In this document: positions 1 through 64,000 of the stretch, one piece after another
Layout of the letters: each line of letters opens with the position of its first letter
Numbering within the stretch: position 1 is the first letter of the stretch
NCBI GenBank assembly: GCA_031265685.1
Contig: JAISCI010000028.1
Coordinates: 31-64,030, forward strand
Source of the DNA: Clostridiales bacterium
GTDB taxonomy: Bacteria; Bacillota; Clostridia; Lachnospirales; WRAX01
Direction: 5' to 3'
Length of the DNA: 64,000 nucleotides
Notes under the pieces: model-generated
What the model was told of the DNA's origin: nothing
Database searches by the model: none
Seen by the model: the letters and a program-made list of their open reading frames with translations, nothing else
Program-made: the position numbers and the translations under genes

Positions 1-28
1 AAAAACGCCGTGATCAGGCGAACTGTGA

Positions 29-86
29 GTAGCGGCTGGCGGATCTTAATTATAATGGGTGGTGGAAATTTCAATTAGCAAATACA
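29..86. repeat. Copy 1 of a ~58-bp conserved sequence; copy 2 is at 30629-30686 in the same orientation
   Basis: The two copies share GTAGCGGyTGGCGGATCTTAATTATAATGGGyGGyGGA...TTTCArTTrrCAAATACA, roughly 85 percent identical by eye. Both lie at the 3' end of a minus-strand ORF. Confidence 0.6.
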
Positions 87-446
87 CGGCGCTGAATATA
101 CCAGTCCGCTGTCCCAAAACAGCGATTGATCGGCAGTCGAAACCACCACGCGATACTCATTGAGCGCTTCACCTTGCTGCTGTGAGTATTGCAAAGTGAC
201 CGTGACCGAAGCGTTGCGCAAAGTTTGATCGGTGGCAATGCCGACAATACGCCATTCCGGAGTGGTCAGGCACGAGAACACGGCCTTGGCGCTTGTCGCA
301 GCGACGCCCGACATGTCATAGGCCGTGACGTCGCACGCGTAATCTTTGCCGTTTGCGAGCGTCCCCGCCGGTATGGTGTGAGCTAAGCGCAGTGTGCTGG
401 TTGTATTGTCGTAAACCGTTCCGTTTGTAGCGGAATCGTAAATCAC
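75..446 (-). CDS. Beta-rich hypothetical protein, possibly a truncated phage tail-associated protein
   Basis: The tracked ORF starts at a GTG. The frame stays open upstream to 587, with AAAGGAGG at 556-563 but no canonical start codon. The T/S/V/Y-rich sequence (TISIRTITPFDAAYDYTVYFDYSGNQ...) looks like Ig/FN3-type phage structural repeats. The 3' end runs into the 58-bp repeat. Confidence 0.35.
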   Translation of the reverse strand: MIYDSATNGTVYDNTTSTLRLAHTIPAGTLANGKDYACDVTAYDMSGVAATSAKAVFSCLTTPEWRIVGIATDQTLRNASVTVTLQYSQQQGEALNEYRVVVSTADQSLFWDSGLVYSAPCIC

Positions 447-1166
447 CAGCCTGTTTTTGACAGATTGGTTGCCGGAATAGTCGAAATAGACTGTATAGTC
501 ATACGCCGCGTCGAACGGCGTTATTGTTCGGATGGAGATTGTTGCTATTGGGGAGCCTCCTTTCGGCGAGCTTGCTCTATGATTTGTTTAACAATTATTC
601 TATATAATTATTCAAGAAATATGTTCTTATTATCTTATTCGGAATAACCCCATTGCGCGGCGTGATTTGCCACGGAGCCTCATCACGCATCATTGCGCGC
701 AGTTTCCAACTACACTCAATGTTATAAAACTGACCTGATCACTCGTATGGCTTCTGCGCAAGAAAAACCATATCTTAAGAAAGACGTACCCAAGCACGAA
801 ATATTGCAAAATGCTCGGAATAGCCTGAATTATTTTATCAATTTCCACTAGTATTATCCCACATATTAGTGTTATCGTTGCCATTGAATGGCCTTGTTTC
901 TGATATGATACACCAAAATATTCCCAACGTCAACAAAAGTCACGCCTTCCCAACAACATACCGCCTGTTCCAATCATTTCCCGCAAACAGCACCAGCACG
1001 CTTTCATTGACGACAAACGTCTGCCCGGTGGCGCAAGAAACGGTGTAGATCGTCCCCTGCATATTGACGGAATATTTGCCCCGCCCAAAACCGCCGTCAC
1101 GCTTCCTTGCCGCGTCACATCGTACGGCAGCGACCGGAGGCGTTCGTTCTATCTTGATCCGCCAAG

Positions 1167-1252
1167 GAATTTTGCGTGAATCATGCAAAATTCATCCAAG
1201 CGAAAATGCTTCGATTCAAGCGAACTTCGCCCAAGTAAACTTCACTTGTTGG
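1167..1252. repeat. Hairpin-module repeat block (X/Y word family)
   Basis: GAATTTTGC-GTGAATCAT-GCAAAATTC is followed by the degenerate words CGAAAATGC, TTCGATTCAA and GCGAACTTC. Confidence 0.7.
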
Positions 1253-1336
1253 CGAGGAGAGCTTCTATAAGAAGCAGGGATACGCGTTCAATGAGGCGGA
1301 TCATCGGGAGTTAAACCGCTTGTTAACGACGGTTGC

Positions 1337-1459
1337 GGATTTTGCTTGGTTCGAAGCATTATCGCGTGACAGAATTTCGCATCGCATTATCGTTTGAACT
1401 ACACGATAATGCTTCGAATAACGCGAAATTCACCCAAGCGATAATGCGATGCAAAATCC
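1337..1459. repeat. Four-stem nested palindrome (X/Y word family)
   Basis: Left arm: GGATTTTGC-10-GCATTATCG-7-GAATTTCGC-3-GCATTATCG. Loop: 11 nt. Right arm: CGATAATGC-10-GCGAAATTC-7-CGATAATGC-3-GCAAAATCC. All four stem pairs are perfectly complementary. Confidence 0.85.
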
Positions 1460-1824
1460 ATAGGCCGGTTCATACTGTCTTATAATGACTGTGAGTTTGT
1501 TCGGGAATTGTACGATGGGTTTAATATGGAGCCTGTCTCGCGGTAAAATAATCTGACAAGCCGGTATGAAAATCGAGAAAATTATAAGGAGTTGATCGTT
1601 TGGAATTACTAATAGTCGATTATTTATAGTAATTATTAGCGTTATTTCGATTCTGTTTGTTGTGTAAAATTGTAACAAATTATATATAAAAACGTTCTAT
1701 GTGTGCAGTGATTTAACGTGCATGTAGAATGTTTTTTCGTTTGTCGGAGAACAAAAAAGTTGGTGTTTTAAGTGGAGATGTTTGAACGTCTTGTTGAACG
1801 CTTACACTGAACGTCAGCCACTTT

Positions 1825-1978
1825 GACCGACGTTTGATGTTGTCGAAGACAACATCTGAATTTTGCTTGAATGAATTTTGCATCGCATTATCGTTTGAAC
1901 GAATTTTGCCTAAAGCCGCAAAATTCTGTCACACGATAATGCTTCGATTCACACAAAATTCATCAAGCCATCTTCTTA
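1825..1978 (+). repeat. G-type palindromic element, copy G1 (end1 to end2)
   Basis: End1 is GACGTTTGATGTTGTCGAAGACAACATC, itself a 9-bp hairpin. The core is made of X/Y words. End2 is CATCAAGCCATCTTCTT. Copies with the same ends occur at 3166-3243 and 5318-5460 in the opposite orientation. Confidence 0.8.
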
Positions 1979-2485
1979 CTCCAAGCCGGGAAATCTCCGA
2001 TCGCCGTCAGAGCGTTCCAAGGTACAGACAGCCTGAGCGGCTATGCCCTCGGACCGTCCCGTGAAGCCCATGCCTTCCTCGGTGGACGCCTTTACGTTTA
2101 CGCGGCGCGTCATCGGGTCGATCCCGAGCGCCGCCGCCACGTTACGCTCCATTTGCGGTATAAACGGCGCAAGCCGGGGCTTCTCGGCGACTATGACCGC
2201 GTCGATGTTGCCGACGAAGTATCCCCGCGCGAAAATCATGCCCCACGCCCGGCGCAGAAGTTCCAGACTGTCTATACCGTCATACGCCGGGTCGTCGTCC
2301 GGGAAAAACCTGCCGATGTCCCCCAAACCCGCCGCGCCGAGAAGCGCGTCGATAACGGCGTGAACCAAAACGTCCGCGTCCGAATGTCCCAGAAGGCCCC
2401 TTTCAAACTCAATCTCAACCCCGCCGAGCACAAGACGGCGCCCTTCCGCCAATCTGTGCGCGTCATAGCCTATGCCTGTACTCAT
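1976..2485 (-). CDS. ispF: 2-C-methyl-D-erythritol 2,4-cyclodiphosphate synthase
   Basis: Translation from the internal ATG at 2485 gives MSTGIGYDAHRL...GHSDADVLVHAVIDALLGA, the typical IspF sequence. The upstream 30 codons of the tracked ORF look non-coding. The stop codon lies at the edge of element G1. Confidence 0.9.
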   Translation of the reverse strand: MSTGIGYDAHRLAEGRRLVLGGVEIEFERGLLGHSDADVLVHAVIDALLGAAGLGDIGRFFPDDDPAYDGIDSLELLRRAWGMIFARGYFVGNIDAVIVAEKPRLAPFIPQMERNVAAALGIDPMTRRVNVKASTEEGMGFTGRSEGIAAQAVCTLERSDGDRRFPGLE

Positions 2486-3165
2486 GTTGATTCCCCTCTC
2501 CAGACTGTCCCCGCTAAGGTGATTCCGCGTCGCATTACCGAGAAATTCTTCAGCCGAGTTTGAGTTTGAACACAACCGGCTTATTAACCGCGGCCGCCTT
2601 CTTGAGCGAAAGGCTCGCTGTTTGGGGACCCCGGGTTGGATGTCGGCGGAGTCGTCGCCGCGGTGATTTCATCTAAACGCGCCCGCCGGAAGAAACCGCT
2701 CTTCCGCTGAAACAACCGACGCGCTTTCGGACGTATCTCGTCGATTCTATCGGCGACCTCAAACGCAAAACCATCCGTGTGCTCGACCAAGTTTTCCTTG
2801 AATATCAGCGTGTTTTCGGTAAAACGCCGAAAGAGTTACCGCTGCAACTCGGCGGACCCGCCGAGTTCGAGGGCGTTTCCGTCGATGTCTGACGTAATTT
2901 CCGACCAAGCTGAGCCGCCAAAAACTCGATCAAGATGAAGCCCGCGCACTCTACCGCGCCGCTGAATCCTCTTCCAGCTCGTCCCTCTTCTTCTCAAAAT
3001 GTATCTCACACGCCCGCCCGCATTGTTATTATAACATATTTATCCGATTATTTCAAGCTTCGCCTGGCCTAAAGACAATCTTCGCACCCCTCCGGGCTGC
3101 CCCGCCAATCCCGGAGCAGTCCGGCAATCACCGTTTCAATCCGCTTCGGCGAGTAATCGGGCGTC

Positions 3166-3243
3166 AAGAAGATGGTTTGATGAATTTTGCGTGAATCGAA
3201 GCAAAATTCAGATGTTGTCTTCGACAACATCAAACGTCGGTCA
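3166..3243 (-). repeat. G-type palindromic element, short copy G2 (end2 to end1)
   Basis: AAGAAGATGGTTTGATGAATTTTGC-GTGAATCGAA-GCAAAATTCAGATGTTGTCTTCGACAACATCAAACGTCGGTC. This is the reverse complement of the G1 termini with a single X hairpin as core. Confidence 0.8.
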
Positions 3244-3523
3244 AAGGCGTCGCCGTAAAACGTCCTTATGAACAATAACCGACAGCAACCGCAGATTTTA
3301 GCAATACAGACATTCTACAACTTCCGCGGAATCGGATTTTCAGCGGCACGCGTACTTCTTACTCGAATAATCGGCAGCAAAGTTAGCTTAAACCCGCGCT
3401 TTGTTATTCGGGCGGGTGATTTTGGGGTTGACATTTACAAAATTACCTCATTCCGCCGATATTATGACGCTTAGCGGCTATAATTACCGGGGTTTTTGGA
3501 GCGGTTACGGGATAGACATAAAC

Positions 3524-3578
3524 AAAAAACCGGAAAGCGGAACAGAGGGCGGATTCGGGATCCGTCCTCTGTTTTCCG
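3524..3578 (-). terminator. Rho-independent terminator after the cotF-like pair
   Basis: A long imperfect hairpin (AACAGAGGGCGGAT-TCGG-GATCCGTCCTCTGTT, extended by CCGGAAAGCGG pairing) is followed on the minus strand by a T6 run. Confidence 0.6.
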
Positions 3579-3598
3579 TTTCTGTTCTCCGCTTTTCG

Positions 3599-3862
3599 TT
3601 ATACCGCGCAGGGCTGTTGCAGATTCGCCTTGATCTGGTTCGACTCGAGCATATCCGAAGACGGCGGTTGGACGTAATAGCCCTTTTCCGAAGCCAGCTT
3701 GTACAGATCATACTGGAACTTCTCGTCGCCGTCGCGCATCTGCTGAAAAGTCATGCGCAGATCCTGATCGTTCGTCTCGGCGATGTTCTTGGCGTAGGAC
3801 GCAAGCCCCGCCTTCACGCCCGAGAGTATGTCCATAACCATGTCGCGTTCGCTCATTTTCAT
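3599..3862 (-). CDS. Spore coat protein, CotF-like
   Basis: 87 aa: MKMSERDMVMDILSGVKAGLASYAKNIAETNDQDLR...EKFQYDLYKLASEKGYY. This resembles the Coat_F domain. Confidence 0.65.
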   Translation of the reverse strand: MKMSERDMVMDILSGVKAGLASYAKNIAETNDQDLRMTFQQMRDGDEKFQYDLYKLASEKGYYVQPPSSDMLESNQIKANLQQPCAV

Positions 3863-3866
3863 CCTC

Positions 3867-4049
3867 CTACAGCATGTCTACTAATTTCTGGGCGGCCTTT
3901 CCCGATTCCTGCGCCGCGCTCGTGAACATCCGGCGCACTTTCTCGTCCTGGCACCTGCCCGCGTATTCGTTCAGCTTACTCGTGGTCGTCTGATGCGCCA
4001 TAACGGTCTCGCGTATCGCGTTTAACTCAGTCTGGCTGTACGTGGCCAT
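3867..4049 (-). CDS. Small spore-coat-associated protein, partner of the CotF-like gene
   Basis: 60 aa: TELNAIRETVMAHQTTTSKLNEYAGRCQDEKVRRMF. It lies 4 nt upstream of the CotF-like gene, an arrangement typical of two-gene coat loci. Confidence 0.5.
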   Translation of the reverse strand: MATYSQTELNAIRETVMAHQTTTSKLNEYAGRCQDEKVRRMFTSAAQESGKAAQKLVDML

Positions 4050-4103
4050 AATAATCGCGTCTCCCTTCCGTTTGGATAGGATTATTTTTGCCCCGGCGCG
4101 CGC

Positions 4104-5087
4104 TCAATATACGTATTTATTGACGTCGTCGACCGTCACGCCGGGATGCAGCGCGATATTAAGCGCGTTGGCGATAATATTCGACAGCCGCTCGACGACC
4201 GCGTCCGCATCCTTCGGAGCGACGAACATGCTTCCGAGGTACGGTTCAAGCAGACGACTGATTATCGCGCTCTTCTCGCGGCGCTCCAGGTTCTCGAGCG
4301 TCTCAAAGAAATCCGCGCCCTCCGGCATCTCCGCCCGCATACTGGAAACGGTGAGATCCAGGGAGTCTGACACGAGCGTCGCGGCGTCGATAACCGTCGG
4401 CACTCCGACCGCCAGAACCTTCCGTCCGAGCGACTTCTCGGTCAGTTCGGCGCGGTAATTACCCATGCCGGAGCCGGGGGCCAGTCCCGTGTCGCTGATC
4501 TGGATTGTGGAATTGAGCCGCGAGGTATTCCTCGCCGCCAGCGCGTCCACGCAAATCACAACCGCCGGGTCGATCGCGTCAGCCACCCCCTTGATTGTGT
4601 CGGCCGTCTCGATGCCGGTGATTCCCATCACGCCCGGCGTTATAGCGGCCACCGGGCGCACTCTCCCGGCAAGTTCCTCCGGGACGGTATCCATGATGTG
4701 CCGGGTCACGAGCGCCTTTTTTATCACTTTGGGCCCGAGCGCGTCCGGGGTTACGCTCCAGTTGCCCAAACCGACGATCAGAACGGTATCGCCGCCGGAG
4801 AGCTTCGCGATCTTGGCGATCTGCCGCGCGAGAATCGCGGCGATTTCCTCGTGCTTATCGCGGTTGTTATCTTTAAGGGCGTCGGATTCGATAGTGACGT
4901 AACTACCTATCGGCTTGCCCATTTTAGCTGAGCCGACGTCGTTTTCGATCTCAATCCATGTAATCTTGATTCCGTCGTTTTCGCGGACATCGACGCCGAC
5001 GCCCGTTTCGCCCGACTCCGCCTTTCGTTCAGCGTTTTCGTTCAATATCTCGGCCGCTTCGACGGCCAGGTCGGTAATCGGTTTCAT
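4104..5087 (-). CDS. gpr: Germination protease (spore endopeptidase GPR)
   Basis: Translation from ATG 5087 (GGGAGGG RBS) gives MKPITDLAVEA...LIVGLGNWSVTPDALGP...VICVDALAARNTSRLNSTIQISDTGLAPGSG, the GPR family pattern. The upstream 109 codons of the tracked ORF translate repeat DNA. Confidence 0.9.
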   Translation of the reverse strand: MKPITDLAVEAAEILNENAERKAESGETGVGVDVRENDGIKITWIEIENDVGSAKMGKPIGSYVTIESDALKDNNRDKHEEIAAILARQIAKIAKLSGGDTVLIVGLGNWSVTPDALGPKVIKKALVTRHIMDTVPEELAGRVRPVAAITPGVMGITGIETADTIKGVADAIDPAVVICVDALAARNTSRLNSTIQISDTGLAPGSGMGNYRAELTEKSLGRKVLAVGVPTVIDAATLVSDSLDLTVSSMRAEMPEGADFFETLENLERREKSAIISRLLEPYLGSMFVAPKDADAVVERLSNIIANALNIALHPGVTVDDVNKYVY

Positions 5088-5269
5088 AGCGCCCTCCCGA
5101 AGGTATTTGTCATTAAAGTAGCTTTTCCCGCGGGAAGGGATTGTATGTGAAATATGTATACGCTGACCTGGGCGTGTTTGAAAACTAGCCCTGACTCCCG
5201 GCCAAGCGGCGACCGCCGCGACTGAAAACGCTTCCCCGCTGTAATTTGTTAACCGACAAATCTGTCGAT

Positions 5270-5514
5270 TAAACAAAAACGCCGTGTACTCCGAGAGTAC
5301 GCAAGTTTTTGGCTGACGATGAAGAAGATGGCTTGATGAATTTTGCGTGACAGAATTTTGCGTGAATCGAAGCATTATCGTGTGGTTCAAACGATAATGC
5401 GATGCAAAATTCATTCAAGCAAAATTCAGATGTTGTATTCCACAACATCAAACGTCGATCAACGACGGGAAATCAGCCGAAAAGACGCCGATTCCATCTA
5501 TGAATACAGGTTCT
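5270..5514. repeat. F-type element, copy F', carrying a nested G-type insertion
   Basis: It shares AACGCCGyGTACTCmGAGAGTACGCAAGTTTTTGGCTGACG and TCAACGACGGGAAATCAGCCGAAAAGACGyCGATTCCATCTATGAATACAGGTTCT with 61680-61780. Those two halves are separated here by about 143 bp. Confidence 0.8.
5318..5460 (-). repeat. G-type palindromic element, copy G3, inserted inside F'
   Basis: GATGAAGAAGATGGCTTGAT...X-6-X-10-Y loop Y-3-X-6-X...CAGATGTTGTATTCCACAACATCAAACGTCG. It is near-identical to the reverse complement of G1. Confidence 0.8.
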
Positions 5515-5758
5515 GAATAGCTGGTCTCAATTATATTGAGCGGTCGATTTTTCGATTATAACGCGCGCCCGTTTTCAGTGATTACAAGAATTCTTTTGCG
5601 GGGGCGGAACTTCTCGCTGATTTTTTGCGTGCGGGTGTTTTTTTCATTTATATTGCCGCCGGGCTCCGAAAGGCGTTCAAGCGAATTTCCATCACGCGAA
5701 AACATGAAAATCGTGTCCGCGCCTGGGAACGGGATAGGCATAAAATCAAATCCCCGCA

Positions 5759-5786
5759 TTGACTTTCACGCGTAAAATGTTATAAT
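5759..5786 (+). promoter_or_regulatory. SigA-type promoter upstream of the ibrA-like gene
   Basis: TTGACT, a 16-nt spacer, then TATAAT preceded by TGT (extended -10). It lies about 27 nt upstream of the start codon. Confidence 0.6.
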
Positions 5787-5812
5787 AAGCTGGAGAATGT
5801 CGGAAGGGGGTG

Positions 5813-7132
5813 ATGTTATTGGCTAAAGTTTACACTGATCAAAATGTGTTCAACGCCTTCATGGACAGAATGGAGTATATATTTTCCAAGTTTGATCACG
5901 TCGTGGTCGCTTTTTCCGGAGGCAAGGATTCCGGCCTGATGCTGGAACTGGTTAACTTATATTACGCGAGGCGCCGCCCCGACGCCAAAGTCTCCGTATA
6001 CCACATCGACTATGAGGGCAATTATCAGTATACCATCGACTACGTATCGCGCTGCATGGGTAAATATCCTTATTTTGACTACTATCACCTTTGTATGCCG
6101 GTTTCGGCTTCATGCGGCGTATCCATGTATCAATCCACATGGATGCCCTGGAATCCGGACGAAAAGGACATCTGGCTCAAGGAACGCCCGCCGGGCGCGA
6201 TAACGCTGGAAAACCACGGCTTCGACTTCTTCAAGGTCGGTATGTCGGACTATGTTTTTCAGACAAAATTCGGCAAGTGGCTTCACAAACGCCGCGGTGC
6301 TAAAAGAACAGCCGTCCTTGTCGGCATACGCGCGCAGGAAAGCCTCAACCGCTATCACGCAGTGACCCGCGACAGCGCCTACCGGATGTTCGGCAAGATC
6401 GCCTACAGCACGCGCGTTTACACGGGTATCTACAATTTTTATCCGCTGTACGACTGGCTGGTCGAGGACATATGGACGGCCAACGCTAAGTTCGGGTTCG
6501 ATTACAATAAACTATACGACCTGTATTATTTGGCGGGCATACCGGTCGTGGAGATGCGCGTAGCCAACCCCTTCCATGAATGCGGAGTGGAAGCGCTCAA
6601 GCTGTTCCGCGCGATCGAGCCGAATACATGGAGCCGGCTGGTCGGACGCGTGAACGGCGCGAATTTCGGCGCGATTTACGGAGGCACGAAAGCGGTCGGC
6701 TACAAGGATATTTCCCTTCCGAAGGGCCACACGTGGAAAACCTACACGGAATTCCTCCTGAACACGCTGCCGTCGCGCACGCGGGAAATATATCGGCGCA
6801 AGTTTGAGACGTCTCTGCGTTACTGGCTTGATAAAGGCGGCGCTCTGCCCGTCAGGGTTGTGAACGAGCTTCGCAAGACGGATATTGTTTTCGAGCGGTT
6901 GGGCAAACCTACCGGAAAACGGAAATACAGGAGCGACCACGAGGTGGTCCGTTTCGCCGAATACCCCGACAGCGTCGATCTGCGGAACTTCCGGTCGCTG
7001 CCCAGTTATAAACGGATGTGCGTGACGATTATGAAGAACGACACGTCATGCCGTTATATGGGGTTCAGCCAGACCAAAGACGAACTGCAGAAAGGAAAGG
7101 AAGCGATGGCCGTATGGGAGAGCCTTATGTAA
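5813..7132 (+). CDS. PAPS-reductase-family ATP pyrophosphatase with a DUF3440-like C-terminal region (IbrA-like)
   Basis: The N-terminus carries the PP-loop VVVAFSGGKDSGLMLELV. The protein is about 440 aa, and its downstream ParB-like partner overlaps it by 19 nt. The exact start is uncertain (GTG 5810, ATG 5813 or TTG 5819). Confidence 0.75.
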   Translation: MLLAKVYTDQNVFNAFMDRMEYIFSKFDHVVVAFSGGKDSGLMLELVNLYYARRRPDAKVSVYHIDYEGNYQYTIDYVSRCMGKYPYFDYYHLCMPVSASCGVSMYQSTWMPWNPDEKDIWLKERPPGAITLENHGFDFFKVGMSDYVFQTKFGKWLHKRRGAKRTAVLVGIRAQESLNRYHAVTRDSAYRMFGKIAYSTRVYTGIYNFYPLYDWLVEDIWTANAKFGFDYNKLYDLYYLAGIPVVEMRVANPFHECGVEALKLFRAIEPNTWSRLVGRVNGANFGAIYGGTKAVGYKDISLPKGHTWKTYTEFLLNTLPSRTREIYRRKFETSLRYWLDKGGALPVRVVNELRKTDIVFERLGKPTGKRKYRSDHEVVRFAEYPDSVDLRNFRSLPSYKRMCVTIMKNDTSCRYMGFSQTKDELQKGKEAMAVWESLM

Positions 7133-7656
7133 GCCCGGTATACAGCGTCATACGCGTTCCGATCGGGAAAATCCAGGCGAACGCGCACAACCCGAACCGC
7201 GTGCCGCCGCCGGAGATGAGGCTGCTCATCAAGTCCATTCTGGAGGACGGCTACACAATGCCTATCGTCTGCTATTATCTGGCGGACGCCGACCGCTATG
7301 AGATTGTCGATGGGTTTCACCGGTATCAGGCCATGAGGCTTTGTCCCGAGATTGCCGAGCGGGAGGGAGAATGCCTGCCCGTGTCCGTGATTGACAAGCC
7401 GCTGACGAGCCGCATAGCCAGCACGATCCGTCATAACCGCGCGCGCGGCGTTCATTCCATTGATCTGATGGTGGACATCGTGGCGAAGCTCGCCGAGGCT
7501 GGGCGGAGCGACGCGTGGATTATGGACAATATCGGCATGGATTCCGACGAGCTGCTGCGGCTCAAGCAGATAAGCGGGCTGGCCTCGCTGTTCGCGGACA
7601 GGGAGTTTTCGCCGGCCTGGGAAAGCGACGCCGTCGCCGGGACAGTCGGAACCTAG
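7114..7656 (+). CDS. ParB-like nuclease domain protein (IbrB-like)
   Basis: Translation from ATG 7114 gives MGEPYVSPVYSVIRVPIGKIQANAHNPNRV...EIVDGFHRYQAM...IRHNRARG, which contains the ParB/Srx-type motifs. It overlaps the 3' end of the upstream gene. Confidence 0.75.
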   Translation: MGEPYVSPVYSVIRVPIGKIQANAHNPNRVPPPEMRLLIKSILEDGYTMPIVCYYLADADRYEIVDGFHRYQAMRLCPEIAEREGECLPVSVIDKPLTSRIASTIRHNRARGVHSIDLMVDIVAKLAEAGRSDAWIMDNIGMDSDELLRLKQISGLASLFADREFSPAWESDAVAGTVGT

Positions 7657-7746
7657 AGCCGAACACTTGGGGCGCCGCCCCGCACCCCGCCCGCTTTCCA
7701 TCCCGAAAGCGGGGCAAAGAACTTTCATTTATGAAGGAGCCGTTAT

Positions 7747-8280
7747 ATGGAAATTAAACTGATTGAGCAAAAGCCGCTGACTACTTTAGCTGTGCGTGAA
7801 ACCGCCTCCGGCGCGGAATTGCCGCGGGTTATCAGCGCGGGCTTCGCGCGGGTGTACGATTATATCGTCAAAACCGGCGCTCAAATCATCGACGCGCCCT
7901 ACGCCGCCTATATAAACATGGCCGGCGACAGCTGGGATATTGAAATCGGATTCCCCGTCGCTCGGGAAACGCCGGAAAACGGTTCGGAAGTTTGCGTGAA
8001 CCAGGCAAACTCCCCAGACACGAACCATCCAGAACAAATGTCAACCTTGATTCCGAAACAGCATGAGATTTTCCCGAGCGTAATCCCGGCGGGACGAGCC
8101 GCCGCCGCGCTTCACAAGGGTTCATACGCCGGTCTGGAAGCGGTTTACGGCGAGCTGTTCAAATGGGTCGGGGATAACGGCCTTAAACAGTCCGGAGCGC
8201 CGTATGACCGCTATCTCAACGACCCGTCGGTTACGCCGGAGGACGAGCTGCTGACTAACGTCGTTATACCGGTAATCTAA
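7747..8280 (+). CDS. GyrI-like small-molecule-binding domain protein with an internal ~26-aa insertion
   Basis: MEIKLIEQKPLTTLAVRE...EIGFPV...IPAGRAAAALHKGSY...YDRYLNDP...VVIPV matches the GyrI-like / AraC effector-binding fold pattern. A GGAG RBS is present. Confidence 0.7.
   Translation: MEIKLIEQKPLTTLAVRETASGAELPRVISAGFARVYDYIVKTGAQIIDAPYAAYINMAGDSWDIEIGFPVARETPENGSEVCVNQANSPDTNHPEQMSTLIPKQHEIFPSVIPAGRAAAALHKGSYAGLEAVYGELFKWVGDNGLKQSGAPYDRYLNDPSVTPEDELLTNVVIPVI
7987..8073. repeat. Hairpin-module sequence embedded in-frame in the GyrI-like CDS
   Basis: 7987-8013 (GAAGTTTGCGTGAACCAGGCAAACTCC) matches 19451-19477 (GAATTTTGCGTGAACCAAGCAAAATTC) at 23 of 27 positions, and the G/C changes fall at paired positions. 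The rest of the insert is degenerate. Confidence 0.6.
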
Positions 8281-8468
8281 TTCCACTTAGAATTTGCGCC
8301 GGATATTTTTTCGAGCTTGCGTGTCCGAATTTTGCTTAGTTCACACAAAATTCTCATCGGAATTTTGCTTGGTTCGCACAAAATTCTCATCGGAATTTTG
8401 CTTGGTTCACGCAAAATTCTTAGGGGCGGCCGAAAATATTCGGCGTCCTTTAGAGTGGAATTAGTATA
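8278..8468 (+). mobile_element. TIR-bounded non-coding element, copy A (MITE-like, no ORF)
   Basis: Left end: (ATC)TAATTCCACTTAGAATTTGCGCCGGATATTTTTT. Right end: CCGAAAATATTCGGCGTCCTTTAGAGTGGAATTAGTAT. Homologous ends occur at 59764-59931 and, inverted, at 18181-18415. It lies between two convergent genes. Confidence 0.75.
8327..8420 (+). repeat. Tandem array of a 33-bp hairpin unit, about 2.9 copies, inside element A
   Basis: The unit GAATTTTGCTTrGTTCrCrCAAAATTCTCATCG starts at 8327, 8360 and 8393. Confidence 0.9.
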
Positions 8469-8482
8469 AATAGGCTGCGCGG

Positions 8483-9649
8483 TTATCTCGCCAGTTCCAG
8501 TATTTGGGCGACATCGGCCCGCGTAAGCGGCGTGCTGGCTCCGATCAGACCGTTTTCCGGCATTTGCGTCATATCGGCGAGTTTGCCCAGCGAGTCCGTC
8601 GGTATGCCCGCCTGCGCGAAGCTGACCGGCATACCGAGACAGCGGAAGAATCCCTTGGTCGCCGCGATACATTCTCTCGCGGCGCCGGCGCCTTCAAGCC
8701 CGAACACACGCCGGCCGTACCGCGCGAACCGGGCTTCGTCGTTTTTGTAAACATATTGCATCCAGGCGGGCATTATCACCGAAAGCGACACTCCGTGCGG
8801 CGTGTCGTACAGCGCGCTCAGCTCGTTGGCTATTATATGCGTAGCCCAGTCCTGCGCCCGGCCGACGCCTAGCGTGTCGTTGTGGGCGATCGCAGCCGTC
8901 CACATGGCTTGGGCGCGCAGCTCGTAGCTGTCCAAATTTTCCAGAAGTTTCGGCCCGAACGACGCCACCGCGGCCATGGCGCCCTCCGCCATATGGTCTA
9001 TAATCCCGAATTCGGCGTCGTTCGTAAAATACCGCTCCGCGATGTGGCTGAACATATCCACAAGCCCGTTCGCCGTTACGGAAGCAGGCAGGCTCCGCGT
9101 AATATCGGGGTTCATTAAAGCCAGCTCCGGCTGTATGAACGGACTGCTCGCCAGCCGTTTTTCTGACGTTTCGGCGTTATTGATGACCATGACGCCGCTT
9201 GACTCGCTGCCGCTGGCCGGATTGGTCAGCAGCGCCGCCACCGGCAGCGCCGCGCGTATCGCGGCCCTGCCGGTAAAGAAGTCCCACACGTCTCCGTCAT
9301 ACGGGACTCCCGCGGCGACCGCCTTCGTATGGTCTATGACCGCGCCGCCGCCGATAGCCAGAAGTCCTCGCGATCCGGCGGCGCGGACCGCCTCGATACA
9401 CTGGTATACGCGGGAAAGGCGCGGGTTCGGCTCCGTTCCGCACATAAACTCGCCCCAGCGGACGCCCGCCGCGTCCAGCGCGTTCTTGACGCCGTCGAGC
9501 AGACCGCCGTCGTAAAGGAACCGGCTTCCGTTGTGGCAGATCGTCACCGCGGTAAGGCCTTTTGCCGCGAGTTCCGCGCCCGCGCGGGCGTCGGCGTGTT
9601 TCCCGAATATAAACCGCGTTTTAAGCGAAAACTCAAAATCCCTCATCAT
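8483..9649 (-). CDS. Iron-containing alcohol dehydrogenase (butanol-dehydrogenase-like)
   Basis: MRDFEFSLKTRFIFGKHA...LAIGGGAVIDHTKAVA...HGVSLSVIMPAWM matches the Fe-ADH family pattern. The start is taken at ATG 9649 or 9646, just after the upstream stop codon. Confidence 0.85.
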   Translation of the reverse strand: MMRDFEFSLKTRFIFGKHADARAGAELAAKGLTAVTICHNGSRFLYDGGLLDGVKNALDAAGVRWGEFMCGTEPNPRLSRVYQCIEAVRAAGSRGLLAIGGGAVIDHTKAVAAGVPYDGDVWDFFTGRAAIRAALPVAALLTNPASGSESSGVMVINNAETSEKRLASSPFIQPELALMNPDITRSLPASVTANGLVDMFSHIAERYFTNDAEFGIIDHMAEGAMAAVASFGPKLLENLDSYELRAQAMWTAAIAHNDTLGVGRAQDWATHIIANELSALYDTPHGVSLSVIMPAWMQYVYKNDEARFARYGRRVFGLEGAGAARECIAATKGFFRCLGMPVSFAQAGIPTDSLGKLADMTQMPENGLIGASTPLTRADVAQILELAR

Positions 9650-9654
9650 AACGC

Positions 9655-10341
9655 TCACAGCCCCCATTTAAGAGCGGCCTCGCGCGCCGCCCGAACAAAA
9701 GCCCGCACTTTTTCCGCGTCTTTGCGGACGCTTCCGTCCGGCAACGCGCGATTGGTACGAGTCATCGAATCCACGCCCCACGGTCTCACCGCCGCTATCG
9801 CCTCGGCCACGTTGTCCGGACCCAGGCCGCCCGCCAGAATGACGCGGCATTTAACCCGTTTGACGATTTTGGCGCACACGTCCCAGTCGTTGACAATACC
9901 CGACGCGCCTATTCCCGATATGTTGGGGTCGGACGAATCCAGTATGAGCGTGTCGCAGAACGAGGCGAAGTATTCGGCCTTATCAACCGCCTCCGGACCC
10001 GTTACGGATATAGCCTGCTCTACCAGGATACCCGGGCATACGCGCCTGATATCGGCGCAAAACGCCGGGTCGGCGGCGTAATTATTGCCGCACAGATGCA
10101 CTACGTCCGGATCGAGCGCCCGCGCCATCTCGTAAATCGGATCCGGCCCGTCGGCGACGGTCAGGGCGACGAGACCGATTCTGCCCCGCGCCGCGTCGAA
10201 AACAGCCCTGCCCTGTTCGAGCGATATTTCTGCGGGCAGTCCGGCGCCCGTTCCGGACGCGACGCCGATATAATCCACCCCCGCGCGGACGCACTCCAGC
10301 GCTTCCTCCACGGTCTGTATAGAATAAATCTGCGTAAACAT
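9655..10341 (-). CDS. Phosphoribosylanthranilate-isomerase-like (TrpF-like) TIM-barrel protein, paralog 1
   Basis: 228 aa: MFTQIYSIQTVEEALECVRAGVDYIGV...VILAGGLGPDNVAEAI...WGVDS. This is PRAI-like, but no other trp genes are nearby. Confidence 0.65.
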   Translation of the reverse strand: MFTQIYSIQTVEEALECVRAGVDYIGVASGTGAGLPAEISLEQGRAVFDAARGRIGLVALTVADGPDPIYEMARALDPDVVHLCGNNYAADPAFCADIRRVCPGILVEQAISVTGPEAVDKAEYFASFCDTLILDSSDPNISGIGASGIVNDWDVCAKIVKRVKCRVILAGGLGPDNVAEAIAAVRPWGVDSMTRTNRALPDGSVRKDAEKVRAFVRAAREAALKWGL

Positions 10342-10376
10342 GGTTAACCGTTCCTCTCCATATATAACATATATAA

Positions 10377-11027
10377 TCAGAAACGCCGCCCCAGCAGCAG
10401 GGGGAACAGCGCCGCGGCGCTCTCGGCCAGATAATCGGGGGACAGCTCGCCGCGGGGGTCGCCGTCGCCGTACAGCGCGCCGATAACCGGCATACCGTTG
10501 GCGCGCGCCGCCTCGACGTCGCCGTAAGAATCCCCGACATATACAGAAACTTTATCGGACAGCTCGTTTTCCATCAGCATCGCCAGAAGCTCGGACTTGC
10601 TGAGGTTCCAGCCGCCGGGGCCGTCCGGGGAGTACCACGCCCGGAAGAACTGGGCCAGCCCCAGCAGGCGTATGAGCTTGTCGGCGGCGCGGAACGCTTT
10701 GTTCGTTACGACATACAGTTCTCGGTTATCGCGCCTCAGCGCCTCGAGCAAATCGACGACGCCCGGATACACCGACGTGTTCTCAAACGCGTTGAGGCTG
10801 ACATAATGCCGGTCAAGCTCGCGCTCAAACACGCCGAATCCCTCGGAGCCGCCGCCAATCTCCCGCCAGATGTCGCGCCTCGGCAGGGCGAGATTGCGCG
10901 CGCAGGCGCGGAACTCCGGAGAGACGCGCCCCCCGGCGCGTGCCGCCGCGTATTCGACCGAACGCCATACGTCCTCGGCGGTATCGGCCAGAGTGCCGTC
11001 GAAATCGAATATAACGGCGTCATACAT
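10377..11027 (-). CDS. HAD-superfamily phosphatase (phosphoglycolate-phosphatase-like)
   Basis: MYDAVIFDFDGTLADT (motif I DxDGT), VVTNK, and GDSYGDVEAA (motif IV). Confidence 0.85.
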   Translation of the reverse strand: MYDAVIFDFDGTLADTAEDVWRSVEYAAARAGGRVSPEFRACARNLALPRRDIWREIGGGSEGFGVFERELDRHYVSLNAFENTSVYPGVVDLLEALRRDNRELYVVTNKAFRAADKLIRLLGLAQFFRAWYSPDGPGGWNLSKSELLAMLMENELSDKVSVYVGDSYGDVEAARANGMPVIGALYGDGDPRGELSPDYLAESAAALFPLLLGRRF

Positions 11028-11044
11028 AAGTCATCCGGCCTCCT

Positions 11045-11157
11045 CATACTAATCCCATTTAGATTTATGGATAAAAATTTTTCAAGCGTCAGCGCGTTCG
11101 CGCGGCTTTAAGCGCGAACTGAAAAATTTTTATCCGTCTTTTGAAATGGGATTAGTA
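11045..11157 (+). mobile_element. TIR-bounded element, sister subfamily, copy D
   Basis: ATACTAATCCCATTTAGATTTATGGATAAAAATTTTT ... AAAAATTTTTATCCGTCTTTTGAAATGGGATTAGTAT. The 15-bp termini are perfect inverted repeats. The right arm supplies the last codons of the EamA ORF. Confidence 0.75.
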
Positions 11158-12089
11158 TTAAGGCAATGGCCGCCCCAGAATACGCCCGCCGTCACCAGCA
11201 GCGAGCCGGCGACCACGGGAAGCGTGATCTTGGCGCCCAGGATAAGCGCCGACGCCAGCACGGAGATTATGGGCAGCATATTCGCGATCGCGACGACAAG
11301 GACGACGTTTCCCCTTCTCATCGACATATTCCAGAAGATCGTCGCGCACAGCGACGATAACAGGATCTGGAACGCCAGCTCTGCGCCGGATTCGATCGGG
11401 TTCAGGATCGAATTGCCTAAGGATTCGCGGCTGAACCCGCGCGAATACAGCTCGCTGCCTGTTTCCGGGCTGAACGTCAGGGCAAGCGCCATAAGCGCCC
11501 CCGCCGCCAGCATAAAATAGCCTACGCCGTCGAAATCCGAGCGGACATGTTCCATATATTTACGCGTCAGTATCGAGAACAGCGCCCACGCCGCGGCGGA
11601 AGCCAGAGCGATCAGCGCGGACGGCAGTATGAAGCCGTCGGAGAGGATGTACGCGGCGTCCTGCCCGTAGCCCCCGCCCCACACGGTTATCGCGGCAGCG
11701 CCCGACGCGCTCAGGGCGAAACTGCCCCAAATCCAGCGGGACGCCTTCTTCTTCAGGACAAGCGGAGTCAGCAGCATCGCGAAGACCGGCCACATGAACT
11801 TTATTACTCCGACGGCCAGAGCTTGCTGGCGCGTCTGCGCGACGGCGGTGGACACGTATGACGAGAGCACGTAAAAGACGTACAGCGCGCCGCAGACAAA
11901 GACGTACCGCCTGGGAAGGGCGCGCATATCCCCCCAGCTCCCGTGACGCAAGCGGGACGCCGCGCAGATCAGCGCGCCGGACAGCAGGTTGACCAGCGCG
12001 CCGGAGGTAAACAGTCCAAGACGTTCCGCCAGCGTGCGGGTAAACGCCCCGCTGACACCCCAAATCACGACGGCCGCCGCGCCCAGCAA
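11130..12089 (-). CDS. EamA/DMT-superfamily transporter
   Basis: 319 aa with about 10 hydrophobic segments and a two-fold EamA-like organisation. The start is TTG. The C-terminal NTNPISKDG is encoded by element D. Confidence 0.7.
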   Translation of the reverse strand: MLGAAAVVIWGVSGAFTRTLAERLGLFTSGALVNLLSGALICAASRLRHGSWGDMRALPRRYVFVCGALYVFYVLSSYVSTAVAQTRQQALAVGVIKFMWPVFAMLLTPLVLKKKASRWIWGSFALSASGAAAITVWGGGYGQDAAYILSDGFILPSALIALASAAAWALFSILTRKYMEHVRSDFDGVGYFMLAAGALMALALTFSPETGSELYSRGFSRESLGNSILNPIESGAELAFQILLSSLCATIFWNMSMRRGNVVLVVAIANMLPIISVLASALILGAKITLPVVAGSLLVTAGVFWGGHCLNTNPISKDG

Positions 12090-12124
12090 TGTATAATTGG
12101 TTTTTATATTTACGCGCCCCCCTT

Positions 12125-12174
12125 AGACCAATCCCATTTTCAAGGACGGATAAAAATCTAAATGGGATTAGTAT
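12125..12174 (-). mobile_element. Minimal copy E of the D-type element, termini only, inverted relative to D
   Basis: AGACCAATCCCATTTTCAAGGACGGATAAAAATCTAAATGGGATTAGTAT equals the reverse complements of the D right arm and D left arm joined at GGATAAAAAT. Confidence 0.7.
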
Positions 12175-13154
12175 CACGGGCAATCGCGCAGGGTCTGGAT
12201 CAGCAGATCCATAAATCCCGGGAAGTCCAGCCGCAGCGCGGCTTCGGCGTTGGGGCGCTCCCCGCGGAAGCCCATGGTCGGGCTTTCGGTTACGTCCGTG
12301 CCCGGCGTTTCGCAGCGCAGATGACGGTAGTCGCAGACGGTCATGCCGCGCGTGAACTCGCCTTTCAGCTCCACGGTTATGTGCATGGGAGCGGCGGTGA
12401 TAAGCTCGGGACGGATCAGCCACGCGACGGCGCAGGCGTCGTGCAGGTTGGCGGCCGGAAGCGAGGCCGCTTCTTTGGACGTACCCAAAAAGAAGTTCAG
12501 CAGATCGACGGCGAACTTGGCCGTTCGGGTCGGAATCTTCGCTATCTCATCGACGCGCTCCCGCGATACGGCGCACTGCCGCGTGAGGTTAACGCCCGAC
12601 ATTTTAATCGGCACGCCGGAGTTAAACACGCGGTACGCGGCCTCCGGATCGACGAAGATATTAAACTCCGCCGCCGGCGTCCAGTTGCCGAAAGTCACCG
12701 AGCCGCCCATGAGACAGATCTCACGTATCCTCCCCGCGATCTCGGGAGCGCGGTTAAGCGCCGCGGCTATATTCGTCAGCGGGCCGGTGGGCACAAGCGT
12801 AACGCCGTCGACGCTTTTCACGGTTTCAACTATAAAGTCCACGGCGTGTTCCTTTTGCGGCGCGGTAACGGGATCGGGCAGCACTGGGCCGTCCAGCCCG
12901 CTTTCCCCGTGGAACTGCGGCGCGGTCACAAGCTCGGCCACCATCGGGCGCGAATGCCCCGCGTACACGGGTATATCGGTCCGGTCTATAACCTCCAGCG
13001 TTTTGAGCGCGTTTTTCGTTACGTTCCCGAGACAGCAATTGCCGCCGATCGTCGTAACGCCCAGCACATCCAGATGGCTCGCGGCGAGTATAATGGCGAA
13101 AGCGTCGTCGTGCCCGGGGTCGCAATCCAGTATTATTTTACGTCTGGCCTCCAT
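12174..13154 (-). CDS. Inosine/uridine-preferring nucleoside hydrolase family protein
   Basis: Translation from ATG 13154 (AGGAG RBS) gives MEARRKIILDCDPGHDDAFAIILA, the N-terminal DxDxxxDD aspartate cluster. Length is about 326 aa. Confidence 0.85.
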   Translation of the reverse strand: MEARRKIILDCDPGHDDAFAIILAASHLDVLGVTTIGGNCCLGNVTKNALKTLEVIDRTDIPVYAGHSRPMVAELVTAPQFHGESGLDGPVLPDPVTAPQKEHAVDFIVETVKSVDGVTLVPTGPLTNIAAALNRAPEIAGRIREICLMGGSVTFGNWTPAAEFNIFVDPEAAYRVFNSGVPIKMSGVNLTRQCAVSRERVDEIAKIPTRTAKFAVDLLNFFLGTSKEAASLPAANLHDACAVAWLIRPELITAAPMHITVELKGEFTRGMTVCDYRHLRCETPGTDVTESPTMGFRGERPNAEAALRLDFPGFMDLLIQTLRDCP

Positions 13155-13171
13155 GGAATCAGCTCCTGTCG

Positions 13172-14158
13172 TTATTTGACGCACTGGCGCCGGCTCGCGC
13201 CGCGGATAAACTCGCTCAGCTGCTCCGCGGTCGGGGTGGCGCGGCCGCCCTTGCGGCTCACTTTGTATCCGGAAACACCGTTGCCCCAGATAAGGCAGTC
13301 ACGGAGGTCGCGCCCCTGAAGCCGCGCGGCGATAAAACCGGCGTTGAACACGTCGCCCGCCCCGACGGTGTCCGTTACGGGCACGTCGAACGGTTTCTCC
13401 TCATACTCGGCGCGGGGCGTCATAGCCACGGAGCCGTCCGCTCCCATCCTCGCTATAACGGTCCGGTCGCCGCGCGCGAAAGAACGCGCGCACTCCCGCC
13501 AGTCGTCATGCTCGGACAGATAATAAAACTCTTCCGGTCCCGAACCCAGCGCGTAATCGCACCATTCAAGCACATCCAGAACAGCCCGCCGGTACCCCTC
13601 GTCCAGCACTCCGTTATCCACGCGCAGGTTCAGATCGAACGAAGTCGGGATACCGAGCTCCTTCGCCCTTTTGAAAATTTCGGCGACGCTCCGCCGGGCC
13701 GAGGTGTCGCTTGTGAGCAGCATACCCGAGCTGTGTATCCATCCGGCGTTTTCGACCGACTTCCAGCAGATTCTGTCGAGATACTGAAACGACTGACGCT
13801 CGCGCGGCCAGCCCCAAAGATACCGCTCGCCGCGCTCGTCCACGAAGGCGAACACGCATACCGTGTTCAGATCCGCGTCCATTATCAGAGCGGACGTATT
13901 CACGCCGGCGCAGCGCAGCTCGTCAACGAGCATACGCCCGTAAGCGTCGTCGCCGACCGTACCCATGAACGCCGTCGGAACGCCCAGCTTGGCAAGCGCC
14001 ATCAGCGTGTTGCCGCACGTGCCTCCGCCGGTCAGTTCCGGATCCGGATACGCGACGCGCCCGTCCGGCGAAATCGCGGGGAACTTAACGATAAGATCCA
14101 CGTTGATGTCGCCGACGACCAGCACGCCGTCTTTCCGTACGCCCTCATAGCCGCGCAT
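13172..14158 (-). CDS. PfkB-family carbohydrate/nucleoside kinase
   Basis: VLVVGDINVDL...GGGTCGNTLMALAKLG...DTVGAGDVFNAGF contains PfkB signatures 1 and 2. The start is taken at ATG 14158, overlapping the upstream gene; the alternative is 14176. Confidence 0.85.
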   Translation of the reverse strand: MRGYEGVRKDGVLVVGDINVDLIVKFPAISPDGRVAYPDPELTGGGTCGNTLMALAKLGVPTAFMGTVGDDAYGRMLVDELRCAGVNTSALIMDADLNTVCVFAFVDERGERYLWGWPRERQSFQYLDRICWKSVENAGWIHSSGMLLTSDTSARRSVAEIFKRAKELGIPTSFDLNLRVDNGVLDEGYRRAVLDVLEWCDYALGSGPEEFYYLSEHDDWRECARSFARGDRTVIARMGADGSVAMTPRAEYEEKPFDVPVTDTVGAGDVFNAGFIAARLQGRDLRDCLIWGNGVSGYKVSRKGGRATPTAEQLSEFIRGASRRQCVK

Positions 14159-14846
14159 TTTGGGCAGCCTCCACAAAAGCCTTTACCTTCGCCATGTCTT
14201 TGACGTTCGTGCCCGACGGGTTATCAAGGTTGGTCAGGCTGTAGGAATCGACGCCGTAGGGCCTGGCCGTCTCGGCGGCGCGGGCCACGTTGCCCGCGGT
14301 AAGGCCTCCGGCGATGATACACGGCACCCGCGTGCTTTTAACAAGATCGCGGTCAATCTCCCAGTCGTGGGCGACACCGGTCGCGCCGATATCCGACGCG
14401 GCGGGAATTTTTGTGTCGATCAGGAAAAAATCGGCGACCGGCTCGTACATCCGGATATACTCGAAAGCCTTCTGTTCTTCCCTCGGCGCGCCGGGGAGGA
14501 CGGGGATGGCCTGCATAATCTTAAGCATGGGGAACCGCTCGCGCAGCTCAGCGGCGCGCCTCGGGCTGATACCGTCGATATCCCCCGAAAGGTGGAGTAC
14601 CTGCGGCAGCGTTTCGAGCAGGTCCTCCGTTATAACGTCTATATCCTCGGATACCGTCAGACCGACCCGCACGGCGTCCGGCTGAACTTTCTCAAATATT
14701 TCCTTCGCCTGTTCGCACGAAAGCTGTCCCGGCGTGCCCTTGATTTTGCCGTAGGAGACGCCGATATGGCGCGCGCCCAGATCGACCACGCCGCGCGCAT
14801 CCTCGACGGAGCGGATTCCGTAGATTTGCACTATGATATTGTTCAT
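14145..14846 (-). CDS. Phosphoribosylanthranilate-isomerase-like (TrpF-like) TIM-barrel protein, paralog 2
   Basis: 233 aa: IVQIYGIRSVEDARGVVDLGARHIGV...CIIAGGLTAGNVARAA...YGVDS. It is collinear with paralog 1, and an ATGA overlap joins it to ecfA'. Confidence 0.65.
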   Translation of the reverse strand: MNNIIVQIYGIRSVEDARGVVDLGARHIGVSYGKIKGTPGQLSCEQAKEIFEKVQPDAVRVGLTVSEDIDVITEDLLETLPQVLHLSGDIDGISPRRAAELRERFPMLKIMQAIPVLPGAPREEQKAFEYIRMYEPVADFFLIDTKIPAASDIGATGVAHDWEIDRDLVKSTRVPCIIAGGLTAGNVARAAETARPYGVDSYSLTNLDNPSGTNVKDMAKVKAFVEAAQNARL

Positions 14847-15658
14847 GCCATTTTCCTCCTTCTCGCCTTCATTGTCTCGACAAGCTCGTCCACGCTGAAC
14901 GCCGGCTTCTCAAAGCCCATGCCGAGCGAAACGCGGCTGATCGGCGGCGGCGACACGAAGCTTTTTTTCAGCAGCTCCGGTTTCGCGAACACTTCGCGGC
15001 TGTCCCCGTCAATCAAAACGCGCCCGTGGCACAGCGCGACGACGCGCGGAAAGTTCGCGGCCACGAATTTCATATCATGCGAAATAGTGACGCACAGCTT
15101 GCCGCGTTTCTCCAAATGACCGATTATCTCCGACAGCCTACGGCTGCCCTCGACGTCCTGCCCGCACGTCGGCTCGTCGAATATGATAACGTCCGGATCC
15201 ATCATCATTACCGAACCGATAGCGCAGAACTTTTTCTGCGTGGCGGTCAGGTCGAACGTATGCGAGTCCAGCTTATCGCCAAGGCCGCACAGCTCGGCGA
15301 TCTCGGGCAGCCTCTTTTGTATGTCCGCGGCTGGGACGCCCACGCGCTCCGGCCCGAACTCAAATTCCTTGCGCACGCTGTTCAGGAAGAGCTGATCGTC
15401 CGGGTTCTGGAACACGTACCCGACGCGTTTCGACCATTTGGCCGTCGATTGTTTAGTGGTTTCCACTCCGTCGATGAGCACCGCGCCGGAGGTGGGAGAC
15501 AAAATCCGGTTGAAGTGCTTTACGAGCGTCGTCTTCCCGCTGCCGTTCTGCCCCACGACGGCGACGGGCGTTACGCCTTCGATCGTAAAGCTCACGCCTT
15601 TTAACGCTTCTTCCCCCGTGGGGTACGTGTGGCGCAAATCCCGTATTTCTATCCTCAT
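14843..15658 (-). CDS. ECF transporter ATPase component (A')
   Basis: Contains Walker A GQNGSGKTT and Walker B IIFDEPT. An ATGA overlap is present at both ends. Confidence 0.9.
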   Translation of the reverse strand: MRIEIRDLRHTYPTGEEALKGVSFTIEGVTPVAVVGQNGSGKTTLVKHFNRILSPTSGAVLIDGVETTKQSTAKWSKRVGYVFQNPDDQLFLNSVRKEFEFGPERVGVPAADIQKRLPEIAELCGLGDKLDSHTFDLTATQKKFCAIGSVMMMDPDVIIFDEPTCGQDVEGSRRLSEIIGHLEKRGKLCVTISHDMKFVAANFPRVVALCHGRVLIDGDSREVFAKPELLKKSFVSPPPISRVSLGMGFEKPAFSVDELVETMKARRRKMA

Positions 15659-16509
15659 ACCGCGATCGCCGCCTTCCCCGCGTTGATGGCTTCCCGCTCC
15701 GTCAGCAGAGCCGGACCGCCGTACATGCCGGCGCCGCTCATCGCCGCGCCGAACCGGGCGTATTCCGGCATATCGACGCCGTGACTCTGGAATATTCCGT
15801 TAAATATGGCGCGCGGGGTGTCGATGGCGAGCAGCTGACCGTCGTTCATGACGAGCACCCGATCGGCGCAACGCGCCACGCGTTCCATATCATGATCCAC
15901 CATAACTACGGTAATGCCGTCTTTATTCAGGCGCTTTACAATATCAAACACTTCTTCGCTGCCGAGGGGATCGAGCTGAGTCGTGCATTCGTCCAGCACG
16001 AGAATCGACGGGCGCATAATAAGCGTGGACCCGATGGCCACCCGCTGTATCTGCCCGCCCGACAGCTCGAGGGGATTTTTTCGCAAAAGCCCCCCAACGC
16101 GTATGGTTTCCGCGATTTCCTTCACCCGGCGCCGCATCTCGTCCCGCGGCGCGCCGATGTTGCACAGGCCGTAGGCAAGTTCTTCCTCGACCGTGCTTGT
16201 CGTGTATGAAATCTGGTTGAAAGGATTCTGGAACACAAGGCCGATCTTGCTGGCCAGGTTCGCTACGCTCGTCCCCTCCGTGTCCTGCCCAAGGACGCTT
16301 ACGCCGCCTTTTTTGGCGCCGCTGAAATAAGACGGTATCAGCCCGACAAGCGCGTTGCACAGCGACGATTTGCCCGCTCCGTTAGGGCCTATGATACACA
16401 AAAACTCGCCGCGCCCGACGGTGAAGCTCAAATCTTTCAGCGCCTGTTTACGCTCCCCGGCGTACCTGAAGCTCAGGTTTTTGACCTCGATCACAGTGTC
16501 CACGCTCAT
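15655..16509 (-). CDS. ECF transporter ATPase component (A)
   Basis: Translation from ATG 16509 contains Walker A GPNGAGKSS, signature LSGGQ and Walker B LVLDECT. An ATGA overlap joins it to the T component. Confidence 0.9.
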   Translation of the reverse strand: MSVDTVIEVKNLSFRYAGERKQALKDLSFTVGRGEFLCIIGPNGAGKSSLCNALVGLIPSYFSGAKKGGVSVLGQDTEGTSVANLASKIGLVFQNPFNQISYTTSTVEEELAYGLCNIGAPRDEMRRRVKEIAETIRVGGLLRKNPLELSGGQIQRVAIGSTLIMRPSILVLDECTTQLDPLGSEEVFDIVKRLNKDGITVVMVDHDMERVARCADRVLVMNDGQLLAIDTPRAIFNGIFQSHGVDMPEYARFGAAMSGAGMYGGPALLTEREAINAGKAAIAV

Positions 16510-17333
16510 ACCCCCAATCCCAGTACCGGGCGCAGCGCCCAGAATACCGCGAATAATACGCACACAATCAAAAACGCCACAAGAACTTTCTTCGCGGCTT
16601 TTTCGCCCGGGGTTAAATACAGCGCCACAAAGCTTGTCGGGCGGACGTCTTTGACGCCGAACCCGCGCGTCTCCAGCGTCATGCCGCGCTCCTGCACGTC
16701 CACAAGGCTGCTCATGACCGTCGGCCCGATAATCGGCAAGAACGCTTTGAACCGCGTGGACATAGTGCCTTCCACCTCTACTCCGCGCGCCGTCTGAGCC
16801 TCCTGGATAACCGCGATGCGGCGCTGGATCTGCGGCACCACGTTAAGGCTGGCCAGCACCAGGTATCCCGCCTTCGAGTTTAACCCGGCGTCCTGCATGG
16901 CCGTCACCAGTTTCCCGGGGTATGTCGTCGTGGTCATAAGATAAAACCCGCCCAGGAATACCAGCAGCGTGCCCACGGTCTTAAACGCGTACACAACGCC
17001 CTCAAGGCCGAGCCGCGCGAAGCCGAAGTCGGCCAGAACCGTCACGTTTTTCGGGCTGTACAGTCCCTGGATAATCAGCAGCATACATGTTATTGGTACG
17101 GCGAAAGCTATGATGAATTTGCTGAACCTTCCCAGCAGCTTAGCCCGCCAGGCCACGCAGAAGAGGAACGCCACCACGGCGTAGGACAGCCACAGGAAAG
17201 GAAAGGCGGCGCATCCGATTCCAAGGCATAACACCCCATAGATTTTCACCATCGGGTGCATTCTGTCGATAGGCGAATCCAGCGGAATGTAACTTGATGT
17301 TTTTTTAGTTTTAATTTTATTTTGTTTCGACAT
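16506..17333 (-). CDS. ECF transporter transmembrane T component (EcfT/CbiQ family)
   Basis: 275 aa and polytopic, with the conserved ARG coupling motif (AQTARGVEVEG). Confidence 0.8.
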   Translation of the reverse strand: MSKQNKIKTKKTSSYIPLDSPIDRMHPMVKIYGVLCLGIGCAAFPFLWLSYAVVAFLFCVAWRAKLLGRFSKFIIAFAVPITCMLLIIQGLYSPKNVTVLADFGFARLGLEGVVYAFKTVGTLLVFLGGFYLMTTTTYPGKLVTAMQDAGLNSKAGYLVLASLNVVPQIQRRIAVIQEAQTARGVEVEGTMSTRFKAFLPIIGPTVMSSLVDVQERGMTLETRGFGVKDVRPTSFVALYLTPGEKAAKKVLVAFLIVCVLFAVFWALRPVLGLGV

Positions 17334-17364
17334 TTCGTCATCTCCCTTCCTTATTTTCGAGTCG

Positions 17365-17409
17365 GAGCCATGGGGTTACCGGACCTGTTCGGGGCGGACC
17401 CCATGGCTC
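17365..17409 (-). promoter_or_regulatory. Intercistronic stem-loop between the S and T genes
   Basis: GAGCCATGGGG (17365-17375) and CCCCATGGCTC (17399-17409) form a perfect 11-bp inverted repeat with a 23-nt loop. No U-run follows. Confidence 0.5.
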
Positions 17410-17442
17410 GTTACAAATCAGAGGCTTATACGGACAATCCGG

Positions 17443-18084
17443 TCACGCGGGCGAGCCGTCCGGGTCTTCCGCGAAATCGTCCGTACCGTCCAGGGAATAC
17501 TGGCTGCGCAGGCGCTTGGGTATGTACTTGAGGATAACGTAGGCGATGGCGAACGCGATAGCCCGGTCGATCAGGTTCTCGATCATGGACGAGGCGAAGA
17601 TGGATCCCAGTATTTCCTGCGTCGCCGCGATCAGCGTCACGGTCAGCAGGGACGATCCGGTCGCGCCCGTCGCGCCGCCGAAAACGAAATACGTCACGCT
17701 GCCCGCCAAAGCCGCCGATACCACGGTGGAGGCGAGCCAGATAATCACGACGCCCCAAATCTTTTTGAACAGCCCCGCCCTCATCATAAACCCGACGACC
17801 AGCGCCACGCCGACGCTGACGACGGAATACGGCAGGTAGACCGGATTGGAGACAAGAGCCAGGAAAATATTAGTAAGCAGACCGACCAGCGCCGCAACCC
17901 ACGGTCCGGCCAGCGCCGCCGAGACTATGGTGCCGATCATATCGAGAAATATCGGCAGCTTGAGATTGGAGGCAAGCATACCGCCGACCAGGTTTATACC
18001 CACCGCGATCGGGATGAGCACGATAGCCTTGACCGAAAACTGATCTTTGATGCCTTGGATAAAGCTTTTCTTGTTTTTGCCCAT
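17443..18084 (-). CDS. ECF transporter substrate-specific S component; substrate unknown
   Basis: Translation from ATG 18084 (GGGAGGA RBS) gives 213 aa with about 6 TM helices in an ECF S-type topology (YkoE/ThiW-like feel). The acidic C-terminal tail is DGTDDFAEDPDGS. Confidence 0.7.
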   Translation of the reverse strand: MGKNKKSFIQGIKDQFSVKAIVLIPIAVGINLVGGMLASNLKLPIFLDMIGTIVSAALAGPWVAALVGLLTNIFLALVSNPVYLPYSVVSVGVALVVGFMMRAGLFKKIWGVVIIWLASTVVSAALAGSVTYFVFGGATGATGSSLLTVTLIAATQEILGSIFASSMIENLIDRAIAFAIAYVILKYIPKRLRSQYSLDGTDDFAEDPDGSPA

Positions 18085-18180
18085 GATTAGTCCTCCCATT
18101 GACATGATTGATACTAATCTCAATTATCCCCTGATTGAGATCAGCGCAATGCATCCCGCGCGGGGATACAATCGTCTGTC

Positions 18181-18415
18181 ATACTAATTCCATTCTATAA
18201 GGACGCCAAATATTTTTTCGGTCCGCTCCTGGAATTGTGCATCGCATTATCGAGTGACAGAAGTTTGCGCGAATCGAAGCATTATCGTGTGGTTCAAACG
18301 ATAATGCGATGCAAACTTCGTCCAAGCGATAACGCTTCGAACCAAGCAAAATTCAGAGCCGCGCGGACGCACGCGCTTAAAGAATATCCGGCACAAATCT
18401 GAATGGAATTAGTAT
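18181..18415 (-). mobile_element. TIR-bounded non-coding element, copy C (inverted relative to A and B) with a four-stem X/Y core
   Basis: ATACTAATTCCATTCTATAAGGACGCCAAATATTTTTTCGG ... AAGAATATCCGGCACAAATCTGAATGGAATTAGTAT. The core at 18232-18354 is a nested palindrome. Confidence 0.8.
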
Positions 18416-18421
18416 CAGCGA

Positions 18422-19153
18422 TTAACGCTCGCTTTCATCTTCCGCTCCGATGTCCGCGACCGCCTGCTCTATGACCGAATCGAGCATCTCGCGGATCGAC
18501 CGCTCACCGAGAGCCGTATCTTTTTCCGCGATGGCTTGGACTATCTTCGTGTGCAGCGCGACGCCCTCCGCCGCGCCGACGGGCGAAAGCGTCAGGCGGA
18601 TGGATTTTTCCACTAACTCGCTTATGGCCTTGCACGCGTTGGAGATCAGCGGGTTTTGTGTCATCTGCGCCAGTTTCAGGTGAAACATCGTGTCGAAATA
18701 GGCGTAAGAGTTATAGTCGGACAGATTATCCCCCATCATGACCGTGTACCGCTTCAGTAGCTCCACATCGCCCGGGCGCGCCCTCTCTATCGCCAGCCGG
18801 ACCGTGCCGGCCTCCAATATCTTCCGATACTCCAGGAGGTTGAGTATGTCTTTACCGCCGGGCTTCGCCACGGAGAGCATCGTCTTGAAATAGTCCCCCG
18901 AGTTAAACTCTTTTACAAAAGATCCCCTGCCTTGCTGAGTCTCGATGAGATTCAGCGCGACGAGCTTTTGCAAAGCCTCGCGCACCGTGATGCGGCTGAC
19001 GCCCAGTTCGCCCGTGAGCTGGTTCTCGGAAGGTATTTTCCTTCCCGGTTTCCATTGCCCCGACGTTATCTTCTCGAGCAGAGTTTCATACACTTGAGTC
19101 CGGGCGTCGTTTTTATCCAAGCCATCTCCCTGAATGAATTCCAGGTTATCCAC
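18422..19153 (-). CDS. GntR-family transcriptional regulator (FadR/FCD subfamily)
   Basis: The start is GTG with an AAAGGAGG RBS. The wHTH is KIPSENQLTGELGVSRITVREALQKL, followed by an all-helical C-terminal FCD-like domain. Confidence 0.85.
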   Translation of the reverse strand: MDNLEFIQGDGLDKNDARTQVYETLLEKITSGQWKPGRKIPSENQLTGELGVSRITVREALQKLVALNLIETQQGRGSFVKEFNSGDYFKTMLSVAKPGGKDILNLLEYRKILEAGTVRLAIERARPGDVELLKRYTVMMGDNLSDYNSYAYFDTMFHLKLAQMTQNPLISNACKAISELVEKSIRLTLSPVGAAEGVALHTKIVQAIAEKDTALGERSIREMLDSVIEQAVADIGAEDESER

Positions 19154-19422
19154 CTCCTTTCCGACTTATAATACAAGTCGAGAAATTATATTATAACTTC
19201 GATATTTGTATTATAAGATAGATTTTTTATTTACGCAATACACGAAACCTACAAACTTTCGAGCGTATTGTTGTGCATATTGCCGCCGCGCGGTTGTCGC
19301 CGTAACCCAGTTGTATTTTCATTTCATAAACTTCGGTAACATCCAAGAAAACGGGCGGTCAGCGGAAATTCAGACTCATAAGCATTAAGGCGCGGCAAGA
19401 AGGCGCGGCAAACGCCGGCCAA

Positions 19423-19512
19423 GAATTTTGCATCGCATTATCGCTTGATGGAATTTTGCGTGAACCAAGCAAAATTCGTCCACGCGATAATGCTTCGAAC
19501 CGCGCAAAATTC
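19423..19512. repeat. Three-stem nested palindrome (X/Y word family)
   Basis: GAATTTTGC-ATC-GCATTATCG-7-GAATTTTGC-GTGAACCAA-GCAAAATTC-7-CGATAATGC-TTCGAACCGC-GCAAAATTC. Confidence 0.85.
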
Positions 19513-19700
19513 CGCAGCCACGGATATTTTGATAAGTGCAAAGAGGATGCGCTTGCGCGGATACGGCGGCGTCTGCCCGGAGGGGCGAAATATTATAACA
19601 TATATCGATCACTAAAGCCATGTATATTTCAATGATTTCATGTACTGAAGGGGCGAAAAGATATAATTTACGTCGCCCCGCCATCCATTGCACATTCCTA

Positions 19701-19729
19701 TTGACAAACGCCGCGCGCCGGTTTATAAT
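19701..19729 (+). promoter_or_regulatory. Consensus SigA promoter of the yceD-rpmF-plsX operon
   Basis: TTGACA (19701-19706), exactly 17 nt of spacer, then TATAAT (19724-19729). Confidence 0.8.
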
Positions 19730-19769
19730 ATTTTTCTGTGACGAATTCCGTGGGCTTGGCGGTGACAGT

Positions 19770-20228
19770 TTGATAGTCGATGTGGAAAAGCTCCGCGCGG
19801 GAGCGCGGCTGGACGTAGCTTTCACGAAAACATACCGCATTCCCGAGGAATACGGTCTGATCGGGAACTCGGCGGACGCGCGCGTAACCGGGCATATCGC
19901 CGAGGAAGCCGGCAGGTACGTTTTTGAAGCGGAGGCTGAAGCGTCGTTCCGGGCGGAATGCTCGCGGTGTCTCACGCCTGTCCGCGCCGGCGCGGCGTTC
20001 AAATTCCGCAGCGTGTTCGCGACCGAGCCTGAAAAGGAAGATTACGACGACGTGTATCCCGTCGCGGATGGCAAAGCCGATCTGTCGGCGGCGGCGGTTT
20101 CTAATCTGCTTATTGAGATTCCCGTCAAGTTCCTCTGCTCGAAGGATTGCAAGGGGCTTTGCCCCGTTTGCGGCGCGAACCTGAACGACGATCCCGGCCA
20201 CGGCCATTCGCCGCCGCAAGACGCCTGA
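19770..20228 (+). CDS. yceD: YceD/DUF177 family protein (large-subunit rRNA accumulation protein)
   Basis: The C-terminal CSKDCKGLCPVCGANLND motif and the position directly upstream of rpmF support the call. The start is placed at TTG 19770 (or GTG 19782) because the consensus promoter lies inside the longer tracked ORF. Confidence 0.75.
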   Translation: MIVDVEKLRAGARLDVAFTKTYRIPEEYGLIGNSADARVTGHIAEEAGRYVFEAEAEASFRAECSRCLTPVRAGAAFKFRSVFATEPEKEDYDDVYPVADGKADLSAAAVSNLLIEIPVKFLCSKDCKGLCPVCGANLNDDPGHGHSPPQDA

Positions 20229-20282
20229 TCGGGGCGCGCGGCGCGAGCGCCATAAACGTTATTTAATGAAGGGGAAATTCGC

Positions 20283-20471
20283 ATGTCTATCTGCCCGAAG
20301 GGTAAAATCTCGAAGGCGCGCCGCGACAAGCGCCGCGCGAACAGCTTTGTCATTCCCGCGATCAGTCTCGTCAAGTGCGCGAAGTGCGGCGAGCTTGTCC
20401 GCGCGCACGCCGCCTGCAAAGTCTGCGGGACGTACAAAAAGCAGACCGTGCTGACCATAAAGGAAAAGTGA
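20283..20471 (+). CDS. rpmF: 50S ribosomal protein L32
   Basis: 62 aa: KGKISKARRDKRRA...CAKCGELVRAHAACKVCGTY, a zinc-ribbon L32. Confidence 0.95.
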   Translation: MSICPKGKISKARRDKRRANSFVIPAISLVKCAKCGELVRAHAACKVCGTYKKQTVLTIKEK

Positions 20472-20479
20472 GCGCGCGC

Positions 20480-21481
20480 GTGAGAGTCGCGCTCGACGCG
20501 ATGGGCGGGGACAACGCCCCCCAAGCGGCGATTGCCGGAGCCGCCGCCGCGCTCTCGGCTTACCCGGAGATAGCGGTGGCGCTGGTAGGTAAATCGGACG
20601 TGGTCAAAAGCGCTCTCTCCGGTCATAGTGCGGACATGGGCCGCATAGAGATAATACACGCCAGCGAGGTTATCGGCGCGGACGAATCCCCGACGGCGGC
20701 TGTGCGCCGCAAGAAGGACTCGTCGATAGCGGTCGGCCTGAGGCTTCTTAAAGAAGACTCGGCGGACGCGTTCGTCTCCGCCGGGAGCACCGGCGCGCTG
20801 CTCACGGGCGCCGCCGTCACGCTGGACCGCTTGCCCGGCGTCGCGCGGCCCGCCTTGGCGACGCTGCTTCCGACCAAGACGGGCGGGCGCGTGCTTCTGC
20901 TTGACTCGGGCGCGAACGTGGATGCGAAGCCGGAGTATCTGGCGCAGTTCGCGGCAATGGGTTCGGTCTACATGGAGCGCGCGGAAGGAGTCTCCAATCC
21001 GCGCGTCGGCCTGATAAACATCGGCGCCGAAGCCGAAAAGGGCAACGCTCTCACGCGGGCGGCTTACGGTCTGCTCGCGGCCCTGCCGGGGATCAACTTC
21101 ATCGGCAACGCGGAGCCGCGGGATATTCCGGCGGGCGTCTGCGACGTAGCCGTCTGCGACGCTTTTGTCGGCAACGTGATCCTCAAATATTCGGAGGGTC
21201 TGGCGGGAGCGCTGATGTCGATGCTGAAGCGCGAACTGATGGCGACGCTGCCCTCGAAGATCGGCGCCGCGCTGTCTAAGGGCGCTTACAAGCGGCTGGC
21301 GCGGGCGTTCGACTACGAGGAGGTCGGCGGCGCACCGTTTCTTGGGCTGACGAAAGTCGTCGTCAAGGCGCACGGATCGTCCGGTGAGAAGGCTTTCAAG
21401 AACGCTTTGGGGCAGGCTCTCCGTTTCGCGTCCTCGGGCGCGGCGGGCGGCTTGGCGGCAAAATTGGCCGAAAGGCAGTGA
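20480..21481 (+). CDS. plsX: Phosphate acyltransferase PlsX
   Basis: Translation from GTG 20480 gives MRVALDAMGGDNAPQA...GNVILK..., the PlsX pattern. An alternative GTG at 20468 overlaps the rpmF stop codon. Confidence 0.9.
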   Translation: MRVALDAMGGDNAPQAAIAGAAAALSAYPEIAVALVGKSDVVKSALSGHSADMGRIEIIHASEVIGADESPTAAVRRKKDSSIAVGLRLLKEDSADAFVSAGSTGALLTGAAVTLDRLPGVARPALATLLPTKTGGRVLLLDSGANVDAKPEYLAQFAAMGSVYMERAEGVSNPRVGLINIGAEAEKGNALTRAAYGLLAALPGINFIGNAEPRDIPAGVCDVAVCDAFVGNVILKYSEGLAGALMSMLKRELMATLPSKIGAALSKGAYKRLARAFDYEEVGGAPFLGLTKVVVKAHGSSGEKAFKNALGQALRFASSGAAGGLAAKLAERQ

Positions 21482-21490
21482 TCGTTTTAT

Positions 21491-21742
21491 ATGGAATTTG
21501 ATGTAACGCGCGGGATATTGGCGCGGCTTCTTGATATTCCGGAAGGCAGAGCGAAAGAGACGATCAAGAAAGAATCGCGCCTGTCCGAAGATCTGGGCGC
21601 GGACTCGTTGGACGTGTACGCCGCCCTCGCCGAACTGGAGGGCGCTTTCGACGTGACGTTTCCGGCCGGCGCGTATAAACGCTACCGCACGGTGGGACAG
21701 ATAACCGAATTCATAAAAAAGGCCGTTGAATACTATGTGTAA
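21491..21742 (+). CDS. acpP: Acyl carrier protein
   Basis: 83 aa with the DLGADSLD phosphopantetheine-attachment motif, located between plsX and rnc. Confidence 0.8.
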   Translation: MEFDVTRGILARLLDIPEGRAKETIKKESRLSEDLGADSLDVYAALAELEGAFDVTFPAGAYKRYRTVGQITEFIKKAVEYYV

Positions 21743-22436
21743 AGAAATTAGCGGTGAATTTAAGTCGCGGATAGGCTATGAGTTTAATGACGGCGCGCTT
21801 CTCGCTCAGGCGCTGACGCACAGTTCCTATTCCAACGAGCGCAAACTGCCCATCAAAAGCTGTAACGAGCGTCTTGAATATCTTGGTGACGCCGTTTTGG
21901 AGCTATCCGTCAGCGACCACGTTTTCTCGGCGTATCCCGATCTTTCCGAGGGCGAGATGACGAAGCTCCGCGCCAGCGTCGTTTGCGAGCCGACGCTGGC
22001 GGGAGCGGCCCGGCGCGTCGGGTTGGGCGCCGCGCTGCGCATGGGACGCGGGGAGGACAACACCGGCGGGCGCGAACGCGACTCGATCCTCTCGGACGCG
22101 TTCGAGGCCGTTATCGGCGCGATCTACAAGGACGGGGGGTTCGGCGCCGCACGGGATTTCGTGAAGCGTCAGCTTACGCCGGATATTGAGACCATGCTGT
22201 ACCGATTCAACGTTGCCGACCCCAAAACTTTCCTTCAGGAACGCATTCAGGCGCGCTCGAAATCGCCGCTCGTTTACACCGTGATTGGCGAAAGCGGACC
22301 GGATCATGACAAGACATTCCGCGTGGCGGTATCGCATTGCGGAAGCGAAATCGGTCGCGGAGAGGGACGCAGCAAAAAAGAAGCCGAGCAGGCCGCGGCG
22401 AATGACGCGCTGAAAAAGGAAGGCGTCGGGGATTAG
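21735..22436 (+). CDS. rnc: Ribonuclease III
   Basis: Contains the signature NERLEYLGDAVLE and a C-terminal dsRBD (GEGRSKKEAEQAAA). ATG 21735 overlaps the acp stop codon. Confidence 0.95.
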   Translation: MCKEISGEFKSRIGYEFNDGALLAQALTHSSYSNERKLPIKSCNERLEYLGDAVLELSVSDHVFSAYPDLSEGEMTKLRASVVCEPTLAGAARRVGLGAALRMGRGEDNTGGRERDSILSDAFEAVIGAIYKDGGFGAARDFVKRQLTPDIETMLYRFNVADPKTFLQERIQARSKSPLVYTVIGESGPDHDKTFRVAVSHCGSEIGRGEGRSKKEAEQAAANDALKKEGVGD

Positions 22437-22446
22437 AGCCGGCGAG

Positions 22447-23154
22447 GTGATTTTTCGCGGGGTATTCGGCGTAAGCTTGTCTAATCTTGGTGCGTTTGGG
22501 TATTTGGCGCTGGCGTTGCTCGTTCCGGTCGCTGCCGCCGCAGGTTACGCCTTTTTGGGGCTGATTCGGAACGGACGGCTTCGCGGGGCGCTTAGGTCGC
22601 TGTTGTGGGGAGCCGGCGGAGCGGTATTGATCGTGTTCTCCGCCGCCTTCGCGGTCGTCGCTATGGACTCGGGCGGGGACCCCGCCCAGCGAAGCGACTA
22701 TGCCATCGTTCTCGGCGCGGGGATTCGCGGCGAGCAACTTTCGCTGCAGCTTCTCGAGAGGCTCACGGAAGCCCTCGGCTACCTCGCGCGTTACCCCGAT
22801 TCGACCGCGATACTTTCCGGCGGCCAAGGCGCGGGCGAGACGATCTCCGAAGCCGAGGCGATGTTCCGATGGCTGACAGACCACGGAATCGAGGCGGACC
22901 GGCTCGTCTTGGAGGACAAATCGACGTCCACGCTGGAGAATATCCGTTTCTCGAAGGCGCTGATACCCGGCGGCGCGACGGTATCCGTAATAACAAACGG
23001 GTATCACGCGCGACGCGCGGCCGAAATCGCGGCGGCGGAAGGCTTGGACGCCCGCGTCGCCGCGGCGGCAAGCCGCAGCGCGTTTATTGGACTCAACTAT
23101 ATGATACGCGAGGCGCTAATCGAGGTATACACAAACTGGCAGTCTCGCCGATAA
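22447..23154 (+). CDS. DUF218 (YdcF/SanA-like) membrane-anchored protein
   Basis: N-terminal TM helices are followed by YAIVLGAGI...ILSGGQG...ISEAEAM...STSTLENI...VITNGYH. Confidence 0.75.
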   Translation: MIFRGVFGVSLSNLGAFGYLALALLVPVAAAAGYAFLGLIRNGRLRGALRSLLWGAGGAVLIVFSAAFAVVAMDSGGDPAQRSDYAIVLGAGIRGEQLSLQLLERLTEALGYLARYPDSTAILSGGQGAGETISEAEAMFRWLTDHGIEADRLVLEDKSTSTLENIRFSKALIPGGATVSVITNGYHARRAAEIAAAEGLDARVAAAASRSAFIGLNYMIREALIEVYTNWQSRR

Positions 23155-23186
23155 AAACGCCCCCGCTGCCGCGGAGGCGTTTTTTG
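23153..23186. terminator. Bidirectional rho-independent terminator between the DUF218 gene and groEL
   Basis: AAAAACGCCCCCGC-TGC-CGCGGAGGCGTTTTTT: a GC-rich stem flanked by an A-run and a T-run. Confidence 0.8.
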
Positions 23187-23209
23187 TCTCTGTAATTCCG
23201 TAATCTGAC

Positions 23210-25128
<1,919 letters not shown>

Positions 25129-25153
25129 GCTTGCCGCCTCCTTTAGAATCTTA

Positions 25154-25180
25154 TCAGCACTCATGACGTGTGAGTGCTAA
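25154..25180 (-). promoter_or_regulatory. CIRCE operator (HrcA binding site)
   Basis: The minus strand reads TTAGCACTC-ACACGTCAT-GAGTGCTGA, against the consensus TTAGCACTC-N9-GAGTGCTAA. Confidence 0.9.
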
Positions 25181-25190
25181 ACCGTTAATT

Positions 25191-25219
25191 ATAATACTAA
25201 TACGCAAGGATATTGGCAA
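25191..25219 (-). promoter_or_regulatory. Probable SigA promoter of groESL
   Basis: The minus strand reads TTGCCA, 17 nt of spacer, then TATTAT, immediately upstream of CIRCE. Confidence 0.6.
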
Positions 25220-25352
25220 GGGCGATATTGGCGGATATACGGGATATATTCGCTAAATATCGGAAATATCCCGCGTTTTATCGCTGTCGCTTTTGAAATC
25301 TCAATATTTCGTTGTGATCTGATCTTTTAACAAAAATTCATATCTAAAACCA

Positions 25353-25381
25353 TTGCTAAAAAAACTCTTTTGTATTAGAAT
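25353..25381 (+). promoter_or_regulatory. Probable SigA promoter of the LCP gene
   Basis: TTGCTA, 17 nt of spacer, then TAGAAT, about 45 nt upstream of ATG 25430. Confidence 0.5.
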
Positions 25382-25429
25382 AAAGATGTGCGTTGTTTCC
25401 ATTCTTAAAATAATTTGAGGTGCATATAT

Positions 25430-26878
25430 ATGGAAAACAGAAATACAAATGTCAACGCGGCGGACAACGGACCGGGCGCTCCGAACGGGAAGGGCGGTCG
25501 TTCCCGCCGCAGGGCTGTCAAATTCCTTATCACCGCCGCTATCAGCGTAGTCGTCTTTATCTCGGTGGTGTTCGTCAGCCTGGCCGCGTTCATCGTCGTC
25601 AACGGCAAGAAGAACGTGTCGCAGCAGGCCGACCGCGGGCCTATCGACATCACCGTCGATCAGCTGCCCGTCGTCAACGGCGCCACGAGGGATCCAGACG
25701 CCGCCGATTCCGACGACGGCGGGGATTGGCTCGGGAGTCTGATCCCCAATTTAATCGAGGCGCCCCGCAAGACCAACGTACTTATCATGGGGACGGATCA
25801 GGGCGGCTTTCTATCGGATGTCGTCGTTTTCGTGACGTTCGATTCGGCGACGAAGAAGATCGACTTTATCTCCATACCGCGCGATACGAAGGTGTACATC
25901 ACCGACGAGCAGTACGAGACGCTTCGCGGCAACGGGTCGCAGATCCACACGACCGGCCCTATCAAGATCAACGAGCTGCACAGCTACGCGGGAGTCAAAT
26001 ACGGCATACCGTACACCAAAGCGAAAGTGGAGGAACTGCTCGGCGTAAGCGTCGATTACACCGTACAGGTGGATATAAAGGGATTCCGCGCCATAGTGGA
26101 CGCCGTCGGCGGTATATACGTGGACGTGCCGTCGCCCGGGCTTTATTATAACGACGCCGACCAAGGCCTCAACATAGCGTTGCCCGCGGGGCGGCAGCTG
26201 CTTACGGGTCGCGACGCGGAAGGGCTGGTGCGGTACCGTCAGCCGGACAAGGGCAAGCCCACCCCCGCGGGGTACGAGCGCGGCGACGTGGCGCGCGTGG
26301 ACATGCAGAAGCGCTTTATGAAGGAGTTCTTCTCGCAGGTGATCCAGCCGGAGATACTGGCTGGCAATATCCCCGCGATTCTCGACGTCATGTATAAATA
26401 TGTCAAGACCGACTTCAACCTCACCGACGTGCCGCAGTACATGACCAGTCTGGACGGTATAAGCGCCGACAACGTGAGCTTCTACACCATGCCGGGCGAA
26501 TCGGTCTACCAGATCGCGTGGTACTATATTCAGGACGTCAGGGCCACGGACGCGCTAGTGGCGCGGACGGCGCTCAATTACGTCGTCTCGGAGGAGGATA
26601 CGTCCGCCCCGAAAGTCCGCGTGTACAACGGTTCCTACACCCCTGTGAAGGGGATCGAGGTGTGCGAATCGCTCGAATCGATCGGCTACGCCGCCGAGGA
26701 CATGGGCGACTGGACGGGCGCGAGGAAGCGCCAGACGATCGTCTACGCGTCCGACGAGTATGTTGGCTCGGCCATCGCTAAGCTTTTTGTCAACGCCAAA
26801 GTGGATACCGCGTCGGACGAGGTGCCCGACGGATACGAGGCCTTGGTAATTGTTGGTACATCCGAGAGTGACGAGTAG
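25430..26878 (+). CDS. LytR-CpsA-Psr (LCP) family cell-wall polymer ligase with a C-terminal LytR_C-like domain
   Basis: An N-terminal TM anchor is followed by VLIMGTDQGG...FISIPRDT...INELHSYAG...GRDAEGLVRYR. Confidence 0.85.
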   Translation: MENRNTNVNAADNGPGAPNGKGGRSRRRAVKFLITAAISVVVFISVVFVSLAAFIVVNGKKNVSQQADRGPIDITVDQLPVVNGATRDPDAADSDDGGDWLGSLIPNLIEAPRKTNVLIMGTDQGGFLSDVVVFVTFDSATKKIDFISIPRDTKVYITDEQYETLRGNGSQIHTTGPIKINELHSYAGVKYGIPYTKAKVEELLGVSVDYTVQVDIKGFRAIVDAVGGIYVDVPSPGLYYNDADQGLNIALPAGRQLLTGRDAEGLVRYRQPDKGKPTPAGYERGDVARVDMQKRFMKEFFSQVIQPEILAGNIPAILDVMYKYVKTDFNLTDVPQYMTSLDGISADNVSFYTMPGESVYQIAWYYIQDVRATDALVARTALNYVVSEEDTSAPKVRVYNGSYTPVKGIEVCESLESIGYAAEDMGDWTGARKRQTIVYASDEYVGSAIAKLFVNAKVDTASDEVPDGYEALVIVGTSESDE

Positions 26879-28022
26879 CGGCCAGGCGCCGGGCATCCTC
26901 TTGACAATTGACAGTCTGCCAACTCCGTGCTACGTCGTTTATGAAGATAAGCTTGAGCGGAACCTGTCCAAGCTCCGGCGCGTAGCCGACGAAGCCGGGT
27001 GCAGGGTGCTTCTCGCGCAGAAAGCGTTCTCGATGTGGGCGATGTATCCGCTCGCCGCGCGTTATCTCGACGGTGCCGCCGCCAGCGGGCTGTTCGAGGC
27101 GCGCCTGTCGAGCGAGGAGATGGGCAAGGAGACCCATGTCTTTTCCGCCGCCTATCGACCCGCAGAATTCCCGGAGATATTATCGTATGCCGATCATGTT
27201 GTATTCAACTCATTCGGGGAGTGGCGGCGTTACCGGGGCGCGGCGCTCGCGGCGGGCGTGTCGCCTGGCATACGCGTCAATCCGGAGCATTCGACCGGGA
27301 GCAATCCGATTTATGACCCGTGTTCCCCGATGTCGCGTCTTGGAGTGACGCGCGCCGAATTCCGCGCGGACGAGATGGATGGAATTTCCGGGATTCATTT
27401 CCACACCTTGTGCGAGCGTAACGCCGACGCACTGGCCGAGACGCTGGCCGTCGTCGAGGCGAAGTTTGGCGAGTTCTTCCCGAGGATACGCTGGATAAAC
27501 ATGGGCGGCGGCCACAATATCACGCGCGCGGATTACGACGACGCGCTCCTCATCAGGACGATCCGCGCTTTCCGCGAGCGGCACGGTTTGGACGTCTACA
27601 TCGAGCCGGGCGAGGCGATCGCTCTCGATGCGGGGTATCTTGCCGCGACTGTGCTTGATATAGCGCGCAACGGCGCGGAAACGGCGATTCTGGACGCTTC
27701 GGCGGCCTGCCATATGCCGGACGTCATTGAGGGACCTTACCGGCCGCCTGTGCTGGGCGGGGCGGCACCCGGAGCGAAGGCGTTCACATATCGTCTGGCC
27801 GGCCCGACGTGTCTCGCGGGGGACGTCGTCGGAGATTACAGCTTCGACGAGCCGCTTCGTCCGGGTTCGCGCGTTGTTTTCGAGGATATGGCGATATACA
27901 CTATGGTAAAAAACAACACTTTTAACGGTATCTCCCTGCCGCCTATAGCCGTCCTTCGCGGCGGCGAAGCGAGGGTTATCCGAGAGTTTGGGTATTCGGA
28001 TTTTAAGGACAGGCTGTCGTGA
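26850..28022 (+). CDS. nspC: Carboxynorspermidine/carboxyspermidine decarboxylase
   Basis: LPTPCYVVYEDKLERNL...LLAQKAFS...INMGGGH...CLAGDV matches the NspC pattern. The start is uncertain (TTG 26850 with a GAGG RBS, GTG 26868, or TTG 26901). Confidence 0.85.
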   Translation: MLVHPRVTSSGQAPGILLTIDSLPTPCYVVYEDKLERNLSKLRRVADEAGCRVLLAQKAFSMWAMYPLAARYLDGAAASGLFEARLSSEEMGKETHVFSAAYRPAEFPEILSYADHVVFNSFGEWRRYRGAALAAGVSPGIRVNPEHSTGSNPIYDPCSPMSRLGVTRAEFRADEMDGISGIHFHTLCERNADALAETLAVVEAKFGEFFPRIRWINMGGGHNITRADYDDALLIRTIRAFRERHGLDVYIEPGEAIALDAGYLAATVLDIARNGAETAILDASAACHMPDVIEGPYRPPVLGGAAPGAKAFTYRLAGPTCLAGDVVGDYSFDEPLRPGSRVVFEDMAIYTMVKNNTFNGISLPPIAVLRGGEARVIREFGYSDFKDRLS

Positions 28023-28024
28023 AC

Positions 28025-28498
28025 TTACTCGCCCTTGCCGTCATTCTCCAGCAGGATCGCCACCCAACGGCCGCCGTCGCCGGGGGCGTACCCCACTCCG
28101 ATCTCGGTAAAATCCTCGGACAGGATGCTCGCGCGGTTGACTTCGGACGCCATCCACGCCGCCACGGCATCCTCCGGCGCGATCTGTCCGGCGGCTACGA
28201 CCTCTCCCAACGCGCGGAATGGTATGTGGAACGCCGTCAGCATGTCGGCGGGCGTGCCGTATCTGAGCGAACGGTGCCCGAGGCGGCCGCTGTCACGCAT
28301 ATCCTCCGCCTTGTACCGCGCCGCGCGCGCCAGCTGCCAGTTGACCACCAGCGGCGGCGCCCCGTATTCTTCCCGGCGGGCGTTGATTTCGTCCGCCACC
28401 CTTTTCTCGGCTTCGCGGGTGACGCTGTCGTCCGCTATGGCCGCGCACATCAGGATCGCCAGCCCCGCCGCCGCGCATACCGCCAGCAATCGTTTCAT
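28025..28498 (-). CDS. Secreted CAP/SCP-domain protein (YkwD-like)
   Basis: Translation from ATG 28498 (AAGGAAGGG RBS) gives the signal peptide MKRLLAVCAAAGLAILMCAA, followed by INARREEYGAPPL...HRSLRYGT...GEVVAAG. Confidence 0.7.
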   Translation of the reverse strand: MKRLLAVCAAAGLAILMCAAIADDSVTREAEKRVADEINARREEYGAPPLVVNWQLARAARYKAEDMRDSGRLGHRSLRYGTPADMLTAFHIPFRALGEVVAAGQIAPEDAVAAWMASEVNRASILSEDFTEIGVGYAPGDGGRWVAILLENDGKGE

Positions 28499-28538
28499 CG
28501 CGTTCCCTTCCTTTATATACAGAGGCTTTTTTGCTATG

Positions 28539-28567
28539 AAAAACCCGGGCACACCGTTGTGCCCGGG
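28539..28567 (-). terminator. Rho-independent terminator of the small ORF 28584-28769
   Basis: CCCGGGCACA-CCGT-TGTGCCCGGG (10-bp stem) is followed on the minus strand by TTTTT. Confidence 0.75.
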
Positions 28568-28583
28568 TTCGGAAACGATGCTT

Positions 28584-28769
28584 TTAGTTATCGCCGCGAA
28601 GCAGGTTCTCGGCATAGTCCTTAAGGCTCGTAAACGAATTGACGTTCGTTCCGCGCTGGTTGATCTGCTCGCGCACATGATCCGGCAGGGAAGAGAAGTA
28701 CTGTCCCGCCTGAGCGTCATTCTGGAGCAGCTCGTTGAGGCTCTTATACTTATCCGGCACTTGATTCAC
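28584..28769 (-). CDS. Small hypothetical protein (61 aa)
   Basis: The ORF is followed by its own terminator. The sequence is hydrophilic (KYKSLNELLQNDAQAGQYFSSLPDHVREQIN) and I recognise no family. The start is GTG. Confidence 0.4.
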   Translation of the reverse strand: MNQVPDKYKSLNELLQNDAQAGQYFSSLPDHVREQINQRGTNVNSFTSLKDYAENLLRGDN

Positions 28770-28969
28770 CCCATTCGATTTCCGAATTTTGAATTCGGGG
28801 GCAGGGCGTCCCCTGCCCGTAACGCTATTATTTGCGGTTTCAGTTAAATTATGCGGGTTTTGTCAATTATCTCTCAGTATTGCCTCTCATCGACTAGAGA
28901 CAGCCGCGCCTGTCTATGATATTATTATTCACATAAATGAAGTAGGAAAAACAGACAGGGGGGCGTAAA

Positions 28970-30409
28970 ATGTTCGATAAAACGATAAGCGCCATGAAAA
29001 ATCGCTTCGCGCCGGGCGGCAAGACAAAGGAAAAGAACCGGAAAGAACAGTTCACCCCCGTGGAATCCCGGATGAAATTCTCGGATGTGGCCGGAAACGA
29101 CGAAGCTAAAGCCGCCGTCGCCGATGTAGTGGACTTTATCCGAGACCCCGGGAAATACGAGCGCTATGGAGCCCGGATGCCCAAGGGCGTCCTGCTGTAC
29201 GGACCCCCGGGTACGGGCAAAACGCTGATGGCCAAAGCCGTCGCGGGGGAATCTGGCGCGGCATTCTTTTCGGTCTGCGGATCGGACTTCGTGCATATGT
29301 ACGTGGGCGTCGGGGCCGAGCGGGTGCGCGCGCTGTTTGGGGCCGCCCGAGAGAAGGGCAAAGCCGTCGTCTTCATCGACGAGATTGACGCGATGGGTAA
29401 AAAACGCGGCGCCGCCCCGGGCGGCGGTTCCGACGAGCGCGATCAGACATTGAACGCCTTGCTGACCGAAATGAGCGGATTCGCGTCGTCCGAGGGCATC
29501 GTCGTTATCGCGGCCACTAACCGGATCGACACGCTGGACGAGGCTCTGCTGCGGCCCGGGCGCTTCGACCGCCAGATCGAGATCGGCCTGCCCGATATGG
29601 ACGGCCGCCGCCGAATTCTCTCGCTCTACGCGAAGAACAAGCCGCTCTCCTCCGAAGTGGATTTGGGCGCGATCGCGCGTCAGACGGTGTTTTTCAGCGG
29701 GGCGATGCTCGAGAATCTGATGAACGAGGCCGCCATATCAGCCGCGAAGAACGGTCTCGGCAACGTACGCGCGTCCGACGTGGACGAAGCGTATTACACG
29801 GTCGTCGCCGGATCCAAGAAAATGAACCGTGACGGTGAGATCGAGCGCGAGCGCCGCGTCACGGCGTATCACGAAGCGGGACACGCGCTGGCCGGCAAGC
29901 TGCTGACGCCCGAGAACAGGATCGCCAAGCTGACGATAATTCCATCGACGAAGGGTGCGGCGGGATTTTGCGTCAGCATTCCGCCGGATCGGATGTTCCA
30001 GACGAAGTCCGACCTGAAAGCTCGCGCGGCTGTGGCGCTAGCGGGAAGGGCGGCGGAGGAACTGACCTTCGGCGCGGATAACGTGACAACGGGCGCTTCC
30101 AACGACATTGAAAAGGCGACGGCGATTGCCGCCGACATTGTGGCAAAATACGGCATGTCCGAGACGTTTGGCCTGGTGTCGCCGGATGCCGCCAGGCTCG
30201 CGTCCGATACGGCGCTGCTCCGCGAAACGCGCGCCCTGACCTCCGAATGCTACGTCGCCGCCAAACGGTTGCTTAACGAGAACATACATATTCTGCGCGC
30301 CCTTGCTGAGGAGTTGCTTACGAAGGAGACTCTCACGGGCGACGAGATTGACGCTATCTGCGATCAGACCGGCAAAGATCAATCCTGTGTATTTACAGGA
30401 GAAAAATAG
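28970..30409 (+). CDS. FtsH-like AAA+ ATPase / M41 zinc metalloprotease lacking the N-terminal transmembrane region
   Basis: Contains Walker A GPPGTGKT, Walker B VVFIDEIDA, SRH ATNRIDTLDEALLRPGRFD and zinc site HEAGHAL. Only about 35 aa precede the AAA module. Confidence 0.85.
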   Translation: MFDKTISAMKNRFAPGGKTKEKNRKEQFTPVESRMKFSDVAGNDEAKAAVADVVDFIRDPGKYERYGARMPKGVLLYGPPGTGKTLMAKAVAGESGAAFFSVCGSDFVHMYVGVGAERVRALFGAAREKGKAVVFIDEIDAMGKKRGAAPGGGSDERDQTLNALLTEMSGFASSEGIVVIAATNRIDTLDEALLRPGRFDRQIEIGLPDMDGRRRILSLYAKNKPLSSEVDLGAIARQTVFFSGAMLENLMNEAAISAAKNGLGNVRASDVDEAYYTVVAGSKKMNRDGEIERERRVTAYHEAGHALAGKLLTPENRIAKLTIIPSTKGAAGFCVSIPPDRMFQTKSDLKARAAVALAGRAAEELTFGADNVTTGASNDIEKATAIAADIVAKYGMSETFGLVSPDAARLASDTALLRETRALTSECYVAAKRLLNENIHILRALAEELLTKETLTGDEIDAICDQTGKDQSCVFTGEK

Positions 30410-30468
30410 TATTTATTCGCGCCGCGCCTGAACAGCGTTTTTGTGCCGAACAATTTAATAAGAATGAG

Positions 30469-30515
30469 CAAACCCGCATGAACACTGCGTTTGCGCGGGT
30501 TTGTTCTTTGCTCTT
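30469..30515 (+). terminator. Rho-independent terminator of the ftsH-like gene
   Basis: CAAACCCGC ... GCGGGTTTG (9-bp stem, 17-nt loop) is followed by TTCTTTGCTCTTT. Confidence 0.6.
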
Positions 30516-30628
30516 TCGCGGCTGCCCACGCGCCTGAATGGTGCCTGAGCTTAGTAAATACCGCATAAGCGCAAATAGTATATGTCAAGCAAAAAATCGG
30601 CCACGACCATAACAAAGCGCAAGTTACT

Positions 30629-30686
30629 GTAGCGGTTGGCGGATCTTAATTATAATGGGCGGCGGATTTTTCAGTTGACAAATACA
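30629..30686. repeat. Copy 2 of the ~58-bp conserved sequence (see 29-86)
   Basis: GTAGCGGTTGGCGGATCTTAATTATAATGGGCGGCGGATTTTTCAGTTGACAAATACA, located 22 nt beyond the stop codon of the FrhB-like gene. Confidence 0.6.
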
Positions 30687-30707
30687 AGCTCGCCGAATGG
30701 CTCGCTT

Positions 30708-31897
30708 TCAGGCGTTTCCCTTCCTTAGCGCCGAGCGCGCCTTCCAGAGAGCGTACCGCGCCCAATTCACAGCCTCCTTCGGCACAAACCGCCGGATCAT
30801 ATTGGTTGCAGACTTTCCCGCCGTCTTTCTGTAAAGCTCGCCGAACGGCTCGCTGTCAAGCCCCGCGAAGAAATCCCCGCGCCGCTTATTTGTGCCGCTC
30901 GAAGCGTATATGCCGTGGTTGAAGGCGCAAGCTTCCCCAACGCTCGAAGCGATTGTATCGCAAAACGGCGCCAATCGCCCAAACAGCTCCTCGCCTTTGG
31001 CGGTATTTACCATGACGAGCGATACGCCCCGACCATCGTCGAAACGCCCGAGCATCTGCCTGCCGCCCCAGAAATCCCCTATGGTCACGTCCGCGCCCGA
31101 GCGAAATCCTTTGGCCGCGCAGTCGCGGCACGACGGCCGCAGGAACAGATTTACCATGAAGCCCAGCATGTACGGCGAATCGTCGTCCCGCTCCGTTTTG
31201 CCGTCAACAACCAGAAGCGTGTCGAGCGCGGTCTGCCAGCGCTTCCGCTTATGCCGGAACGCGAGGCCAGTCGGCGCGGAACCAAAACGCCGCGCCGCGT
31301 CTTTGATGTATTTGTCAAGAACTTTCTGGCTGGGCACGCCATGACATACAAAATCGACAATAGTCAAGCGGTCTCGGTTCACGCTGAATTCCGCCAAAAA
31401 GCGACGCAACCCCAGTGCCTGGCACGGCGTACCAGTGAAGAGGACGCGCTCGCCCCTGTCAAGAAATTCCTTGCAACGGACGTAACTGTCTCCGATGTCG
31501 GACTGTACATATTTGGAACCGCGAAAGCGTGCGTACGATCCATCCGTGACGAAGGAGTGCCGGCAGCGCATTCCGCGCATCTCGCTGCCAAATATTGCCC
31601 CCCCCCTATCATAAAGTCCTCAGCGATCAGCGAGAAAACGCCGCCCGAGGTGGACGCGCCGCGAATGGCGTCGTCTCGGGCTTTAACGCCCCAGACCGAG
31701 ATAGGGCCGCCGCCAAGGGCCAGCGACGCGTACTGGCAAACCCTCTCGCAGATCCCGCACTCGGAGCACCTGTCTTTTGCCGCGACAGGATACGCAAAGC
31801 CCTCTCCGTCGCTTACCATGGAAATGGCCCCATGCGGACACGCTGCCTGGCAGGCAGAGCATCCGCAGCAAGCCCCTTTATTAATTATATCAATCAT
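30708..31897 (-). pseudogene. Coenzyme F420 hydrogenase/dehydrogenase beta-subunit-like protein (N-terminal 2x[4Fe-4S] ferredoxin), interrupted by a frameshift in a G9 tract
   Basis: The N-terminal frame reads MIDIINKGACCGCSACQAACPHGAI...CSECGICERVC...TSGGVFSLIAEDFMIGGG. The C-terminal frame (30708-31580) resumes with ...FRGSKYVQSD...FTGTPCQ...VCHGVPS. One extra G would join them into about 396 aa. Confidence 0.8.
31598..31606 (-). repeat. Homopolymeric tract: C9 on the plus strand, G9 on the coding strand
   Basis: Read directly as ATTG-CCCCCCCCC-TATC. It sits exactly at the point where the frame changes. Confidence 0.95.
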
Positions 31898-33143
31898 CAG
31901 CCAACGCCCTTTCGAGATAATCGGCGGAGAACCGGCGCAACTCGCCCAGCGCGGCGTTGGACGCCGAGAAATCCACTTCCGCGGCGCCCGGCGTCAGCCA
32001 CTTAGACCAATCCCCGGACAGATCCGCCATGCGGTCCATCAGCCCGGTCTGCGACAGCAGCGAGGACGCCCGCTCGTTACGGTAACACGCGACCGCATAG
32101 AACGGGATATTGAAGTTGACGGCGAAAGCCGTGCCATGGAACGAATTGGTCACGACGAACCGCGCGCGGGCCAACAGCTCCACGAACCGCCTGGGATCGG
32201 CCGTGGATTCGTAGCGCGTGGATGGTGAAAGATCCGCCAGAAACCGCTGGTCGATGATAACGGGTGTAAGGCCCAGTATCTTCGCCAGCTTTTTGGCGAA
32301 GCCGTATACGCGCACACGGTTCGACAGCGCGTACACGACAAGCGTATCATCTCGGGATTTCGCCTGATTCACGCAAAATTCCCTTTCGTCCTCAATACCG
32401 AGCGAGGAGAGCCATTCCCCTCGCGTGAGCATCAGCGTCGGGTCAAGCGCGCAGACTGCCTCAATCCCCAGCGCCTCGCGGACTTTCCCGACATGCTGCG
32501 CTTCCCGCACGGAAACGGCGGAGTACGCCCGCAAATAACCCGCGATCCTCTCATTGACGGCTCGGTCGGCGAATTTATAGTTACCGAACGAAGCGGAATA
32601 CGCGACGCGCCTGACACCCTCGGGTAGGAATCCAAGGAAATAAACCGGCGTCACGCCGAAATACATCGGATTCCATATTTGGTCGCTGCCGCTTACCGCC
32701 GCGTCATAACCTGAAAATCCCTCGGCGACGCTTTCCTCCGCATACTCCTGTGTATAGGCTATGTACGTATCCCAAAACCTACGGTAATTCGCGATAAGGC
32801 GACGGCGCTTTCCGTAGTTGACAATATCGGAAACCATCCCGTAGACGCGGTTCATCAGTTCCGGCAACAGCTCGGACTTCTCGAGCTTAGCCGCTCCCCC
32901 GCCGATCTTTTTGCGCGAAAATACGGATCTCACTGTAGAAAAAGCTATCACTATGAATCCGACCCGCACCGGCCTAACGGTAGCGGCGACCATGCCGTGC
33001 CGGTAATCCAAGCACTTTACGTCAAAGCGGCGGCTCAGGCACGCGAACAGCGCGAACTCCTGCAGACTGCCGCCGTAGTTGACGTTACGGCTGAACGTTA
33101 CTAACAGTATCTTCCTCGCGCCCGGCTTCGGATTGTCTGACAA
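31890..33143 (-). CDS. Polysaccharide pyruvyl transferase family protein (CsaB/WcaK-like)
   Basis: ILLVTFSRNVNYGGSLQEFAL...GSDQIWNP...VVTNSFHGTAFAVNFNIPF matches the PS_pyruv_trans pattern. The start is TTG and overlaps the upstream gene. Confidence 0.8.
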   Translation of the reverse strand: MSDNPKPGARKILLVTFSRNVNYGGSLQEFALFACLSRRFDVKCLDYRHGMVAATVRPVRVGFIVIAFSTVRSVFSRKKIGGGAAKLEKSELLPELMNRVYGMVSDIVNYGKRRRLIANYRRFWDTYIAYTQEYAEESVAEGFSGYDAAVSGSDQIWNPMYFGVTPVYFLGFLPEGVRRVAYSASFGNYKFADRAVNERIAGYLRAYSAVSVREAQHVGKVREALGIEAVCALDPTLMLTRGEWLSSLGIEDEREFCVNQAKSRDDTLVVYALSNRVRVYGFAKKLAKILGLTPVIIDQRFLADLSPSTRYESTADPRRFVELLARARFVVTNSFHGTAFAVNFNIPFYAVACYRNERASSLLSQTGLMDRMADLSGDWSKWLTPGAAEVDFSASNAALGELRRFSADYLERALADD

Positions 33144-34107
33144 AGCGCTCGCCCTCCTTGACTATGTTAGTCTCGCGGCGAAGGTAGATCGGGCGGCGTT
33201 TAATCTCCATATATATGCGCGCTATGTATTCGCCGATTATCCCCAGCAGCGATATGACTATACCACCCAGAAACAGCATGATTATTATGGTTGTGGCGAA
33301 GCCGGACGTGACCGCCCCGTAAATCGCCGTCCGGAAAAAGATGAACAGCCCGTACGCGACAGCCGCGAGCACGACGACCGCGCCCAAAATATACGACAGC
33401 CGGAGCGGAGCGGTCGAGAACGCGACAATCCCCGAGACGGCATACTTGAGCAGGGACCAGAACGACCACTTGGACGTTCCGGCGGCGCGCGGCACGTGCT
33501 CATACTCGATCCATTTGACCTTGAACCCCACCCACTCGAATAGTCCTTTGGAGAAGCGCTCCCTCTCGCCCATCGCCAGCATGGCGTCCGCCACCGCCCG
33601 CGTCATCAGCCTGCAATCGCGCGCGCCCGGCTTCAGCTTGACGCTCGAAGCCTTGTTTATCAAGCGGTAAAACATGTTGGCGAAAAAGCTCCTTATGGGC
33701 GGTTCGCCTTTTCGGTCGGACCGGCACAGCGCCACGCAGTCGTAGCCCTCGTCTATCCCCTCCAGCATTTCCGGCAATACGCCCGGCGGATCCTGCAAAT
33801 CGGCGTCCATTATCGCCAGCAAGTCGCCCCGGCTCTCGCTGAATCCGGCGAACAGCGCGGCTTCTTTGCCGAAATTGCGCGAGAACGATATGTAGCGGAT
33901 ACGGTCGTTCCCATGCGTGAACGCCAGTTTCTTTATCTCGGCCAGCGTGTCGTCGCGGCTGCCGTCGTCCACGAACAGGATGGACCACGTGTACGGAAGA
34001 GGCGCCATGTCTTTCGCGAGCGCCTCGTAGAACAGCGGCACGCATTCCTCCTCGTTGTAGCACGGAACGATTACCTCGATATGCCGTTTATTGCTCACGC
34101 GATCCAT
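33085..34107 (-). CDS. GT2 polyprenyl-phosphate glycosyltransferase (GtrB/CsbB-like)
   Basis: IEVIVPCYNEEE...VDDGSRD...MDADLQDPP, followed by two C-terminal TM helices. Confidence 0.85.
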   Translation of the reverse strand: MDRVSNKRHIEVIVPCYNEEECVPLFYEALAKDMAPLPYTWSILFVDDGSRDDTLAEIKKLAFTHGNDRIRYISFSRNFGKEAALFAGFSESRGDLLAIMDADLQDPPGVLPEMLEGIDEGYDCVALCRSDRKGEPPIRSFFANMFYRLINKASSVKLKPGARDCRLMTRAVADAMLAMGERERFSKGLFEWVGFKVKWIEYEHVPRAAGTSKWSFWSLLKYAVSGIVAFSTAPLRLSYILGAVVVLAAVAYGLFIFFRTAIYGAVTSGFATTIIIMLFLGGIVISLLGIIGEYIARIYMEIKRRPIYLRRETNIVKEGERFVRQSEAGREEDTVSNVQP

Positions 34108-35356
34108 CCCCCTTTATTATGTAAATCATATTGATCACGAACACAGCTCCGCCGACCGACGCGACACAGACGGCGATCGCTTCCGGCGACGTCTGATTAT
34201 ACCCCAGCCAGAACGCCAGCGCCGCGCCCGCCACGCTCACCGCGAGCGGAAACCGCAGCCTGCCCCGCGCCACGGCATAGTTCATATTCAGCATATTGAG
34301 CGTCGTCGAAACGCCGATGGCGCACGAATAATTGATGTACCCGACCGCCGATATATACTTTCCCCCTACCAGAATCGACACGATCTGGCCGGGGAACAGC
34401 AGTATCGGCGCCATGAACACGGCGCTGGTAAGCAGGATGTACAGCAGCGCGCGCAGATACAGCGGGACGACCCCGCCCTTGTCCGACATGTTCGACCGGG
34501 AGACCATCGGCAGAAAGACGTTTATGAGCGCCGTAACCGCGAACACCAGTATCTTGCCGAACTGCGCCGCAGAGCCGTACAGCCCGGACACCCCCTCGTC
34601 GAAGCGTAGCCGAACGATGAGTACGTCCGAATACATCATGAACACGACGCACAGGTTGAGCGCGAGCGACGCGCCCAGCAAGCGGCCCCTCCTTACAGAT
34701 TCCCGCAGCCCGCCGATTGCCTCCGAAAACGAAGGCTTGTCCCCGCCCAGCTTACGGCGCAGGGCGAACCATCCGAATACGACGGCCAGCACGCTGCCCA
34801 GCGCCAGGAAGATCAGCATAGCGAACAGCCTGTCCCCGCCCGTCACGAACAGCACGGCGAAGCCTATGCCGGCCACTTTGAGAACGGCCTCGATCATGGT
34901 TATGACCGGCATTATCACGAAGCGCTGCAAACCCTGCGCGACACCCGTAGCGACATAGCGCGGGTACGCGACGGCGACGCACGCGGTCATGAGCGCGCAT
35001 AGCGCCAGACTTCCGACGCTCATAGCGCCGTCGATAACGGGCGACAACGCGAGACCGACGGCAAGCATACCGCACACGACGACAGCCGTAAACACCGCGA
35101 ACCCGGCGACAAACAGCCGCGATCCGCCCCCGCCGGACTCCTTCTCGGACACCGTCTTCGCGACGTACAGCTGAAACGCCTGCCCCGGCACGCCCAAGAT
35201 GAAGATAATGGATATTATCGTATTCAGCAATCCGTAATCCGCGACGGTGAGCGCCCGGGCGGACAGTATCTGGAAAGCGTAGTTGACGACATTAGTCAGC
35301 ATTGAAAAACCAAACAGCAACAGCGAGCGCTTTTCAAAGCTTGCCTCACTCTTCAA
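34088..35356 (-). CDS. MOP/Wzx-type polysaccharide flippase
   Basis: About 12-14 TM helices. The start is placed at TTG 35356, because the longer tracked N-terminus is Arg-rich and overlaps the yfhO 3' end. Confidence 0.7.
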   Translation of the reverse strand: MKSEASFEKRSLLLFGFSMLTNVVNYAFQILSARALTVADYGLLNTIISIIFILGVPGQAFQLYVAKTVSEKESGGGGSRLFVAGFAVFTAVVVCGMLAVGLALSPVIDGAMSVGSLALCALMTACVAVAYPRYVATGVAQGLQRFVIMPVITMIEAVLKVAGIGFAVLFVTGGDRLFAMLIFLALGSVLAVVFGWFALRRKLGGDKPSFSEAIGGLRESVRRGRLLGASLALNLCVVFMMYSDVLIVRLRFDEGVSGLYGSAAQFGKILVFAVTALINVFLPMVSRSNMSDKGGVVPLYLRALLYILLTSAVFMAPILLFPGQIVSILVGGKYISAVGYINYSCAIGVSTTLNMLNMNYAVARGRLRFPLAVSVAGAALAFWLGYNQTSPEAIAVCVASVGGAVFVINMIYIIKGDGSREQ

Positions 35357-38342
35357 GCGGACCGCCCTCTTCCGTCTCGGACTCCTCCGCGCCGACGATA
35401 TATTCGGCGGTGTACGGCAGTTCTTCGGCTGTATCCGTGAATTCCGCGCCGTCGTCCCCGTAAGCGCCGTCAGCCGGTTCCGGCCAGCCGGTCGGATCAC
35501 GCAAATCCTCTATCTCATCCGCCTCCGCGATCTCATCGCGCCCCTTAAACTCTTCGACCGGCGTGACGGGCGATTCGCTCTTCCCGCCCCGGCCCCTTCT
35601 CTTTCTCCCGCCAGGCAGCCTGATGATTGTTTCGCCGAAGAATGTCGCGAACAAAGCTATTCCCGAGACGGCGAACGACTCGGCCAAGCCGTATACGCGG
35701 AACTCAAGCCTTATATCGTGCCGCCCCGCCCGGACGCTGAAAGCCAGGAACGCTTCCGCGACCTTCTCCGTAGCCACCTCCGCGCCGTCCACATAGACAT
35801 GCCAGCGCTTGTCGTAAGGTATCGTCGTAAACATAACGCCGCCTCGGCCGGCGTTGACGAACCCCTCCACGTGAGTGTCGTCGTAGTGCGTAACCTCGAA
35901 CGGACTCCGGGACAGCTCGTCTATCGTCTCAAGGTAGCGCTCCTCGTCCATCTGGAACAGATCGACGAAGAACGTTCCCGATTCCCTCGACGCGACGACC
36001 GCCTCGCGTTCCCTGTCGTACAGTCCGAGCAGGAACAGCGGGTTCTGGCTCTTGGTCTCGTCGAGCGTCCGCTCCACGTACGCCGACTCCGGCTTCAGCG
36101 GGTTCTGGAAAAACAAGCCGAGCACAACCTCGTCTCCGGCTTCAAGTTTCCCCAAGCCGATTATCTCGTTCTGCGTGTTGATCTGTATGCCAGATATATT
36201 TTCCCCATTTATTTTGACATACACGCCTCTGAGATTGTCTATGTTCAGCGTCAGGAACGTCGAACGATTCGCCGGTATCTTAAAACGAAGGTACACATAA
36301 ATATGATCCGTAGTTTTTATGGTCGGCGAAACTTCATAAGTTCCTGAAATACCGTCATCACTCAACTCGACCGAACAGTTGCGGGTATACGCGCTTCCGT
36401 CAGATTTTATCGCGCCAAGGAGCAGATTACCCTCTATGCCCGCCAAAGCTTTCGCGAAGTCATTTTGGGTGCGCTTAGCCGTCTTCATGACGCTATACGG
36501 GTCGTAATCCAGAATATTCTTATCGACGACAAATCCGAGCGGCAATACTTTCGTGTTCTCGTAAAGCGTTACTTTGTCGAACACCGCCGCTTCCTCGTAA
36601 TACTCGGGCGGCTTGTTTCTGTTATACGCTCTGTTTATAGAGTATTTGACCGCGAACACGGAGTTGAGCAGCGGCGTAGGGAAACGATAGTCAATACGGC
36701 TCTGTGTCGCTCCAACTCCCAGATTCCTGCAGAACTCGGTGACGCTTTCATAGCTGATCGCAAACGAGGAAATGGAATTATAACCAAACAAGGATCCTCC
36801 GCTGGATAACCTCTTCGGAGACATATCCGCGCGGTATAAAGCGTCCTCCGCGCCAAGCAACTCGCTTACCTTCTCCATGTCGTCGTTCAGCTCTATAGCG
36901 TACTGCTCCCGTGTAGTCTCAACCATATGAATCTGCATATTCTTCGCCGCGCCCGTAGACACCTCGACAAGCGCTAACGCGAACACGAACCCAAGCAACA
37001 CCTTTCGGCGCTCCGGCACCCTCGACGCATAGTACAGCAACGCTACATATATCAGTATAAATACAAAATTCTCGAACACCGCCGCGACGGTTACGTAGCC
37101 CGAAAGACTCCATGAAACGGCGGGAAACATTATCCATAACAACACAACTCCGCCAAGCATTGCCAATGTCGTAATGCGGAAGCTTTTCAGCGGCACCGCC
37201 TGGATCTTTTCGAAGCTTTGCGCCGCAAGGAACAGCGTGAAGAAGCACATGATGAACAGCACCCTGTGCGGAAAGCCCGTCGGATAGCGCATACCGTTGA
37301 GAACGTAGCCCAGTATGTTGACCGAAGCCGCGAGAATGAGAAACAGCAGAACGCCGCCGTACACCAGCTTCTGTTTTTTGGGTATGGCCGGGTTGACGAA
37401 ATAGAACACCGCGAGCACAAGCGCGAACACTCCGACATATATATTGGGCGTACCGTTCGCGTTGGAGAGCAGAACCGACGGCGCTACGTCGAAGAGATAC
37501 CCTGTGAGCACCTGCGGTATTGAGAAAAAGAATTCCAGCGGGGGTATGGAAGAACCCGCCGAGGCGTACTTGGTGTTTCCGAGCAACAGCGCCGCCGGAA
37601 CCAGCACTACCCCAGCTATCCCAACCGCGAGAACAGACGACACGGCGTATTTGAGAATCGTCTTCCAGTAATACGCGCGGCTCTGGCTCTCCTTAAGGTA
37701 CAGCTCGGCAATGAAATACAGCCCGGAGAAGACGCACAGGAACATCCCGAAAAGATAATTCGTTATGATGGCCGCGCCCAGGACGACAGCGTAAAATTTA
37801 TATTTGCCGTCTTTTATAATATTATCCACGCCGACCGCTACGAGCGGGAGCATCGCTATGCAGGGCAGCCAATAAAACACCACGAAATAAGCCGTCACAA
37901 AAGACGACAGCCCATAAGCGATTGACAGCGCTATCGCGACGATATCCCCGCGCCCGAAGCGTTTCTTCATATAATAAGCGAAGCCCGCCGATATCGCCGG
38001 AATATGTATCAGGTAATAGAGCGAAAAGAATTCCGTTATATATTCGTTACCGAACAGCGGCGCCAGCAATACGAACGGGTTCATCAGCGACGTTATCATT
38101 AGCAGATAATTGTCAACGCCGAACTGCGCCTGCCATGTATAAAAGGGACTGCCGCCCTCGGTGAGTCGGCGCGCCAGCTCGGCTATACGCGGCGCGTACG
38201 ATTGAAACGAGTCGTAGAATAAAACGTGCCTGTCGCCGAACGGATATACCCACGCGAGCATGTAGACGAGAATCACGATCCCCATCGTTATGATATACGA
38301 CAGGAATATTGCCGAGCCGAAAAACCGTTTGAGTCCGTTCAT
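35346..38342 (-). CDS. yfhO: YfhO-family (GT-C type) membrane glycosyltransferase with a long extracytoplasmic C-terminal domain
   Basis: Translation from ATG 38342 gives MNGLKRFFGSAIFLSYII...VYPFGDRHVLFYDSFQSYAP. It has about 13 TM helices, is about 998 aa, and pairs with the CsbB-like GT2. Confidence 0.8.
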   Translation of the reverse strand: MNGLKRFFGSAIFLSYIITMGIVILVYMLAWVYPFGDRHVLFYDSFQSYAPRIAELARRLTEGGSPFYTWQAQFGVDNYLLMITSLMNPFVLLAPLFGNEYITEFFSLYYLIHIPAISAGFAYYMKKRFGRGDIVAIALSIAYGLSSFVTAYFVVFYWLPCIAMLPLVAVGVDNIIKDGKYKFYAVVLGAAIITNYLFGMFLCVFSGLYFIAELYLKESQSRAYYWKTILKYAVSSVLAVGIAGVVLVPAALLLGNTKYASAGSSIPPLEFFFSIPQVLTGYLFDVAPSVLLSNANGTPNIYVGVFALVLAVFYFVNPAIPKKQKLVYGGVLLFLILAASVNILGYVLNGMRYPTGFPHRVLFIMCFFTLFLAAQSFEKIQAVPLKSFRITTLAMLGGVVLLWIMFPAVSWSLSGYVTVAAVFENFVFILIYVALLYYASRVPERRKVLLGFVFALALVEVSTGAAKNMQIHMVETTREQYAIELNDDMEKVSELLGAEDALYRADMSPKRLSSGGSLFGYNSISSFAISYESVTEFCRNLGVGATQSRIDYRFPTPLLNSVFAVKYSINRAYNRNKPPEYYEEAAVFDKVTLYENTKVLPLGFVVDKNILDYDPYSVMKTAKRTQNDFAKALAGIEGNLLLGAIKSDGSAYTRNCSVELSDDGISGTYEVSPTIKTTDHIYVYLRFKIPANRSTFLTLNIDNLRGVYVKINGENISGIQINTQNEIIGLGKLEAGDEVVLGLFFQNPLKPESAYVERTLDETKSQNPLFLLGLYDREREAVVASRESGTFFVDLFQMDEERYLETIDELSRSPFEVTHYDDTHVEGFVNAGRGGVMFTTIPYDKRWHVYVDGAEVATEKVAEAFLAFSVRAGRHDIRLEFRVYGLAESFAVSGIALFATFFGETIIRLPGGRKRRGRGGKSESPVTPVEEFKGRDEIAEADEIEDLRDPTGWPEPADGAYGDDGAEFTDTAEELPYTAEYIVGAEESETEEGGPLEE

Positions 38343-38390
38343 TTGCGCGTGTCCCCCCAATAAAATCTCTATGTGCCTTTTTTAACATCA

Positions 38391-38429
38391 GTCAGTAATT
38401 AACGGGTGCGAAGCCCGTTAATTACTGAC
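38391..38429 (-). terminator. Stem-loop downstream of the SLH gene, a possible terminator or processing site
   Basis: GTCAGTAATTAACGGG-TGCGAAG-CCCGTTAATTACTGAC is a perfect 16-bp stem. No clear U-run follows on the minus strand. Confidence 0.5.
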
Positions 38430-38453
38430 CCGCCCCAAATACGGGCTATAAAT

Positions 38454-39800
38454 TTAGAACCCCAGAGCCGGCGTCTCGTCGTAGAAACCTGCCGCCGTAT
38501 AATCCTCATCCTCATAAGCGCTGTTAACCTTGCCGCTGTTAACCTTGCTGCGGAACGCGAGGGTTTTTTTAGCCGCCTCGGCGGGCGCTTCTTCGGAACT
38601 GCTGACGCCTGAATCAACATCGCTTATCACGCCAAGATCAATCGTGATGGCGACCTTAATCTCGGGATCAACCGGGATTATGACTACCCTAAGTTCCGCC
38701 TCGTTATGCGCGGAAGTGGGCGTGAATTCATCGCCCTCTTCGACAGTTACCCACGTCTGGCCGCCGTCTGTCGATATCTGCCACAGTATCCTGACCTTGC
38801 TGTTGCTCGTCAGGGCGTCCGGGGCTTGTACTGATCCGCTGATTGTGATGCTGCCTATCAGCGCCTCTAACTCGCCCCTCGCTTCCAGCACTTCCTCCTC
38901 GGTGATTATGGACTCCCCGTCCTCGTCCGTAATTTCATTCCCGCCGTCTTCGTACTCTCCAAGTTCCCCCAGATCAATCACATCTACAGGCGGCTCGGAG
39001 GTCGGAACCGGAGCCGACGTAGCCGGAGCCGCTGTCGGAGCCGCTGTAGCCGGAGCCGACGTCGAGGGCGTATCGGTGCTGGGCCTGTGCCAGCCCTGCG
39101 CGCCGCTTCCTCCCCCGCTGCCGGCGGGCGCGGCTGTTGGCGCGCTTGATGCCGGAGCTGTCGGAGCTACCGCCACGCCCGGGGTGGCCAGCGCCACTAC
39201 CAGTATCTCGGCGCGGCTTATCGTGCGCGTCGGACGAAGCGTGTTGTCCTCAGGGTACCCGCCGATTACGCCCGCCCCCACAAGGTAGCGGAAAGCGTTA
39301 GCGTAACGGGACGACACGAGGGACGCGTCCGAGAACCGCGTGATGGAATCCCCAGCTTTGGGGGCGGGGCTTCCCATCAGCGTGTAAAGCCACAGGAACG
39401 CGTCCTGCCGCGTGATGTTGACGCCGGGATTGAAGGCGCCCTTTGACGGCGCCGTTTTGGTTATGTATCCGAACGCCTCGGCGTCCGCCACGATCTGGTA
39501 ATACCAGGCGCCGGGCAGAACGTCGGTGTAGCTGGGCGTGTTTTTCGTCTCCGGCACTTTGTAGTACCGATTGTAAATACTGACAAGCTCTACGTTTGTC
39601 ACCTTATCGTCCGGTCTGAAAAGATCGCCCGTAGTATTGATTATGTCTTTGTCCGCCCCGCTGATGATGCTCGCCTGCGCCCAGTGCCCGGATATATCAT
39701 TGAAAACGGGAGCGCCGGAAGCAATCGGCGACAAAACTAAGGCAAGAACCAAAACCACGCTCAAGGCAAACGATCCCAGGTAAAGCTTTCCCTTCCTCAA
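38454..39800 (-). CDS. Cell-wall-anchored protein with three N-terminal SLH domains, a P/A/T/S linker and an acidic C-terminal domain
   Basis: Translation from TTG 39800 (GGAGAGG RBS 9 nt upstream) gives the signal peptide MRKGKLYLGSFALSVVLVLALVLSPIASGA. SLH motifs follow: FNDISGHWAQ..., YTDVLPGAWYY..., FSDASLVSSRYANAFRYLVGAGVIGGY. Confidence 0.85.
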   Translation of the reverse strand: MRKGKLYLGSFALSVVLVLALVLSPIASGAPVFNDISGHWAQASIISGADKDIINTTGDLFRPDDKVTNVELVSIYNRYYKVPETKNTPSYTDVLPGAWYYQIVADAEAFGYITKTAPSKGAFNPGVNITRQDAFLWLYTLMGSPAPKAGDSITRFSDASLVSSRYANAFRYLVGAGVIGGYPEDNTLRPTRTISRAEILVVALATPGVAVAPTAPASSAPTAAPAGSGGGSGAQGWHRPSTDTPSTSAPATAAPTAAPATSAPVPTSEPPVDVIDLGELGEYEDGGNEITDEDGESIITEEEVLEARGELEALIGSITISGSVQAPDALTSNSKVRILWQISTDGGQTWVTVEEGDEFTPTSAHNEAELRVVIIPVDPEIKVAITIDLGVISDVDSGVSSSEEAPAEAAKKTLAFRSKVNSGKVNSAYEDEDYTAAGFYDETPALGF

Positions 39801-39833
39801 TACAATGCACCTCTCCTGCAATCTCCGTCTGTT

Positions 39834-39935
39834 CGCTCGGAAAAGCAGGTTCGCGACGCCTGATCTCAGGGTGAACGAGTCCGGCTAAAATTCCCAATCC
39901 TTCTAATGTCACGCGGATTGAGCCACATATCTTGA
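39834..39935 (-). repeat. 5'-leader repeat, unit 1 (proximal to the SLH start)
   Basis: About 100 nt, matching 40047-40146. The first 40 nt (CGCTCGGAAAAGCAGGTTCGCGACGCCTGATCTCAGGG) differ at one position. Confidence 0.85.
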
Positions 39936-40046
39936 CTAATTCTCGTGGCGGCCTACCATTAAGAGTATGCCACTTCCGCGTTATCCACCCCCTGCCGAAC
40001 ATAGCTTCACAATATGATACGCCTCTTTTGCGATCATCCGGCCATC

Positions 40047-40146
40047 CGCTCGGAAAAACAGGTTCGCGACGCCTGATCTCAGGGCAAACGGAACCGAATA
40101 AAATCCCCAATCCCGCCAATATCACGATGATTGGGCCGCATCTTAA
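40047..40146 (-). repeat. 5'-leader repeat, unit 2 (distal)
   Basis: A direct repeat of 39834-39935 at a 213-nt period. Confidence 0.85.
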
Positions 40147-40178
40147 ATAAATCCTCATGGTGACCTGCCATCACAATG

Positions 40179-40210
40179 AGTATAACATTTCCACCCCCCC
40201 CCCCTGTCAA
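40179..40210 (-). promoter_or_regulatory. Near-consensus SigA promoter with a G11 tract in the spacer, upstream of the SLH gene
   Basis: The minus strand reads TTGACA-GGGGGGGGGGG-TGGAAATGT-TATACT, with TGT-TATACT forming an extended -10. The spacer as read is 20 nt, against an optimum of 17. Confidence 0.6.
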
Positions 40211-40987
40211 GCAAAATTTCTCAATTTTTCGTGCTGTACACGGATAAGCAAAATGCCGAAATAACGGGATTGCGGGGGGATAGCGGACTATTTTCAGCGT
40301 CTGACGCAATATTAACGCAATAAAAACTATAAACTAACGGCGGCAGAGATGAGATGGAATCAATCGCAAACTTATGACGGGGAACGCGATGGGAGAAATT
40401 GTTGCTATGAGTTACTATAAAACCGCAAAAGCGCCTTAGATAAAAAGCTGTGTATTTCGCCTGCGAACAACAAAAATGATCCTGAAACAAGCGCAACAGT
40501 TATGCAAAATTACGAATTCTCCGAAAAGCGTTGCTGGATAATAGGCACAACTCAGATTAAGCGGTAACGCTACGGGAACAATCACTTGAAAACAGAGGGT
40601 ACGCCCTGGGACGCGCAACTGAATCTACTCGGATTTCATTGAACTGAATCTATACTGACGGATGAAAGATACGCGTAAAAGAAAAACGGCGTTGGTTGGC
40701 GAGCGGAGGCGCCGTAAATTTATACTTTTCACGCCGCCAACATCACGCCAAAGAACGAAACAGACGCTCCATATACCCCGGAGATTCAGCTATTCTGTCA
40801 CCTTCCTAAATATTGGCGGTCGGGGGAATGCCCCAAATTAAGCTTGACATAATCGAGTTAGAAGTGATAGACTATAGAGTTATGGCTGCATGCGAGCTGT
40901 CGGCAGCAATTTCTATCAGATTAGGTCAGCCGCCGACACCAACAACGGACGCCGCCTTATCCGGCGTCCGTTGTTGTAAGTTCTACG

Positions 40988-42331
40988 CTATTGCCGCGCT
41001 TCCAGCTTCACCATGATGGTAAGATTTCCCTTTCCCCGGATCAGCTTCACCTCTACCTCGTCGCCGATCTCGCATCCGCGAACCTCCTGAGTCAGCTGCT
41101 CGCTCGTCAGAATCGGCATACCGTTGAACCCGGTAATGACGTCATTCTCCTCAATCCCGGCCTTATCCGCGGGCGACCCGTCCACAACGCCGCTTACGAA
41201 GGCGCCCGCCGAGGGCAGGTTGTACTGCTTCGCCGTCTCGTCGTTTATCGTCGAGACCGTTACGCCGAGATACGGTTTGTTGATCGAGTCCATAATGCTC
41301 TGGATAATCGGCTGGGCGATGTTCGAGGGGATGCTGTATCCCATGCCCTCCGTGTCAGTCTGCTCGATCTTGGCGGTGTTGATGCCGATCACCTTGCCGG
41401 AGAGGTTGATAAGCGGCCCTCCCGAGTTGCCGGGGTTGATCGCGGCGTTAGTCTGCAGCACCACCAGATCGCGCCCCTCGACCGATATTTCCTTATTCAT
41501 GGCGCTGACGATACCGTTGGTAGCGGTATTGCCCTCACCGAGAGCGTTGCCGATCGCGAGCACCTCGTCGCCGACGCGCAGCCCGTCGGAGTTGCCGAAC
41601 TCCGCTATGACGGCTGTTTCGACGCCCGCCTCCCTGGCGTCGGCCTTGGCCACGGACGCAACCGCCAGATCCTGGGCGGAATCGAAGCCGACAATCGCCG
41701 CTGGGATCGGCTCGCAACCCGAAATAGACACCGATACGCCCGAGGCGTCCTGCACGACGTGGTAGTTCGTCACGATATAATATTTCTGGTCGTTCTCATG
41801 AAACAGTATTCCCGAGCCAAGCCCCGTGGACCGTCCGCCGAAATAATCCCCGAACCCGCCGTAGCCGCCGTACCCTCCGCCCTCGACCGTAGAGACTATC
41901 GACACCACCGACGGCTCCACATTGTCGATGATGGCGGCGTATCCGACGCGCGGTTGGGCGGCCGTATCGCTGACGACGGACGAACTTTGCTTGAATATGT
42001 CGCCCGATACGACCGGGACCGCCGTCGGATCAGGCTCGGGCGCCGCGGCCAGCGCCCCCGGCAGAATCGCCTCCGCGACTCTCTGTCCGAAGCCTACGCT
42101 GAACCCGAAACTCGGCGCCGCTATCAGCGCCGCGACGACGACCAGCGCCAGCGCTCGCTTGAACGTCTGACTGCGGCGCTTGTCGCCGTCGCGCTTGACG
42201 GTCTCCTTATAGAACGGCTCCGGCTCGGGCGGCTCGGCGCTCGCCGGAGCGTAGACCAGCTCGCCGGAGGGCGTTTCTTCCCGTTGTTCCCCAGGGCGCT
42301 CCCCGTCAAACTCATCCTCAAAATATGTCAT
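40988..42331 (-). CDS. htrA: HtrA/DegP-family serine protease (trypsin-like domain plus PDZ), membrane-anchored
   Basis: Contains TNYHVV, DLAV, GNSGGPLIN and a C-terminal PDZ domain. One N-terminal TM helix. Confidence 0.9.
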   Translation of the reverse strand: MTYFEDEFDGERPGEQREETPSGELVYAPASAEPPEPEPFYKETVKRDGDKRRSQTFKRALALVVVAALIAAPSFGFSVGFGQRVAEAILPGALAAAPEPDPTAVPVVSGDIFKQSSSVVSDTAAQPRVGYAAIIDNVEPSVVSIVSTVEGGGYGGYGGFGDYFGGRSTGLGSGILFHENDQKYYIVTNYHVVQDASGVSVSISGCEPIPAAIVGFDSAQDLAVASVAKADAREAGVETAVIAEFGNSDGLRVGDEVLAIGNALGEGNTATNGIVSAMNKEISVEGRDLVVLQTNAAINPGNSGGPLINLSGKVIGINTAKIEQTDTEGMGYSIPSNIAQPIIQSIMDSINKPYLGVTVSTINDETAKQYNLPSAGAFVSGVVDGSPADKAGIEENDVITGFNGMPILTSEQLTQEVRGCEIGDEVEVKLIRGKGNLTIMVKLEARQ

Positions 42332-42345
42332 GCCGTTTCCCTCCC

Positions 42346-43584
42346 CTAAAAGTCAAGCCCCTTGTTTTTGAGCGTAACGGTTACTTCCTGCGCCTGCCTT
42401 CCGCCGCGCGTTATCGAAACCTTCAGCTTGTCGCCGACATTGCTCTTCTGCACGGACTCGGTAAGCTGTTCGGACGTCGCGATAGTCTTGCCGTCGATAG
42501 CCGTTATGATGTCCCCTTGGCGAAGTCCCGCGTCCGCCGCGCTCGACCCGGGCTGCACGTAATTGATATAGACGCCGACCGAAGGCAGGTTGTACATCCA
42601 TTTCAGCTGTTCCGTCACGGTCACGGTCTCGACGCCGAGATAGGGCGTGGACGTTTTGCCGGCGCTAACGATGCTGTCGGCGATCTCGGCCACGGTGTTT
42701 GATGGTATCGCGTACCCCATGCCCTCGATGCCGACCGACGACAGCTTGGCGGTGTTTATCCCGATGACATGGCCGGACGTATCGACGAGCGCCCCGCCCG
42801 AGTTGCCGGGATTGATCGCCGCGTCGGTCTGTATCGTCGTGATCAGCTGGTCGTCCTCTGTCTTGATCTTCTTGTCCACGGCGGAAATGATTCCGAATGT
42901 CGCGGATTTGCCCTCGCCAAGGGCGTTGCCGATCGCGACGACGAAATTGCCGACCTCTATCTTGGATGAATCCGCGAACACCGCCGCGTTGTACTGCCCC
43001 TTGAAGTTTTTCTCCATCTCCGCCTTAGGCGCGGATATAACCGCTATGTCGTTGGACTCGCTGCCGCCGACGTAGTTGGCGGAGACGCTCGTCGTATCGT
43101 CTAGCGAGACCTCGCAGCTGGTGGCGCCGTTGATGACATGGTAGTTGGTCAGGATGTAAACCTTATCGTCGTCCTGCTTGAAAATTATGCCGCTGCCCGC
43201 GCCGCTCGTCTCGTACTGCTGATTGAACCATCCCGCGACCGTCACCTTGACACTGATGGAGACCACGCTCTTCGCGACGGTCTTGTAGATGTCCGAGACC
43301 AGCGCCGCGCCGTCTCCGGACAGCGCGAGATATGTAGGCGCGGAACTATTCTCCGTGACCGTCATCGCCGCCGATACCGACGTGCCGGCAGGAGCGATCG
43401 CCCGTCCCACGGACAGACCTATCCCGAAACATCCGCTGCCGACGGCGACGGTCAGCAGCAGCGCCGTCACGGCTCGGAGCGCCTTCCCGCCGCGGAGATC
43501 CCGCCTGGCCTTCGGCGCGCTCTGGCTCGCGACCGGCACCGCCGGGATGATCTCGTATCCAAAATCGTCGTTGTCGTATACCAT
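42346..43584 (-). CDS. htrA: HtrA/DegP-family serine protease, tandem paralog
   Basis: Contains TNYHVI, DIAV, GNSGGALVD and a PDZ domain. One N-terminal TM helix. Confidence 0.9.
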   Translation of the reverse strand: MVYDNDDFGYEIIPAVPVASQSAPKARRDLRGGKALRAVTALLLTVAVGSGCFGIGLSVGRAIAPAGTSVSAAMTVTENSSAPTYLALSGDGAALVSDIYKTVAKSVVSISVKVTVAGWFNQQYETSGAGSGIIFKQDDDKVYILTNYHVINGATSCEVSLDDTTSVSANYVGGSESNDIAVISAPKAEMEKNFKGQYNAAVFADSSKIEVGNFVVAIGNALGEGKSATFGIISAVDKKIKTEDDQLITTIQTDAAINPGNSGGALVDTSGHVIGINTAKLSSVGIEGMGYAIPSNTVAEIADSIVSAGKTSTPYLGVETVTVTEQLKWMYNLPSVGVYINYVQPGSSAADAGLRQGDIITAIDGKTIATSEQLTESVQKSNVGDKLKVSITRGGRQAQEVTVTLKNKGLDF

Positions 43585-44267
43585 ATCCTGGCCTTCCTCT
43601 CCGATAGTTGGTAAGATCGTATCCTGTTTTTATCTATGGCCTTAGTATACCTCCCGATTTTTACGAATATTAGCGGATTTTGTGTCTAAATTGTAAACAT
43701 TGGGCTCGGATGATTTCTTAATTACAGCGGCGGTGTGGGGAGTGTCAAAATTCAAGCTGCGGTCGTTTGAAAGAAATTGATGAGAGTAAGGGGAAGCCCG
43801 GAGTATTTGCGCAGGCGGGTTTGGCTTGCCGGCTTGCGGTCGGATAGCTTTTGGCTTGGACTTGTACGCGCCTGTGTATTACAATCGAAAAATCGGCCAG
43901 TCAAGTTGTGCGCCAACACAAATGACAGCAAAATAATTATCTATCCTACAAAAACTAATCGTTACAACCCGTTATCCGCCGTTGTTCAGTGTTTAATTAT
44001 GCATTATCAGCGTTTCCCGCCGTTACCGGACCGCTCGTAAAACACGTATTGTCGGCACGTTTTTTATCGCTACAAACGACATTAACCATTCAAAAAGTGT
44101 CTACAAAAACTCGTAGACACTTTCAACCTCATACATTTACCGCCCTCTCAGCCTAGCTCAATTTCCTGTCCGCGATACGGATTACGGCGTCGGAAATCCG
44201 CGGCTGTTCTCACGGTCACTTAAAAGACGCTTCTTTCAATTCTCTTATGGAAATTTCAAACACGCTT

Positions 44268-44373
44268 GAATTTTGCGTGAATTGAAGCATTATCGTGTGG
44301 TTTGAACACGTGAAGCGCCTCAACCCGAGGGCTTACGAACATGACAGAATTTTGCTTGATTCACGCAAAATTC
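44268..44373. repeat. X/Y-word repeat block (partly degenerate)
   Basis: GAATTTTGC-GTGAATTGAA-GCATTATCG-TGTGGTTTGAAC ... GAATTTTGC-TTGATTCAC-GCAAAATTC. Confidence 0.75.
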
Positions 44374-44383
44374 GCTCACCATT

Positions 44384-44653
44384 GTGGCGCACAGGCTGGC
44401 CGCTATCGCCGTGAGTGAGGCCAGGGCGGCGCTGGACGGAGCCGGCGCGCTGAATGCGCCAATTCTACCCGGCGTCTATTCGCTGTCGCCGGTTGCGTCT
44501 GCCCGGCGTGTTCATCCGACGGAAAAGCCGCTGATGAATTTTGCGGGTTCAGGCAAAATTCAGGCGCTTATGCGCGAACTGGTAAAGATTGCTGGCAACC
44601 GCTTTGTACGCGTACGAGGTTTTGACGATTCAAACGCGCCAGAGCGTTGTTGA
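44384..44653 (+). pseudogene. Fragment of an N4/N6 DNA methyltransferase (HPTxKP motif) carrying a hairpin-module insertion
   Basis: ...ARRVHPTEKPL[MNFAGSGKIQ]ALMRELVKIAGN.... The bracketed residues are encoded by GAATTTTGC-GGGTTCAG-GCAAAATTC (44536-44561). The flanking catalytic regions are absent or degenerate. Confidence 0.5.
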
Positions 44654-44692
44654 AGGGGTTCGCAAAATAAGTTGAGGGGGTTCGCAAAATAA
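44649..44692 (+). repeat. Tandem 22-bp direct repeat, two copies
   Basis: GTTGAAGGGGTTCGCAAAATAA followed by GTTGAGGGGGTTCGCAAAATAA. Confidence 0.9.
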
Positions 44693-44862
44693 AAGGGAAG
44701 AAATACCCGGTAGGCAAGATCGAATCGGCGCTTGATGAGTTTGGTTATTTTGGCAAAGTATTTTCTGGGGCATAAAATGCGACTTTATTTATTTTGCGGG
44801 AGGCAACGAAATGGCGACTAAGAGCGTTATGAAAATCGTTACAGTGCGGAGTGAACGCGCCA

Positions 44863-44952
44863 TGAATTTTCGCGGGTTCGAAGCATTATCGCTTGGACGA
44901 ATTTTGCTTGGATCCGCAAAATTCCATCACGCGATAATGCGATGCGAAAATT
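44863..44952. repeat. Three-stem nested palindrome (X/Y word family)
   Basis: GAATTTTCGC-GGGTTCGAA-GCATTATCG-7-GAATTTTGC-TTGGATCC-GCAAAATTC-7-CGATAATGC-GAT-GCGAAAATTG. Confidence 0.85.
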
Positions 44953-45113
44953 GCCTTACCAGACGCTTGCTGGGCGCGTTTGAGAACGGCGAGAAGAGGG
45001 CGGTTAGGCGGACTGAGTTAAGAGGTCCGGTTGTGGACGCAGGGCGCGAGGAGATAGGGCGGCTGTTGGGCGGGGCATGAGATTTGGACAACGATAAGAC
45101 AGCCACTCGATGA

Positions 45114-45284
45114 TTAATGAGTGGCTGTCGGCAGATCGTCGGTTAGCTTTCTGATCCCGCGCCGGATCGCCTCCGCACGGGTCACGCCGGTAAGCTTAAT
45201 GTAACTGCTGAGAGTATTCGCGTCATCCGCGCCTAAGCGGACGAGTACCGGTTTGCTTTTGGGGTCGCTGGTAGGACATCCCAT
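45114..45284 (-). CDS. Ribbon-helix-helix (CopG/Arc-like) small DNA-binding protein; not in the ORF track (56 aa)
   Basis: MGCPTSDPKSKPVLVRLGADDANTLSSYIKLTGVTRAEAIRRGIRKLTDDLPTATH shows a beta-strand / helix / helix pattern. The stop codon overlaps a 10-bp hairpin (ACAGCCACTC...GAGTGGCTGT). The start and RBS are uncertain. Confidence 0.45.
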   Translation of the reverse strand: MGCPTSDPKSKPVLVRLGADDANTLSSYIKLTGVTRAEAIRRGIRKLTDDLPTATH

Positions 45285-45429
45285 TTTTTCATAATTTCCA
45301 ATATAATTTCTCCTTGCAAAGTCGCAATGACCGCGTTATAATGATCTTGGTCTGTGGGGCGATGGTAAGCCCGCCCTAAGTTGTGCTTTAACGGCTTGGC
45401 ACTGTCTGGGCCGTTATTTGTTGTTTGTC

Positions 45430-45576
45430 CTACGCTTTGTGCGTGAGCCAATCCTTTATCCTATCGAACAGTTCCTCGAGATTTTTCGCATCGTGGATGG
45501 CTAACAGTACATCTTTATAAGCACTTTCCCGCGCTTGTTGCACCAATGCTTCGGTTTGATTCATATCGTCTTCCAT
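45430..45576 (-). CDS. Small hypothetical helical protein; not in the ORF track (48 aa)
   Basis: A GAGAGGTGA RBS is followed by ATG. The sequence is MEDDMNQTEALVQQARESAYKDVLLAIHDAKNLEELFDRIKDWLTHKA. It lies upstream of the RHH gene on the same strand. Confidence 0.4.
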   Translation of the reverse strand: MEDDMNQTEALVQQARESAYKDVLLAIHDAKNLEELFDRIKDWLTHKA

Positions 45577-45976
45577 ATGTTCACCTCTCTCGCCGCTTAC
45601 CCAGCTGATAGCGGTTATTTCCGCCTCTTACTTTCTTAGTATATACTTTTGTATCTCAAAAATCAAGTTTTTTAATCTGAACAAAAATTCCATTGATTCA
45701 GTTTGCATTTAAGTATGGCTGACAATTTCAGGCAATCGCCCGAAGCCACAGGAAGTTACGGCGGACAGACTGACAGTGTGTAAACCGTGTCGTTAACGTG
45801 TTACTAACGCCCACCACCGCAAGCCGCTTAACTTTGGCGGGGTTGGCGGGGGTGAAAATTAAGTGAATTGTGTTGTGTGATTTTTCGGGTAAGAAATACG
45901 ATTGGGGAAAATATTATAAAGGTGCTGAGGATCTATCGAAAATCTTTCACTCAATAAAATGATAAAAAACTAAATC

Positions 45977-46005
45977 TTGCAAAAAATCACCGAATGAGCT
46001 ATAAT
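45977..46005 (+). promoter_or_regulatory. Strong SigA-type promoter
   Basis: TTGCAA (45977-45982), exactly 17 nt of spacer, then TATAAT (46000-46005). The next convincing start codon on this strand is the TetR gene at 46423. Confidence 0.65.
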
Positions 46006-46422
46006 AGATTTATCGGTGAACAATATGCGCTAAGATCGCCGAACGGACAAAAGTCTCCCACGCAACGTCTCATTACTTGAAACAATCGGAGTGTTTATCC
46101 GTGGTTTCGTAGTGGATGAGAGCCGGCTGACTATGGAGATGTTGTTGTCTTATACGCTAATGCGGGTATGGGAATTATGGGATTTGATTCCATGCGCTAA
46201 AAAGTCCGCTAAAGTTCAAATGGCGGTAAAAAGGTGCGCTGAACGCGAAAACCCGCGCGCGGTTGCCGTAATAAAGTCCCGCTTGGCTTCGTTTTGTCAG
46301 TTAAAAAATGTTAACGGAGCAAAACATAGTTCGTGATATTATGAGCAATGGGCGCCGTCTTAAAAGGCGGGGCGTGACATAGAATATTATGGAATAATCG
46401 TCGATATGAGGAGCGTATCCCC

Positions 46423-46956
46423 ATGCCTGGTAATTTCAAAAAAGAGGATTTAAGGGTGGTAAAGACTAGAAAAGCGTTGTTCAACGCCCTGACAGCTCTT
46501 TTAGGACGTCGGACGTTCGCGAAGATTTCTGTTTTCGACATATGCGCGGAGGCGTTGGTCAGCCGCACCGCGTTCTACGCGCACTTTAAGGACAAATATG
46601 AATTGCTGGAACTATGGCTGAACGTCACGCGCGAACATGTGGCCAAAGAAATGGCGGACCTCTCGGTTACGGAGATAGGTATCCGCGCGTGCGCGCTGTT
46701 CCGGGAGCGTTTCAACATTATCGAGCGTCTGTTGAAAGATGCGGACAGGGAACAGATGAACATCATGCTGCGCTTCGTGGCGTCCAGTTGCGGACTGCTC
46801 GGCGGACAGGCGGTTGTGTCTAATTTTCTCGCGGGCGGCATCTTCTATGTGGTATACACCCAAACGCTTGAGAATCGAAACGCCTCGGACGAGGAAATAA
46901 TACTCGCGGTGTCGAACGTGTACCGCTTGACGCGCGCTATCGCGGATATGTCCTGA
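46423..46956 (+). CDS. TetR/AcrR-family transcriptional regulator
   Basis: A GAGGAG RBS is present. The N-terminal HTH is VVKTRKALFNALTALLGRRTFAKISVFDICAEALVSRTAFYAHFKDKYELL. Confidence 0.85.
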   Translation: MPGNFKKEDLRVVKTRKALFNALTALLGRRTFAKISVFDICAEALVSRTAFYAHFKDKYELLELWLNVTREHVAKEMADLSVTEIGIRACALFRERFNIIERLLKDADREQMNIMLRFVASSCGLLGGQAVVSNFLAGGIFYVVYTQTLENRNASDEEIILAVSNVYRLTRAIADMS

Positions 46957-46993
46957 AGAAGCGCGGCACCATTAATTTAAGGGGGAAACGAAC

Positions 46994-47896
46994 GTGGAGG
47001 AAAAAATTCGCCGCATTCTGGATGAGACGTCCGGAGCGCTTGGCAACCCTGTCGCTTTTTTCGACACCAGCTACCGTTTGCTGGCGCACACGGATAATCC
47101 CGTAGAGGACGATCCGATTTGGAACGAACTGATCCGCCTGGGTACGTTTTCTCACGAGACAGTTGATTTTTTCAACCGCGCCGGGTTCATTAAAGCCTAC
47201 GCCGAGTCCGAAACCATCGCGCTGATGCGTTCGGATGAGCTTGCGTATGACAGGATCAACGGCAAGATTTTCGACGAAAACGGCGTACAGATTGCCAATA
47301 TATCAATCGTGGCGTGCCAAAAGCCGTTTGAGGCGAAAGACTATGAGATAATCGAAGCCGCGTGCGAACGGATTGCGGAAGCGAACCGCGCCGGCGGCGA
47401 CGACCGCATAACCGAGCAGTTCTTCTCCGAAACATGGCTGATCGAATTGCTGGACGGCGGGCGCCCCGACGCTTTGCCGGACGCTATGACGAGAATTTCC
47501 GCGGGTTTGCGCGTCGCGGTCGTGGACGTATCCCAATATGAGCGCACCGTCACGCATCTGGCTTATTTCCGGGATACGTTCTCTAAACTCCGCTCCGATT
47601 TCTATTATTTCGTCTACCTTAACAGCGTCGTCATCATAATGAGCGGCGCGGATCAAACGGCGGCCGAACTGGAACTGGGAGCGCTCCGCGAATTTTTTGC
47701 TCAATACGATATTTACGCGGGCGTGAGCCAGCCGTTCCATAATATTCTGGAACTGCGAAAATACTATAAACAAGCTATACAAGCGCTGAACCGCGGCGCG
47801 GACGGCAATGCCGGCGGAAATATTTTCACGTACAAGTCGCGCGGAACGAAATCGGACAACCAAGCGGGAGTCGCGGAAAAGCCCGACGGCGTTTAG
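46994..47896 (+). CDS. PucR/CdaR-like regulator N-terminal and middle region without the C-terminal HTH, possibly truncated
   Basis: The start is GTG with an AAGGGGGA RBS. YAGVSQPFHNILELRKYYKQAIQAL resembles the GGDEF-like middle domain of PucR-family proteins. The ORF ends in a low-complexity tail with no HTH. Confidence 0.4.
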   Translation: MEEKIRRILDETSGALGNPVAFFDTSYRLLAHTDNPVEDDPIWNELIRLGTFSHETVDFFNRAGFIKAYAESETIALMRSDELAYDRINGKIFDENGVQIANISIVACQKPFEAKDYEIIEAACERIAEANRAGGDDRITEQFFSETWLIELLDGGRPDALPDAMTRISAGLRVAVVDVSQYERTVTHLAYFRDTFSKLRSDFYYFVYLNSVVIIMSGADQTAAELELGALREFFAQYDIYAGVSQPFHNILELRKYYKQAIQALNRGADGNAGGNIFTYKSRGTKSDNQAGVAEKPDGV

Positions 47897-48515
47897 GGCG
47901 TGTCGGCGCAATCACCCCGGCGAAATGGTTATACTCTGGCGCGGTCGGGGCGGACTCCCCGGCGGGTTTGCGCTCATATTCCAAACCGCTCCCTCATCGT
48001 ATTGTTGAGCAAAGCGCGCGCAAATTTCCGCGGTAAGTTTTGAGGGGACCTCTTCTATACGGTTCAGGGGATCCCCTCTTCCTTCGGTCGCCCGACCAGC
48101 ATGTCAAATACCGCTGACACAACTGATTATTGCGTGACAGAATTTCTGTAAGCCCTCATCAATATTGAGAAAATCTTTATTCATAAATGAGGTCTCATTC
48201 CCTTATCGGACGAACGAAAAAACACGCCATATATATGATTATTAATCGTACATATGGAACGCTTTTACTTGTTTGATAAAGATTTCCTTATACCGAGCCA
48301 AGGTTTACAGTGATGGCTGACTTGAAGCGCGCCGCGCTCTCATGCCTGGATACACGGCGAGTGAAAATCCTTCCATTTTTTATTGATCCTGGACAGCGCA
48401 TGTTAAAACATTAATTACCAGTATAAAACTACTATTAACTGTAAAAATTTATAAGGTGAAAGCGCGCGGGCATGAGGTTCCGCGCGCCAAAAAACAATAC
48501 TTGGGGGCTTGGGGA

Positions 48516-49292
48516 GTGTACGCGAACAAAGTCGAGATATGCGGCGTAAATACGTCGAAACTGCCCGTGCTAAAAAAGAATGAAAAAAAAGAGCTTTTCG
48601 ACCGCATAACCCAAGGCGACAGTGAAGCCCGGAAAGAATATATATACGGCAACCTGAGGCTCGTCCTCTCCGTTATCCAGAGGTTCAACAACCGCGGCGA
48701 ATATATTGACGACATATTCCAAGTGGGGTGTATCGGCCTGATCAAGGCCATAGACAATTTCGATACATCCCACGGCGTGCAGTTTTCGACATACGCCGTT
48801 CCGATGATAATCGGGGAGATCCGGCGTTACCTACGCGACAACAACGCCATACGCGTCAGCAGGTCGCTACGCGATACGGCGTACAAAGCGCTGGCCGCGA
48901 AAGAAAAGCTCACATCTAAGAACTCGAAGGAACCGACGATAGAGGAAATCGCCGCGGAACTCGGTCTGCCGAGGGAAGACGTGCTCTTCGCGCTGGACGC
49001 GATTCAGGATCCTATCTCGCTGTTTGAACCAGTCTATCACGACGGCAACGACGCGGTATTCGTCATGGATCAGGTGTCGGACGAGAAAAACTCGGATACG
49101 AGCTGGCTGGATAACATCTCCCTGTCCGAGGCGATGAAACGGTTGAACGACCGCGAGAAGCACATCCTCAACCTGCGGTTTTTCGAGGGCAAGACACAGA
49201 TGGAGGTCGCCGAGGAGATCGGCATATCCCAGGCACAGGTTTCGCGGCTGGAGAAGAGCGCCTTAAAAAATATGCGAAAATATATAGGGTAA
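48516..49292 (+). CDS. sigG: Sporulation (forespore) sigma factor SigG
   Basis: Translation from GTG 48516 gives NKVEICGVNTSKLPVLKKNEKKELF...GNLRLVLSVIQRFNNRGEYIDDIFQVGCIGLIKAIDNFD...TQMEVAEEIGISQAQVSRLEK. This is near-collinear with B. subtilis SigG. Confidence 0.9.
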   Translation: MYANKVEICGVNTSKLPVLKKNEKKELFDRITQGDSEARKEYIYGNLRLVLSVIQRFNNRGEYIDDIFQVGCIGLIKAIDNFDTSHGVQFSTYAVPMIIGEIRRYLRDNNAIRVSRSLRDTAYKALAAKEKLTSKNSKEPTIEEIAAELGLPREDVLFALDAIQDPISLFEPVYHDGNDAVFVMDQVSDEKNSDTSWLDNISLSEAMKRLNDREKHILNLRFFEGKTQMEVAEEIGISQAQVSRLEKSALKNMRKYIG

Positions 49293-49293
49293 A

Positions 49294-49312
49294 ACGGGCG
49301 CGTATCGCCCGT
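49294..49312. terminator. Short GC hairpin between the convergent sigG and 49318-49788 genes
   Basis: ACGGGCG-CGTAT-CGCCCGT, a 7-bp stem with weak U-runs. Confidence 0.4.
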
Positions 49313-49317
49313 CCGCT

Positions 49318-49788
49318 TTATCCCGCCGCAACCCCGATACTCCGCAAAAACCCCCGCGCAAACTCGTCCGCGGACCGCTCGGCCGCCCGGTCGAGCGAGA
49401 ACGTATGCTCGCTCGATCCCGCCGTGATCTGCGCGGCGCCGTCCTCATACACAATGTTGATGAAAAGCGAGGCGGCGTTCGGGTGGACTTCCGCCAACTT
49501 TTCTTTTGTCAGCGCGAAAACAATCTTCATATATTTCGGGGCGCCCCCCGCGCGCACTATCCCCAGAGCGATTGGCCGCGCGCGCGACCATTTGGTGGGT
49601 TCGCTCCGTACTGCGTCGGACTGATCTTTACCATCCGCGGGCGGCTGATCTTCGCCGCCTTCGATGAAGAACTTAGCGAACGATACCACCGTCGCCTGGC
49701 GCAGCTCGAAGGAATCAAACGCGTCCTCGCGCAGCAGCTTGTTCATCAACGCTTTTACGTCGGCTTTTGGAACGGCGGCGGCAATCAT
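49318..49788 (-). CDS. Hypothetical protein translationally coupled to iorB
   Basis: 156 aa, joined to the iorB stop codon by an ATGA overlap. I recognise no family. Confidence 0.55.
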   Translation of the reverse strand: MIAAAVPKADVKALMNKLLREDAFDSFELRQATVVSFAKFFIEGGEDQPPADGKDQSDAVRSEPTKWSRARPIALGIVRAGGAPKYMKIVFALTKEKLAEVHPNAASLFINIVYEDGAAQITAGSSEHTFSLDRAAERSADEFARGFLRSIGVAAG

Positions 49789-50369
49789 GACCCAACCGCG
49801 TATCCGGCTTCAAACGCGCGGATATTGACGTCCAAAAACCGCTTCGGCACGGACGCCTCGACGGCGGCCAGCCACTCCGCTTTCGAGAAGTCCGCGCGCC
49901 GCGCCGCGAGCAATCCGATCATGACGATGTTGGCGGCTTTCTGGCTGCCGCATTCGGCCGCGATCCCCGCCGCGTCCGCCTCGGCCACGTCGAAGCCCAA
50001 CGCGCGAAGCTTATCCGCTATACCCTCGGGATATTCCGCAACGCCAACCACGACGGGCATAGGGTCAACGCGGCGCGTATTCGTTATGACGGCGCCGCCG
50101 GGCTTTAGGAACGCCGCGCTTCGCAGCGCCTCAAGCGGCTCGAACGCCAAAACGAGATCCGCTCCGCCCAGACCGATGATAGGCGACGATACCGTCTGCC
50201 GCGAATATTTCACATACGTTACGACCGCGCCGCCGCGCTGGCTCATCCCGTGCACTTCCGAAACCTTCACGTCAAACCCGGCGGAGATGGCCGCGCCGCC
50301 CACTACGCGGCTGGCCAGAAGCGTACCCTGACCGCCGACACCCACGATCATTATGTTCGTCCCCGACAT
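49785..50369 (-). CDS. iorB: Indolepyruvate:ferredoxin oxidoreductase, beta subunit
   Basis: NIMIVGVGGQGTLLASRV...SEVHGMSQRGGAV, located downstream of iorA. Confidence 0.9.
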   Translation of the reverse strand: MSGTNIMIVGVGGQGTLLASRVVGGAAISAGFDVKVSEVHGMSQRGGAVVTYVKYSRQTVSSPIIGLGGADLVLAFEPLEALRSAAFLKPGGAVITNTRRVDPMPVVVGVAEYPEGIADKLRALGFDVAEADAAGIAAECGSQKAANIVMIGLLAARRADFSKAEWLAAVEASVPKRFLDVNIRAFEAGYAVGS

Positions 50370-50379
50370 TTCCCCGCTC

Positions 50380-52116
50380 CTACTCCACGCGCCCTATGGC
50401 GCCGAATTTGCACAGCCCCCGGCAGTAATCGCAGCCGACGCATTGCGCCGGATCTATGCGGGGCCGCCCGCTCCGCCGCGATATGGCCGGACAGCCCGAC
50501 CGTACGCAAGCGCCGCAATCGCGGCAATCTTCCGTTATGACACACTTGCCCGTGTACCTCACGCCTTTAAGCAGCGCGCACGGCCTCCGCGCGATGATGA
50601 CCGACGGCTCGTCGGCGTCCAGTTCGGCCTTGATCGCCGCCGCTGTCGCGCCGTCGTCGAACGGATCGACCACCGTGACGCGGTCAACGCCGACCGCGCG
50701 CACAAGCGCCTCCAAGTCGAGCTTTCGCGTCGGCTCGTTCCTCAGCGTCAGCCCGGTGGCCGGATTCTGCTGGTGGCCCGTCATGCCCGTAATCGAGTTG
50801 TCCAGTATGATAATCGTGGACGCGCCCTTGTTATACACTATATCGATCAGGCCGGTGATTCCGGAATGCAGGAACGTCGAGTCGCCGATGACGGCCACGG
50901 CTTTTTTCGAGAAATCGCGCCCGGCCGCCTTTTCCATGCCATGAGCCATCGAAACCGATCCGCCCATGCACAGGCACGTGTCGAGCGCGTTAAGCGGCGG
51001 CAGAGCGCCAAGAGTGTAGCACCCGATGTCGCCCAAAACAGTCAGCCGCATACGGCTGAGGACATTGAAAACGCCGCGGTGCGGGCATCCCGCGCACATG
51101 ACAGGCGGACGCCCCGGAATATTCTCCGGCGGATCCGCGCATACGGCGGGTTCTCCCAGTACAACCGCGCGTATCTCCTCGGATGTATACTCCCCGCACG
51201 GCGAAAAGTCCGTCTTGCCGCGAGCGGCTATTCCCATAGCCCGAACCTCGCGTTCAATAAATGGATCCAATTCCTCTATAATCCAAAGCTCTCCGACATT
51301 CGCGGCGAATTCGCGGATCAGGAGTTCCGGCAAGGGCCAGACCATACCCAATTTCAGGTAGCTGGCGCGTTCTCCGAGCGCTTCCCGGGCGTAGGCGTGC
51401 GCGATACCGGCGGCGATTATCCCGACGGATTTATCGTGGTACTCAATACGGTTAATATCCGCGCCCTCGGCGTACGCCATCGTGTCCGTCACGCGTTTTT
51501 CTACGACAAGATGGCGCAATTTAGCCATTCCGGGCATCATGACGTATTTCATGGGATCCTTCTTATACGCCTTACGTTCCACGCTTTCGCGTTCTCCCAA
51601 CTCAACCAAACTTTGGGAGTGAGACACGCGCGTGGATAGCCGCAGCAAAACTGGCGTGTCGAAGCGTTCGCTCAACTCGAAGGCCAGTTTTGTGAACGAC
51701 TTGCACTCGGCACTGTCCGCAGGCTCGAGCATCGGCAATTTAGCGGAACGCGCGTAATTGCGCGAATCCTGCTCGTTCTGACTCGAGTGCATCCCCGGAT
51801 CGTCCGCGACGACCAGCGCCAACCCGCCGTTCACTCCAGTATAACTTGCCGTGAAAACCGGGTCGGCGGCGACGTTCAGCCCCACGTGTTTCATGCATGT
51901 CATCGCGCGCGCGCCCGCGACCGAAGCGCCTATGGCGGTTTCAGCCGCCACTTTCTCATTCGGCGCCCACTCGGCGTAGAGTTCGGGATAGTCGGCGGCG
52001 CATTCGGTGATCTCCGTCGAGGGCGTCCCGGGGTAACTCGAGACGAACGCCGCGCCCGCCTCGTAGGCTCCGCGAGCCACGGCGGCGTTCCCGAGCATCA
52101 ATATCTTGCCGCTCAT
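50380..52116 (-). CDS. iorA: Indolepyruvate:ferredoxin oxidoreductase, alpha subunit
   Basis: 578 aa. GNAAVARGAYEAGAAFVSSYPGTPSTEI, a TPP-binding GDIGCYTLG...GDSTFLHSG, and a C-terminal 2x[4Fe-4S] region CxxCGxC...CxGCxxC. Confidence 0.9.
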   Translation of the reverse strand: MSGKILMLGNAAVARGAYEAGAAFVSSYPGTPSTEITECAADYPELYAEWAPNEKVAAETAIGASVAGARAMTCMKHVGLNVAADPVFTASYTGVNGGLALVVADDPGMHSSQNEQDSRNYARSAKLPMLEPADSAECKSFTKLAFELSERFDTPVLLRLSTRVSHSQSLVELGERESVERKAYKKDPMKYVMMPGMAKLRHLVVEKRVTDTMAYAEGADINRIEYHDKSVGIIAAGIAHAYAREALGERASYLKLGMVWPLPELLIREFAANVGELWIIEELDPFIEREVRAMGIAARGKTDFSPCGEYTSEEIRAVVLGEPAVCADPPENIPGRPPVMCAGCPHRGVFNVLSRMRLTVLGDIGCYTLGALPPLNALDTCLCMGGSVSMAHGMEKAAGRDFSKKAVAVIGDSTFLHSGITGLIDIVYNKGASTIIILDNSITGMTGHQQNPATGLTLRNEPTRKLDLEALVRAVGVDRVTVVDPFDDGATAAAIKAELDADEPSVIIARRPCALLKGVRYTGKCVITEDCRDCGACVRSGCPAISRRSGRPRIDPAQCVGCDYCRGLCKFGAIGRVE

Positions 52117-53408
52117 TCGCCGTTCCCCCTTAAATCCAGGACGCGCTTCGCCTTGCCCGCCGTCCGCTCAATCGATTTCGGCTCACGCAAGACGACGCGT
52201 ATATCCAAGCCCAACACTGAATGTATCTTTTCGCGCAGAGTCCGCTCAAGCGCCTCGAGTTCGGAATAACGTTCCAGCAACGCCGGGTCGTCCACTTCCA
52301 CGTGTACCTCCAGGTTGTCGAAGCGTCCTTTTTTTGTCACGACCAACTGATAGTATGGACTGATGTGCTCCATGCCGATTACGACGGACTCGACCTGACT
52401 AGGATACACGTTGACGCCCTTAATGATGAGCATGTCGTCGGTGCGCCCTTTCACCTTCGCCATGCGAAGGCTCGCGCGGCCGCATTCGCAACGCTCGGGG
52501 ATAAGCCGGGATATGTCGCGGGTACGGTACCTGAGAAGCGGCATACACTCCTTATTGATCGTCGTTATGACGAGTTCGCCCTCGGCACCCGGCGGCAGTA
52601 CCTCCAGCGTGTCCGGATCGATGATCTCACAGATGAAATTATCTTCATTAATATGCATTCCGCGCTTACACGGACATTCGCCGGATACGCCCGGGCCTCC
52701 TACCTCCGACAGCCCGTAATTTTCCAGTGCCAGCACTCCAAGCTTGCCCTCAATCTCGGCGTTCATCGAGAGCGTGTGCCCCTCCGCGCCAAGCAAACCG
52801 TATTTCAGCGTCAGATCGTCCTTAGACATTCCGTGCTCGGCCAGCGCGTCACCAAGGTGGATCGCGTAAGAAGGCGTCGCGATCAGCGTAGTGACGCCGA
52901 AATCCCTCATTATCATGAGTTGCTTCGCGGTGTTGCCCGACGAGATCGGGATCACCGCCGCGCCGACCCTCTCCAGCCCGTAATGCAAACCCAGCGCTCC
53001 TGTGAACAGGCCGTACCCGAACGATATTTGCGCGGTGTCGCGCTCGGTAACGCCCGCCATCGTTATGATGCGCGCCACGCATTCACTCCAGGAATCCAAG
53101 TCGGCGGCGGTATAGCCGACTACGGTCGGCTTGCCTGTAGTTCCGCTGGAGGCGTGTACGCGAACGACACGTTCTTTCGGTACAGCAAAAAATCCAAACG
53201 GATAGTTGTCACGCAGATCGGATTTCGTCGTAAAAGGCAATTTCCTCAAGTCGTCCGGAGTATGTATCACGTCCGAATCAAGCCGCTCGCGGTAGAACCG
53301 CACGCCGCCGGCATGCGCGACAGTAGCCTTCAGGCGCTCCAACTGTATCGACCGAATGTAATCCCGCGAACCCAATTCTATGCTTTCATTCCAAATTTTA
53401 TCGGACAT
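52113..53408 (-). CDS. paaK: Phenylacetate-CoA ligase family protein
   Basis: HASSGTTGKPTVVGYT is the AMP-binding motif. Length is 431 aa, and an ATGA overlap joins it to iorA. Confidence 0.85.
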   Translation of the reverse strand: MSDKIWNESIELGSRDYIRSIQLERLKATVAHAGGVRFYRERLDSDVIHTPDDLRKLPFTTKSDLRDNYPFGFFAVPKERVVRVHASSGTTGKPTVVGYTAADLDSWSECVARIITMAGVTERDTAQISFGYGLFTGALGLHYGLERVGAAVIPISSGNTAKQLMIMRDFGVTTLIATPSYAIHLGDALAEHGMSKDDLTLKYGLLGAEGHTLSMNAEIEGKLGVLALENYGLSEVGGPGVSGECPCKRGMHINEDNFICEIIDPDTLEVLPPGAEGELVITTINKECMPLLRYRTRDISRLIPERCECGRASLRMAKVKGRTDDMLIIKGVNVYPSQVESVVIGMEHISPYYQLVVTKKGRFDNLEVHVEVDDPALLERYSELEALERTLREKIHSVLGLDIRVVLREPKSIERTAGKAKRVLDLRGNGE

Positions 53409-53483
53409 TGCCCAGTCTCCTCATTCAAATCGGAGATTGGCATATCACCAATCTCCGAAATTCGAATCGTCATTCGGTTCGTG

Positions 53484-55568
53484 TCACGCTTCGTTTTCGG
53501 AATCTTGCGGATTCACACAAAACTCCTCCGATTCGTACTCGGATTCCCGCTCGGCGTCATAAGCTTCGCGTTCCGCGTCGGCAATGGCTCGATCCGCCAG
53601 CTTCTTCGAGAGACTCAGTTTTTTCTTCTCTACGTCAACGTTCGTAACCTGCACCCGCACGAACTGACCAAGCTCCAACTCATCCTCGGGCTTTTCAATG
53701 CGATGCTCGGCGATCTGGGATATGTGGACAAGGCCATCAATGCCATCGGGAAATTCAATGAAAGCGCCGAAGGGCACGAGACGCACTACTTTGCCCTCGA
53801 CAATAGACCCGACCGGATACCGTTCCACGGCGGAATACCACGGATTGTTCTCCTCCGTGCGCAAAGACAGCGAAATCTTTTCCTTATCGCGGTTGATGTT
53901 AATGACCGTAGCCGTAACCTCGTCGCCCTCGCTCAACGCGTCCGAGACGTGTTTGACACGGTTCCACCCCAACTCGGAGATGTGGATAAGCCCGTCTACG
54001 CCGCCCAGATCGACAAACGCGCCGAAATCCGCGATACGGCTCACCTTCCCCGTCACAACGGCGCCAATGTCGAGCGCGTTGAACACAAGCTCTTTCTTCT
54101 CGGCGGCCTGCCTGCGCGCAAGTTCACGCCGGCCCGCGATGACGCGGCGCTTGGATTTATCCACCTCAAGGATATTGAAATCCAGCTCCTGACCGACATA
54201 GGCTCTCGTGTCCTCTACATAACGCCCGGCAATCTGGCTCGAGGGCACAAAAGCCCGAACCTCGTTGATAACCGCGATAAGCCCGCCTTTGACCGCGTCT
54301 ACGACTTTTCCCGTAAAGACACTCTTCTCCGCCACGGCCGCCTCAAACTCATCGAGACTCTTCTGGCTGTCAACGCGCTTCTTCGAGAGCAGGACGTTTC
54401 CCTCGCCGTCGTTGACCCTGATGACAAAGACATCTATCTCGTCGCCGGGTTTAACATAGTCGGCGGGATTCTTGTTCGGATCATCGGAAAACTCAGAGCG
54501 TTGTATCAGCCCGTCGGACTTGAAACCGATATTGACCGAAACCTCGCCGGTCGGGGTGACGGAAATAACCGTACCTCGGATGTAATCGCCTGTATGTAAA
54601 GTGACCAGCGATTCGTTCAGCATCTGCTCAAACTCCGCCTCAGGCACGACGTCAACGCTCGCCTGGGCAATTTCGACATCCGGCGCGCCGCTGTCTTCGG
54701 CGCCTTGTCCGTTGGGGTTCTCAAATTCGCTCATCAGTCTGACAGCCTCCTTTATTATCGCCGGGGGCGTGGAAGCCCCCGCTGTGATACCAATTATATC
54801 CGGGCGGCAAACCGCCGCCCATTCGCGTATCCCGGAAAGCGCCTGCCATATATCCTCTCCAAAGAATACCCGATCCGAGCGTTCCGCGCAAACCTCGGCG
54901 AGCTTCCGCGCGTTTGAGCTGTCGGCGTCGCCAAGTACGACCATAGCGCCGCATTCGGCGGACAACCGCGCGGCTTCGTCCTGCCGCGCGCGCGTAGCGC
55001 CGCATATTGTCTCGCGGCACTCGACAGCAACACCCCTCGCGGACAAAACTTCGGCTATTTCCGCGTACGTGCCGTGTCTCAGCGTGGATTGCGCGAGCAG
55101 TACGCATTCGCCGACATCGGACAGATCGCTCGCCCGCGCTTCATCCGCCGAACCAAAGACGACAGCGCGGCCAGCCCAGCCGATAATCCCGATTACCTCG
55201 GGATGACTCGCGTCCCCGGCGACGATAACCGTCTTGCCGGACACCGAAGCTTCTCGCGCCAATCGTTGGATACCCGCGACGAACGGACATGTGCAGTCAA
55301 TAATATCGACGCCGCGTTTACGCAAATCTTCGTAAACCCGAGGCGGAACGCCGTGACTGCGTATCGCGACGCGCGACCCAACCGGAACGTCCGCCGCCGT
55401 CCGAGCGACACGAACGCCCAATCCCGCCAACCCTTCCGTGACGCGTCTGTTGTGGATGACGCTGCCCAACGTATATATCTTGCCTTTACGCGCTTCATTA
55501 TATACACGCCGCACGGCGGAGCGGACGCCGCCGCAGAAACCGGCGGACATCGCCAGCGAAACTTTCAC
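53484..55568 (-). CDS. ispH: Fusion of 4-hydroxy-3-methylbut-2-enyl diphosphate reductase with 30S ribosomal protein S1
   Basis: The N-terminal IspH part ([17 protein letters not shown]) is followed by four S1 repeats (e.g. [64 protein letters not shown]). Confidence 0.9.
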
Positions 55569-55694
55569 GGCATATCAACTCAATCTTGTTTCATCTCTAT
55601 ATAATACAACTACCTGACACCATAGTCAACAACTTTTTCGGTAGAAAGTCAAATGTTCTAATGTTCTGACATTTTCCCAATATTTTCTTGTTTG

Positions 55695-56282
55695 CTAACT
55701 ATTGCCAAGATTGATAATATCGGACATAATCCGCTCGGCCATAGCCGATATCTCCGCCGAGCCAACGCGCCCGCCCGCCCAATCCGAAAAGTCCACAGGC
55801 TTGCCGAAATCGATAAAAACGCGCGAAAACGGGCGATAGCTCGCCCGGATGAGCACAGGTACGACCGGAGCGCCCGTGCGGTTCGCGAAAAGCGCCGCGC
55901 CGCCCTTCGCCTGATCAGCGGCCAAGCCGCTCTCATACATACGGTGTCCTTGTATAAATATACCGAGAAGCCTGCCGCCCTTAACCGATTTGACGCCGGC
56001 GCGGAACGCCTTTATATCGGAAGCGCCCCGGTCGATCTCAATCGCGCCGAGTTTGCGTAACGCCCAAGCCGCAATCCGGTTCCTGAATAATTCTTTTTTA
56101 GCCAGAAACACGATCTTCCGGCGAACGACCACTCCCAGCGCGATAGGATCCGCCGCGGAGACGTGGTTGGAACATATGATCGCGCCGCCCTCCGACGGTA
56201 TATTCTCAAGCCCCGTTACGCGGAGCCGGTAGACGGCGTGAAACCAAACCCAGACTATCGCTCTGCCGACCGTATACAGCAT
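55695..56282 (-). CDS. plsC: 1-acyl-sn-glycerol-3-phosphate acyltransferase
   Basis: Contains the NHVSAADP (HX4D) motif. 195 aa. Confidence 0.85.
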   Translation of the reverse strand: MLYTVGRAIVWVWFHAVYRLRVTGLENIPSEGGAIICSNHVSAADPIALGVVVRRKIVFLAKKELFRNRIAAWALRKLGAIEIDRGASDIKAFRAGVKSVKGGRLLGIFIQGHRMYESGLAADQAKGGAALFANRTGAPVVPVLIRASYRPFSRVFIDFGKPVDFSDWAGGRVGSAEISAMAERIMSDIINLGNS

Positions 56283-56283
56283 G

Positions 56284-56955
56284 TCAACCGCCCCGCTTTT
56301 CCTCGATTATAGCAGCCGCCGCCGCCAGTACTTCGTCGGCGGACATCGCGCTCGTGTCTATTTCGACGGCGTCCGCCGCTTTCGCCAGCGGCGAGTGCGC
56401 CCTGTGAGTGTCGGCGTAATCCCGGCGCTCAATCTCGCTCAGCGTCTCCGCCGGATCCGACGCTATGCCCTTCGCGGCGTTCTCCGCCGCGCGCCGCGCC
56501 GCGCGAATCCCGGCGCCGGCCGTCAGGAAGAGCTTTACTTCCGCGTCCGGCAAAACAACGGTGCCGATGTCGCGCCCATCAAGCACTACGTCGCGCCCGG
56601 CGGCTATCGCCCGCTGCCGAGCGACCAGTTCCTCACGGATCGCCCGAACCTTGCCCGCCGCGCTGGATGCGTGATCGCCGTCCGGAGTCCGAAGTACCGG
56701 CGTAAAGTCGCGCTCGTTGATAAAAACGCGCTGGCCGTCCGCGCCGAGTTCCACGCGTATATCCATCCCGCGGAGCGCTTCGACTGCCGCCGCGTTATCC
56801 GAGAACGCGGCCCCAAGACCGATCAGGTACAATCCGCAGGCGCGGTACATCGCGCCAGTGTCCAAATGCAGGAAGCCAAAACGCGCCGCCAGCCCCTTCG
56901 CCAGCGTCGATTTGCCGACCCCGGACGGACCGTCTATCGCGACCTTAAACCCCAC
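56284..56955 (-). CDS. cmk: Cytidylate kinase
   Basis: IDGPSGVGKSTLAKGLA...LDTGAMYRA. Confidence 0.95.
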   Translation of the reverse strand: MGFKVAIDGPSGVGKSTLAKGLAARFGFLHLDTGAMYRACGLYLIGLGAAFSDNAAAVEALRGMDIRVELGADGQRVFINERDFTPVLRTPDGDHASSAAGKVRAIREELVARQRAIAAGRDVVLDGRDIGTVVLPDAEVKLFLTAGAGIRAARRAAENAAKGIASDPAETLSEIERRDYADTHRAHSPLAKAADAVEIDTSAMSADEVLAAAAAIIEEKRGG

Positions 56956-58161
56956 CGACGATTCCCCTTCCTATGGCTTCGCCCGCCGCCCAGCCCGTCG
57001 CGAACGCGATCATCAGATTGAATCCGCCCGTCACGGCGTCCAGATCGAGCGTCTCACCGACGAAGTACATCCCCGGCGCGATTTTCGATTCCATCGCGCG
57101 CGGATTGACCTCGTTCGCGGACACGCCGCCGCGCGTTATGATCGCCTCGTCGAACCCGGCCTTGCCGGATACCGATACTCTAAGTCCTTTGAGCGCCGCG
57201 ACAAGCGCCGATCGCTCCGCTCGCGTAACGCCGTTTATCCGGCGCTCGGACGCGATCCCGGCCTGTCCCAGAACCGCCGGGATCAACCGCGCCGGAAGCA
57301 GATCCGTCAGCGCGTTCGCGGCGGTTTTGTTCTTATACAGCCCGAAGTCCCGCAGCGCGCGGGCGTCCAGCGCTTCCGGGGTCAGTGCCGGCTTTAGGTC
57401 TATGAAAAGCTCCGCCGCGCCGTCCGGCATATGGGCGCTCGCGGTAAGTATGATCGGGCCGGAGACGCCCTTCGCCGTGAACAGCATCTCGCCGAACCCG
57501 GAATACGCCTCACGGCCGCCCGACCTCAGCGACACGCGGACATTCCGCAGGCTCAGCCCTTCCGCGTCCGCTATCCACGCGTCGTCCGACAACAGCGGCA
57601 CGAGCGACGGCGATAGCCGCGAGACCGTGTGTCCGACGGACTTCGCGAAGCGGTACCCGTCTCCGGAGGAACCCGTCGCGGGATAACTCCTGCCGCCTGC
57701 CGCGACGACCACCGCCCGCGACGGAATCATCCGCCCTCCGACCGTAACGCCGCCCGGACGCGCGTCCGCGGCGCGCGTATCCGTCATAATCCTGACACCG
57801 TTAGCCCGGCAGTACCCCGCGAGGGCGTCCGCGACGTCGGAGGCTCTGTCCGACGCGGGGAACACCCTGTTTCCGCGCTCTGTCTTAAGCGGTACGCCAA
57901 GCCGCTCGAAAAACGCCATAATCTCCGACGGAGGGAAGCGCCGGATCGCCGAGTTGAGAAAACTGCCGTTCGAGACGCAGTTCGCGACGACCGTCTCCGG
58001 CGGGCAGTTGTTGGCGATATTGCAGCGACCCTTGCCCGTTATGCGCAGCTTGCGCCCCAGAAGAGCGTTGCGCTCGATGAGCAGGACTTCCGCGCCCAGC
58101 TCGGCTGCCCGACCGGCGCACACCATTCCGGACGCGCCGCCCCCAATCACTATGACATCCG

Positions 58162-58165
<4 letters not shown>
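56945..58165 (-). CDS. HI0933-like NAD(P)/FAD-dependent flavoprotein (BaiN/aminoacetone-oxidase family)
   Basis: VIVIGGGASGMVCAGRAAELG...ITGKGRCNIAN...FVGETLDLDAVTGGFNL. Confidence 0.85.
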
Positions 58166-59748
<1,583 letters not shown>

Positions 59749-59763
59749 TTCGTCGTCTCCTTC

Positions 59764-59931
59764 ATACTAACGCCACTTAGATTTGCGCCGAATATTTTTT
59801 TGAGCTTGCGTGTCCGCGCGGATCTGAATTTTGCCTGGAAGAATTTTTCTTGATCACGCAACATTCTATCGCGCAAAATTCCAGGCGCGGACCGAAAAAA
59901 TATTCGGCGTCCTTTAGAGTGGAATTAGTAT
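59764..59931 (+). mobile_element. TIR-bounded non-coding element, copy B
   Basis: ATACTAACGCCACTTAGATTTGCGCCGAATATTTTTTTGAGCTTGCGTGTCCG ... GACCGAAAAAATATTCGGCGTCCTTTAGAGTGGAATTAGTAT, with an internal X hairpin at 59826-59881. It lies between two co-directional genes. Confidence 0.8.
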
Positions 59932-60449
59932 CAGATGTCGGCGGGGCGGTAGATCCCGTCGCCGTATACTGCGATTATGGAAGCGTCAACTATATCGCCG
60001 CTGATCGTCAGCGCCGCGTAGGTTGGCGCGGGGAAACCTCTCGGCCGGGACAGGCTGCCCGGATTGACCGTCAGGAGACCGCCGCCGCGCTCGATCACCG
60101 GGAAATGCGTATGACCGAAGAGACAGACGTCCGCGCCGCGCTCCAAGGCGGCGTAATACAGCCGTGTCGTGTCGCCCGCCGATACGCCGTACCGATGTCC
60201 GTGCGTCATAAAAACGACATGCCCGTCCGCCGGGATGGCAAGCCAGTCCCGATACGCCGGATCGCTCCCGTCACAGTTGCCGCGAACGGCGAACACCTCC
60301 GACCCCGGCGCGGCGGACGCCGCCGCCAGCGAATCCGGCGCGCAGTCCCCCAAGTGCAGAATCATATCGAACCCGCCCCGCGCGGCGCGGATTATCTTCA
60401 CCAGCGACGACGTTTCGCGGTGCGTGTCCGATACCACGAGAATTCTCAC
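59931..60449 (-). CDS. YfcE/MJ0936-family metallophosphoesterase
   Basis: The start is GTG. MRILVVSDTHRE...LHLGDC...GNCD...HGH...GHTH. Confidence 0.85.
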   Translation of the reverse strand: MRILVVSDTHRETSSLVKIIRAARGGFDMILHLGDCAPDSLAAASAAPGSEVFAVRGNCDGSDPAYRDWLAIPADGHVVFMTHGHRYGVSAGDTTRLYYAALERGADVCLFGHTHFPVIERGGGLLTVNPGSLSRPRGFPAPTYAALTISGDIVDASIIAVYGDGIYRPADI

Positions 60450-61039
60450 GGCGATCCGCCCGCGATCCTGGCCAGCATTTTTCGCAGCGCCTTCCCGCGG
60501 TGACTCACGGCATCCTTCTCGGCGGGGGAAAGCTCGGCGGCGGTTTTACCCAGCTCCGGGATAAGAAAAATCGGATCGTAACCGAAACCGCCGCCGCCCG
60601 ACGGTTCTTTCGCGATAACCCCGGCGACCTCGCCCGTTTCGGTTATGACGGTCCCGTCCGGCGCGGAGAGCGCGATGACGCAGACGAACCGCGCGCCGCG
60701 CCCTTCCTCCCCCGTGCCCTCAAGCAACCGGATGATTTCGGCGTTCTTTACCGAATATGGCGTGTCCTCGCCCATGAACCGCGCGGACAGCGCGCCGGGC
60801 GCTCCGCCCAGATAATCGACGCAAAGCCCCGAATCATCGGCCAGCGCGTACCGCCCGGTCGCCCGCGCGGCGGCGAGCGCCTTGATCGCGGCGTTCTCGG
60901 CGAACGTCGCTCCGTCCTCCGCTATATCAAGGTCGGCGCCCGCGTCTTTCATCGACACGAAAGCGACGCCCGAACCCGCGGCGATACGGCGTAATTCTTC
61001 CAGCTTATGGGCGTTACCGGTCGCGAATACATATTCCAT
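60446..61039 (-). CDS. rdgB: Non-canonical purine NTP pyrophosphatase (RdgB/HAM1)
   Basis: FATGNAHKLEE...GGFGYDPIF...SHRGKAL. Confidence 0.9.
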   Translation of the reverse strand: MEYVFATGNAHKLEELRRIAAGSGVAFVSMKDAGADLDIAEDGATFAENAAIKALAAARATGRYALADDSGLCVDYLGGAPGALSARFMGEDTPYSVKNAEIIRLLEGTGEEGRGARFVCVIALSAPDGTVITETGEVAGVIAKEPSGGGGFGYDPIFLIPELGKTAAELSPAEKDAVSHRGKALRKMLARIAGGSP

Positions 61040-61042
61040 CGC

Positions 61043-61594
61043 TTACGCCCCCGGCTCGATAAGGCCGTAGCCGTCGGAACGCCTGTAGACCACGTTCACC
61101 TCGTCGGTGTCGGCGTTGCGGAATACGAAGAAACCGTGGCCGAGCAGTTCCATCTCCATAACGGCCTCCTCGGGATCCATCGGCTTGATCGAAATCCGCT
61201 TGGATTTGCGTATGACAGGCTCGTCCGGTTCGTCGTCGTATGGCTCTGCCTGGAACGCGAACCGCAACTCTTCCTTCGCGGCGGAGGCCTGCAACGCTCC
61301 CCGGCGCGCGCGGTCGCTCAGCCGCTTCTTATATTTGACCATCTGTCTGTCCAGGGAATCCACCACTATATCGATGGCGGCGTACGCGTCCCGCGCGGAC
61401 GCTTCGGCGCGGAGAACGCGCTTTTTCAGCGGCACGGTTATCTCCACCTTGAAATCAATCTTGCCCGAAGACAGCGTAACAAATATCTCGCTGTTTTCAG
61501 GCAATACGCGCGAAACGCGCCCGATCTTCTTCTCAACCTGCTCCTTCACGCGTTCGGATACCGCGACGTTCTTGCCGGAATAATTAAATTTCAT
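61043..61594 (-). CDS. hpf: Ribosome hibernation promoting factor, long form
   Basis: MKFNYSGKNVAVSERVKEQVEKKIGRV... plus the C-terminal dimerisation domain KPMDPEEAVMEMELLGHGFFVFRNADTDEVNVVYRRSDGYGLIEP. Confidence 0.9.
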   Translation of the reverse strand: MKFNYSGKNVAVSERVKEQVEKKIGRVSRVLPENSEIFVTLSSGKIDFKVEITVPLKKRVLRAEASARDAYAAIDIVVDSLDRQMVKYKKRLSDRARRGALQASAAKEELRFAFQAEPYDDEPDEPVIRKSKRISIKPMDPEEAVMEMELLGHGFFVFRNADTDEVNVVYRRSDGYGLIEPGA

Positions 61595-61614
61595 AAAATC
61601 GCCCTTCCTTATTT

Positions 61615-61780
61615 AGAACCTGTATTCATTAGTGGAATCGGCGGATTTTCGCGATGATTTCCTGCCGGGCGAGGAAGCGGAAAACGCCGCGTACTCAGAG
61701 AGTACGCAAGTTTTTGGCTGACGGTCAACGACGGGAAATCAGCCGAAAAGACGTCGATTCCATCTATGAATACAGGTTCT
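61615..61780. mobile_element. F-type inverted-repeat element, the uninterrupted copy
   Basis: Left arm AGAACCTGTATTCATTAGTGGAATCGGCGGATTTTCG and right arm CGAAAAGACGTCGATTCCATCTATGAATACAGGTTCT are ~37-nt imperfect inverted repeats. There is an internal 8-bp hairpin, GCGTACTC-AGA-GAGTACGC. The right arm encodes the last 6 codons of the DUF4330 gene. Confidence 0.75.
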
Positions 61781-62258
61781 TAGAATGCACATCGTCAATA
61801 ATACCCTGGACGACGATCCAGCGCGTCATGAACGGTATCTCCGATCCGGCCTTCAGCTCGTAGTTGCCGCCGGAATAATACGCCGCGCCGGTCTCTCGCC
61901 CCTCCGTCTCTATATCGACATAAACCGTGATAAGATCCGGAACCGGCGCGAAAACGACGCTGCCGTCCTCCAGAATCGTGCGCTGCTCAAACTGTTCCTG
62001 CCGGACGCCGGCGATAGCGCCGATCGCCTCCTCGGTCTTGCGGTCGAAGCAGAGGTCGCCCGGATGATAGTAATCAAACGTGAACGCGCGGACGCCCTCG
62101 ACGCGCAGGGTGTAGACGATCGTCGCCCTGTTCTGGCCGGACGCGGTCTCGGGGGATGTAAATTTATAAATCCCGCCGGCGATCACCCCGAGGACGACTA
62201 TAAGCACGAATATATCGATAAGGCTGACATTACCGAACAATTTGCCCTGTTTTATCAT
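61764..62258 (-). CDS. DUF4330-like membrane-anchored protein
   Basis: The N-terminus GKLFGNVSLIDIFVLIVVLGVIAGGIY forms a TM anchor. It is a paralog of the upstream gene. Confidence 0.6.
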   Translation of the reverse strand: MIKQGKLFGNVSLIDIFVLIVVLGVIAGGIYKFTSPETASGQNRATIVYTLRVEGVRAFTFDYYHPGDLCFDRKTEEAIGAIAGVRQEQFEQRTILEDGSVVFAPVPDLITVYVDIETEGRETGAAYYSGGNYELKAGSEIPFMTRWIVVQGIIDDVHSKNLYS

Positions 62259-62261
62259 TCC

Positions 62262-62744
62262 TTAGTCCTCCCGCAGTTCGACGATGTAGCCCGTGCCGGC
62301 GTATCCCTTGCCTTTTATGCTCGTCTCGCGGCCGATCTTGACGGCGATCTCCCCGGCGTATATCGCGCGCTCGTTCATAACGCCGTCCGCGGCTATTTCC
62401 ACCCTGACGGTTTTCCTCCCCGGCACGACCGATTTAACGTATGCCTCCGTCCGCGAGTCCCAGTTGTTCAGAACGTACTCTTCGGGCCGGACGTCCGACA
62501 CCTTACCGAGGTAGTACCCTTTTACGCTGTCTTTTATGTCGTCGCCGACGCGTATCTTGCCAATAAACTCGTCCGTGACGTCGTTCAGCTCGACGGTGAA
62601 ATGGATCGGCCCGCGCTCGCCGCCAAGCGCCCCGCCCGAAACATACCGCCACGCGACGAACCCCGCCGCGGCAACGGCCAGAATTATGATAATATCCAAG
62701 AGGTTAAGCGCGCCGAACAGCCTGCCGTCCCTGACAATTTTCAC
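62262..62744 (-). CDS. DUF4330-like membrane-anchored protein
   Basis: The start is GTG. GRLFGALNLLDIIIILAVAAAGFVAW forms a TM anchor. It overlaps the stop codon of the upstream ligase-like gene. Confidence 0.6.
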   Translation of the reverse strand: MKIVRDGRLFGALNLLDIIIILAVAAAGFVAWRYVSGGALGGERGPIHFTVELNDVTDEFIGKIRVGDDIKDSVKGYYLGKVSDVRPEEYVLNNWDSRTEAYVKSVVPGRKTVRVEIAADGVMNERAIYAGEIAVKIGRETSIKGKGYAGTGYIVELRED

Positions 62745-64000
62745 GCGGTATCCTCCTTCCCCGAAATCGGCGCCCCGGCGGACATCGCCGCCATCAGCCA
62801 GAAAAACATCACTACGCGATAGTTGAACCAGACGTTATCCGTAAGCCCCTGAACAAGAAAACCGAACATTCCCGCGGCGGCCGCGGCAAGCACCGCCCCG
62901 GCGCGGTCCCTTCCGCCGACGCGCGCCCGCGAGAATATATCCTTAAAGAACACCGCGAGAAACGCCAGTAGCGCGATCAGGCCCCATACGCCCGTATCGA
63001 TTATCACCTGCAGGAACAAGTTGTGCGAATGCGGCGCGTTGACGGCGTTGTAGGCGTACTTGCCGTATACGTATATGAAGGTTTTCGTGCCCATACCTAT
63101 ACCGATCGGCCAAAACACGCCGATCATAGTAAGCGACGCCATCCAGATATTGACGCGGTAGCTGGTCGAACCGTCGGACATATTGCCGATCGAGGTAAAC
63201 CGCTCGATTATGTCCGGAGGCAGTATGAACGGCGCGGCCAGCAACGCCGGTACCGCCAGCCACACAAGCCGCCTGTCGTACACGAGCGCGAACAGCGCCA
63301 GCGCGGCCAGCAGCCCAAGCCACGCCCCGCGCGACTGCGTAAGCGCCATGCAATACGCCGAAAGCCCAAGCGCGGAGACCACCAGCAGCTTGTTAAGCGG
63401 CCTTTTGAAGAAGTACAGACCCGCGAACGACGCCGTCACCGAGAAGATCAGGAACTCGCCCAGCACGTTCGGGTTCTCGAGCGTCGAGTATACGCGGTTA
63501 GCCGACCCGAACATATCCTCGTCGAGCCAGGCCTCGTTGACGGCGAAGCTGCCCGTAAGTTTCTGGTATATGCCGTAGAGCGACACCAGCGCCCCCGCCG
63601 CGACGACCAGCGACATGACGGCGCGCAGACGGTTCTCGGTGTTAAGGCAGTGCCGCGCGGCTATATATAACAGTATGAACAGGACGTATGTCGAAACCGT
63701 CACGGCGCTGTCCACGGGAAAGTATGACAGCGCGGCGCCGGCAATCATTATCAGCGCGAACAGCAGGGCGAACAAATCCTGCAGCCGGAAGGCGAGCCGC
63801 GCCTTGCCCGTCGCCATCAGCTGAACCGCGAACGCGAGAACCGTCAGCGCCGATATGGCCAGCATTATCTTGGTCGGCAGTATCGCCGCGAAGAATACCG
63901 ACGCGTATACGCCGATAAGCGCCAAATCGGTCTCCCGGGAGAGCGACAGCAGGGCGCTGGACGAGGACAGACGCTCGAGCTTTGCGGACGACGCGGCGAA
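62741..64000 (-). CDS. O-antigen ligase / Wzy_C-domain polytopic membrane protein; the 5' end probably lies beyond the window
   Basis: Ten or more TM helices, with a loop containing PHSHNLFLQVIIDTG. The reading frame stays open from TTG 63925 to the window edge. Confidence 0.7.
   Translation of the reverse strand, partial: FAASSAKLERLSSSSALLSLSRETDLALIGVYASVFFAAILPTKIMLAISALTVLAFAVQLMATGKARLAFRLQDLFALLFALIMIAGAALSYFPVDSAVTVSTYVLFILLYIAARHCLNTENRLRAVMSLVVAAGALVSLYGIYQKLTGSFAVNEAWLDEDMFGSANRVYSTLENPNVLGEFLIFSVTASFAGLYFFKRPLNKLLVVSALGLSAYCMALTQSRGAWLGLLAALALFALVYDRRLVWLAVPALLAAPFILPPDIIERFTSIGNMSDGSTSYRVNIWMASLTMIGVFWPIGIGMGTKTFIYVYGKYAYNAVNAPHSHNLFLQVIIDTGVWGLIALLAFLAVFFKDIFSRARVGGRDRAGAVLAAAAAGMFGFLVQGLTDNVWFNYRVVMFFWLMAAMSAGAPISGKEDTA

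What the first reader, a model, noticed from the sequence alone, without database searches (positions are those of the whole stretch)
31598..31606. G9 homopolymer splits the FrhB-like gene next to the polysaccharide pyruvyl transferase: candidate phase-variable switch
The N-terminal 2x[4Fe-4S] / FrhB_N-like part (31897 down to about 31600, ending ...FSLIAEDFMIGGG) and the FrhB_C-like part (31580-30708, ...FRGSKYVQSD...CHGVPS...) are in different frames. The change happens exactly at a run of nine C (plus strand).

Reading ten G on the coding strand gives a continuous ~396-aa protein (...MIGGGAIFGSEMRGMRCRHSFVTDGSY...).

FrhB-like proteins are regular partners of pyruvyl transferases in surface-polysaccharide loci. 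Slipped-strand mispairing at poly-G tracts is an established ON/OFF mechanism for surface-glycan modification genes in other bacteria. The alternative is a homopolymer sequencing or assembly error.
Basis: partly seen in the sequence, partly recalled or inferred. Interest (0 to 1): 0.6.

Follow-up and report, generated by a model that had tools for sequence, protein, structure and literature searches.

The report
Poly-G frameshift in surface-glycan gene
A run of nine G bases really does break an otherwise intact redox-enzyme gene at the end of a cell-surface sugar-modification operon in an uncultured gut-type Clostridia, and a second run of eleven G sits in that operon's promoter. This looks like a slippage-driven ON/OFF switch caught OFF, but with only one sample no switching could be shown.

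Summary
Window 31598-31606 holds nine G on the coding (minus) strand. The run splits a FrhB-family gene (31897-30708). G10 restores a 396-aa protein that aligns with homologues without a gap.

A second, independently made assembly (Logan, SRR14710922) is identical over 9,540 bases, G9 included. An assembler slip is therefore unlikely.

The gene carries no other lesion and keeps all 58 family-invariant residues. Two of them, F103 and G104, cannot be made by either fragment of the G9 allele.

The tract stands out. The window has no G/C runs of 7 or 8, only this G9 and a G11. Seven other Gly-Gly-Gly tripeptides in the checked genes, and the two homologues with Gly-Gly-Gly at this site, all use mixed codons.

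The G11 (40194-40204) lies between a perfect TTGACA and TGtTATACT upstream of the same operon. That operon encodes an SLH protein, YfhO/PgfM-like and PgfS-like glycosyltransferases, a pyruvyl transferase and the FrhB-like gene.

Best reading: a slipped-strand contingency locus sampled in the OFF state (about 0.5). Rivals are a recent fixed frameshift, a shared read-level error, and recoding.

No second sample of this organism exists in any collection searched, so tract-length variation is untested. It is a new member of a known kind, of moderate interest.

The parts
31598..31606 (-). G9 homopolymer (C9 on the plus strand) inside the FrhB-like gene. It is read as GGG GGG GGG. G10 or G7 would be in frame; G10 is the length that matches the family.
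30708..31897 (-). FrhB-family gene (2x[4Fe-4S] plus FrhB_FdhB_C), last gene of the operon. The G9 breaks it into a 172-aa N-terminal product (31897-31379) and a 290-aa C-terminal ORF (31580-30708). There are no other stops or frameshifts.
31890..33143 (-). Polysaccharide pyruvyl transferase (PF04230). Its stop overlaps the FrhB-like start codon by 8 nt, which suggests translational coupling. It is only distantly CsaB-like (32 bits against a cut-off of 213).
33085..34107 (-). GT2 glycosyltransferase, PgfS-like / ArnC-like (polyprenyl-phosphate sugar synthase type).
34088..35356 (-). Membrane protein with many hydrophobic segments and no family hit. It sits where homologue loci have a Wzx-type flippase, so 'flippase' is inferred from position only.
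35346..38360 (-). YfhO-family (GT-C type) membrane glycosyltransferase, PgfM1/PgfM2-like.
38454..39800 (-). Secreted protein with three S-layer-homology (SLH) stretches and a Ser/Thr/Pro/Ala-rich linker. First gene of the operon and a possible glycosylation substrate (inferred).
40194..40204 (-). Second homopolymer, G11, forming most of the spacer between the -35 and -10 of the only strong sigma-70-like promoter upstream of the operon.
40179..40210 (-). Promoter-like site: TTGACA (40210-40205), G11 + TGGAAATGT, TATACT (40184-40179) preceded by TG. The spacer is 20 nt at G11, 17 nt at G8 and 18 nt at G9.

Best explanation
The G9 run is a hypermutable mononucleotide repeat inside the last gene of a cell-surface glycosylation and pyruvylation operon. 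Slipped-strand mispairing during replication adds or removes one G. G10 gives the full 396-aa FrhB-like iron-sulfur/flavin oxidoreductase (ON). G9 truncates it after residue 100 (OFF).

The sampled population is predominantly OFF. Because the gene is last in the operon and coupled to the pyruvyl transferase, switching would change only the FrhB-dependent step of glycan modification and would have no polar effect on the other genes.

A second repeat, G11, lies in the -35/-10 spacer of the operon promoter. It would tune or silence transcription of the whole operon by changing spacer length.

Shown: the tract, the frames, the intact flanks, agreement between two assemblies, outlier statistics, the promoter anatomy and the operon content.

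Inferred: that the length actually varies in this organism, that switching is selected, the chemistry of the FrhB-like step, and the effect of the G11 on transcription.
For: 1. The tract is real and reproducible. The Logan contig L001 is identical to window 30657-40196, G9 included.
2. G10 aligns to 25 homologues with no gap, whereas G7 would need a one-residue deletion. All 58 invariant columns are kept on both sides of the tract, and there is no second lesion.
3. The G9 allele cannot encode invariant F103 and G104 in either fragment, so it is a true OFF state.
4. Long G/C runs are otherwise absent. None of length 7 or 8 occurs, and 0.12 runs of 9 or more are expected.
5. GGG makes up only 24% of Gly codons. 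The 7 other Gly-Gly-Gly tripeptides in the 11 gene segments checked all use mixed codons.
6. Only 2 of 238 homologues have Gly-Gly-Gly at this site. Both come from DNA of about 58% GC and both use mixed codons with no run.
7. The tract lies in the first quarter of the gene (codons 98-100 of 396).
8. The only other long run in the window, G11, lies in the same operon between TTGACA and TGtTATACT.
9. The context is surface glycan modification.
In an Alistipes polysaccharide locus whose FrhB-like gene carries an in-frame G9, two neighbouring genes differ between samples. One is G9 (175 aa) in most samples and G8 (120 aa) in one. The other is G9 (330 aa) in some samples and G11 (252 or 247 aa) in two.
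11. The tract meets field criteria. The usual cut-off is 7 or more G/C, G9 is the modal length in C. jejuni, and homopolymers of 8 or more are mostly variable in N. meningitidis (PMC6321876, PMC3401435, PMC5084427).
Against: - No tract-length variation was observed for this tract. The organism appears in one sample only, and no ON allele was found.
- Both assemblies probably come from the same reads, so they do not exclude a read-level bias.
- The Alistipes FrhB-like G9 itself was seen only in frame. No C-terminal fragment appeared among the best 120 hits. That locus therefore supports poly-G switching of neighbouring genes, not of FrhB-like genes.
- The tract is not conserved in the family, so it could be a lineage-specific accident.
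- At G11 the promoter spacer is 20 nt. If that length is correct, the whole operon may be silent, and the frameshift could simply be drift.
Confidence: 0.5

Rival explanations
1. Recent, effectively fixed loss of function. A one-base deletion at a mutational hot spot inactivated a dispensable accessory gene in this lineage. The tract has no evolved switching role, and the gene is a young pseudogene.
For: - Only the OFF allele is seen.
- The tract is lineage-specific and absent from homologues.
- The promoter spacer at G11 is 20 nt, outside the usual 16-18 nt, so the operon may not be expressed and the gene may be under relaxed selection.
Against: - There is no second lesion in 396 codons, and all invariant residues are kept.
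- The other five operon genes are intact.
- A G9 run remains able to revert by its nature.
- Two outlier runs in one operon are hard to explain by accident: 0.12 runs of 9 or more are expected per 64 kb, and both observed runs fall in the same 10 kb.
Confidence: 0.25
2. Sequencing artefact. The true tract is G10 and the gene is intact. A systematic undercount of a long G run in the reads was carried into both assemblies.
For: - Both assemblies appear to derive from one sample.
- The Logan contig ends inside the G11 tract, at window 40196, which shows that long G runs were troublesome in this data set.
Against: - Two different assemblers agree on every one of 9,540 + 2,249 bases, G9 included.
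- The window shows no other broken gene despite 65 G/C runs of 5-6 and 143 A/T runs of 5-6.
- Poly-G tracts of this size are reported to be read accurately on Illumina (PMC6321876). The sequencing platform of this sample was not verified.
- The Logan graph passed the G9 without a break, unlike the G11.
Confidence: 0.12
3. Recoding. The G9 allele is expressed through -1 ribosomal frameshifting on G GGG GGG, or through transcriptional slippage on the run. Either would yield exactly the G10-type protein (MIGGGAIFG...).
For: - A -1 slip on the last two GGG codons puts GCA next, reproducing the family-consistent sequence (derived).
- An 8-9 bp GC-rich hairpin starts 6-7 nt after the tract, with dG -13.5 kcal/mol.
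Against: - The hairpin is no more stable than shuffled controls (z = 0.11; 104 of 200 shuffles fold at least as well).
- None of the roughly 240 homologues listed shows a split gene apart from this organism's own fragment.
- From my own knowledge, G-only heptamers are not established efficient shift sites, and transcriptional slippage is best documented for A/T runs.
Confidence: 0.05

Closest known systems
Intragenic poly-G/C contingency loci in capsule, LOS and flagellar-glycan modification genes of Campylobacter jejuni (also Neisseria lgt genes and Helicobacter fucosyltransferases)
   Same: A G/C mononucleotide run of about 9 in the 5' part of a glycan-modifying gene. A change of one base toggles the reading frame. 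Nine is the modal tract length in C. jejuni (PMC3401435, PMC6321876). The gene is accessory and lies in a surface-glycan locus.
   Different: The host is an uncultured spore-forming Clostridia, not a mucosal Gram-negative pathogen. The target is a FrhB-like Fe-S oxidoreductase, not a transferase. Switching has not been observed here.
Promoter-spacer homopolymers such as the poly-G between -35 and -10 of Neisseria meningitidis porA, and the TA repeats of Haemophilus hifA/hifB
   Same: The G11 lies entirely within the -35/-10 spacer, so each gain or loss changes the spacing of the hexamers (PMC3899988).
   Different: At the assembled length the spacer is 20 nt, three more than optimal. A TG-extended -10 is present and might make the -35 partly dispensable. 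The promoter is predicted from sequence only, and the G11 length itself is uncertain because one assembly breaks there.
FrhB/FdhB-family proteins encoded next to polysaccharide pyruvyl transferases in polysaccharide loci
   Same: Same domain content (2x[4Fe-4S] plus FrhB_FdhB_C) and 36-41% identity to the 25 aligned homologues. A PS_pyruv_trans gene lies within two genes in 5 of the 6 distinct loci examined.
   Different: The function of this pairing is not described in the literature I could search. Here the locus is a Pgf/YfhO-type glycosylation operon with an SLH protein, not a classical Wzx/Wzy capsule locus. This copy is frameshifted.
Streptococcus mutans Pgf protein-glycosylation system (PgfS, PgfM1, PgfM2), and the CsbB/YfhO-type teichoic-acid glycosylation systems (the latter recalled from my own knowledge)
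   Same: The GT2 scores 309 bits on the PgfS model. The YfhO protein scores 215 and 148 bits on the PgfM2 and PgfM1 models.
   Different: All scores are far below the equivalog cut-offs (500, 1500, 1400), so these are relatives, not orthologues. The pyruvyl transferase, the FrhB-like gene and the SLH protein are additions.

Membership tests
SSR-mediated phase-variable (contingency) locus | A simple sequence repeat at or above the length known to be hypermutable (7-8 or more G/C), within an ORF or promoter | tested here: met
   G9 at 31598-31606 inside the ORF and G11 at 40194-40204 in the promoter spacer. Cut-offs are from PMC6321876 and PMC5084427.
SSR-mediated phase-variable (contingency) locus | A change of one repeat unit converts a complete ORF into a truncated one, with no other lesion | tested here: met
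   G10 gives 396 aa and G9 gives 172 aa. All 58 invariant columns are kept.
SSR-mediated phase-variable (contingency) locus | Repeat length varies within a population or between closely related strains | not testable with these tools
   Only one sample holds this organism. The next homologue is 42% identical, and both contig collections gave no match. No raw reads are available.
SSR-mediated phase-variable (contingency) locus | High-frequency, reversible switching of the phenotype | not testable with these tools
   This needs culture, a reporter, or single-colony amplicon sequencing.
SSR-mediated phase-variable (contingency) locus | The tract is over-represented relative to genome background and to codon usage | tested here: met
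   Runs of 9 or more are expected 0.12 times per 64 kb, and two are observed, both in one operon. The 7 other Gly-Gly-Gly tripeptides in the genes checked use mixed codons. Homologues with Gly-Gly-Gly at this site have no run. The background is 64 kb only, not the whole genome.
FrhB/FdhB family (coenzyme F420 hydrogenase/dehydrogenase beta-subunit-like) | FrhB_FdhB_C domain above Pfam's gathering score, plus an N-terminal ferredoxin-type 2x[4Fe-4S] module | tested here: met
   PF04432 at 71.3 bits (cut-off 23.3), Fer4 at 31 bits and Fer4_9 at 29.7 bits. The family profile matches 8rja_E and the F420-dependent sulfite reductase N-terminal half. It is not an FpoF or FrhB equivalog (31 bits against a cut-off of 475).
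Programmed -1 ribosomal frameshift site | A slippery heptamer X XXY YYZ in the zero frame whose -1 reading gives the conserved protein | tested here: met
   G GGG GGG followed by CAA. The -1 reading gives GCA ATA TTT, that is ...GGGAIFG.
Programmed -1 ribosomal frameshift site | A downstream stimulatory structure more stable than expected, at 5-9 nt | tested here: inconclusive
   A hairpin is present 6-7 nt downstream (-13.5 kcal/mol), but z = 0.11 against shuffles.
Programmed -1 ribosomal frameshift site | The frameshift arrangement is conserved among relatives | tested here: not met
   All other homologues listed are single ORFs of about 360-440 aa. The tract is absent at this site in the homologue DNA examined.
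Decayed pseudogene | Multiple inactivating lesions or loss of conserved residues | tested here: not met
   There is a single frameshift only, and the invariant residues are intact.
Promoter-spacer SSR switch (porA type) | The repeat lies between recognisable -35 and -10 hexamers, so its length sets the spacer | tested here: met
   TTGACA-G11-TGGAAATGT-TATACT with TG upstream of the -10. The spacer is 20 nt now and would be 16-18 nt at G7-G9. No other minus-strand sigma-70-like site was found between the tract region and the first gene.
Promoter-spacer SSR switch (porA type) | Transcript level changes with repeat number | not testable with these tools
   There are no expression data and no second allele.

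The most novel reading that the evidence does not exclude
An uncultured Clostridia (GroEL at most 81% identical to any species representative, nearest Eubacteriales and Defluviitaleaceae MAGs) may control one surface-glycan operon with two nested slippage switches. A G-tract in the promoter spacer would act as a volume or ON/OFF control for the whole operon of SLH protein, Pgf-like glycosylation and pyruvylation genes. An intragenic G-tract would independently toggle only the FrhB-like redox partner of the pyruvyl transferase. The population would then display at least three surface chemistries: no glycan, glycan with the FrhB-dependent modification, and glycan without it. This would extend SSR contingency loci to anaerobic Gram-positive commensals. 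It would also give a natural ON/OFF handle on the uncharacterised FrhB-pyruvyl-transferase partnership.
Probability: 0.3. Interest if true: 0.6.

Novelty: new member of a known kind. Interest (0 to 1): 0.45.

Why it matters
Slipped-strand switches are textbook for a few mucosal pathogens but are hardly documented in anaerobic Firmicutes. There, phase variation is usually ascribed to invertible promoters.

If confirmed, this operon would show that uncultured gut-type Clostridia also diversify their surface glycans with poly-G tracts, and at two levels in one operon.

It would also mark the widespread but functionally unassigned FrhB-like partner of polysaccharide pyruvyl transferases as a dispensable, switchable modifier. 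Comparing glycans from ON and OFF cells could then reveal what it does.

There is a practical point too. Such tracts break genes in MAG annotations (here NCBI and JGI each call only a C-terminal fragment) and should not be read as pseudogenes by default.

Tried and rejected
1. Looking for other strains or samples to compare tract length.
- A protein search with the repaired gene found only this organism's own fragment at 100% identity; the next hit was 42%.
- Exact look-ups found one Logan contig and one 73.8-kb JGI/NCBI contig.
- A variable-gap DNA scan of metagenome contigs found nothing.
- A protein-pattern scan of genome contigs found nothing.
- Comparative tract data therefore do not exist in these collections.

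2. Reading the Logan contig break at the G11 tract as evidence of length heterogeneity. I rejected this as proof. The break comes after only 3 G, which is not where length variants of 8-12 would branch a k-mer graph (my assumption that Logan uses k = 31 is from memory). Another Logan contig ends at an ordinary sequence. The break only shows that the G11 was hard to assemble.

3. Programmed frameshift. A hairpin is present but is not better than shuffles.

4. Two functional half-proteins. Rejected because invariant F103 and G104 are encoded by neither fragment, because the C-terminal ATG has no properly spaced Shine-Dalgarno sequence (my reading), and because no homologue is naturally split.

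5. A structured RNA in the 390-nt leader. Rfam found nothing and the fold z-score is -0.16.

6. Testing whether the Alistipes FrhB-like G9 has OFF alleles. No truncated variant appeared among the top 120 hits, and the one extra contig found also had G9. This is negative for that gene. The neighbouring genes in that locus are polymorphic.

7. A literature search for the function of FrhB-like proteins paired with pyruvyl transferases found nothing specific.

8. A general homopolymer error problem in the assembly. Rejected because the window is densely coding and has no other split gene.
Full report
**What is there**

On the minus strand the sequence reads ...GAG GAC TTT ATG ATA GGG GGG GGG CAA TAT TTG..., with exactly nine G at window 31606-31598.

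The reading frame that starts at ATG 31897 encodes a ferredoxin-like 2x[4Fe-4S] module. It runs through ...SSSGGVFSLIAEDFMIGGG, then continues out of frame for 73 codons to a stop at 31379. The FrhB_FdhB_C-containing part is in a different frame, as an ORF from 31580 to 30708.

Adding one G gives a single 396-aa ORF, and removing two gives 395 aa. G8, G11 and G12 remain broken. Pfam on the repaired protein finds Fer4 (residues 4-26), the Fer4_9/Fer4_7 dicluster (residues 9-56) and FrhB_FdhB_C (residues 150-307; 71 bits, cut-off 23).

**Which length is the 'ON' length**

I aligned the repaired protein with 25 homologues of 36-41% identity. The G10 product (F-M-I-G-G-G-A-I-F-G) matches the family pattern (V/I-I-x-x-G-G-V-V-F-G) with no gap, whereas G7 would need a deletion.

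Fifty-eight columns are invariant across all 26 sequences, this protein included, and they lie on both sides of the tract. Two of them, F103 and G104, fall just after the tract. With G9 they are out of frame in the N-terminal product. They also lie upstream of the first ATG of the C-terminal ORF.

The G9 allele therefore cannot make a complete enzyme without recoding. There is no second stop or frameshift anywhere in the gene.

**Is it an assembly error?**

The exact C-terminal fragment occurs in three sources. They trace to one 73,765-nt contig (JGI/IMG, and NCBI MAG 'Clostridiales bacterium', MDR1209098.1) and to a Logan assembly of run SRR14710922.

The Logan contig L001 (9,540 nt) is identical, base for base, to window 30657-40196, nine G included. 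L002 (2,249 nt) is identical to window 40575-42823. Two assemblers therefore agree.

The window is densely coding and has no other split gene, although it holds 65 G/C runs and 143 A/T runs of 5-6 bases. This argues against a general homopolymer problem.

A bias in the reads themselves cannot be excluded, because both assemblies most likely used the same reads. Tellingly, L001 ends inside the other long run (G11), so long G runs were not trouble-free in this data set.

**Is the tract more than chance?**

G/C run lengths in the window fall off geometrically: 1111, 286, 55 and 10 for lengths 3-6. There are none of length 7 or 8, and then one of 9 and one of 11.

Extrapolation predicts 0.12 runs of 9 or more and 0.005 runs of 11 or more. 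GGG is only 24% of glycine codons. All seven other Gly-Gly-Gly tripeptides in the eleven gene segments checked are written with mixed codons.

At the protein level the third glycine is unusual. Only 2 of 238 homologues have Gly-Gly-Gly at this position. In both, in DNA of similar GC content (58%), the codons are mixed (GGA GGC GGA; GGG GGA GGC) and there is no run. The tract is thus a lineage-specific feature that runs against local codon habits.

**The surroundings**

The gene is the last of six on the minus strand.

| Window coordinates | Product | Evidence |
|---|---|---|
| 39800-38454 | Secreted SLH-domain protein with a Ser/Thr/Pro/Ala-rich linker | |
| 38360-35346 | YfhO-family membrane glycosyltransferase, PgfM2/PgfM1-like | |
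| 35356-34088 | Membrane protein with many hydrophobic segments, no family hit | |
| 34107-33085 | GT2, PgfS-like (309 bits) | |
| 33143-31890 | Polysaccharide pyruvyl transferase | |
| 31897-30708 | FrhB-like gene | |

The pyruvyl transferase stop overlaps the FrhB-like start by 8 nt. This is a surface glycosylation and pyruvylation operon.

A LytR-CpsA-Psr gene lies nearby, and GroEL and a spore germination protease are elsewhere in the window. GroEL is at most 81% identical to any GTDB species representative. The nearest are Eubacteriales and Defluviitaleaceae MAGs. The organism is therefore an uncultured Clostridia without close sequenced relatives.

**A second tract in the same operon**

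The only other long run in the window, G11 at 40204-40194, lies about 390 nt upstream of the first gene. The context is GAAATTTTGC-TTGACA-GGGGGGGGGGG-TGGAAATGT-TATACT.

That is a perfect -35 and a 5/6 -10 preceded by TG, separated by 20 nt. At G7-G9 the spacer would be 16-18 nt, and the site would score 11/12. That is better than any of the 12 sigma-70-like sites the scanner found in this 10-kb region. The scanner found no other minus-strand site between here and the first gene.

This is the anatomy of the porA-type promoter-spacer switch (PMC3899988). Its assembled length is less certain than that of the G9, because one assembly breaks there.

**Partnership with pyruvyl transferases**

In five of the six distinct homologue loci examined, the FrhB-like gene lies within two genes of a PS_pyruv_trans gene in a polysaccharide locus. 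Three of those five also carry a Polysacc_synt (Wzx-type) flippase gene next to it. The sixth locus is cut by a contig end on the upstream side.

I found no paper that assigns a function to this pairing. By sequence the protein is an FrhB-type flavin/Fe-S redox module. It matches 8rja_E and the N-terminal half of F420-dependent sulfite reductase. It is far below the FpoF and FrhB equivalog cut-offs.

A reductive step on the pyruvyl-derived substituent is a reasonable guess, but it is only a guess.

**Precedent found here**

The Alistipes homologue (P0054) carries its own in-frame G9, at a different site (KGGGN before VLFSGTPCQ). Its 7.8-kb locus holds three G9, three A9 and one G9/G11 site.

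Across ten contigs from different samples, two neighbouring genes change state with tract length.

| Gene | Tract and product in most samples | Variant |
|---|---|---|
| Hexapeptide acetyltransferase | G9, 175 aa | G8, 120 aa, in L017 |
| Acyl_transf_3 | G9, 330 aa, in five samples | G11, 252 or 247 aa, in L011 and L016 |

Poly-G length polymorphism with ON/OFF consequences therefore does occur in glycan-modification genes of a locus of this general type.

The Alistipes FrhB-like tract itself was seen only at G9. The look-up fixes it at that length, an extra contig also had G9, and no truncated variant appeared in a protein search. That locus supports the mechanism, not the specific target.

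**Weighing the explanations**

The tract meets the working criteria used in the field. The cut-off is 7 or more G/C, G9 is the modal length in C. jejuni with high measured switching, and homopolymers of 8 or more are mostly variable in N. meningitidis (PMC6321876, PMC3401435, PMC5084427).

Five further points favour a slipped-strand contingency locus sampled OFF, at about 0.5:
- the flanks of the tract are intact;
- the tract is a statistical and codon-usage outlier;
- it sits near the 5' end of the gene;
- the gene belongs to a surface-glycan operon;
- a partner tract lies in the operon's promoter.

A recent fixed frameshift without an evolved switching role (about 0.25) differs mainly in population dynamics. 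It is favoured if the 20-nt spacer means the operon is silent.

A shared read-level undercount (about 0.12) is disfavoured by the agreement of two assemblers and by the reported accuracy of Illumina on tracts of this size. It is not excluded, and the sequencing platform was not verified.

Recoding (about 0.05) is formally possible. A -1 slip on G GGG GGG yields exactly the G10 protein, and a hairpin starts 6-7 nt downstream. But the hairpin is no better than shuffles (z = 0.11), and no relative shares the arrangement.

**What is missing**

The defining property, length variation of this tract, could not be tested. The decisive test is a read pile-up at both tracts in SRR14710922 and related runs.

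**Verdict**

It is a new member of a known kind (an SSR contingency locus) in an unusual host. Two points add interest: a second tract in the operon's promoter, and a switchable FrhB-like partner of a pyruvyl transferase whose function is unknown. Interest 0.45.

Noticed in passing
window 40179-40210 (minus strand): A G11 run (40194-40204) fills the spacer between a perfect TTGACA and TGtTATACT upstream of the SLH/YfhO/GT2/pyruvyl-transferase/FrhB operon. The spacer is 20 nt at G11 and 17 nt at G8. The independent Logan contig ends inside this run.
   Followed up: partly
window 39824-39928 and 40037-40141: Two direct copies of a 105-nt unit (80% identical, 213 nt apart) lie in the 390-nt leader between the promoter and the SLH gene. 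An ORF (40158-39697, 153 aa, no family hit) reads both copies as GLGIL.G.V.PEIRRREP.FPS. There is no Rfam match and no unusual RNA stability (z = -0.16).
   Followed up: partly
window, 26 sites including 1168-1192, 1859, 3183-3208, 5339-5426, 8328-8418, 18343, 19452-19476, 40208-40218, 44269-44910, 59827-59852: An interspersed palindromic repeat family with core GAATTTTGC-N8-GCAAAATTC, often followed by GCATTATCG...CGATAATGC. AATTTTGCTTG with up to 1 mismatch occurs 26 times against 0.9 expected. Most sites fall in the gaps of a rough ORF map. A half-copy supplies the -35 of the operon promoter. It could be a REP/MITE-like element or a regulator's operator; this is unresolved.
   Followed up: partly
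window 43650-46400: A 2.8-kb stretch with no ORF of 90 aa or more, lower GC (about 48-52%), no tRNA and no Rfam hit. It contains several copies of the palindromic repeat above and a 22-nt tandem duplication at 44649-44692.
   Followed up: partly
window 8327-8420: A tandem array of 2.8 copies of a 33-nt unit (GAATTTTGCTTGGTTCACACAAAATTCTCATCG). Each unit contains the same palindrome. It lies between two genes.
   Followed up: no
L011-L020 (Alistipes polysaccharide locus; L011 sites 605, 3802, 3971, 4931, 5025, 5105, 7633): A 37%-GC, 7.8-kb locus with three G9, three A9 and one G9/G11 site inside glycan-modification genes. Tract length differs between samples and changes the called gene length (G8 versus G9 in a hexapeptide acetyltransferase; G9 versus G11 in an acyltransferase-3). 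One sample has an extra GGA codon before the run.
   Followed up: partly
L011-L020, 5' ends: All ten contigs from different samples and assemblers end 41-158 nt upstream of the Alistipes FrhB-like gene. This suggests a repeated, invertible or strain-variable element immediately upstream.
   Followed up: no
L005:12337 (GCA_045580045.1): A G9 run lies at the junction of a hexapeptide-repeat acetyltransferase gene (11898-12374) and the next gene (12371 onward), in another FrhB/pyruvyl-transferase polysaccharide locus.
   Followed up: no
window 30686-30703 and 30834-30851 (minus strand): Just after the FrhB-like stop codon, the sequence AGCGAGCCATTCGGCGAGCTTGTA repeats an internal piece of the gene (AGCGAGCCGTTCGGCGAGCTTTACA, encoding SEPFGELY). 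It may be a remnant of an earlier 3' end or a small duplication.
   Followed up: no
window 53484-55568 (minus strand): An IspH (LytB) domain fused to four S1 RNA-binding domains (694 aa). Together with GroEL (24829-23210) and a germination protease (5414-4104), this marks the contig as chromosomal DNA of a spore-forming Clostridia.
   Followed up: no

What the first reader, a model, noticed from the sequence alone, without database searches (positions are those of the whole stretch)
40179..40210. G11 tract in the spacer of a near-consensus promoter upstream of the SLH wall-protein gene
On the minus strand the sequence reads TTGACA-G11-TGGAAATGT-TATACT. That is a perfect -35 and an extended -10 (TGnTATACT), with a 20-nt spacer of which eleven are G. 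No other convincing promoter lies between here and the SLH gene start at 39800.

Spacer length controls promoter strength, with an optimum of 17 ± 1 nt. Homopolymer tracts in promoter spacers are a classic phase or rheostat mechanism for surface proteins in Neisseria, Haemophilus and Bordetella. Loss of 2-3 G would create an optimal promoter, so the state captured here would be weak or OFF.

This is the second long G tract within 9 kb of the same envelope locus.
Basis: partly seen in the sequence, partly recalled or inferred. Interest (0 to 1): 0.72.

Follow-up and report, generated by a model that had tools for sequence, protein, structure and literature searches.

The report
Slippery G-run inside a wall-protein promoter
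A run of eleven Gs sits between the two recognition boxes of a conserved promoter for a cell-wall-anchored (SLH) protein operon in an uncultured Clostridiales bacterium, pushing the boxes 4 bases further apart than in the nearest relative; this probably makes a slippage-driven dimmer or off switch of a well-known kind, though length variation itself could not be shown.

Summary
The minus strand reads TTGACA-G11-TGGAAATGT-TATACT (40210..40179), a 20-nt spacer with a TGn extended -10.

**The promoter looks real.**
- The only close relative with upstream DNA (JGI contig L003; SLH protein 81-83% identical) has the same upstream A/T block, -35, TGn and -10. Identity is 91% across the promoter against 62% in the leader.
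- Its spacer is 16 nt, reading GAGGGGG where the window has G11.
- The window therefore carries a +4 G expansion, which gives a spacing expected to be weak or off.

**The tract is exceptional.**
- G/C runs of 7-8 are absent from the window; the only longer ones are this G11 and a G9.
- The G9 lies 8.6 kb downstream in the last gene of the same apparent operon (a Fer4/FrhB-like gene next to a pyruvyl transferase) and frameshifts it. G10 restores a 396-aa ORF.
- An independent Logan assembly of run SRR14710922 breaks inside the G11 tract.

**What is missing.** No read-level or between-strain length variation could be obtained, because the lineage is almost unsampled. Phase variation is therefore well motivated but unproven. 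One-way decay of the operon is the main rival.

**Also found.** The promoter and leader form a 213-nt tandem duplication whose downstream promoter copy has decayed.

This is a new member of a known kind.

The parts
40211..40227 (-). Conserved A/T-rich block directly upstream of the -35 (AAATTGAGAAATTTTGC); UP-element-like
   Evidence: 16/17 identical to L003 (AAATTGAGAAATTATGC). It contains the 9-nt ATTGAGAAA that recurs at the start codon in L003 and at the duplication junction.
40205..40210 (-). -35 hexamer TTGACA (6/6)
   Evidence: identical in L003.
40194..40204 (-). G11 homopolymer in the spacer (C11 on the + strand). It corresponds to GAGGGGG (7 nt) in the relative.
   Evidence: The Logan contig of SRR14710922 starts 3 G inside it.
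40185..40193 (-). Rest of the spacer, TGGAAATGT, including the TG of the extended -10 (40187-40186)
   Evidence: L003 has TGGAAATGA, 8/9 identical.
40179..40184 (-). -10 hexamer TATACT (5/6, with A2 and T6)
   Evidence: identical in L003.
39990..40172 (-). Leader copy A, running from the predicted start near 40172. It ends in a vestigial RBS (AAGAGG, 40027-40022) and a start-stop TTG-TGA (40012-40007).
   Evidence: Tandem repeat with 213-nt spacing; alignments. The transcription start is inferred, not mapped.
39964..39998 (-). Decayed duplicate of the promoter at the head of copy B: TCGGCA-G5-TGGA-(8-nt insertion)-AAG-TGG-CATACT, with a 23-nt spacing
   Evidence: Copy A and copy B promoters are 69% identical, against 91% for copy A versus L003.
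39801..39962 (-). Leader copy B, ending at the real RBS (GGAGAGG) and the TTG start at 39800
   Evidence: The Logan gene call places the start at 39800.
40061..40083 (-). Conserved leader core, copy A (CCTGAGATCAGGCGTCGCGAACC). It is the apex of a predicted long hairpin.
   Evidence: Exact 23-mer present twice in the window with 0 expected by chance. TCAGGCGTCGCGAACCTGYTTTTC is invariant in copies A and B and in L003. Consensus fold.
39848..39870 (-). Conserved leader core, copy B
38454..39800 (-). SLH-domain wall protein gene (448 aa, with a signal peptide)
   Evidence: Pfam SLH PF00395, E = 6.9e-20. Identical to an NCBI MAG protein from 'Clostridiales bacterium'.
30708..38342 (-). Five co-directional downstream genes: YfhO-family protein (35346-38342), an unknown 422-aa protein, a GT2 glycosyltransferase, a polysaccharide pyruvyl transferase (31890-33143), and a Fer4/FrhB-like gene (30708-31897)
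   Evidence: That they form one operon is inferred from strand, short or overlapping gaps, and the absence of a predicted terminator between the SLH and YfhO genes.
31598..31606 (-). G9 tract inside the Fer4/FrhB-like coding sequence; it frameshifts the gene in the assembled state
   Evidence: In silico G10 gives one 396-aa ORF; G8 does not. The restored protein matches NCBIfam FpoF/PRK09326 in a single stretch (residues 2-198) spanning the junction. The Logan contig also has G9.

Best explanation
This is the housekeeping-sigma (sigma-A type) promoter of an apparent operon. The operon encodes an SLH-anchored surface protein together with enzymes that build and pyruvylate a wall glycan. The promoter's spacer carries a hypermutable G homopolymer.

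**Proposed mechanism.**
- The working architecture is an A/T-rich upstream block, TTGACA, a 16-18-nt spacer, TGn and TATACT.
- Slipped-strand mispairing in the G run adds or removes single Gs. This changes the distance and helical phase between the -35 and -10 boxes, and so sets transcription of the whole operon like a rheostat.
- In the sampled population the consensus is G11, a 20-nt spacer, which is 4 nt longer than in the nearest relative. This is a low or off state. Any residual activity would come only from the TGn extended -10, and possibly from the decayed duplicate promoter.
- A second G tract (G9) in the last gene of the operon acts as a translational on/off site and is also captured in the off frame.

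**Shown.**
- The sequence anatomy.
- Conservation of the promoter.
- The +4 difference confined to the tract.
- The rarity of such tracts in the window.
- The frameshift and its in silico repair.

**Inferred.**
- The transcription start.
- The operon structure.
- The effect of spacing on activity.
- Actual length heterogeneity.
- Any adaptive value.
For: 1. Exact anatomy.
2. Phylogenetic footprint. The promoter is 91% identical to L003 while the leader is 62% identical. The alignment is collinear on both sides, with a single 4-nt gap inside the G run.
3. The relative's spacer is 16 nt, and good hexamer pairs in this window peak at a 17-nt spacer.
4. Within the window's own 213-nt duplication the downstream promoter copy has decayed: the -35 is 4/6, there is an 8-nt insertion, and the -10 reads CATACT. 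The upstream copy keeps perfect boxes. The upstream promoter has therefore been under selection until recently, which means the +4 expansion is recent or reversible.
5. The G/C run spectrum is bimodal. There are no runs of 7-8, then 9 and 11, and P(>=11) is about 0.03 even without allowing for the depletion.
6. Both long tracts lie in one co-directional envelope gene cluster, and the coding tract is exactly one G from an intact 396-aa gene.
7. The independent Logan assembly ends inside the G11 tract but is 100% identical elsewhere over 8.5 kb.
8. The mechanism class is established for fetA (poly-C) and porA (poly-G) between the -10 and -35 boxes (PMC5320596; PMC5084427).
Against: - No tract-length variation was observed. 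The only two assemblies come from what appears to be the same run, and both give G9 at the second tract.
- The ON form of the frameshifted protein is absent from a 15-billion-protein collection.
- The Logan break lies 3 G into the tract. That fits low coverage or poly-G sequencing failure better than a clean length polymorphism, so it is ambiguous. It also means the count of 11 could be off by one or so.
- G11 is 2-4 steps from the good spacings, so it is not a one-step switch.
- The relative's tract is interrupted (GAG5) and therefore stable, so a variable tract is not a conserved feature of the lineage.
- Both tracts being 'off' is equally what decay of the operon would look like.
- The transcription start is unmapped.
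Confidence: 0.55

Rival explanations
1. One-way decay. The SLH/wall-glycan operon is being lost in this lineage. The +4 expansion is a recent, effectively fixed promoter-down mutation, and the G9 frameshift is an ordinary pseudogenising indel. Neither serves as a switch.
For: - Both tracts are in a non-functional length in the consensus.
- No ON variant is on record.
- The relative has a stable, interrupted tract with normal spacing.
- G11 is several steps away from a functional spacing.
Against: - All six ORFs are otherwise intact, and the -35, -10 and TGn are still perfect, whereas the duplicated promoter copy shows what decay looks like here.
- Random decay does not explain why the only two G/C runs longer than 6 in 64 kb are both in this cluster.
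- From general knowledge of slippage rates, runs of 9-11 G are intrinsically reversible at high frequency, so 'one-way' is mechanistically unlikely.
Confidence: 0.25
2. Length artefact. The true tract is shorter (G7-G9, normal spacing), and G11 is a miscount by the assembler across a poorly sequenced poly-G stretch.
For: - A second assembly of the run could not cross the tract, so few good reads span it.
- From general knowledge, poly-G is error-prone on Illumina instruments.
Against: - The flanks align collinearly with the relative on both sides, so the region is not a chimeric join.
- The two assemblies are otherwise 100% identical over 8.5 kb and agree on G9 at the other tract.
- An error of 2 or more bases in a consensus would be needed to change the conclusion.
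Confidence: 0.1
3. The tract lies in a promoter-like sequence that is not the operative promoter. Transcription of the SLH gene would start elsewhere: at the vestigial extended -10 TGGCATACT (39972-39964), from an alternative-sigma promoter, or by read-through from the HtrA-like genes. Tract length would then be irrelevant.
For: - No transcription start data exist.
- The leader would be unusually long (about 370 nt).
- A TGn-CATACT element lies nearer the gene.
Against: - The strong, selective conservation of the -35, spacer 3' half, TGn and -10 between lineages is hard to explain otherwise.
- A 15-bp perfect hairpin follows the HtrA-like gene (I2).
- No other -35/-10 pair was found on the minus strand in the 1.2-kb intergenic region.
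Confidence: 0.08
4. A MerR-type promoter. The 20-nt spacer would be deliberate and would be realigned by a DNA-twisting activator bound in the spacer.
For: Perfect hexamers with a 19-20-nt spacer are typical of MerR-family targets (from general knowledge).
Against: - The spacer (G11-TGGAAATGT) has no dyad symmetry, and no inverted repeat lies within the promoter.
- The relative has the same promoter with a 16-nt spacer, so the long spacer is not a conserved design.
Confidence: 0.02

Closest known systems
Neisseria meningitidis porA (poly-G) and Neisseria fetA/frpB (poly-C) promoter-spacer tracts
   Same: A G/C homopolymer sits between the -35 and -10 boxes of a surface-protein promoter, and its length sets the spacing and hence transcription (PMC5320596, citing van der Ende 1995 and Carson 2000). 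As in Neisseria, coding-region tracts occur alongside in envelope genes (PMC5084427).
   Different: - The host here is a Gram-positive-type, uncultured Clostridiales.
- The target is an SLH protein plus a wall-glycan pyruvylation operon.
- Length variation and expression effects are not demonstrated.
- The captured state is 4 nt beyond the relative's spacing.
- The promoter has a TGn extended -10, which may blunt dependence on the -35.
Bordetella pertussis fim2/fim3 poly-C tracts and Mycoplasma hyorhinis vlp poly-A promoter tracts (recalled from memory; Bordetella homopolymer survey PMC1891110 listed)
   Same: Homopolymer length in the promoter controls a surface antigen, and slippage gives reversible variants.
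   Different: - In Bordetella the tract spaces an activator (BvgA) site from the -10.
- In Mycoplasma the tract is poly-A.
- Neither controls an SLH/secondary-cell-wall-polymer system.
Clostridioides difficile cwpV-type phase variation of cell-wall proteins (recalled from memory)
   Same: Stochastic on/off control of a clostridial cell-wall protein from within a long 5' leader region.
   Different: That system uses site-specific inversion between inverted repeats by a recombinase. Here no inverted repeats flank the promoter or leader, and the variable element would be a homopolymer.
Bacillus subtilis swrA poly-A tract (recalled from memory) and the general homopolymer gene switches surveyed in PMC2831843
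   Same: A Firmicute example of a coding homopolymer whose +/-1 slippage toggles a gene, analogous to the G9 tract in the FrhB-like gene.
   Different: That tract is coding only, and A/T rather than G/C. It is not a surface-anchoring operon, and it has been verified experimentally.

Membership tests
Promoter-spacer homopolymer phase variation (porA/fetA type) | A simple-sequence tract located between the -35 and -10 hexamers | tested here: met
   TTGACA-G11-TGGAAATGT-TATACT at 40210-40179.
Promoter-spacer homopolymer phase variation (porA/fetA type) | The hexamers are the functional promoter of the regulated gene (mapped start) | not testable with these tools
   Support is indirect only. The promoter is 91% identical to the relative against 62% for the leader, and there is no other -35/-10 pair upstream of the gene.
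Promoter-spacer homopolymer phase variation (porA/fetA type) | Tract length varies among clonal descendants or strains at high frequency | tested here: inconclusive
   - One relative differs by 4 nt exactly in the tract, but it belongs to a different lineage (81-83% protein identity).
- The Logan contig breaks in the tract.
- No reads or further strains are available.
Promoter-spacer homopolymer phase variation (porA/fetA type) | Expression level depends on tract length | not testable with these tools
   This needs reporter fusions or in vitro transcription.
Intragenic homopolymer contingency locus (translational on/off) | A homopolymer inside the ORF whose +/-1 change shifts between an intact and a truncated frame | tested here: met
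   G9 at 31606-31598 splits the Fer4 and FrhB_FdhB_C parts. G10 gives a 396-aa ORF that matches FpoF-type profiles continuously across the junction.
Intragenic homopolymer contingency locus (translational on/off) | Both ON and OFF lengths observed in nature | tested here: not met
   Both assemblies have G9. The G10 and G7 products are not in the protein collection. Sampling amounts to essentially one run, so this negative is weak.
MerR-type long-spacer promoter | A dyad-symmetric operator within a conserved 19-20-bp spacer | tested here: not met
   There is no dyad in the spacer, and the relative's spacer is 16 nt.
Invertible-DNA promoter switch | Inverted repeats flanking the promoter or leader segment | tested here: not met
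   No inverted repeat flanks it. The only one touching it is a 15-nt match of the -35 region to a second, divergent promoter-like site 615 nt away (I4), and that does not bracket the promoter.
SLH-domain cell-wall protein (Pfam PF00395) | SLH repeats detected above the curated threshold | tested here: met
   E = 6.9e-20, 71 bits against a cut-off of 20.8, 2 stretches.
Any Rfam riboswitch or leader family (for the duplicated 5' leader) | A covariance-model match | tested here: not met
   No hit at gathering score in the whole window, and none at E <= 10 in 39700-40900.

The most novel reading that the evidence does not exclude
An uncultured Clostridiales bacterium runs a two-tier homopolymer contingency system on its SLH anchoring machinery.
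- A promoter-spacer G tract dims or silences the whole operon, comprising the SLH protein, a YfhO-family protein, glycosyltransferases and a pyruvyl transferase.
- A coding G tract independently toggles the FrhB-like partner of the pyruvyl transferase.

A clonal population would then display several wall-surface states, for example for phage or host evasion. As far as my searches show, this would be the first homopolymer-based phase variation described for an SLH/pyruvylated wall-polymer system. It would also catch the switch at birth: an A-to-G change turns GAG5 into a pure, expandable run.
Probability: 0.3. Interest if true: 0.6.

Novelty: new member of a known kind. Interest (0 to 1): 0.42.

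Why it matters
Homopolymer phase variation is textbook for Neisseria, Haemophilus, Bordetella, Campylobacter and mycoplasmas. It is little documented for clostridial-type wall proteins, where the described switches are DNA inversions.

If real, this locus would show that environmental or gut Clostridiales use slippage to vary an SLH protein together with the enzymes that make its wall ligand. That bears on phage susceptibility and on surface antigenicity.

It is also directly testable from existing reads of one SRA run. There is a practical point too: metagenome-assembled genomes freeze one tract length, so annotation of such operons, and of the 'pseudogene' at the G9 tract, can mislead.

Tried and rejected
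- **Rfam.** A whole-window scan at gathering score and a permissive scan of 39700-40900 found nothing. The leader is not a known riboswitch.
- **Single-sequence folds of the leader.** These are no more stable than shuffled controls (z = +0.75, -0.19, -0.37).
- **Consensus fold of the three leader copies.** It gives a long hairpin with only 3 compensatory pairs, too few sequences to claim a structure.
- **Fold of the region upstream of and through the promoter.** The result is weak (-13 kcal/mol over 184 columns, 2 sequences). I rejected the idea that the C-run and G-run form an RNA element.
- **Comparative searches.**
  - Two genome-contig scans with the leader core found 0 hits.
  - A metagenome scan with the core found 0 hits.
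  - A metagenome scan with a gapped promoter pattern returned two unrelated consensus promoters with no G tract (L007, L008).
  - Protein searches with the full SLH protein, its N-terminal domain and YfhO found only one close relative.
  - The 34-40%-identical SLH genes (L005, L006) sit inside other operons with no comparable promoter.
- **Sample identity.** No paper mentions SRR14710922 or the JGI identifiers.
- **MerR-type promoter and invertible switch.** I considered both and rejected them (see the membership tests).
- **The 153-aa ORF through both leader copies (39697-40158).** I considered it as coding. Differences between the copies fall at all codon positions, and the ORF overlaps the SLH start out of frame, so I treated it as non-coding.

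Full report
**1. The observation**

The minus strand between 40210 and 40179 reads TTGACA GGGGGGGGGGG TGGAAATGT TATACT.
- The homopolymer is C11 on the + strand at 40194-40204.
- The spacer is 20 nt, and a TG sits one base upstream of the -10 hexamer.
- The finding's coordinates and description are therefore exact.
- The window is 57% G+C.

The run-length spectrum for G/C makes the tract stand out.

| Run length | Observed | Expected (first-order Markov) |
|---|---|---|
| 6 | 10 | 19.7 |
| 7 | 0 | 4.9 |
| 8 | 0 | 1.2 |
| 9 | 1 | 0.32 |
| 11 | 1 | 0.02 |

The sequence avoids medium-length G/C runs, and the two long ones are outliers.

A scan for pairs of good hexamers at spacers 13-23 shows a peak at 17 nt (7 of 24). 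It ranks this site among the best hexamer matches but at spacer 20. The standard 16-18-nt scan finds no other minus-strand promoter in the 1.2-kb intergenic region.

**2. Context**

The tract lies 394 nt upstream of the TTG start (39800) of a 448-aa protein with a signal peptide and SLH repeats (Pfam E = 6.9e-20). An independent gene call places the start at the same base.

Five further genes follow on the same strand with short or overlapping gaps:
- a YfhO-family membrane protein
- a 422-aa protein with no family match
- a GT2 glycosyltransferase
- a polysaccharide pyruvyl transferase
- a 4Fe-4S/FrhB-like gene

SLH domains are known to bind pyruvylated secondary cell-wall polymers (my own knowledge). 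The cluster therefore appears to encode a wall protein together with enzymes for its ligand.

Upstream are two HtrA-like protease genes. A 15-bp perfect hairpin closes them off (I2).

The window is identical to an NCBI metagenome-assembled genome labelled 'Clostridiales bacterium', on a contig of 73,765 nt.

**3. Is it a real promoter?**

Only one close relative with upstream DNA exists in the collections. It is a 1,554-nt JGI contig (L003) whose SLH protein is 81-83% identical.

Its upstream sequence reads AAATTGAGAAATTATGC TTGACA GAGGGGGTGGAAATGA TATACT. Aligned with the window, the flanks are collinear on both sides. The only length difference in the promoter is a 4-nt gap inside the G run.

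| Comparison | Promoter identity | Leader identity |
|---|---|---|
| Window copy A vs L003 | 91% (30/33) | 62% |
| Window copy A vs copy B | 69% | 75.5% |

(All.)

This selective conservation of the upstream A/T block, -35, TGn and -10 is the strongest evidence available here that the element is the functional promoter. The relative's spacer is 16 nt. The window's 20 nt therefore results from a +4 expansion, plus an A/G difference that makes the run uninterrupted.

**4. An internal control: the duplication**

The promoter and leader form a tandem duplication with a 213-nt period (alignments). L003 has a single copy.

In L003 the 9-mer ATTGAGAAA occurs both just upstream of the -35 and at the start codon. 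The junction in the window, ATTGTGAAGCTATG, is a diverged version of that join. I infer that the duplication arose by unequal exchange between these short direct repeats.

The downstream copy's promoter has decayed. It reads TCGGCA, G5, an 8-nt insertion, then TGGCATACT, giving a 23-nt spacing. The upstream copy has kept perfect boxes.

This shows what an unselected copy of the promoter looks like in this lineage. It argues that the upstream promoter was functional until recently, so the +4 state is young or reversible.

Copy A also retains a vestigial RBS and a TTG-TGA start-stop at 40012-40007.

**5. The second tract**

The G9 at 31606-31598 lies inside the last gene of the cluster.
- As assembled, the 4Fe-4S part (ORF 31379-31897) and the FrhB_FdhB_C part (ORF 30708-31580) are in different frames.
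- Adding one G in silico yields a single 396-aa ORF. Removing one does not.
- The repaired protein matches FpoF-type NCBIfam profiles in one continuous stretch (residues 2-198) across the junction at about residue 98.
- The Logan contig of SRR14710922 is 100% identical to the window over 8,487 nt and also has G9. The frameshift is therefore not an artefact of one assembler.

**6. Evidence bearing on variability**

The Logan contig carrying the SLH gene begins GGGTGGAAATG..., which is inside the G11 tract.

Neighbouring Logan contigs are 2-9 kb long. A break within an 11-nt target is therefore very unlikely by chance, and the tract itself causes it.

However, a break only 3 G into the tract is what low coverage or poly-G read failure would give. 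It is not what a clean two-length polymorphism would give, because that would branch at the far end of the run. I regard it as ambiguous. It also means the exact count of 11 could be off by one or so.

No read data are accessible. Exact-match look-ups found no ON variant of the frameshifted protein.

**7. Mechanism proposed**

The sigma-A-type promoter is tuned by slippage in the spacer G run.
- G7-G9 (16-18 nt) gives high activity.
- G10-G12 gives low or no activity.
- The TGn extended -10 possibly provides a floor.
- The operon's last gene has its own translational toggle.

The class of mechanism is established for fetA and porA in Neisseria (PMC5320596). Promoter-proximal and intragenic repeats in envelope genes are described more generally in PMC5084427, and PMC2831843 and PMC1891110 are listed.

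My confidence is 0.55 that this tract functions as a hypermutable expression rheostat. I hold about 0.85 that it is the real promoter and that the present spacing is sub-optimal.

**8. Rivals**

| Rival | Confidence | Main point |
|---|---|---|
| One-way decay of the operon | 0.25 | Fits both tracts being off and the lack of ON variants. Does not explain why the only two long G runs in 64 kb sit here while every ORF and promoter box is otherwise intact. |
| Miscounted tract length | 0.10 | Needs an error of 2 or more bases. |
| Promoter not used | 0.08 | Conflicts with the footprint. |
| MerR-type long-spacer promoter | 0.02 | Excluded by the absence of a dyad and by the 16-nt spacer in the relative. 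|
| Inversion switch | not scored | Not supported. |

**9. The leader**

Both leader copies and L003 share an invariant TCAGGCGTCGCGAACCTGYTTTTC.
- The exact 23-mer CCTGAGATCAGGCGTCGCGAACC occurs only at 40061-40083 and 39848-39870 in the window.
- A consensus fold places it at the apex of a roughly 60-nt hairpin with a CGUCGCGAA loop and three compensatory pairs.
- Single-sequence stabilities are unremarkable, and Rfam has no match.
- It may be a protein-binding or mRNA-stabilising hairpin. Three sequences are too few to say.

**10. Verdict**

It is a new member of a known kind, of moderate interest, and cheaply testable from existing reads.

Noticed in passing
window 31598-31606 (minus-strand G9), gene 30708-31897: The Fer4/FrhB-like gene downstream of the pyruvyl transferase is frameshifted exactly at a G9 run. 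G10 restores a 396-aa ORF. NCBI annotates only the C-terminal fragment (MDR1209098.1).
   Followed up: yes
window 39795-40215 (minus strand): There is a 213-nt tandem duplication of the whole promoter-plus-leader unit, absent from the relative L003. The junction lies at a diverged ATTGAGAAA microhomology. The downstream promoter copy has decayed, and the upstream copy ends in a vestigial RBS plus TTG-TGA start-stop (40012-40007).
   Followed up: yes
window 40061-40083 and 39848-39870; L003 457-479: An invariant leader core, TCAGGCGTCGCGAACCTGYTTTTC, sits at the apex of a predicted long hairpin. It has no Rfam match and no hits in the genome or metagenome scans. It may be a new regulatory or stabilising leader element.
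   Followed up: partly
window 40240-40345 (minus strand) vs L003 190-300: Conserved blocks extend about 130 nt upstream of the -35: GCCGTTAGTTTATWGTTTTT and TATYYCCCCCGMAAYCCCGTTATTTCGSCAT. They share a CCGTTA..TTT motif and may be regulator binding sites.
   Followed up: no
window 40835-40873 (+ strand): A second promoter-like site (TTGACA-18 nt-TAGACT, with TG) points the opposite way. Its -35 region (AAATTAAGCTTGACA) is an inverted near-copy of the SLH promoter's (AAATTTTGCTTGACA) 615 nt away. It would transcribe about 100 nt into the hairpin at 40940-40976, antisense to the end of the HtrA-like gene, so it may drive a small RNA.
   Followed up: no
L002 position 1 = window 40196; L001 end = window 40575: Logan contigs of SRR14710922 break inside the G11 tract and again at 40575. 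The intervening roughly 380 nt is on no gene-bearing contig I could retrieve.
   Followed up: partly
window 43585-46422: A 2.8-kb stretch of lower G+C (40-55%) has only small ORFs. One is a 56-aa ribbon-helix-helix-like peptide (45114-45284, minus strand). It may be a remnant of a mobile element or a toxin-antitoxin region.
   Followed up: no
window 8327-8420: An intergenic tandem repeat of 33 nt x 2.8 copies, 93% matching (GAATTTTGCTTGGTTCACACAAAATTCTCATCG). Each unit contains a short inverted repeat (GAATTTTG...CAAAATTC), so it may be an operator array.
   Followed up: no

What the first reader, a model, noticed from the sequence alone, without database searches (positions are those of the whole stretch)
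59764..59931. MITE-like non-coding elements with ATACTAATTCCA...TGGAATTAGTAT termini carry the hairpin modules as variable cargo
Three elements share about 40-bp ends: A (8278-8468), B (59764-59931) and C (18181-18415, inverted).
- Left end: ATACTAAyyCCAyTyAGATTTGyGCCGrATATT.
- Right end: AATATTyGGCGTCCTTwkAGArTGGAATTAGTAT.
- The terminal 14 nt form a perfect inverted repeat. About 10 divergent nt follow, then a shared GCCGAATATTTTTT box.

Their interiors differ completely. A holds a 33-bp hairpin in three tandem copies, B holds a single X hairpin, and C holds a four-stem X/Y palindrome.

A sister subfamily, D (11045-11157) and E (12125-12174), has the same first 8 nt (ATACTAAT) and the same architecture.

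All copies are intergenic, have no ORF, and mostly lie inside minus-strand transcription units. I saw no obvious target-site duplication. They could be non-autonomous mobile elements or intercistronic RNA structures (terminator, stabiliser or processing sites).
Basis: seen in the sequence. Interest (0 to 1): 0.68.

Follow-up and report, generated by a model that had tools for sequence, protein, structure and literature searches.

The report
Small hairpin-shaped jumping DNA elements (MITEs)
These are copies of a small, non-coding "jumping" DNA element (a MITE) that inserts at T-N-A sites, often at the stop codons of tightly packed genes of an uncultured Clostridiales bacterium; it is a real and probably undescribed family, but of a well-known kind.

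Summary
The window has five elements: A 8276-8466, B 59765-59930, C 18182-18414, D 11047-11157 and E 12126-12173. Each has one "alpha" end and one different "beta" end. All are AT-rich (35-45% GC against 57%), cannot code for a protein, and fold into one long hairpin.

If the element is read as TACTAAT...ATTAGTA, it is flanked by a 3-bp direct repeat T-N-A:
- A: TAA/TAA
- B: TCA/TCA
- C: TCA/TCA
- D and E: TCA/TTA and TTA/TCA

A metagenome scan found two complete copies in other organisms, with TGA/TGA and TTA/TTA.

Mobility is supported by three kinds of evidence:
- One outside copy interrupts an IS4-family transposase gene. Removing the element plus one 3-bp copy restores a gapless match to a 93%-identical intact homolog; the 2-bp and 0-bp models do not.
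- At B's site, two distant relatives with the same gene order have only 11-nt and 32-nt junctions.
- Short-read contigs of the same organism break inside A, B and D.

Verdict: a MITE family, most likely moved in trans by a DDE transposase of the IS5/IS1031 type (a TNA duplicator). The parent was not found. It is a new member of a known kind, of moderate interest.

The parts
59765..59930 (+). Element B (166 bp), written alpha to beta on the + strand. It lies between the Metallophos_2 gene (59931-60449, minus strand) and the iPGM gene (58162-59748, minus strand).
59762..59764 (.). B left target-site duplication, TCA. On the minus strand it reads TGA and is followed directly by the AGGAGAC ribosome-binding site of iPGM.
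59931..59933 (.). B right target-site duplication, TCA. It is the TGA stop codon of the Metallophos_2 gene.
59765..59801 (+). B alpha end: terminal repeat TACTAACGCCACT, non-complementary 'bubble' TAGATTTGC, and second-stem arm GCCGAATATTTTTT.
59895..59930 (+). B beta end: second-stem arm AAAAAATATTCGGC, bubble GTCCTTTAG, and terminal repeat AGTGGAATTAGTA.
59802..59894 (+). B variable core: GC-rich third stem (TCCGCGCGG / CGCGGA) enclosing two nested X stems (GAATTTTGC-type half-sites at 59826, 59841, 59858, 59873).
8276..8466 (+). Element A (191 bp), alpha to beta on the + strand. The duplication is TAA at 8273-8275 and 8467-8469. The left terminus lacks one base. The core is three tandem 33-nt X hairpins (8324-8422). 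It lies between the convergent GyrI-like and Fe-ADH genes.
18182..18414 (-). Element C (233 bp), alpha to beta on the minus strand. The duplication is TCA at 18179-18181 and 18415-18417. The core is an X/Y four-stem palindrome. It lies between the GntR-family gene and the ECF S-component gene.
11047..11157 (+). Element D (111 bp), subfamily 2, alpha to beta on the + strand. Its flanks are TCA (11044-11046) and TTA (11158-11160). Its left end abuts the ribosome-binding site of the HAD gene. The EamA ORF ends inside it.
12126..12173 (-). Element E (48 bp), a minimal subfamily-2 copy consisting of the two ends only. Its flanks are TTA (12123-12125) and TCA (12174-12176); the latter is the TGA stop of the nucleoside hydrolase gene.

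Best explanation

**Anatomy.** Each copy has four features:
- 13-15 bp terminal inverted repeats, TACTAATYCCAYT...ARTGGRATTAGTA.
- Two conserved but non-complementary subterminal motifs: alpha ..TAGATTTGY.. and beta ..GTCCTTWRR...
- A second stem whose sequence differs between lineages but always stays self-complementary.
- A core of one or more short hairpin modules.

**Mechanism (inferred).**
- A transposase supplied in trans binds the two ends.
- It cuts the target with a 3-nt stagger at T-N-A.
- Repair duplicates those 3 bp.
- The stop codons TAA and TGA are themselves T-N-A. An insertion there recreates the stop codon on one side and leaves the next gene's ribosome-binding site intact on the other. 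Such copies survive in very short operon junctions (B, E).
- The elements are then presumably transcribed as part of the operons, as about -55 to -60 kcal/mol hairpins.

**Shown:** the anatomy, the 3-bp T-N-A duplication, the empty sites, and multi-copy status.
**Inferred:** the DDE (IS5/IS1031-like) nature of the transposase, read-through transcription, and any effect on the RNA.
For: **Target-site duplication.** Five of seven complete copies have a perfect duplication, and all four middle bases occur: A TAA/TAA, B TCA/TCA, C TCA/TCA, L011 TGA/TGA, L012 TTA/TTA. Chance for at least 5 of 7 is about 0.013.

**Filled versus empty site.**
- The L011 copy interrupts an IS4-family transposase gene.
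- The intact 93%-identical homolog (P0134, on L156) reads GCTTGT-TTA-AGCTTACC.
- L011 reads GCTTGT-TCA-[101 bp]-TCA-AACTTACC.
- In tblastn, only the model 'remove the element plus one 3-bp copy' gives a gapless 338-aa alignment across the junction. The 0-bp model needs a gap. The TA 2-bp model puts the junction in a different frame and needs three gaps.

**B's site in relatives.** The gene order HPF-Ham1-Metallophos_2-iPGM is conserved.
- L154 (51% identity) has an 11-nt junction, TAG-AGGTGATATAT-TTG.
- L152 (45% identity) has a 32-nt junction.
- Removing B plus one duplication copy leaves TGA-AGGAGACGACGAA-ATG.

**Multi-copy status.** There are five copies in 64 kb. Short-read contigs from SRR14710922 end inside A, B and D.

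**Other supporting points.**
- No coding capacity, 35-45% GC against 57% for the window.
- Each copy folds into one long hairpin, z-scores -6 to -18, except the 48-bp E (z -3).
- Orientation relative to flanking genes is mixed.
- Both outside copies sit in or beside other insertion sequences.
- IS1031-group elements of the IS5 family are reported to insert at 5'-TNA-3' and make an exclusive 3-bp repeat (PMC12016507).
Against: - No autonomous partner with these terminal repeats was found. The window has none among the 30 ORFs scanned.
- The IS5-family element next to the L012 copy has unrelated ends, GGGCAYCTCTAAAAACC.
- The published IS1031-group terminal repeat of ISLrh (GAACCTGTCTAGTATCT) does not resemble TACTAATTCCA.
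- D and E have mismatched flanks.
- Only seven complete copies were available, and the whole source genome could not be searched.
- No closely related strain was available to show a polymorphic site within the species.
- The strict palindromy of the second stem and the conserved asymmetric bubble are not explained by transposase binding alone.
Confidence: 0.85

Rival explanations
1. The primary identity is a functional intercistronic RNA structure (processing site, stabiliser, terminator or translational insulator), conserved for its fold rather than for mobility.
For: - Very stable hairpins.
- The second stem differs in sequence between lineages while staying complementary: 12 of 12 pairs in B, D, L011 and L012, with different sequences.
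- The internal-loop motifs are conserved in three organisms.
- B, C, D and E lie inside minus-strand operons.
Against: - Both orientations occur relative to transcription, and A lies between convergent genes.
- Two outside copies lie inside or next to dead insertion sequences rather than in operons.
- Relatives with the same operon lack it.
- No terminator or promoter consensus.
- No Rfam family reaches threshold.
- The target-site duplication is not expected for a native RNA element.
- A secondary RNA effect, such as RNase III cleavage as reported for other bacterial MITEs, is not excluded.
Confidence: 0.06
2. An IS630/mariner-type MITE (like the Correia or RUP elements) with a TA duplication. 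The element would then be CTAAT...ATTAG, flanked by TA.
For: - Every copy reads ..TA-CTAAT...ATTAG-TA...
- An IS630-like transposase fragment lies beside the L012 copy.
- The nearest relative carries a different, TA-flanked palindromic element at B's site.
Against: - The bases outside TA are direct repeats with matching middle bases in 5 of 7 copies, which a TA duplication does not predict.
- In L011 the TA model does not restore the gene: the alignment needs three gaps and a different frame at the junction. The 3-bp model is gapless.
Confidence: 0.03
3. REP/BIME-like extragenic palindromes spread by a RAYT (IS200/IS605-type single-strand HUH transposase). The ATACTAAT ends would then be part of the hairpin rather than transposase-binding inverted repeats.
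For: - The window is full of 9-nt half-site hairpin modules (X GAATTTTGC, Y GCATTATCG): 99 hits against 18.5 expected, arranged as nested palindromes in intergenic DNA.
- These modules also occur outside the elements and inside a second repeat family.
Against: - HUH single-strand transposition makes no target duplication, but a 3-bp duplication is shown here.
- No Y1/RAYT gene was seen among the 30 ORFs scanned.
- This may still apply to the free X/Y hairpin arrays, which were not resolved.
Confidence: 0.04

Closest known systems
MITEs derived from IS5-family insertion sequences, IS1031 group, and their eukaryotic analogues (Tourist MITEs of PIF/Harbinger)
   Same: - A 3-bp duplication of a T-N-A (or TWA) target.
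- Short terminal inverted repeats.
- Small, AT-rich and non-coding.
- Insertion in or next to genes.
(Target preference of the IS1031 group: PMC12016507. PIF/Harbinger TWA: PMC4482050.)
   Different: - The terminal sequence TACTAATYCCA does not match the one IS1031-group end compared (ISLrh).
- No cognate transposase was found.
- The two ends carry conserved, different subterminal motifs.
- The body is an almost perfect long hairpin with a modular core.
Correia elements (Neisseria), RUP (Streptococcus pneumoniae) and ERIC/IRU (enterobacteria): classical bacterial MITEs. This comparison rests on my own knowledge.
   Same: - 100-170 bp palindromic non-coding repeats.
- Located in intergenic or operon-internal positions.
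- Co-transcribed with neighbouring genes.
   Different: - Those families duplicate TA, whereas this one duplicates T-N-A. The TA model failed the L011 test.
- There is no promoter consensus at the ends here.
BrickBuilt MITE of Porphyromonas gingivalis (PMC4596501)
   Same: A MITE frame ('leader' and 'tail' with IS5-family-like inverted ends) that encloses a variable number of internal tandem repeats. This is comparable to A's three 33-nt units and to the variable cores of B and C.
   Different: - BrickBuilt repeats are 23-nt direct repeats, not hairpin modules.
- Its duplications are irregular.
- Its ends match known ISPg elements. Here the duplication is regular and the parent is unknown.
REP/BIME arrays with RAYT transposases. 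This comparison rests on my own knowledge.
   Same: Short imperfect palindromes clustered in alternating orientation in intergenic DNA. This resembles the X/Y hairpin modules found inside and outside the elements.
   Different: - The framed elements have inverted-repeat ends and a target duplication.
- No RAYT gene was seen.

Membership tests
MITE (generic) | Small size (tens to a few hundred bp) and no coding capacity | tested here: met
   Copies are 48-233 bp. The only ORFs that touch them are tails of flanking genes.
MITE (generic) | Terminal inverted repeats | tested here: met
   13-15 bp repeats. They are perfect in C, D, L011 and L012. There are 1-2 changes in A, B and E.
MITE (generic) | Target-site duplication of fixed length | tested here: met
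   A 3-bp T-N-A duplication is perfect in 5 of 7 copies. It is confirmed by the L011/L156 filled and empty pair.
MITE (generic) | Multiple dispersed copies in one genome | tested here: met
   Five copies in 64 kb. Short-read contigs break inside A, B and D. The whole-genome count is not available.
MITE (generic) | Presence/absence at a site (empty sites) | tested here: met
   Two cases: L156 against L011, and the B site against L154 and L152. Both comparisons are with paralogous or distant sequences, not with sister strains.
MITE (generic) | A cognate autonomous element with the same ends in the same or a related genome | not testable with these tools
   None in the window. 
IS5 family, IS1031-group derivative | Exclusive 3-bp duplication of 5'-TNA-3' | tested here: met
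   The family property is taken from PMC12016507.
IS5 family, IS1031-group derivative | Ends similar to those of a known IS1031-group element | tested here: not met
   The ISLrh end GAACCTGTCTAGTATCT and the neighbouring IS5-family end GGGCAYCTCTAAAAACC do not resemble TACTAATTCCA. Only these two ends were compared; ISfinder was not available.
IS630/mariner-type MITE (Correia, RUP) | TA target duplication | tested here: not met
   The TA model does not restore the interrupted gene in L011. The flanks outside TA are direct repeats.
REP/BIME (RAYT-mobilised) | No target duplication, and an associated Y1 (RAYT) transposase | tested here: not met
   A 3-bp duplication is present. No Y1 transposase was seen among the 30 ORFs scanned. 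The full genome was not searched.
Any Rfam RNA family | Score at or above the family's gathering threshold | tested here: not met
   No hit at the gathering threshold. There were only sub-threshold matches to generic miRNA-precursor hairpins.

The most novel reading that the evidence does not exclude
The elements may be more than passive MITEs.

The conserved asymmetric internal loop, the second stem that changes sequence but stays paired, and the X-type hairpin core are kept across three organisms. This could reflect a structure-specific function, for example:
- recognition of a folded (cruciform or hairpin) substrate by an unusual transposase; or
- a host-exapted RNA hairpin that uncouples neighbouring cistrons.

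The MITE may also act as the vehicle that seeds and amplifies the free X/Y hairpin modules that litter this genome.

A related possibility is that D and E moved the EamA transporter gene as a MITE-bounded composite:
- the outer flanks are TCA...TCA and the inner flanks TTA...TTA;
- the predicted empty site is a tight junction between the nucleoside hydrolase gene and the HAD gene, TGA-GGAGG.
Probability: 0.15. Interest if true: 0.6.

Novelty: new member of a known kind. Interest (0 to 1): 0.36.

Why it matters
- **A defined new repeat family.** It adds a well-characterised MITE family with a T-N-A 3-bp duplication to the poorly studied repeat content of uncultured Clostridiales.
- **Assembly and annotation.**
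  - It explains why short-read assemblies of this organism fragment at these points.
  - It flags gene ends altered by insertion: the EamA and GyrI-like C-termini, and stop codons supplied by the duplication.
- **Tolerated insertions in tight operons.** Stop codons that fit the T-N-A target let a transposon land in a junction of about 13 nt without destroying either gene.
- **A practical search key.** The end sequences and the duplication rule can be used to look for the unknown parent transposase.
- **Expression questions.** It remains to be tested whether a hairpin of about -60 kcal/mol placed directly before a ribosome-binding site changes expression of essential genes such as iPGM.

Tried and rejected
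- **Genome collection scan** with the beta-end pattern CCTTNNAGANTGGAATTAGTAT. It gave two chance hits in coding DNA of unrelated MAGs.
- **Metagenome scan** with the alpha-end pattern. It returned 16 loci; 14 were chance hits and 2 were real.
- **Two viral-collection scans.** Only chance hits, with no paired ends.
- **blastn against plasmids.** No match.
- **The IS5-family transposase beside the L012 copy as the parent.** Rejected. Its ends, defined from five independent insertion contexts, are GGGCAYCTCTAAAAACC.
- **IS630-like fragment beside L012 and the TA duplication model.** Rejected by the L011 reconstruction.
- **Outward-facing promoter in the ends (TTCGGC-17-TAGTAT).**
  - Considered from the sequence.
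  - The scanner finds no promoter.
  - A start about 7 nt downstream of the second hexamer would fall inside or past the ribosome-binding sites of iPGM and HAD.
- **Inversion between D and E to explain their mismatched flanks.** Rejected. It predicts TGA at the inner flanks, but TTA is observed.
- **Solo end-like 12-mers at 18111-18122 and 43637-43648.** Not significant with the end HMMs (E 35 and 14).
- **Getting the rest of the 73.8-kb NCBI contig.** Only short Logan contigs were returned. One look-up failed.

Full report
**1. What is in the sequence**

Reading the five stated loci confirms the shared ends.

Statistics:
- The terminal 12-mer with up to 2 mismatches occurs 13 times, against 2.3 expected.
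- The genome-wide repeat finder links the same loci (families D12, D13, D17 and inverted pairs I9, I14, I21, I25).

Each element has two different ends:
- Alpha: TACTAATYCCAYT-TAGATTTGY-(second-stem arm).
- Beta: (second-stem arm)-GTCCTTWRR-ARTGGRATTAGTA.

HMMs built from the two end types find exactly five alpha and five beta ends in the window. Each element has one of each. The next-best hits are at E >= 0.1.

Refined coordinates:

| Element | Coordinates | Length |
|---|---|---|
| A | 8276-8466 | 191 bp |
| B | 59765-59930 | 166 bp |
| C | 18182-18414 | 233 bp, inverted |
| D | 11047-11157 | 111 bp |
| E | 12126-12173 | 48 bp, inverted |

GC content is 35-45%, against 57% for the window.

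A, B and C share a backbone in this order:
- the alpha end;
- the GCCGRATATT second stem;
- GAGCTTGCGTG;
- a TCCGCGCGG third stem.

They differ in the core. A has three tandem 33-nt X hairpins. B has two nested X stems. C has an X/Y four-stem palindrome. D and E form a second subfamily, and E is little more than the two ends.

**2. Host and context**

- Pfam hits include germination protease, SLH domains, sporulation-type sigma factors and housekeeping operons. These indicate a spore-forming Firmicute.
- The protein database names the source 'MAG: Clostridiales bacterium', on a contig of 73,765 bp.
- No transposase was seen among the 30 ORFs scanned.
- B lies between the metallophosphoesterase and iPGM genes of a minus-strand operon.
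- C lies between a GntR-family gene and an ECF S-component gene.
- D and E flank an EamA transporter gene, inside an operon that runs from a nucleoside hydrolase gene to a HAD gene.
- A lies between convergent genes.

**3. The target-site duplication**

If the element is read as TACTAAT...ATTAGTA, the flanks are 3-bp direct repeats:

| Copy | Left | Right |
|---|---|---|
| A | TAA | TAA |
| B | TCA | TCA |
| C | TCA | TCA |
| D | TCA | TTA |
| E | TTA | TCA |

The constant T and A could be read as an extension of the inverted repeat. The middle bases, however, match as direct repeats, not as complements.

The single metagenome scan, with the alpha-end pattern, returned 16 loci. Fourteen are chance hits. 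Two are complete elements in other organisms:
- L011: 101 bp, flanks TGA/TGA.
- L012: 101 bp, flanks TTA/TTA.

So 5 of 7 copies have a perfect duplication and all four middle bases occur. The chance probability is about 0.013.

**4. Empty sites**

*(a) L011.*
- The L011 copy interrupts an IS4-family transposase gene.
- A homolog search found an intact protein 93% identical to it (P0134). Its DNA (L156) reads ...GCTTGT-TTA-AGCTTACC....
- L011 reads ...GCTTGT-TCA-[element]-TCA-AACTTACC....
- In tblastn of P0134 against three reconstructions, only 'element plus one 3-bp copy removed' gives a gapless 338-residue alignment across the junction.
- The no-duplication model needs a one-residue gap. The TA model needs three gaps and puts the junction in a different frame.
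- An unrelated frameshift lies about 17-18 codons upstream of the junction in the L011 copy.

*(b) B's site.*
- Two distant relatives keep the gene order DUF4330-HPF-Ham1-Metallophos_2-iPGM.
- Their Metallophos_2-iPGM junctions are 32 nt (L152) and 11 nt (L154: TAG-AGGTGATATAT-TTG).
- Removing B and one duplication copy gives TGA-AGGAGACGACGAA-ATG, which has the same architecture.
- B therefore inserted exactly at the stop codon. The duplication supplies the stop codon upstream and keeps TGAAGGAG, with the ribosome-binding site, downstream.
- E likewise uses the TGA stop of the nucleoside hydrolase gene.

*(c) The nearest relative.* In the relative with 81% protein identity (L005), the post-stop position holds a different, TA-flanked palindromic element of about 170 bp.

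**5. Repetitiveness in the genome**

- Short-read (Logan) contigs of SRR14710922 that carry window proteins end inside B on both sides.
- Another such contig runs from inside A to inside D.
- This is the behaviour of multi-copy repeats in an assembly graph.

**6. Structure**

- Every copy folds into a single long hairpin.
  - Free energies are -55 to -61 kcal/mol for the 101-166 nt copies.
  - Z-scores are -6 to -18.
  - The 48-bp E is weaker: -14.6 kcal/mol, z -3.
  - A and C were not folded.
- The hairpin has a symmetric internal loop of 6-8 nt, formed by the alpha and beta motifs.
- The stem inside the loop has a different sequence in each lineage but is fully complementary in each:
  - GCCGAATATT in A, B and C;
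  - GGATAAAAAT in D;
  - GCCATCCGAA in L011;
  - ATACATTACG in L012.
- The L011 and L012 cores are single hairpins: GGCTCTGCG-ATGATTCAC-CGCAGAGTC and GATTCTGCG-AATGTTCAA-CGCAGAATC. They resemble the window's X hairpin, GAATTTTGC-TTGGTTCAC-GCAAAATTC.
- One X-type hairpin is therefore a core part of the family. The window's genome has expanded and diversified it.

**7. Tests of the RNA reading**

- Orientation relative to transcription is mixed: B and D one way, C and E the other.
- No sigma-70 promoter or intrinsic terminator consensus lies in the elements.
- Rfam gives nothing at the gathering threshold, and only sub-threshold generic miRNA hairpins at relaxed thresholds.
- B and D are most simply read through by operon transcription. 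This is an inference.
- The hairpin base ends 1-3 nt before the ribosome-binding site.

**8. Which transposase**

- A fixed 3-bp T-N-A duplication is the reported signature of the IS1031 group of the IS5 family (PMC12016507).
- It is also close to the TWA of PIF/Harbinger elements and their Tourist MITEs (PMC4482050).
- The parent was not found.
  - The IS5-family element 15 nt from the L012 copy has ends GGGCAYCTCTAAAAACC.
  - The published ISLrh end does not match either.
- Scans of plasmid and viral collections were negative.

**9. D and E**

- Their mismatches are reciprocal: the outer flanks are TCA...TCA and the inner flanks are TTA...TTA.
- D's two terminal repeats are identical over 15 nt, so decay of its duplication seems unlikely.
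- A composite D-EamA-E unit (11047-12173), moved by its two intact alpha ends, would explain the outer TCA pair.
- It also predicts a tight ancestral junction, TGA-GGAGGCCGGATGACTT-ATG, between the hydrolase and HAD genes.
- This could not be tested.

**10. Verdict**

- This is a genuine MITE family with a 3-bp T-N-A duplication and a modular hairpin body.
- It is active or recently active in a family-level clade of uncultured Clostridiales.
- It is a new member of a known kind.
- The unresolved points are:
  - the parent transposase;
  - the reason for the conserved end asymmetry and strict palindromy;
  - the relationship to the free X/Y hairpin arrays.

Noticed in passing
window 1164-1245, 1334-1460, 1858-1962, 3182-3210, 5338-5428, 19423-19513, 44268-44376, 44536-44562, 44883-44941: Free arrays of 9-nt half-sites outside the elements.
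- The half-sites are X (GAATTTTGC) and Y (GCATTATCG).
- They are arranged as nested palindromes, for example X> Y> X> Y> | Y< X< Y< X<, with 12-20 nt spacing.
- There are 99 hits with up to 1 mismatch, against 18.5 in shuffles.
- How they spread is unknown: decayed MITE cores, REP-like mobility or slippage.
   Followed up: partly
window 1821-1977 (-), 3166-3246 (+), 5327-5462 (+): A second repeat family.
- Its left frame is AAGAAGATGGYTTGATGAATTTTG.
- Its right frame is CAGATGTTGTCTTCGACAACATCAAACGTCGGTCAAAG.
- It also encloses one to several X/Y modules.
- The 5327-5462 copy appears to be inserted into a copy of a third family: compare 5305-5480 with 61700-61780.
   Followed up: partly
window 5456-5519, 61610-61651 (-), 61722-61780; L157 1-33 and 7681-7700; L004 1-30: A third repeat, ..GGGAAATCAGCCGAAAAGACGYCGATTCCATCTATGAATACAGGTTCT..
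- It often lies just upstream of gene starts (HPF, PTA).
- Short-read contigs break in it too.
- It could be a mobile repeat or a shared 5' regulatory region.
   Followed up: no
window 29-86, 5510-5567, 30629-30686: A fourth short repeat, GTAGCGGYTGGCGGATCTTAATTATAATGGGYGG.., 86% identical between two copies (family D9). Its nature is unknown.
   Followed up: no
window 11044-12176: D and E have reciprocal mismatched flanks: outer TCA/TCA and inner TTA/TTA. Together they bracket the EamA transporter gene. This may be a MITE-bounded composite that moved as one 1,127-bp unit.
   Followed up: partly
L005 1314-1484: In the nearest relative (81% protein identity), the position right after the metallophosphoesterase stop codon holds a different palindromic element of about 170 bp. 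Its ends are TAGGGCGTGTTCACACTA...TAGTGTGAACACGCCCTA, it has TA flanks, and a terminator-like hairpin follows it.
   Followed up: no
L012 1-180 and 288-1457: The L012 copy sits in a nest of insertion sequences.
- On one side is an IS630-like transposase fragment with an A9 run.
- Fifteen nt from the other side is a complete IS5-family transposase (350 aa, NF033581), in an element with ends GGGCACCTCTAAAAACC.
- That IS5-family element is very widespread: a 64%-identical homolog, P0085, is recorded on 285 contigs.
   Followed up: yes
window 43650-46420: About 2.8 kb with no convincing gene, lower GC (47-50%), hairpin modules and short ORF fragments. It is possibly a decayed mobile or foreign region.
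   Followed up: no
window 18111-18146: TGA-TACTAATCTCAAT-TATCCCCTG-ATTGAGATCAG is a 35-nt mini-palindrome that begins like the element terminus. It lies 35 nt from C, just upstream of the ECF gene's ribosome-binding site. It is not significant with the end HMMs (E = 35), so it is either a decayed third-subfamily copy or chance.
   Followed up: partly
window 40988-42331 and 42346-43584: Two tandem paralogous HtrA-like (Trypsin_2 + PDZ) protease genes, 71-73% identical over the matched DNA stretches. This is an ordinary gene duplication.
   Followed up: no
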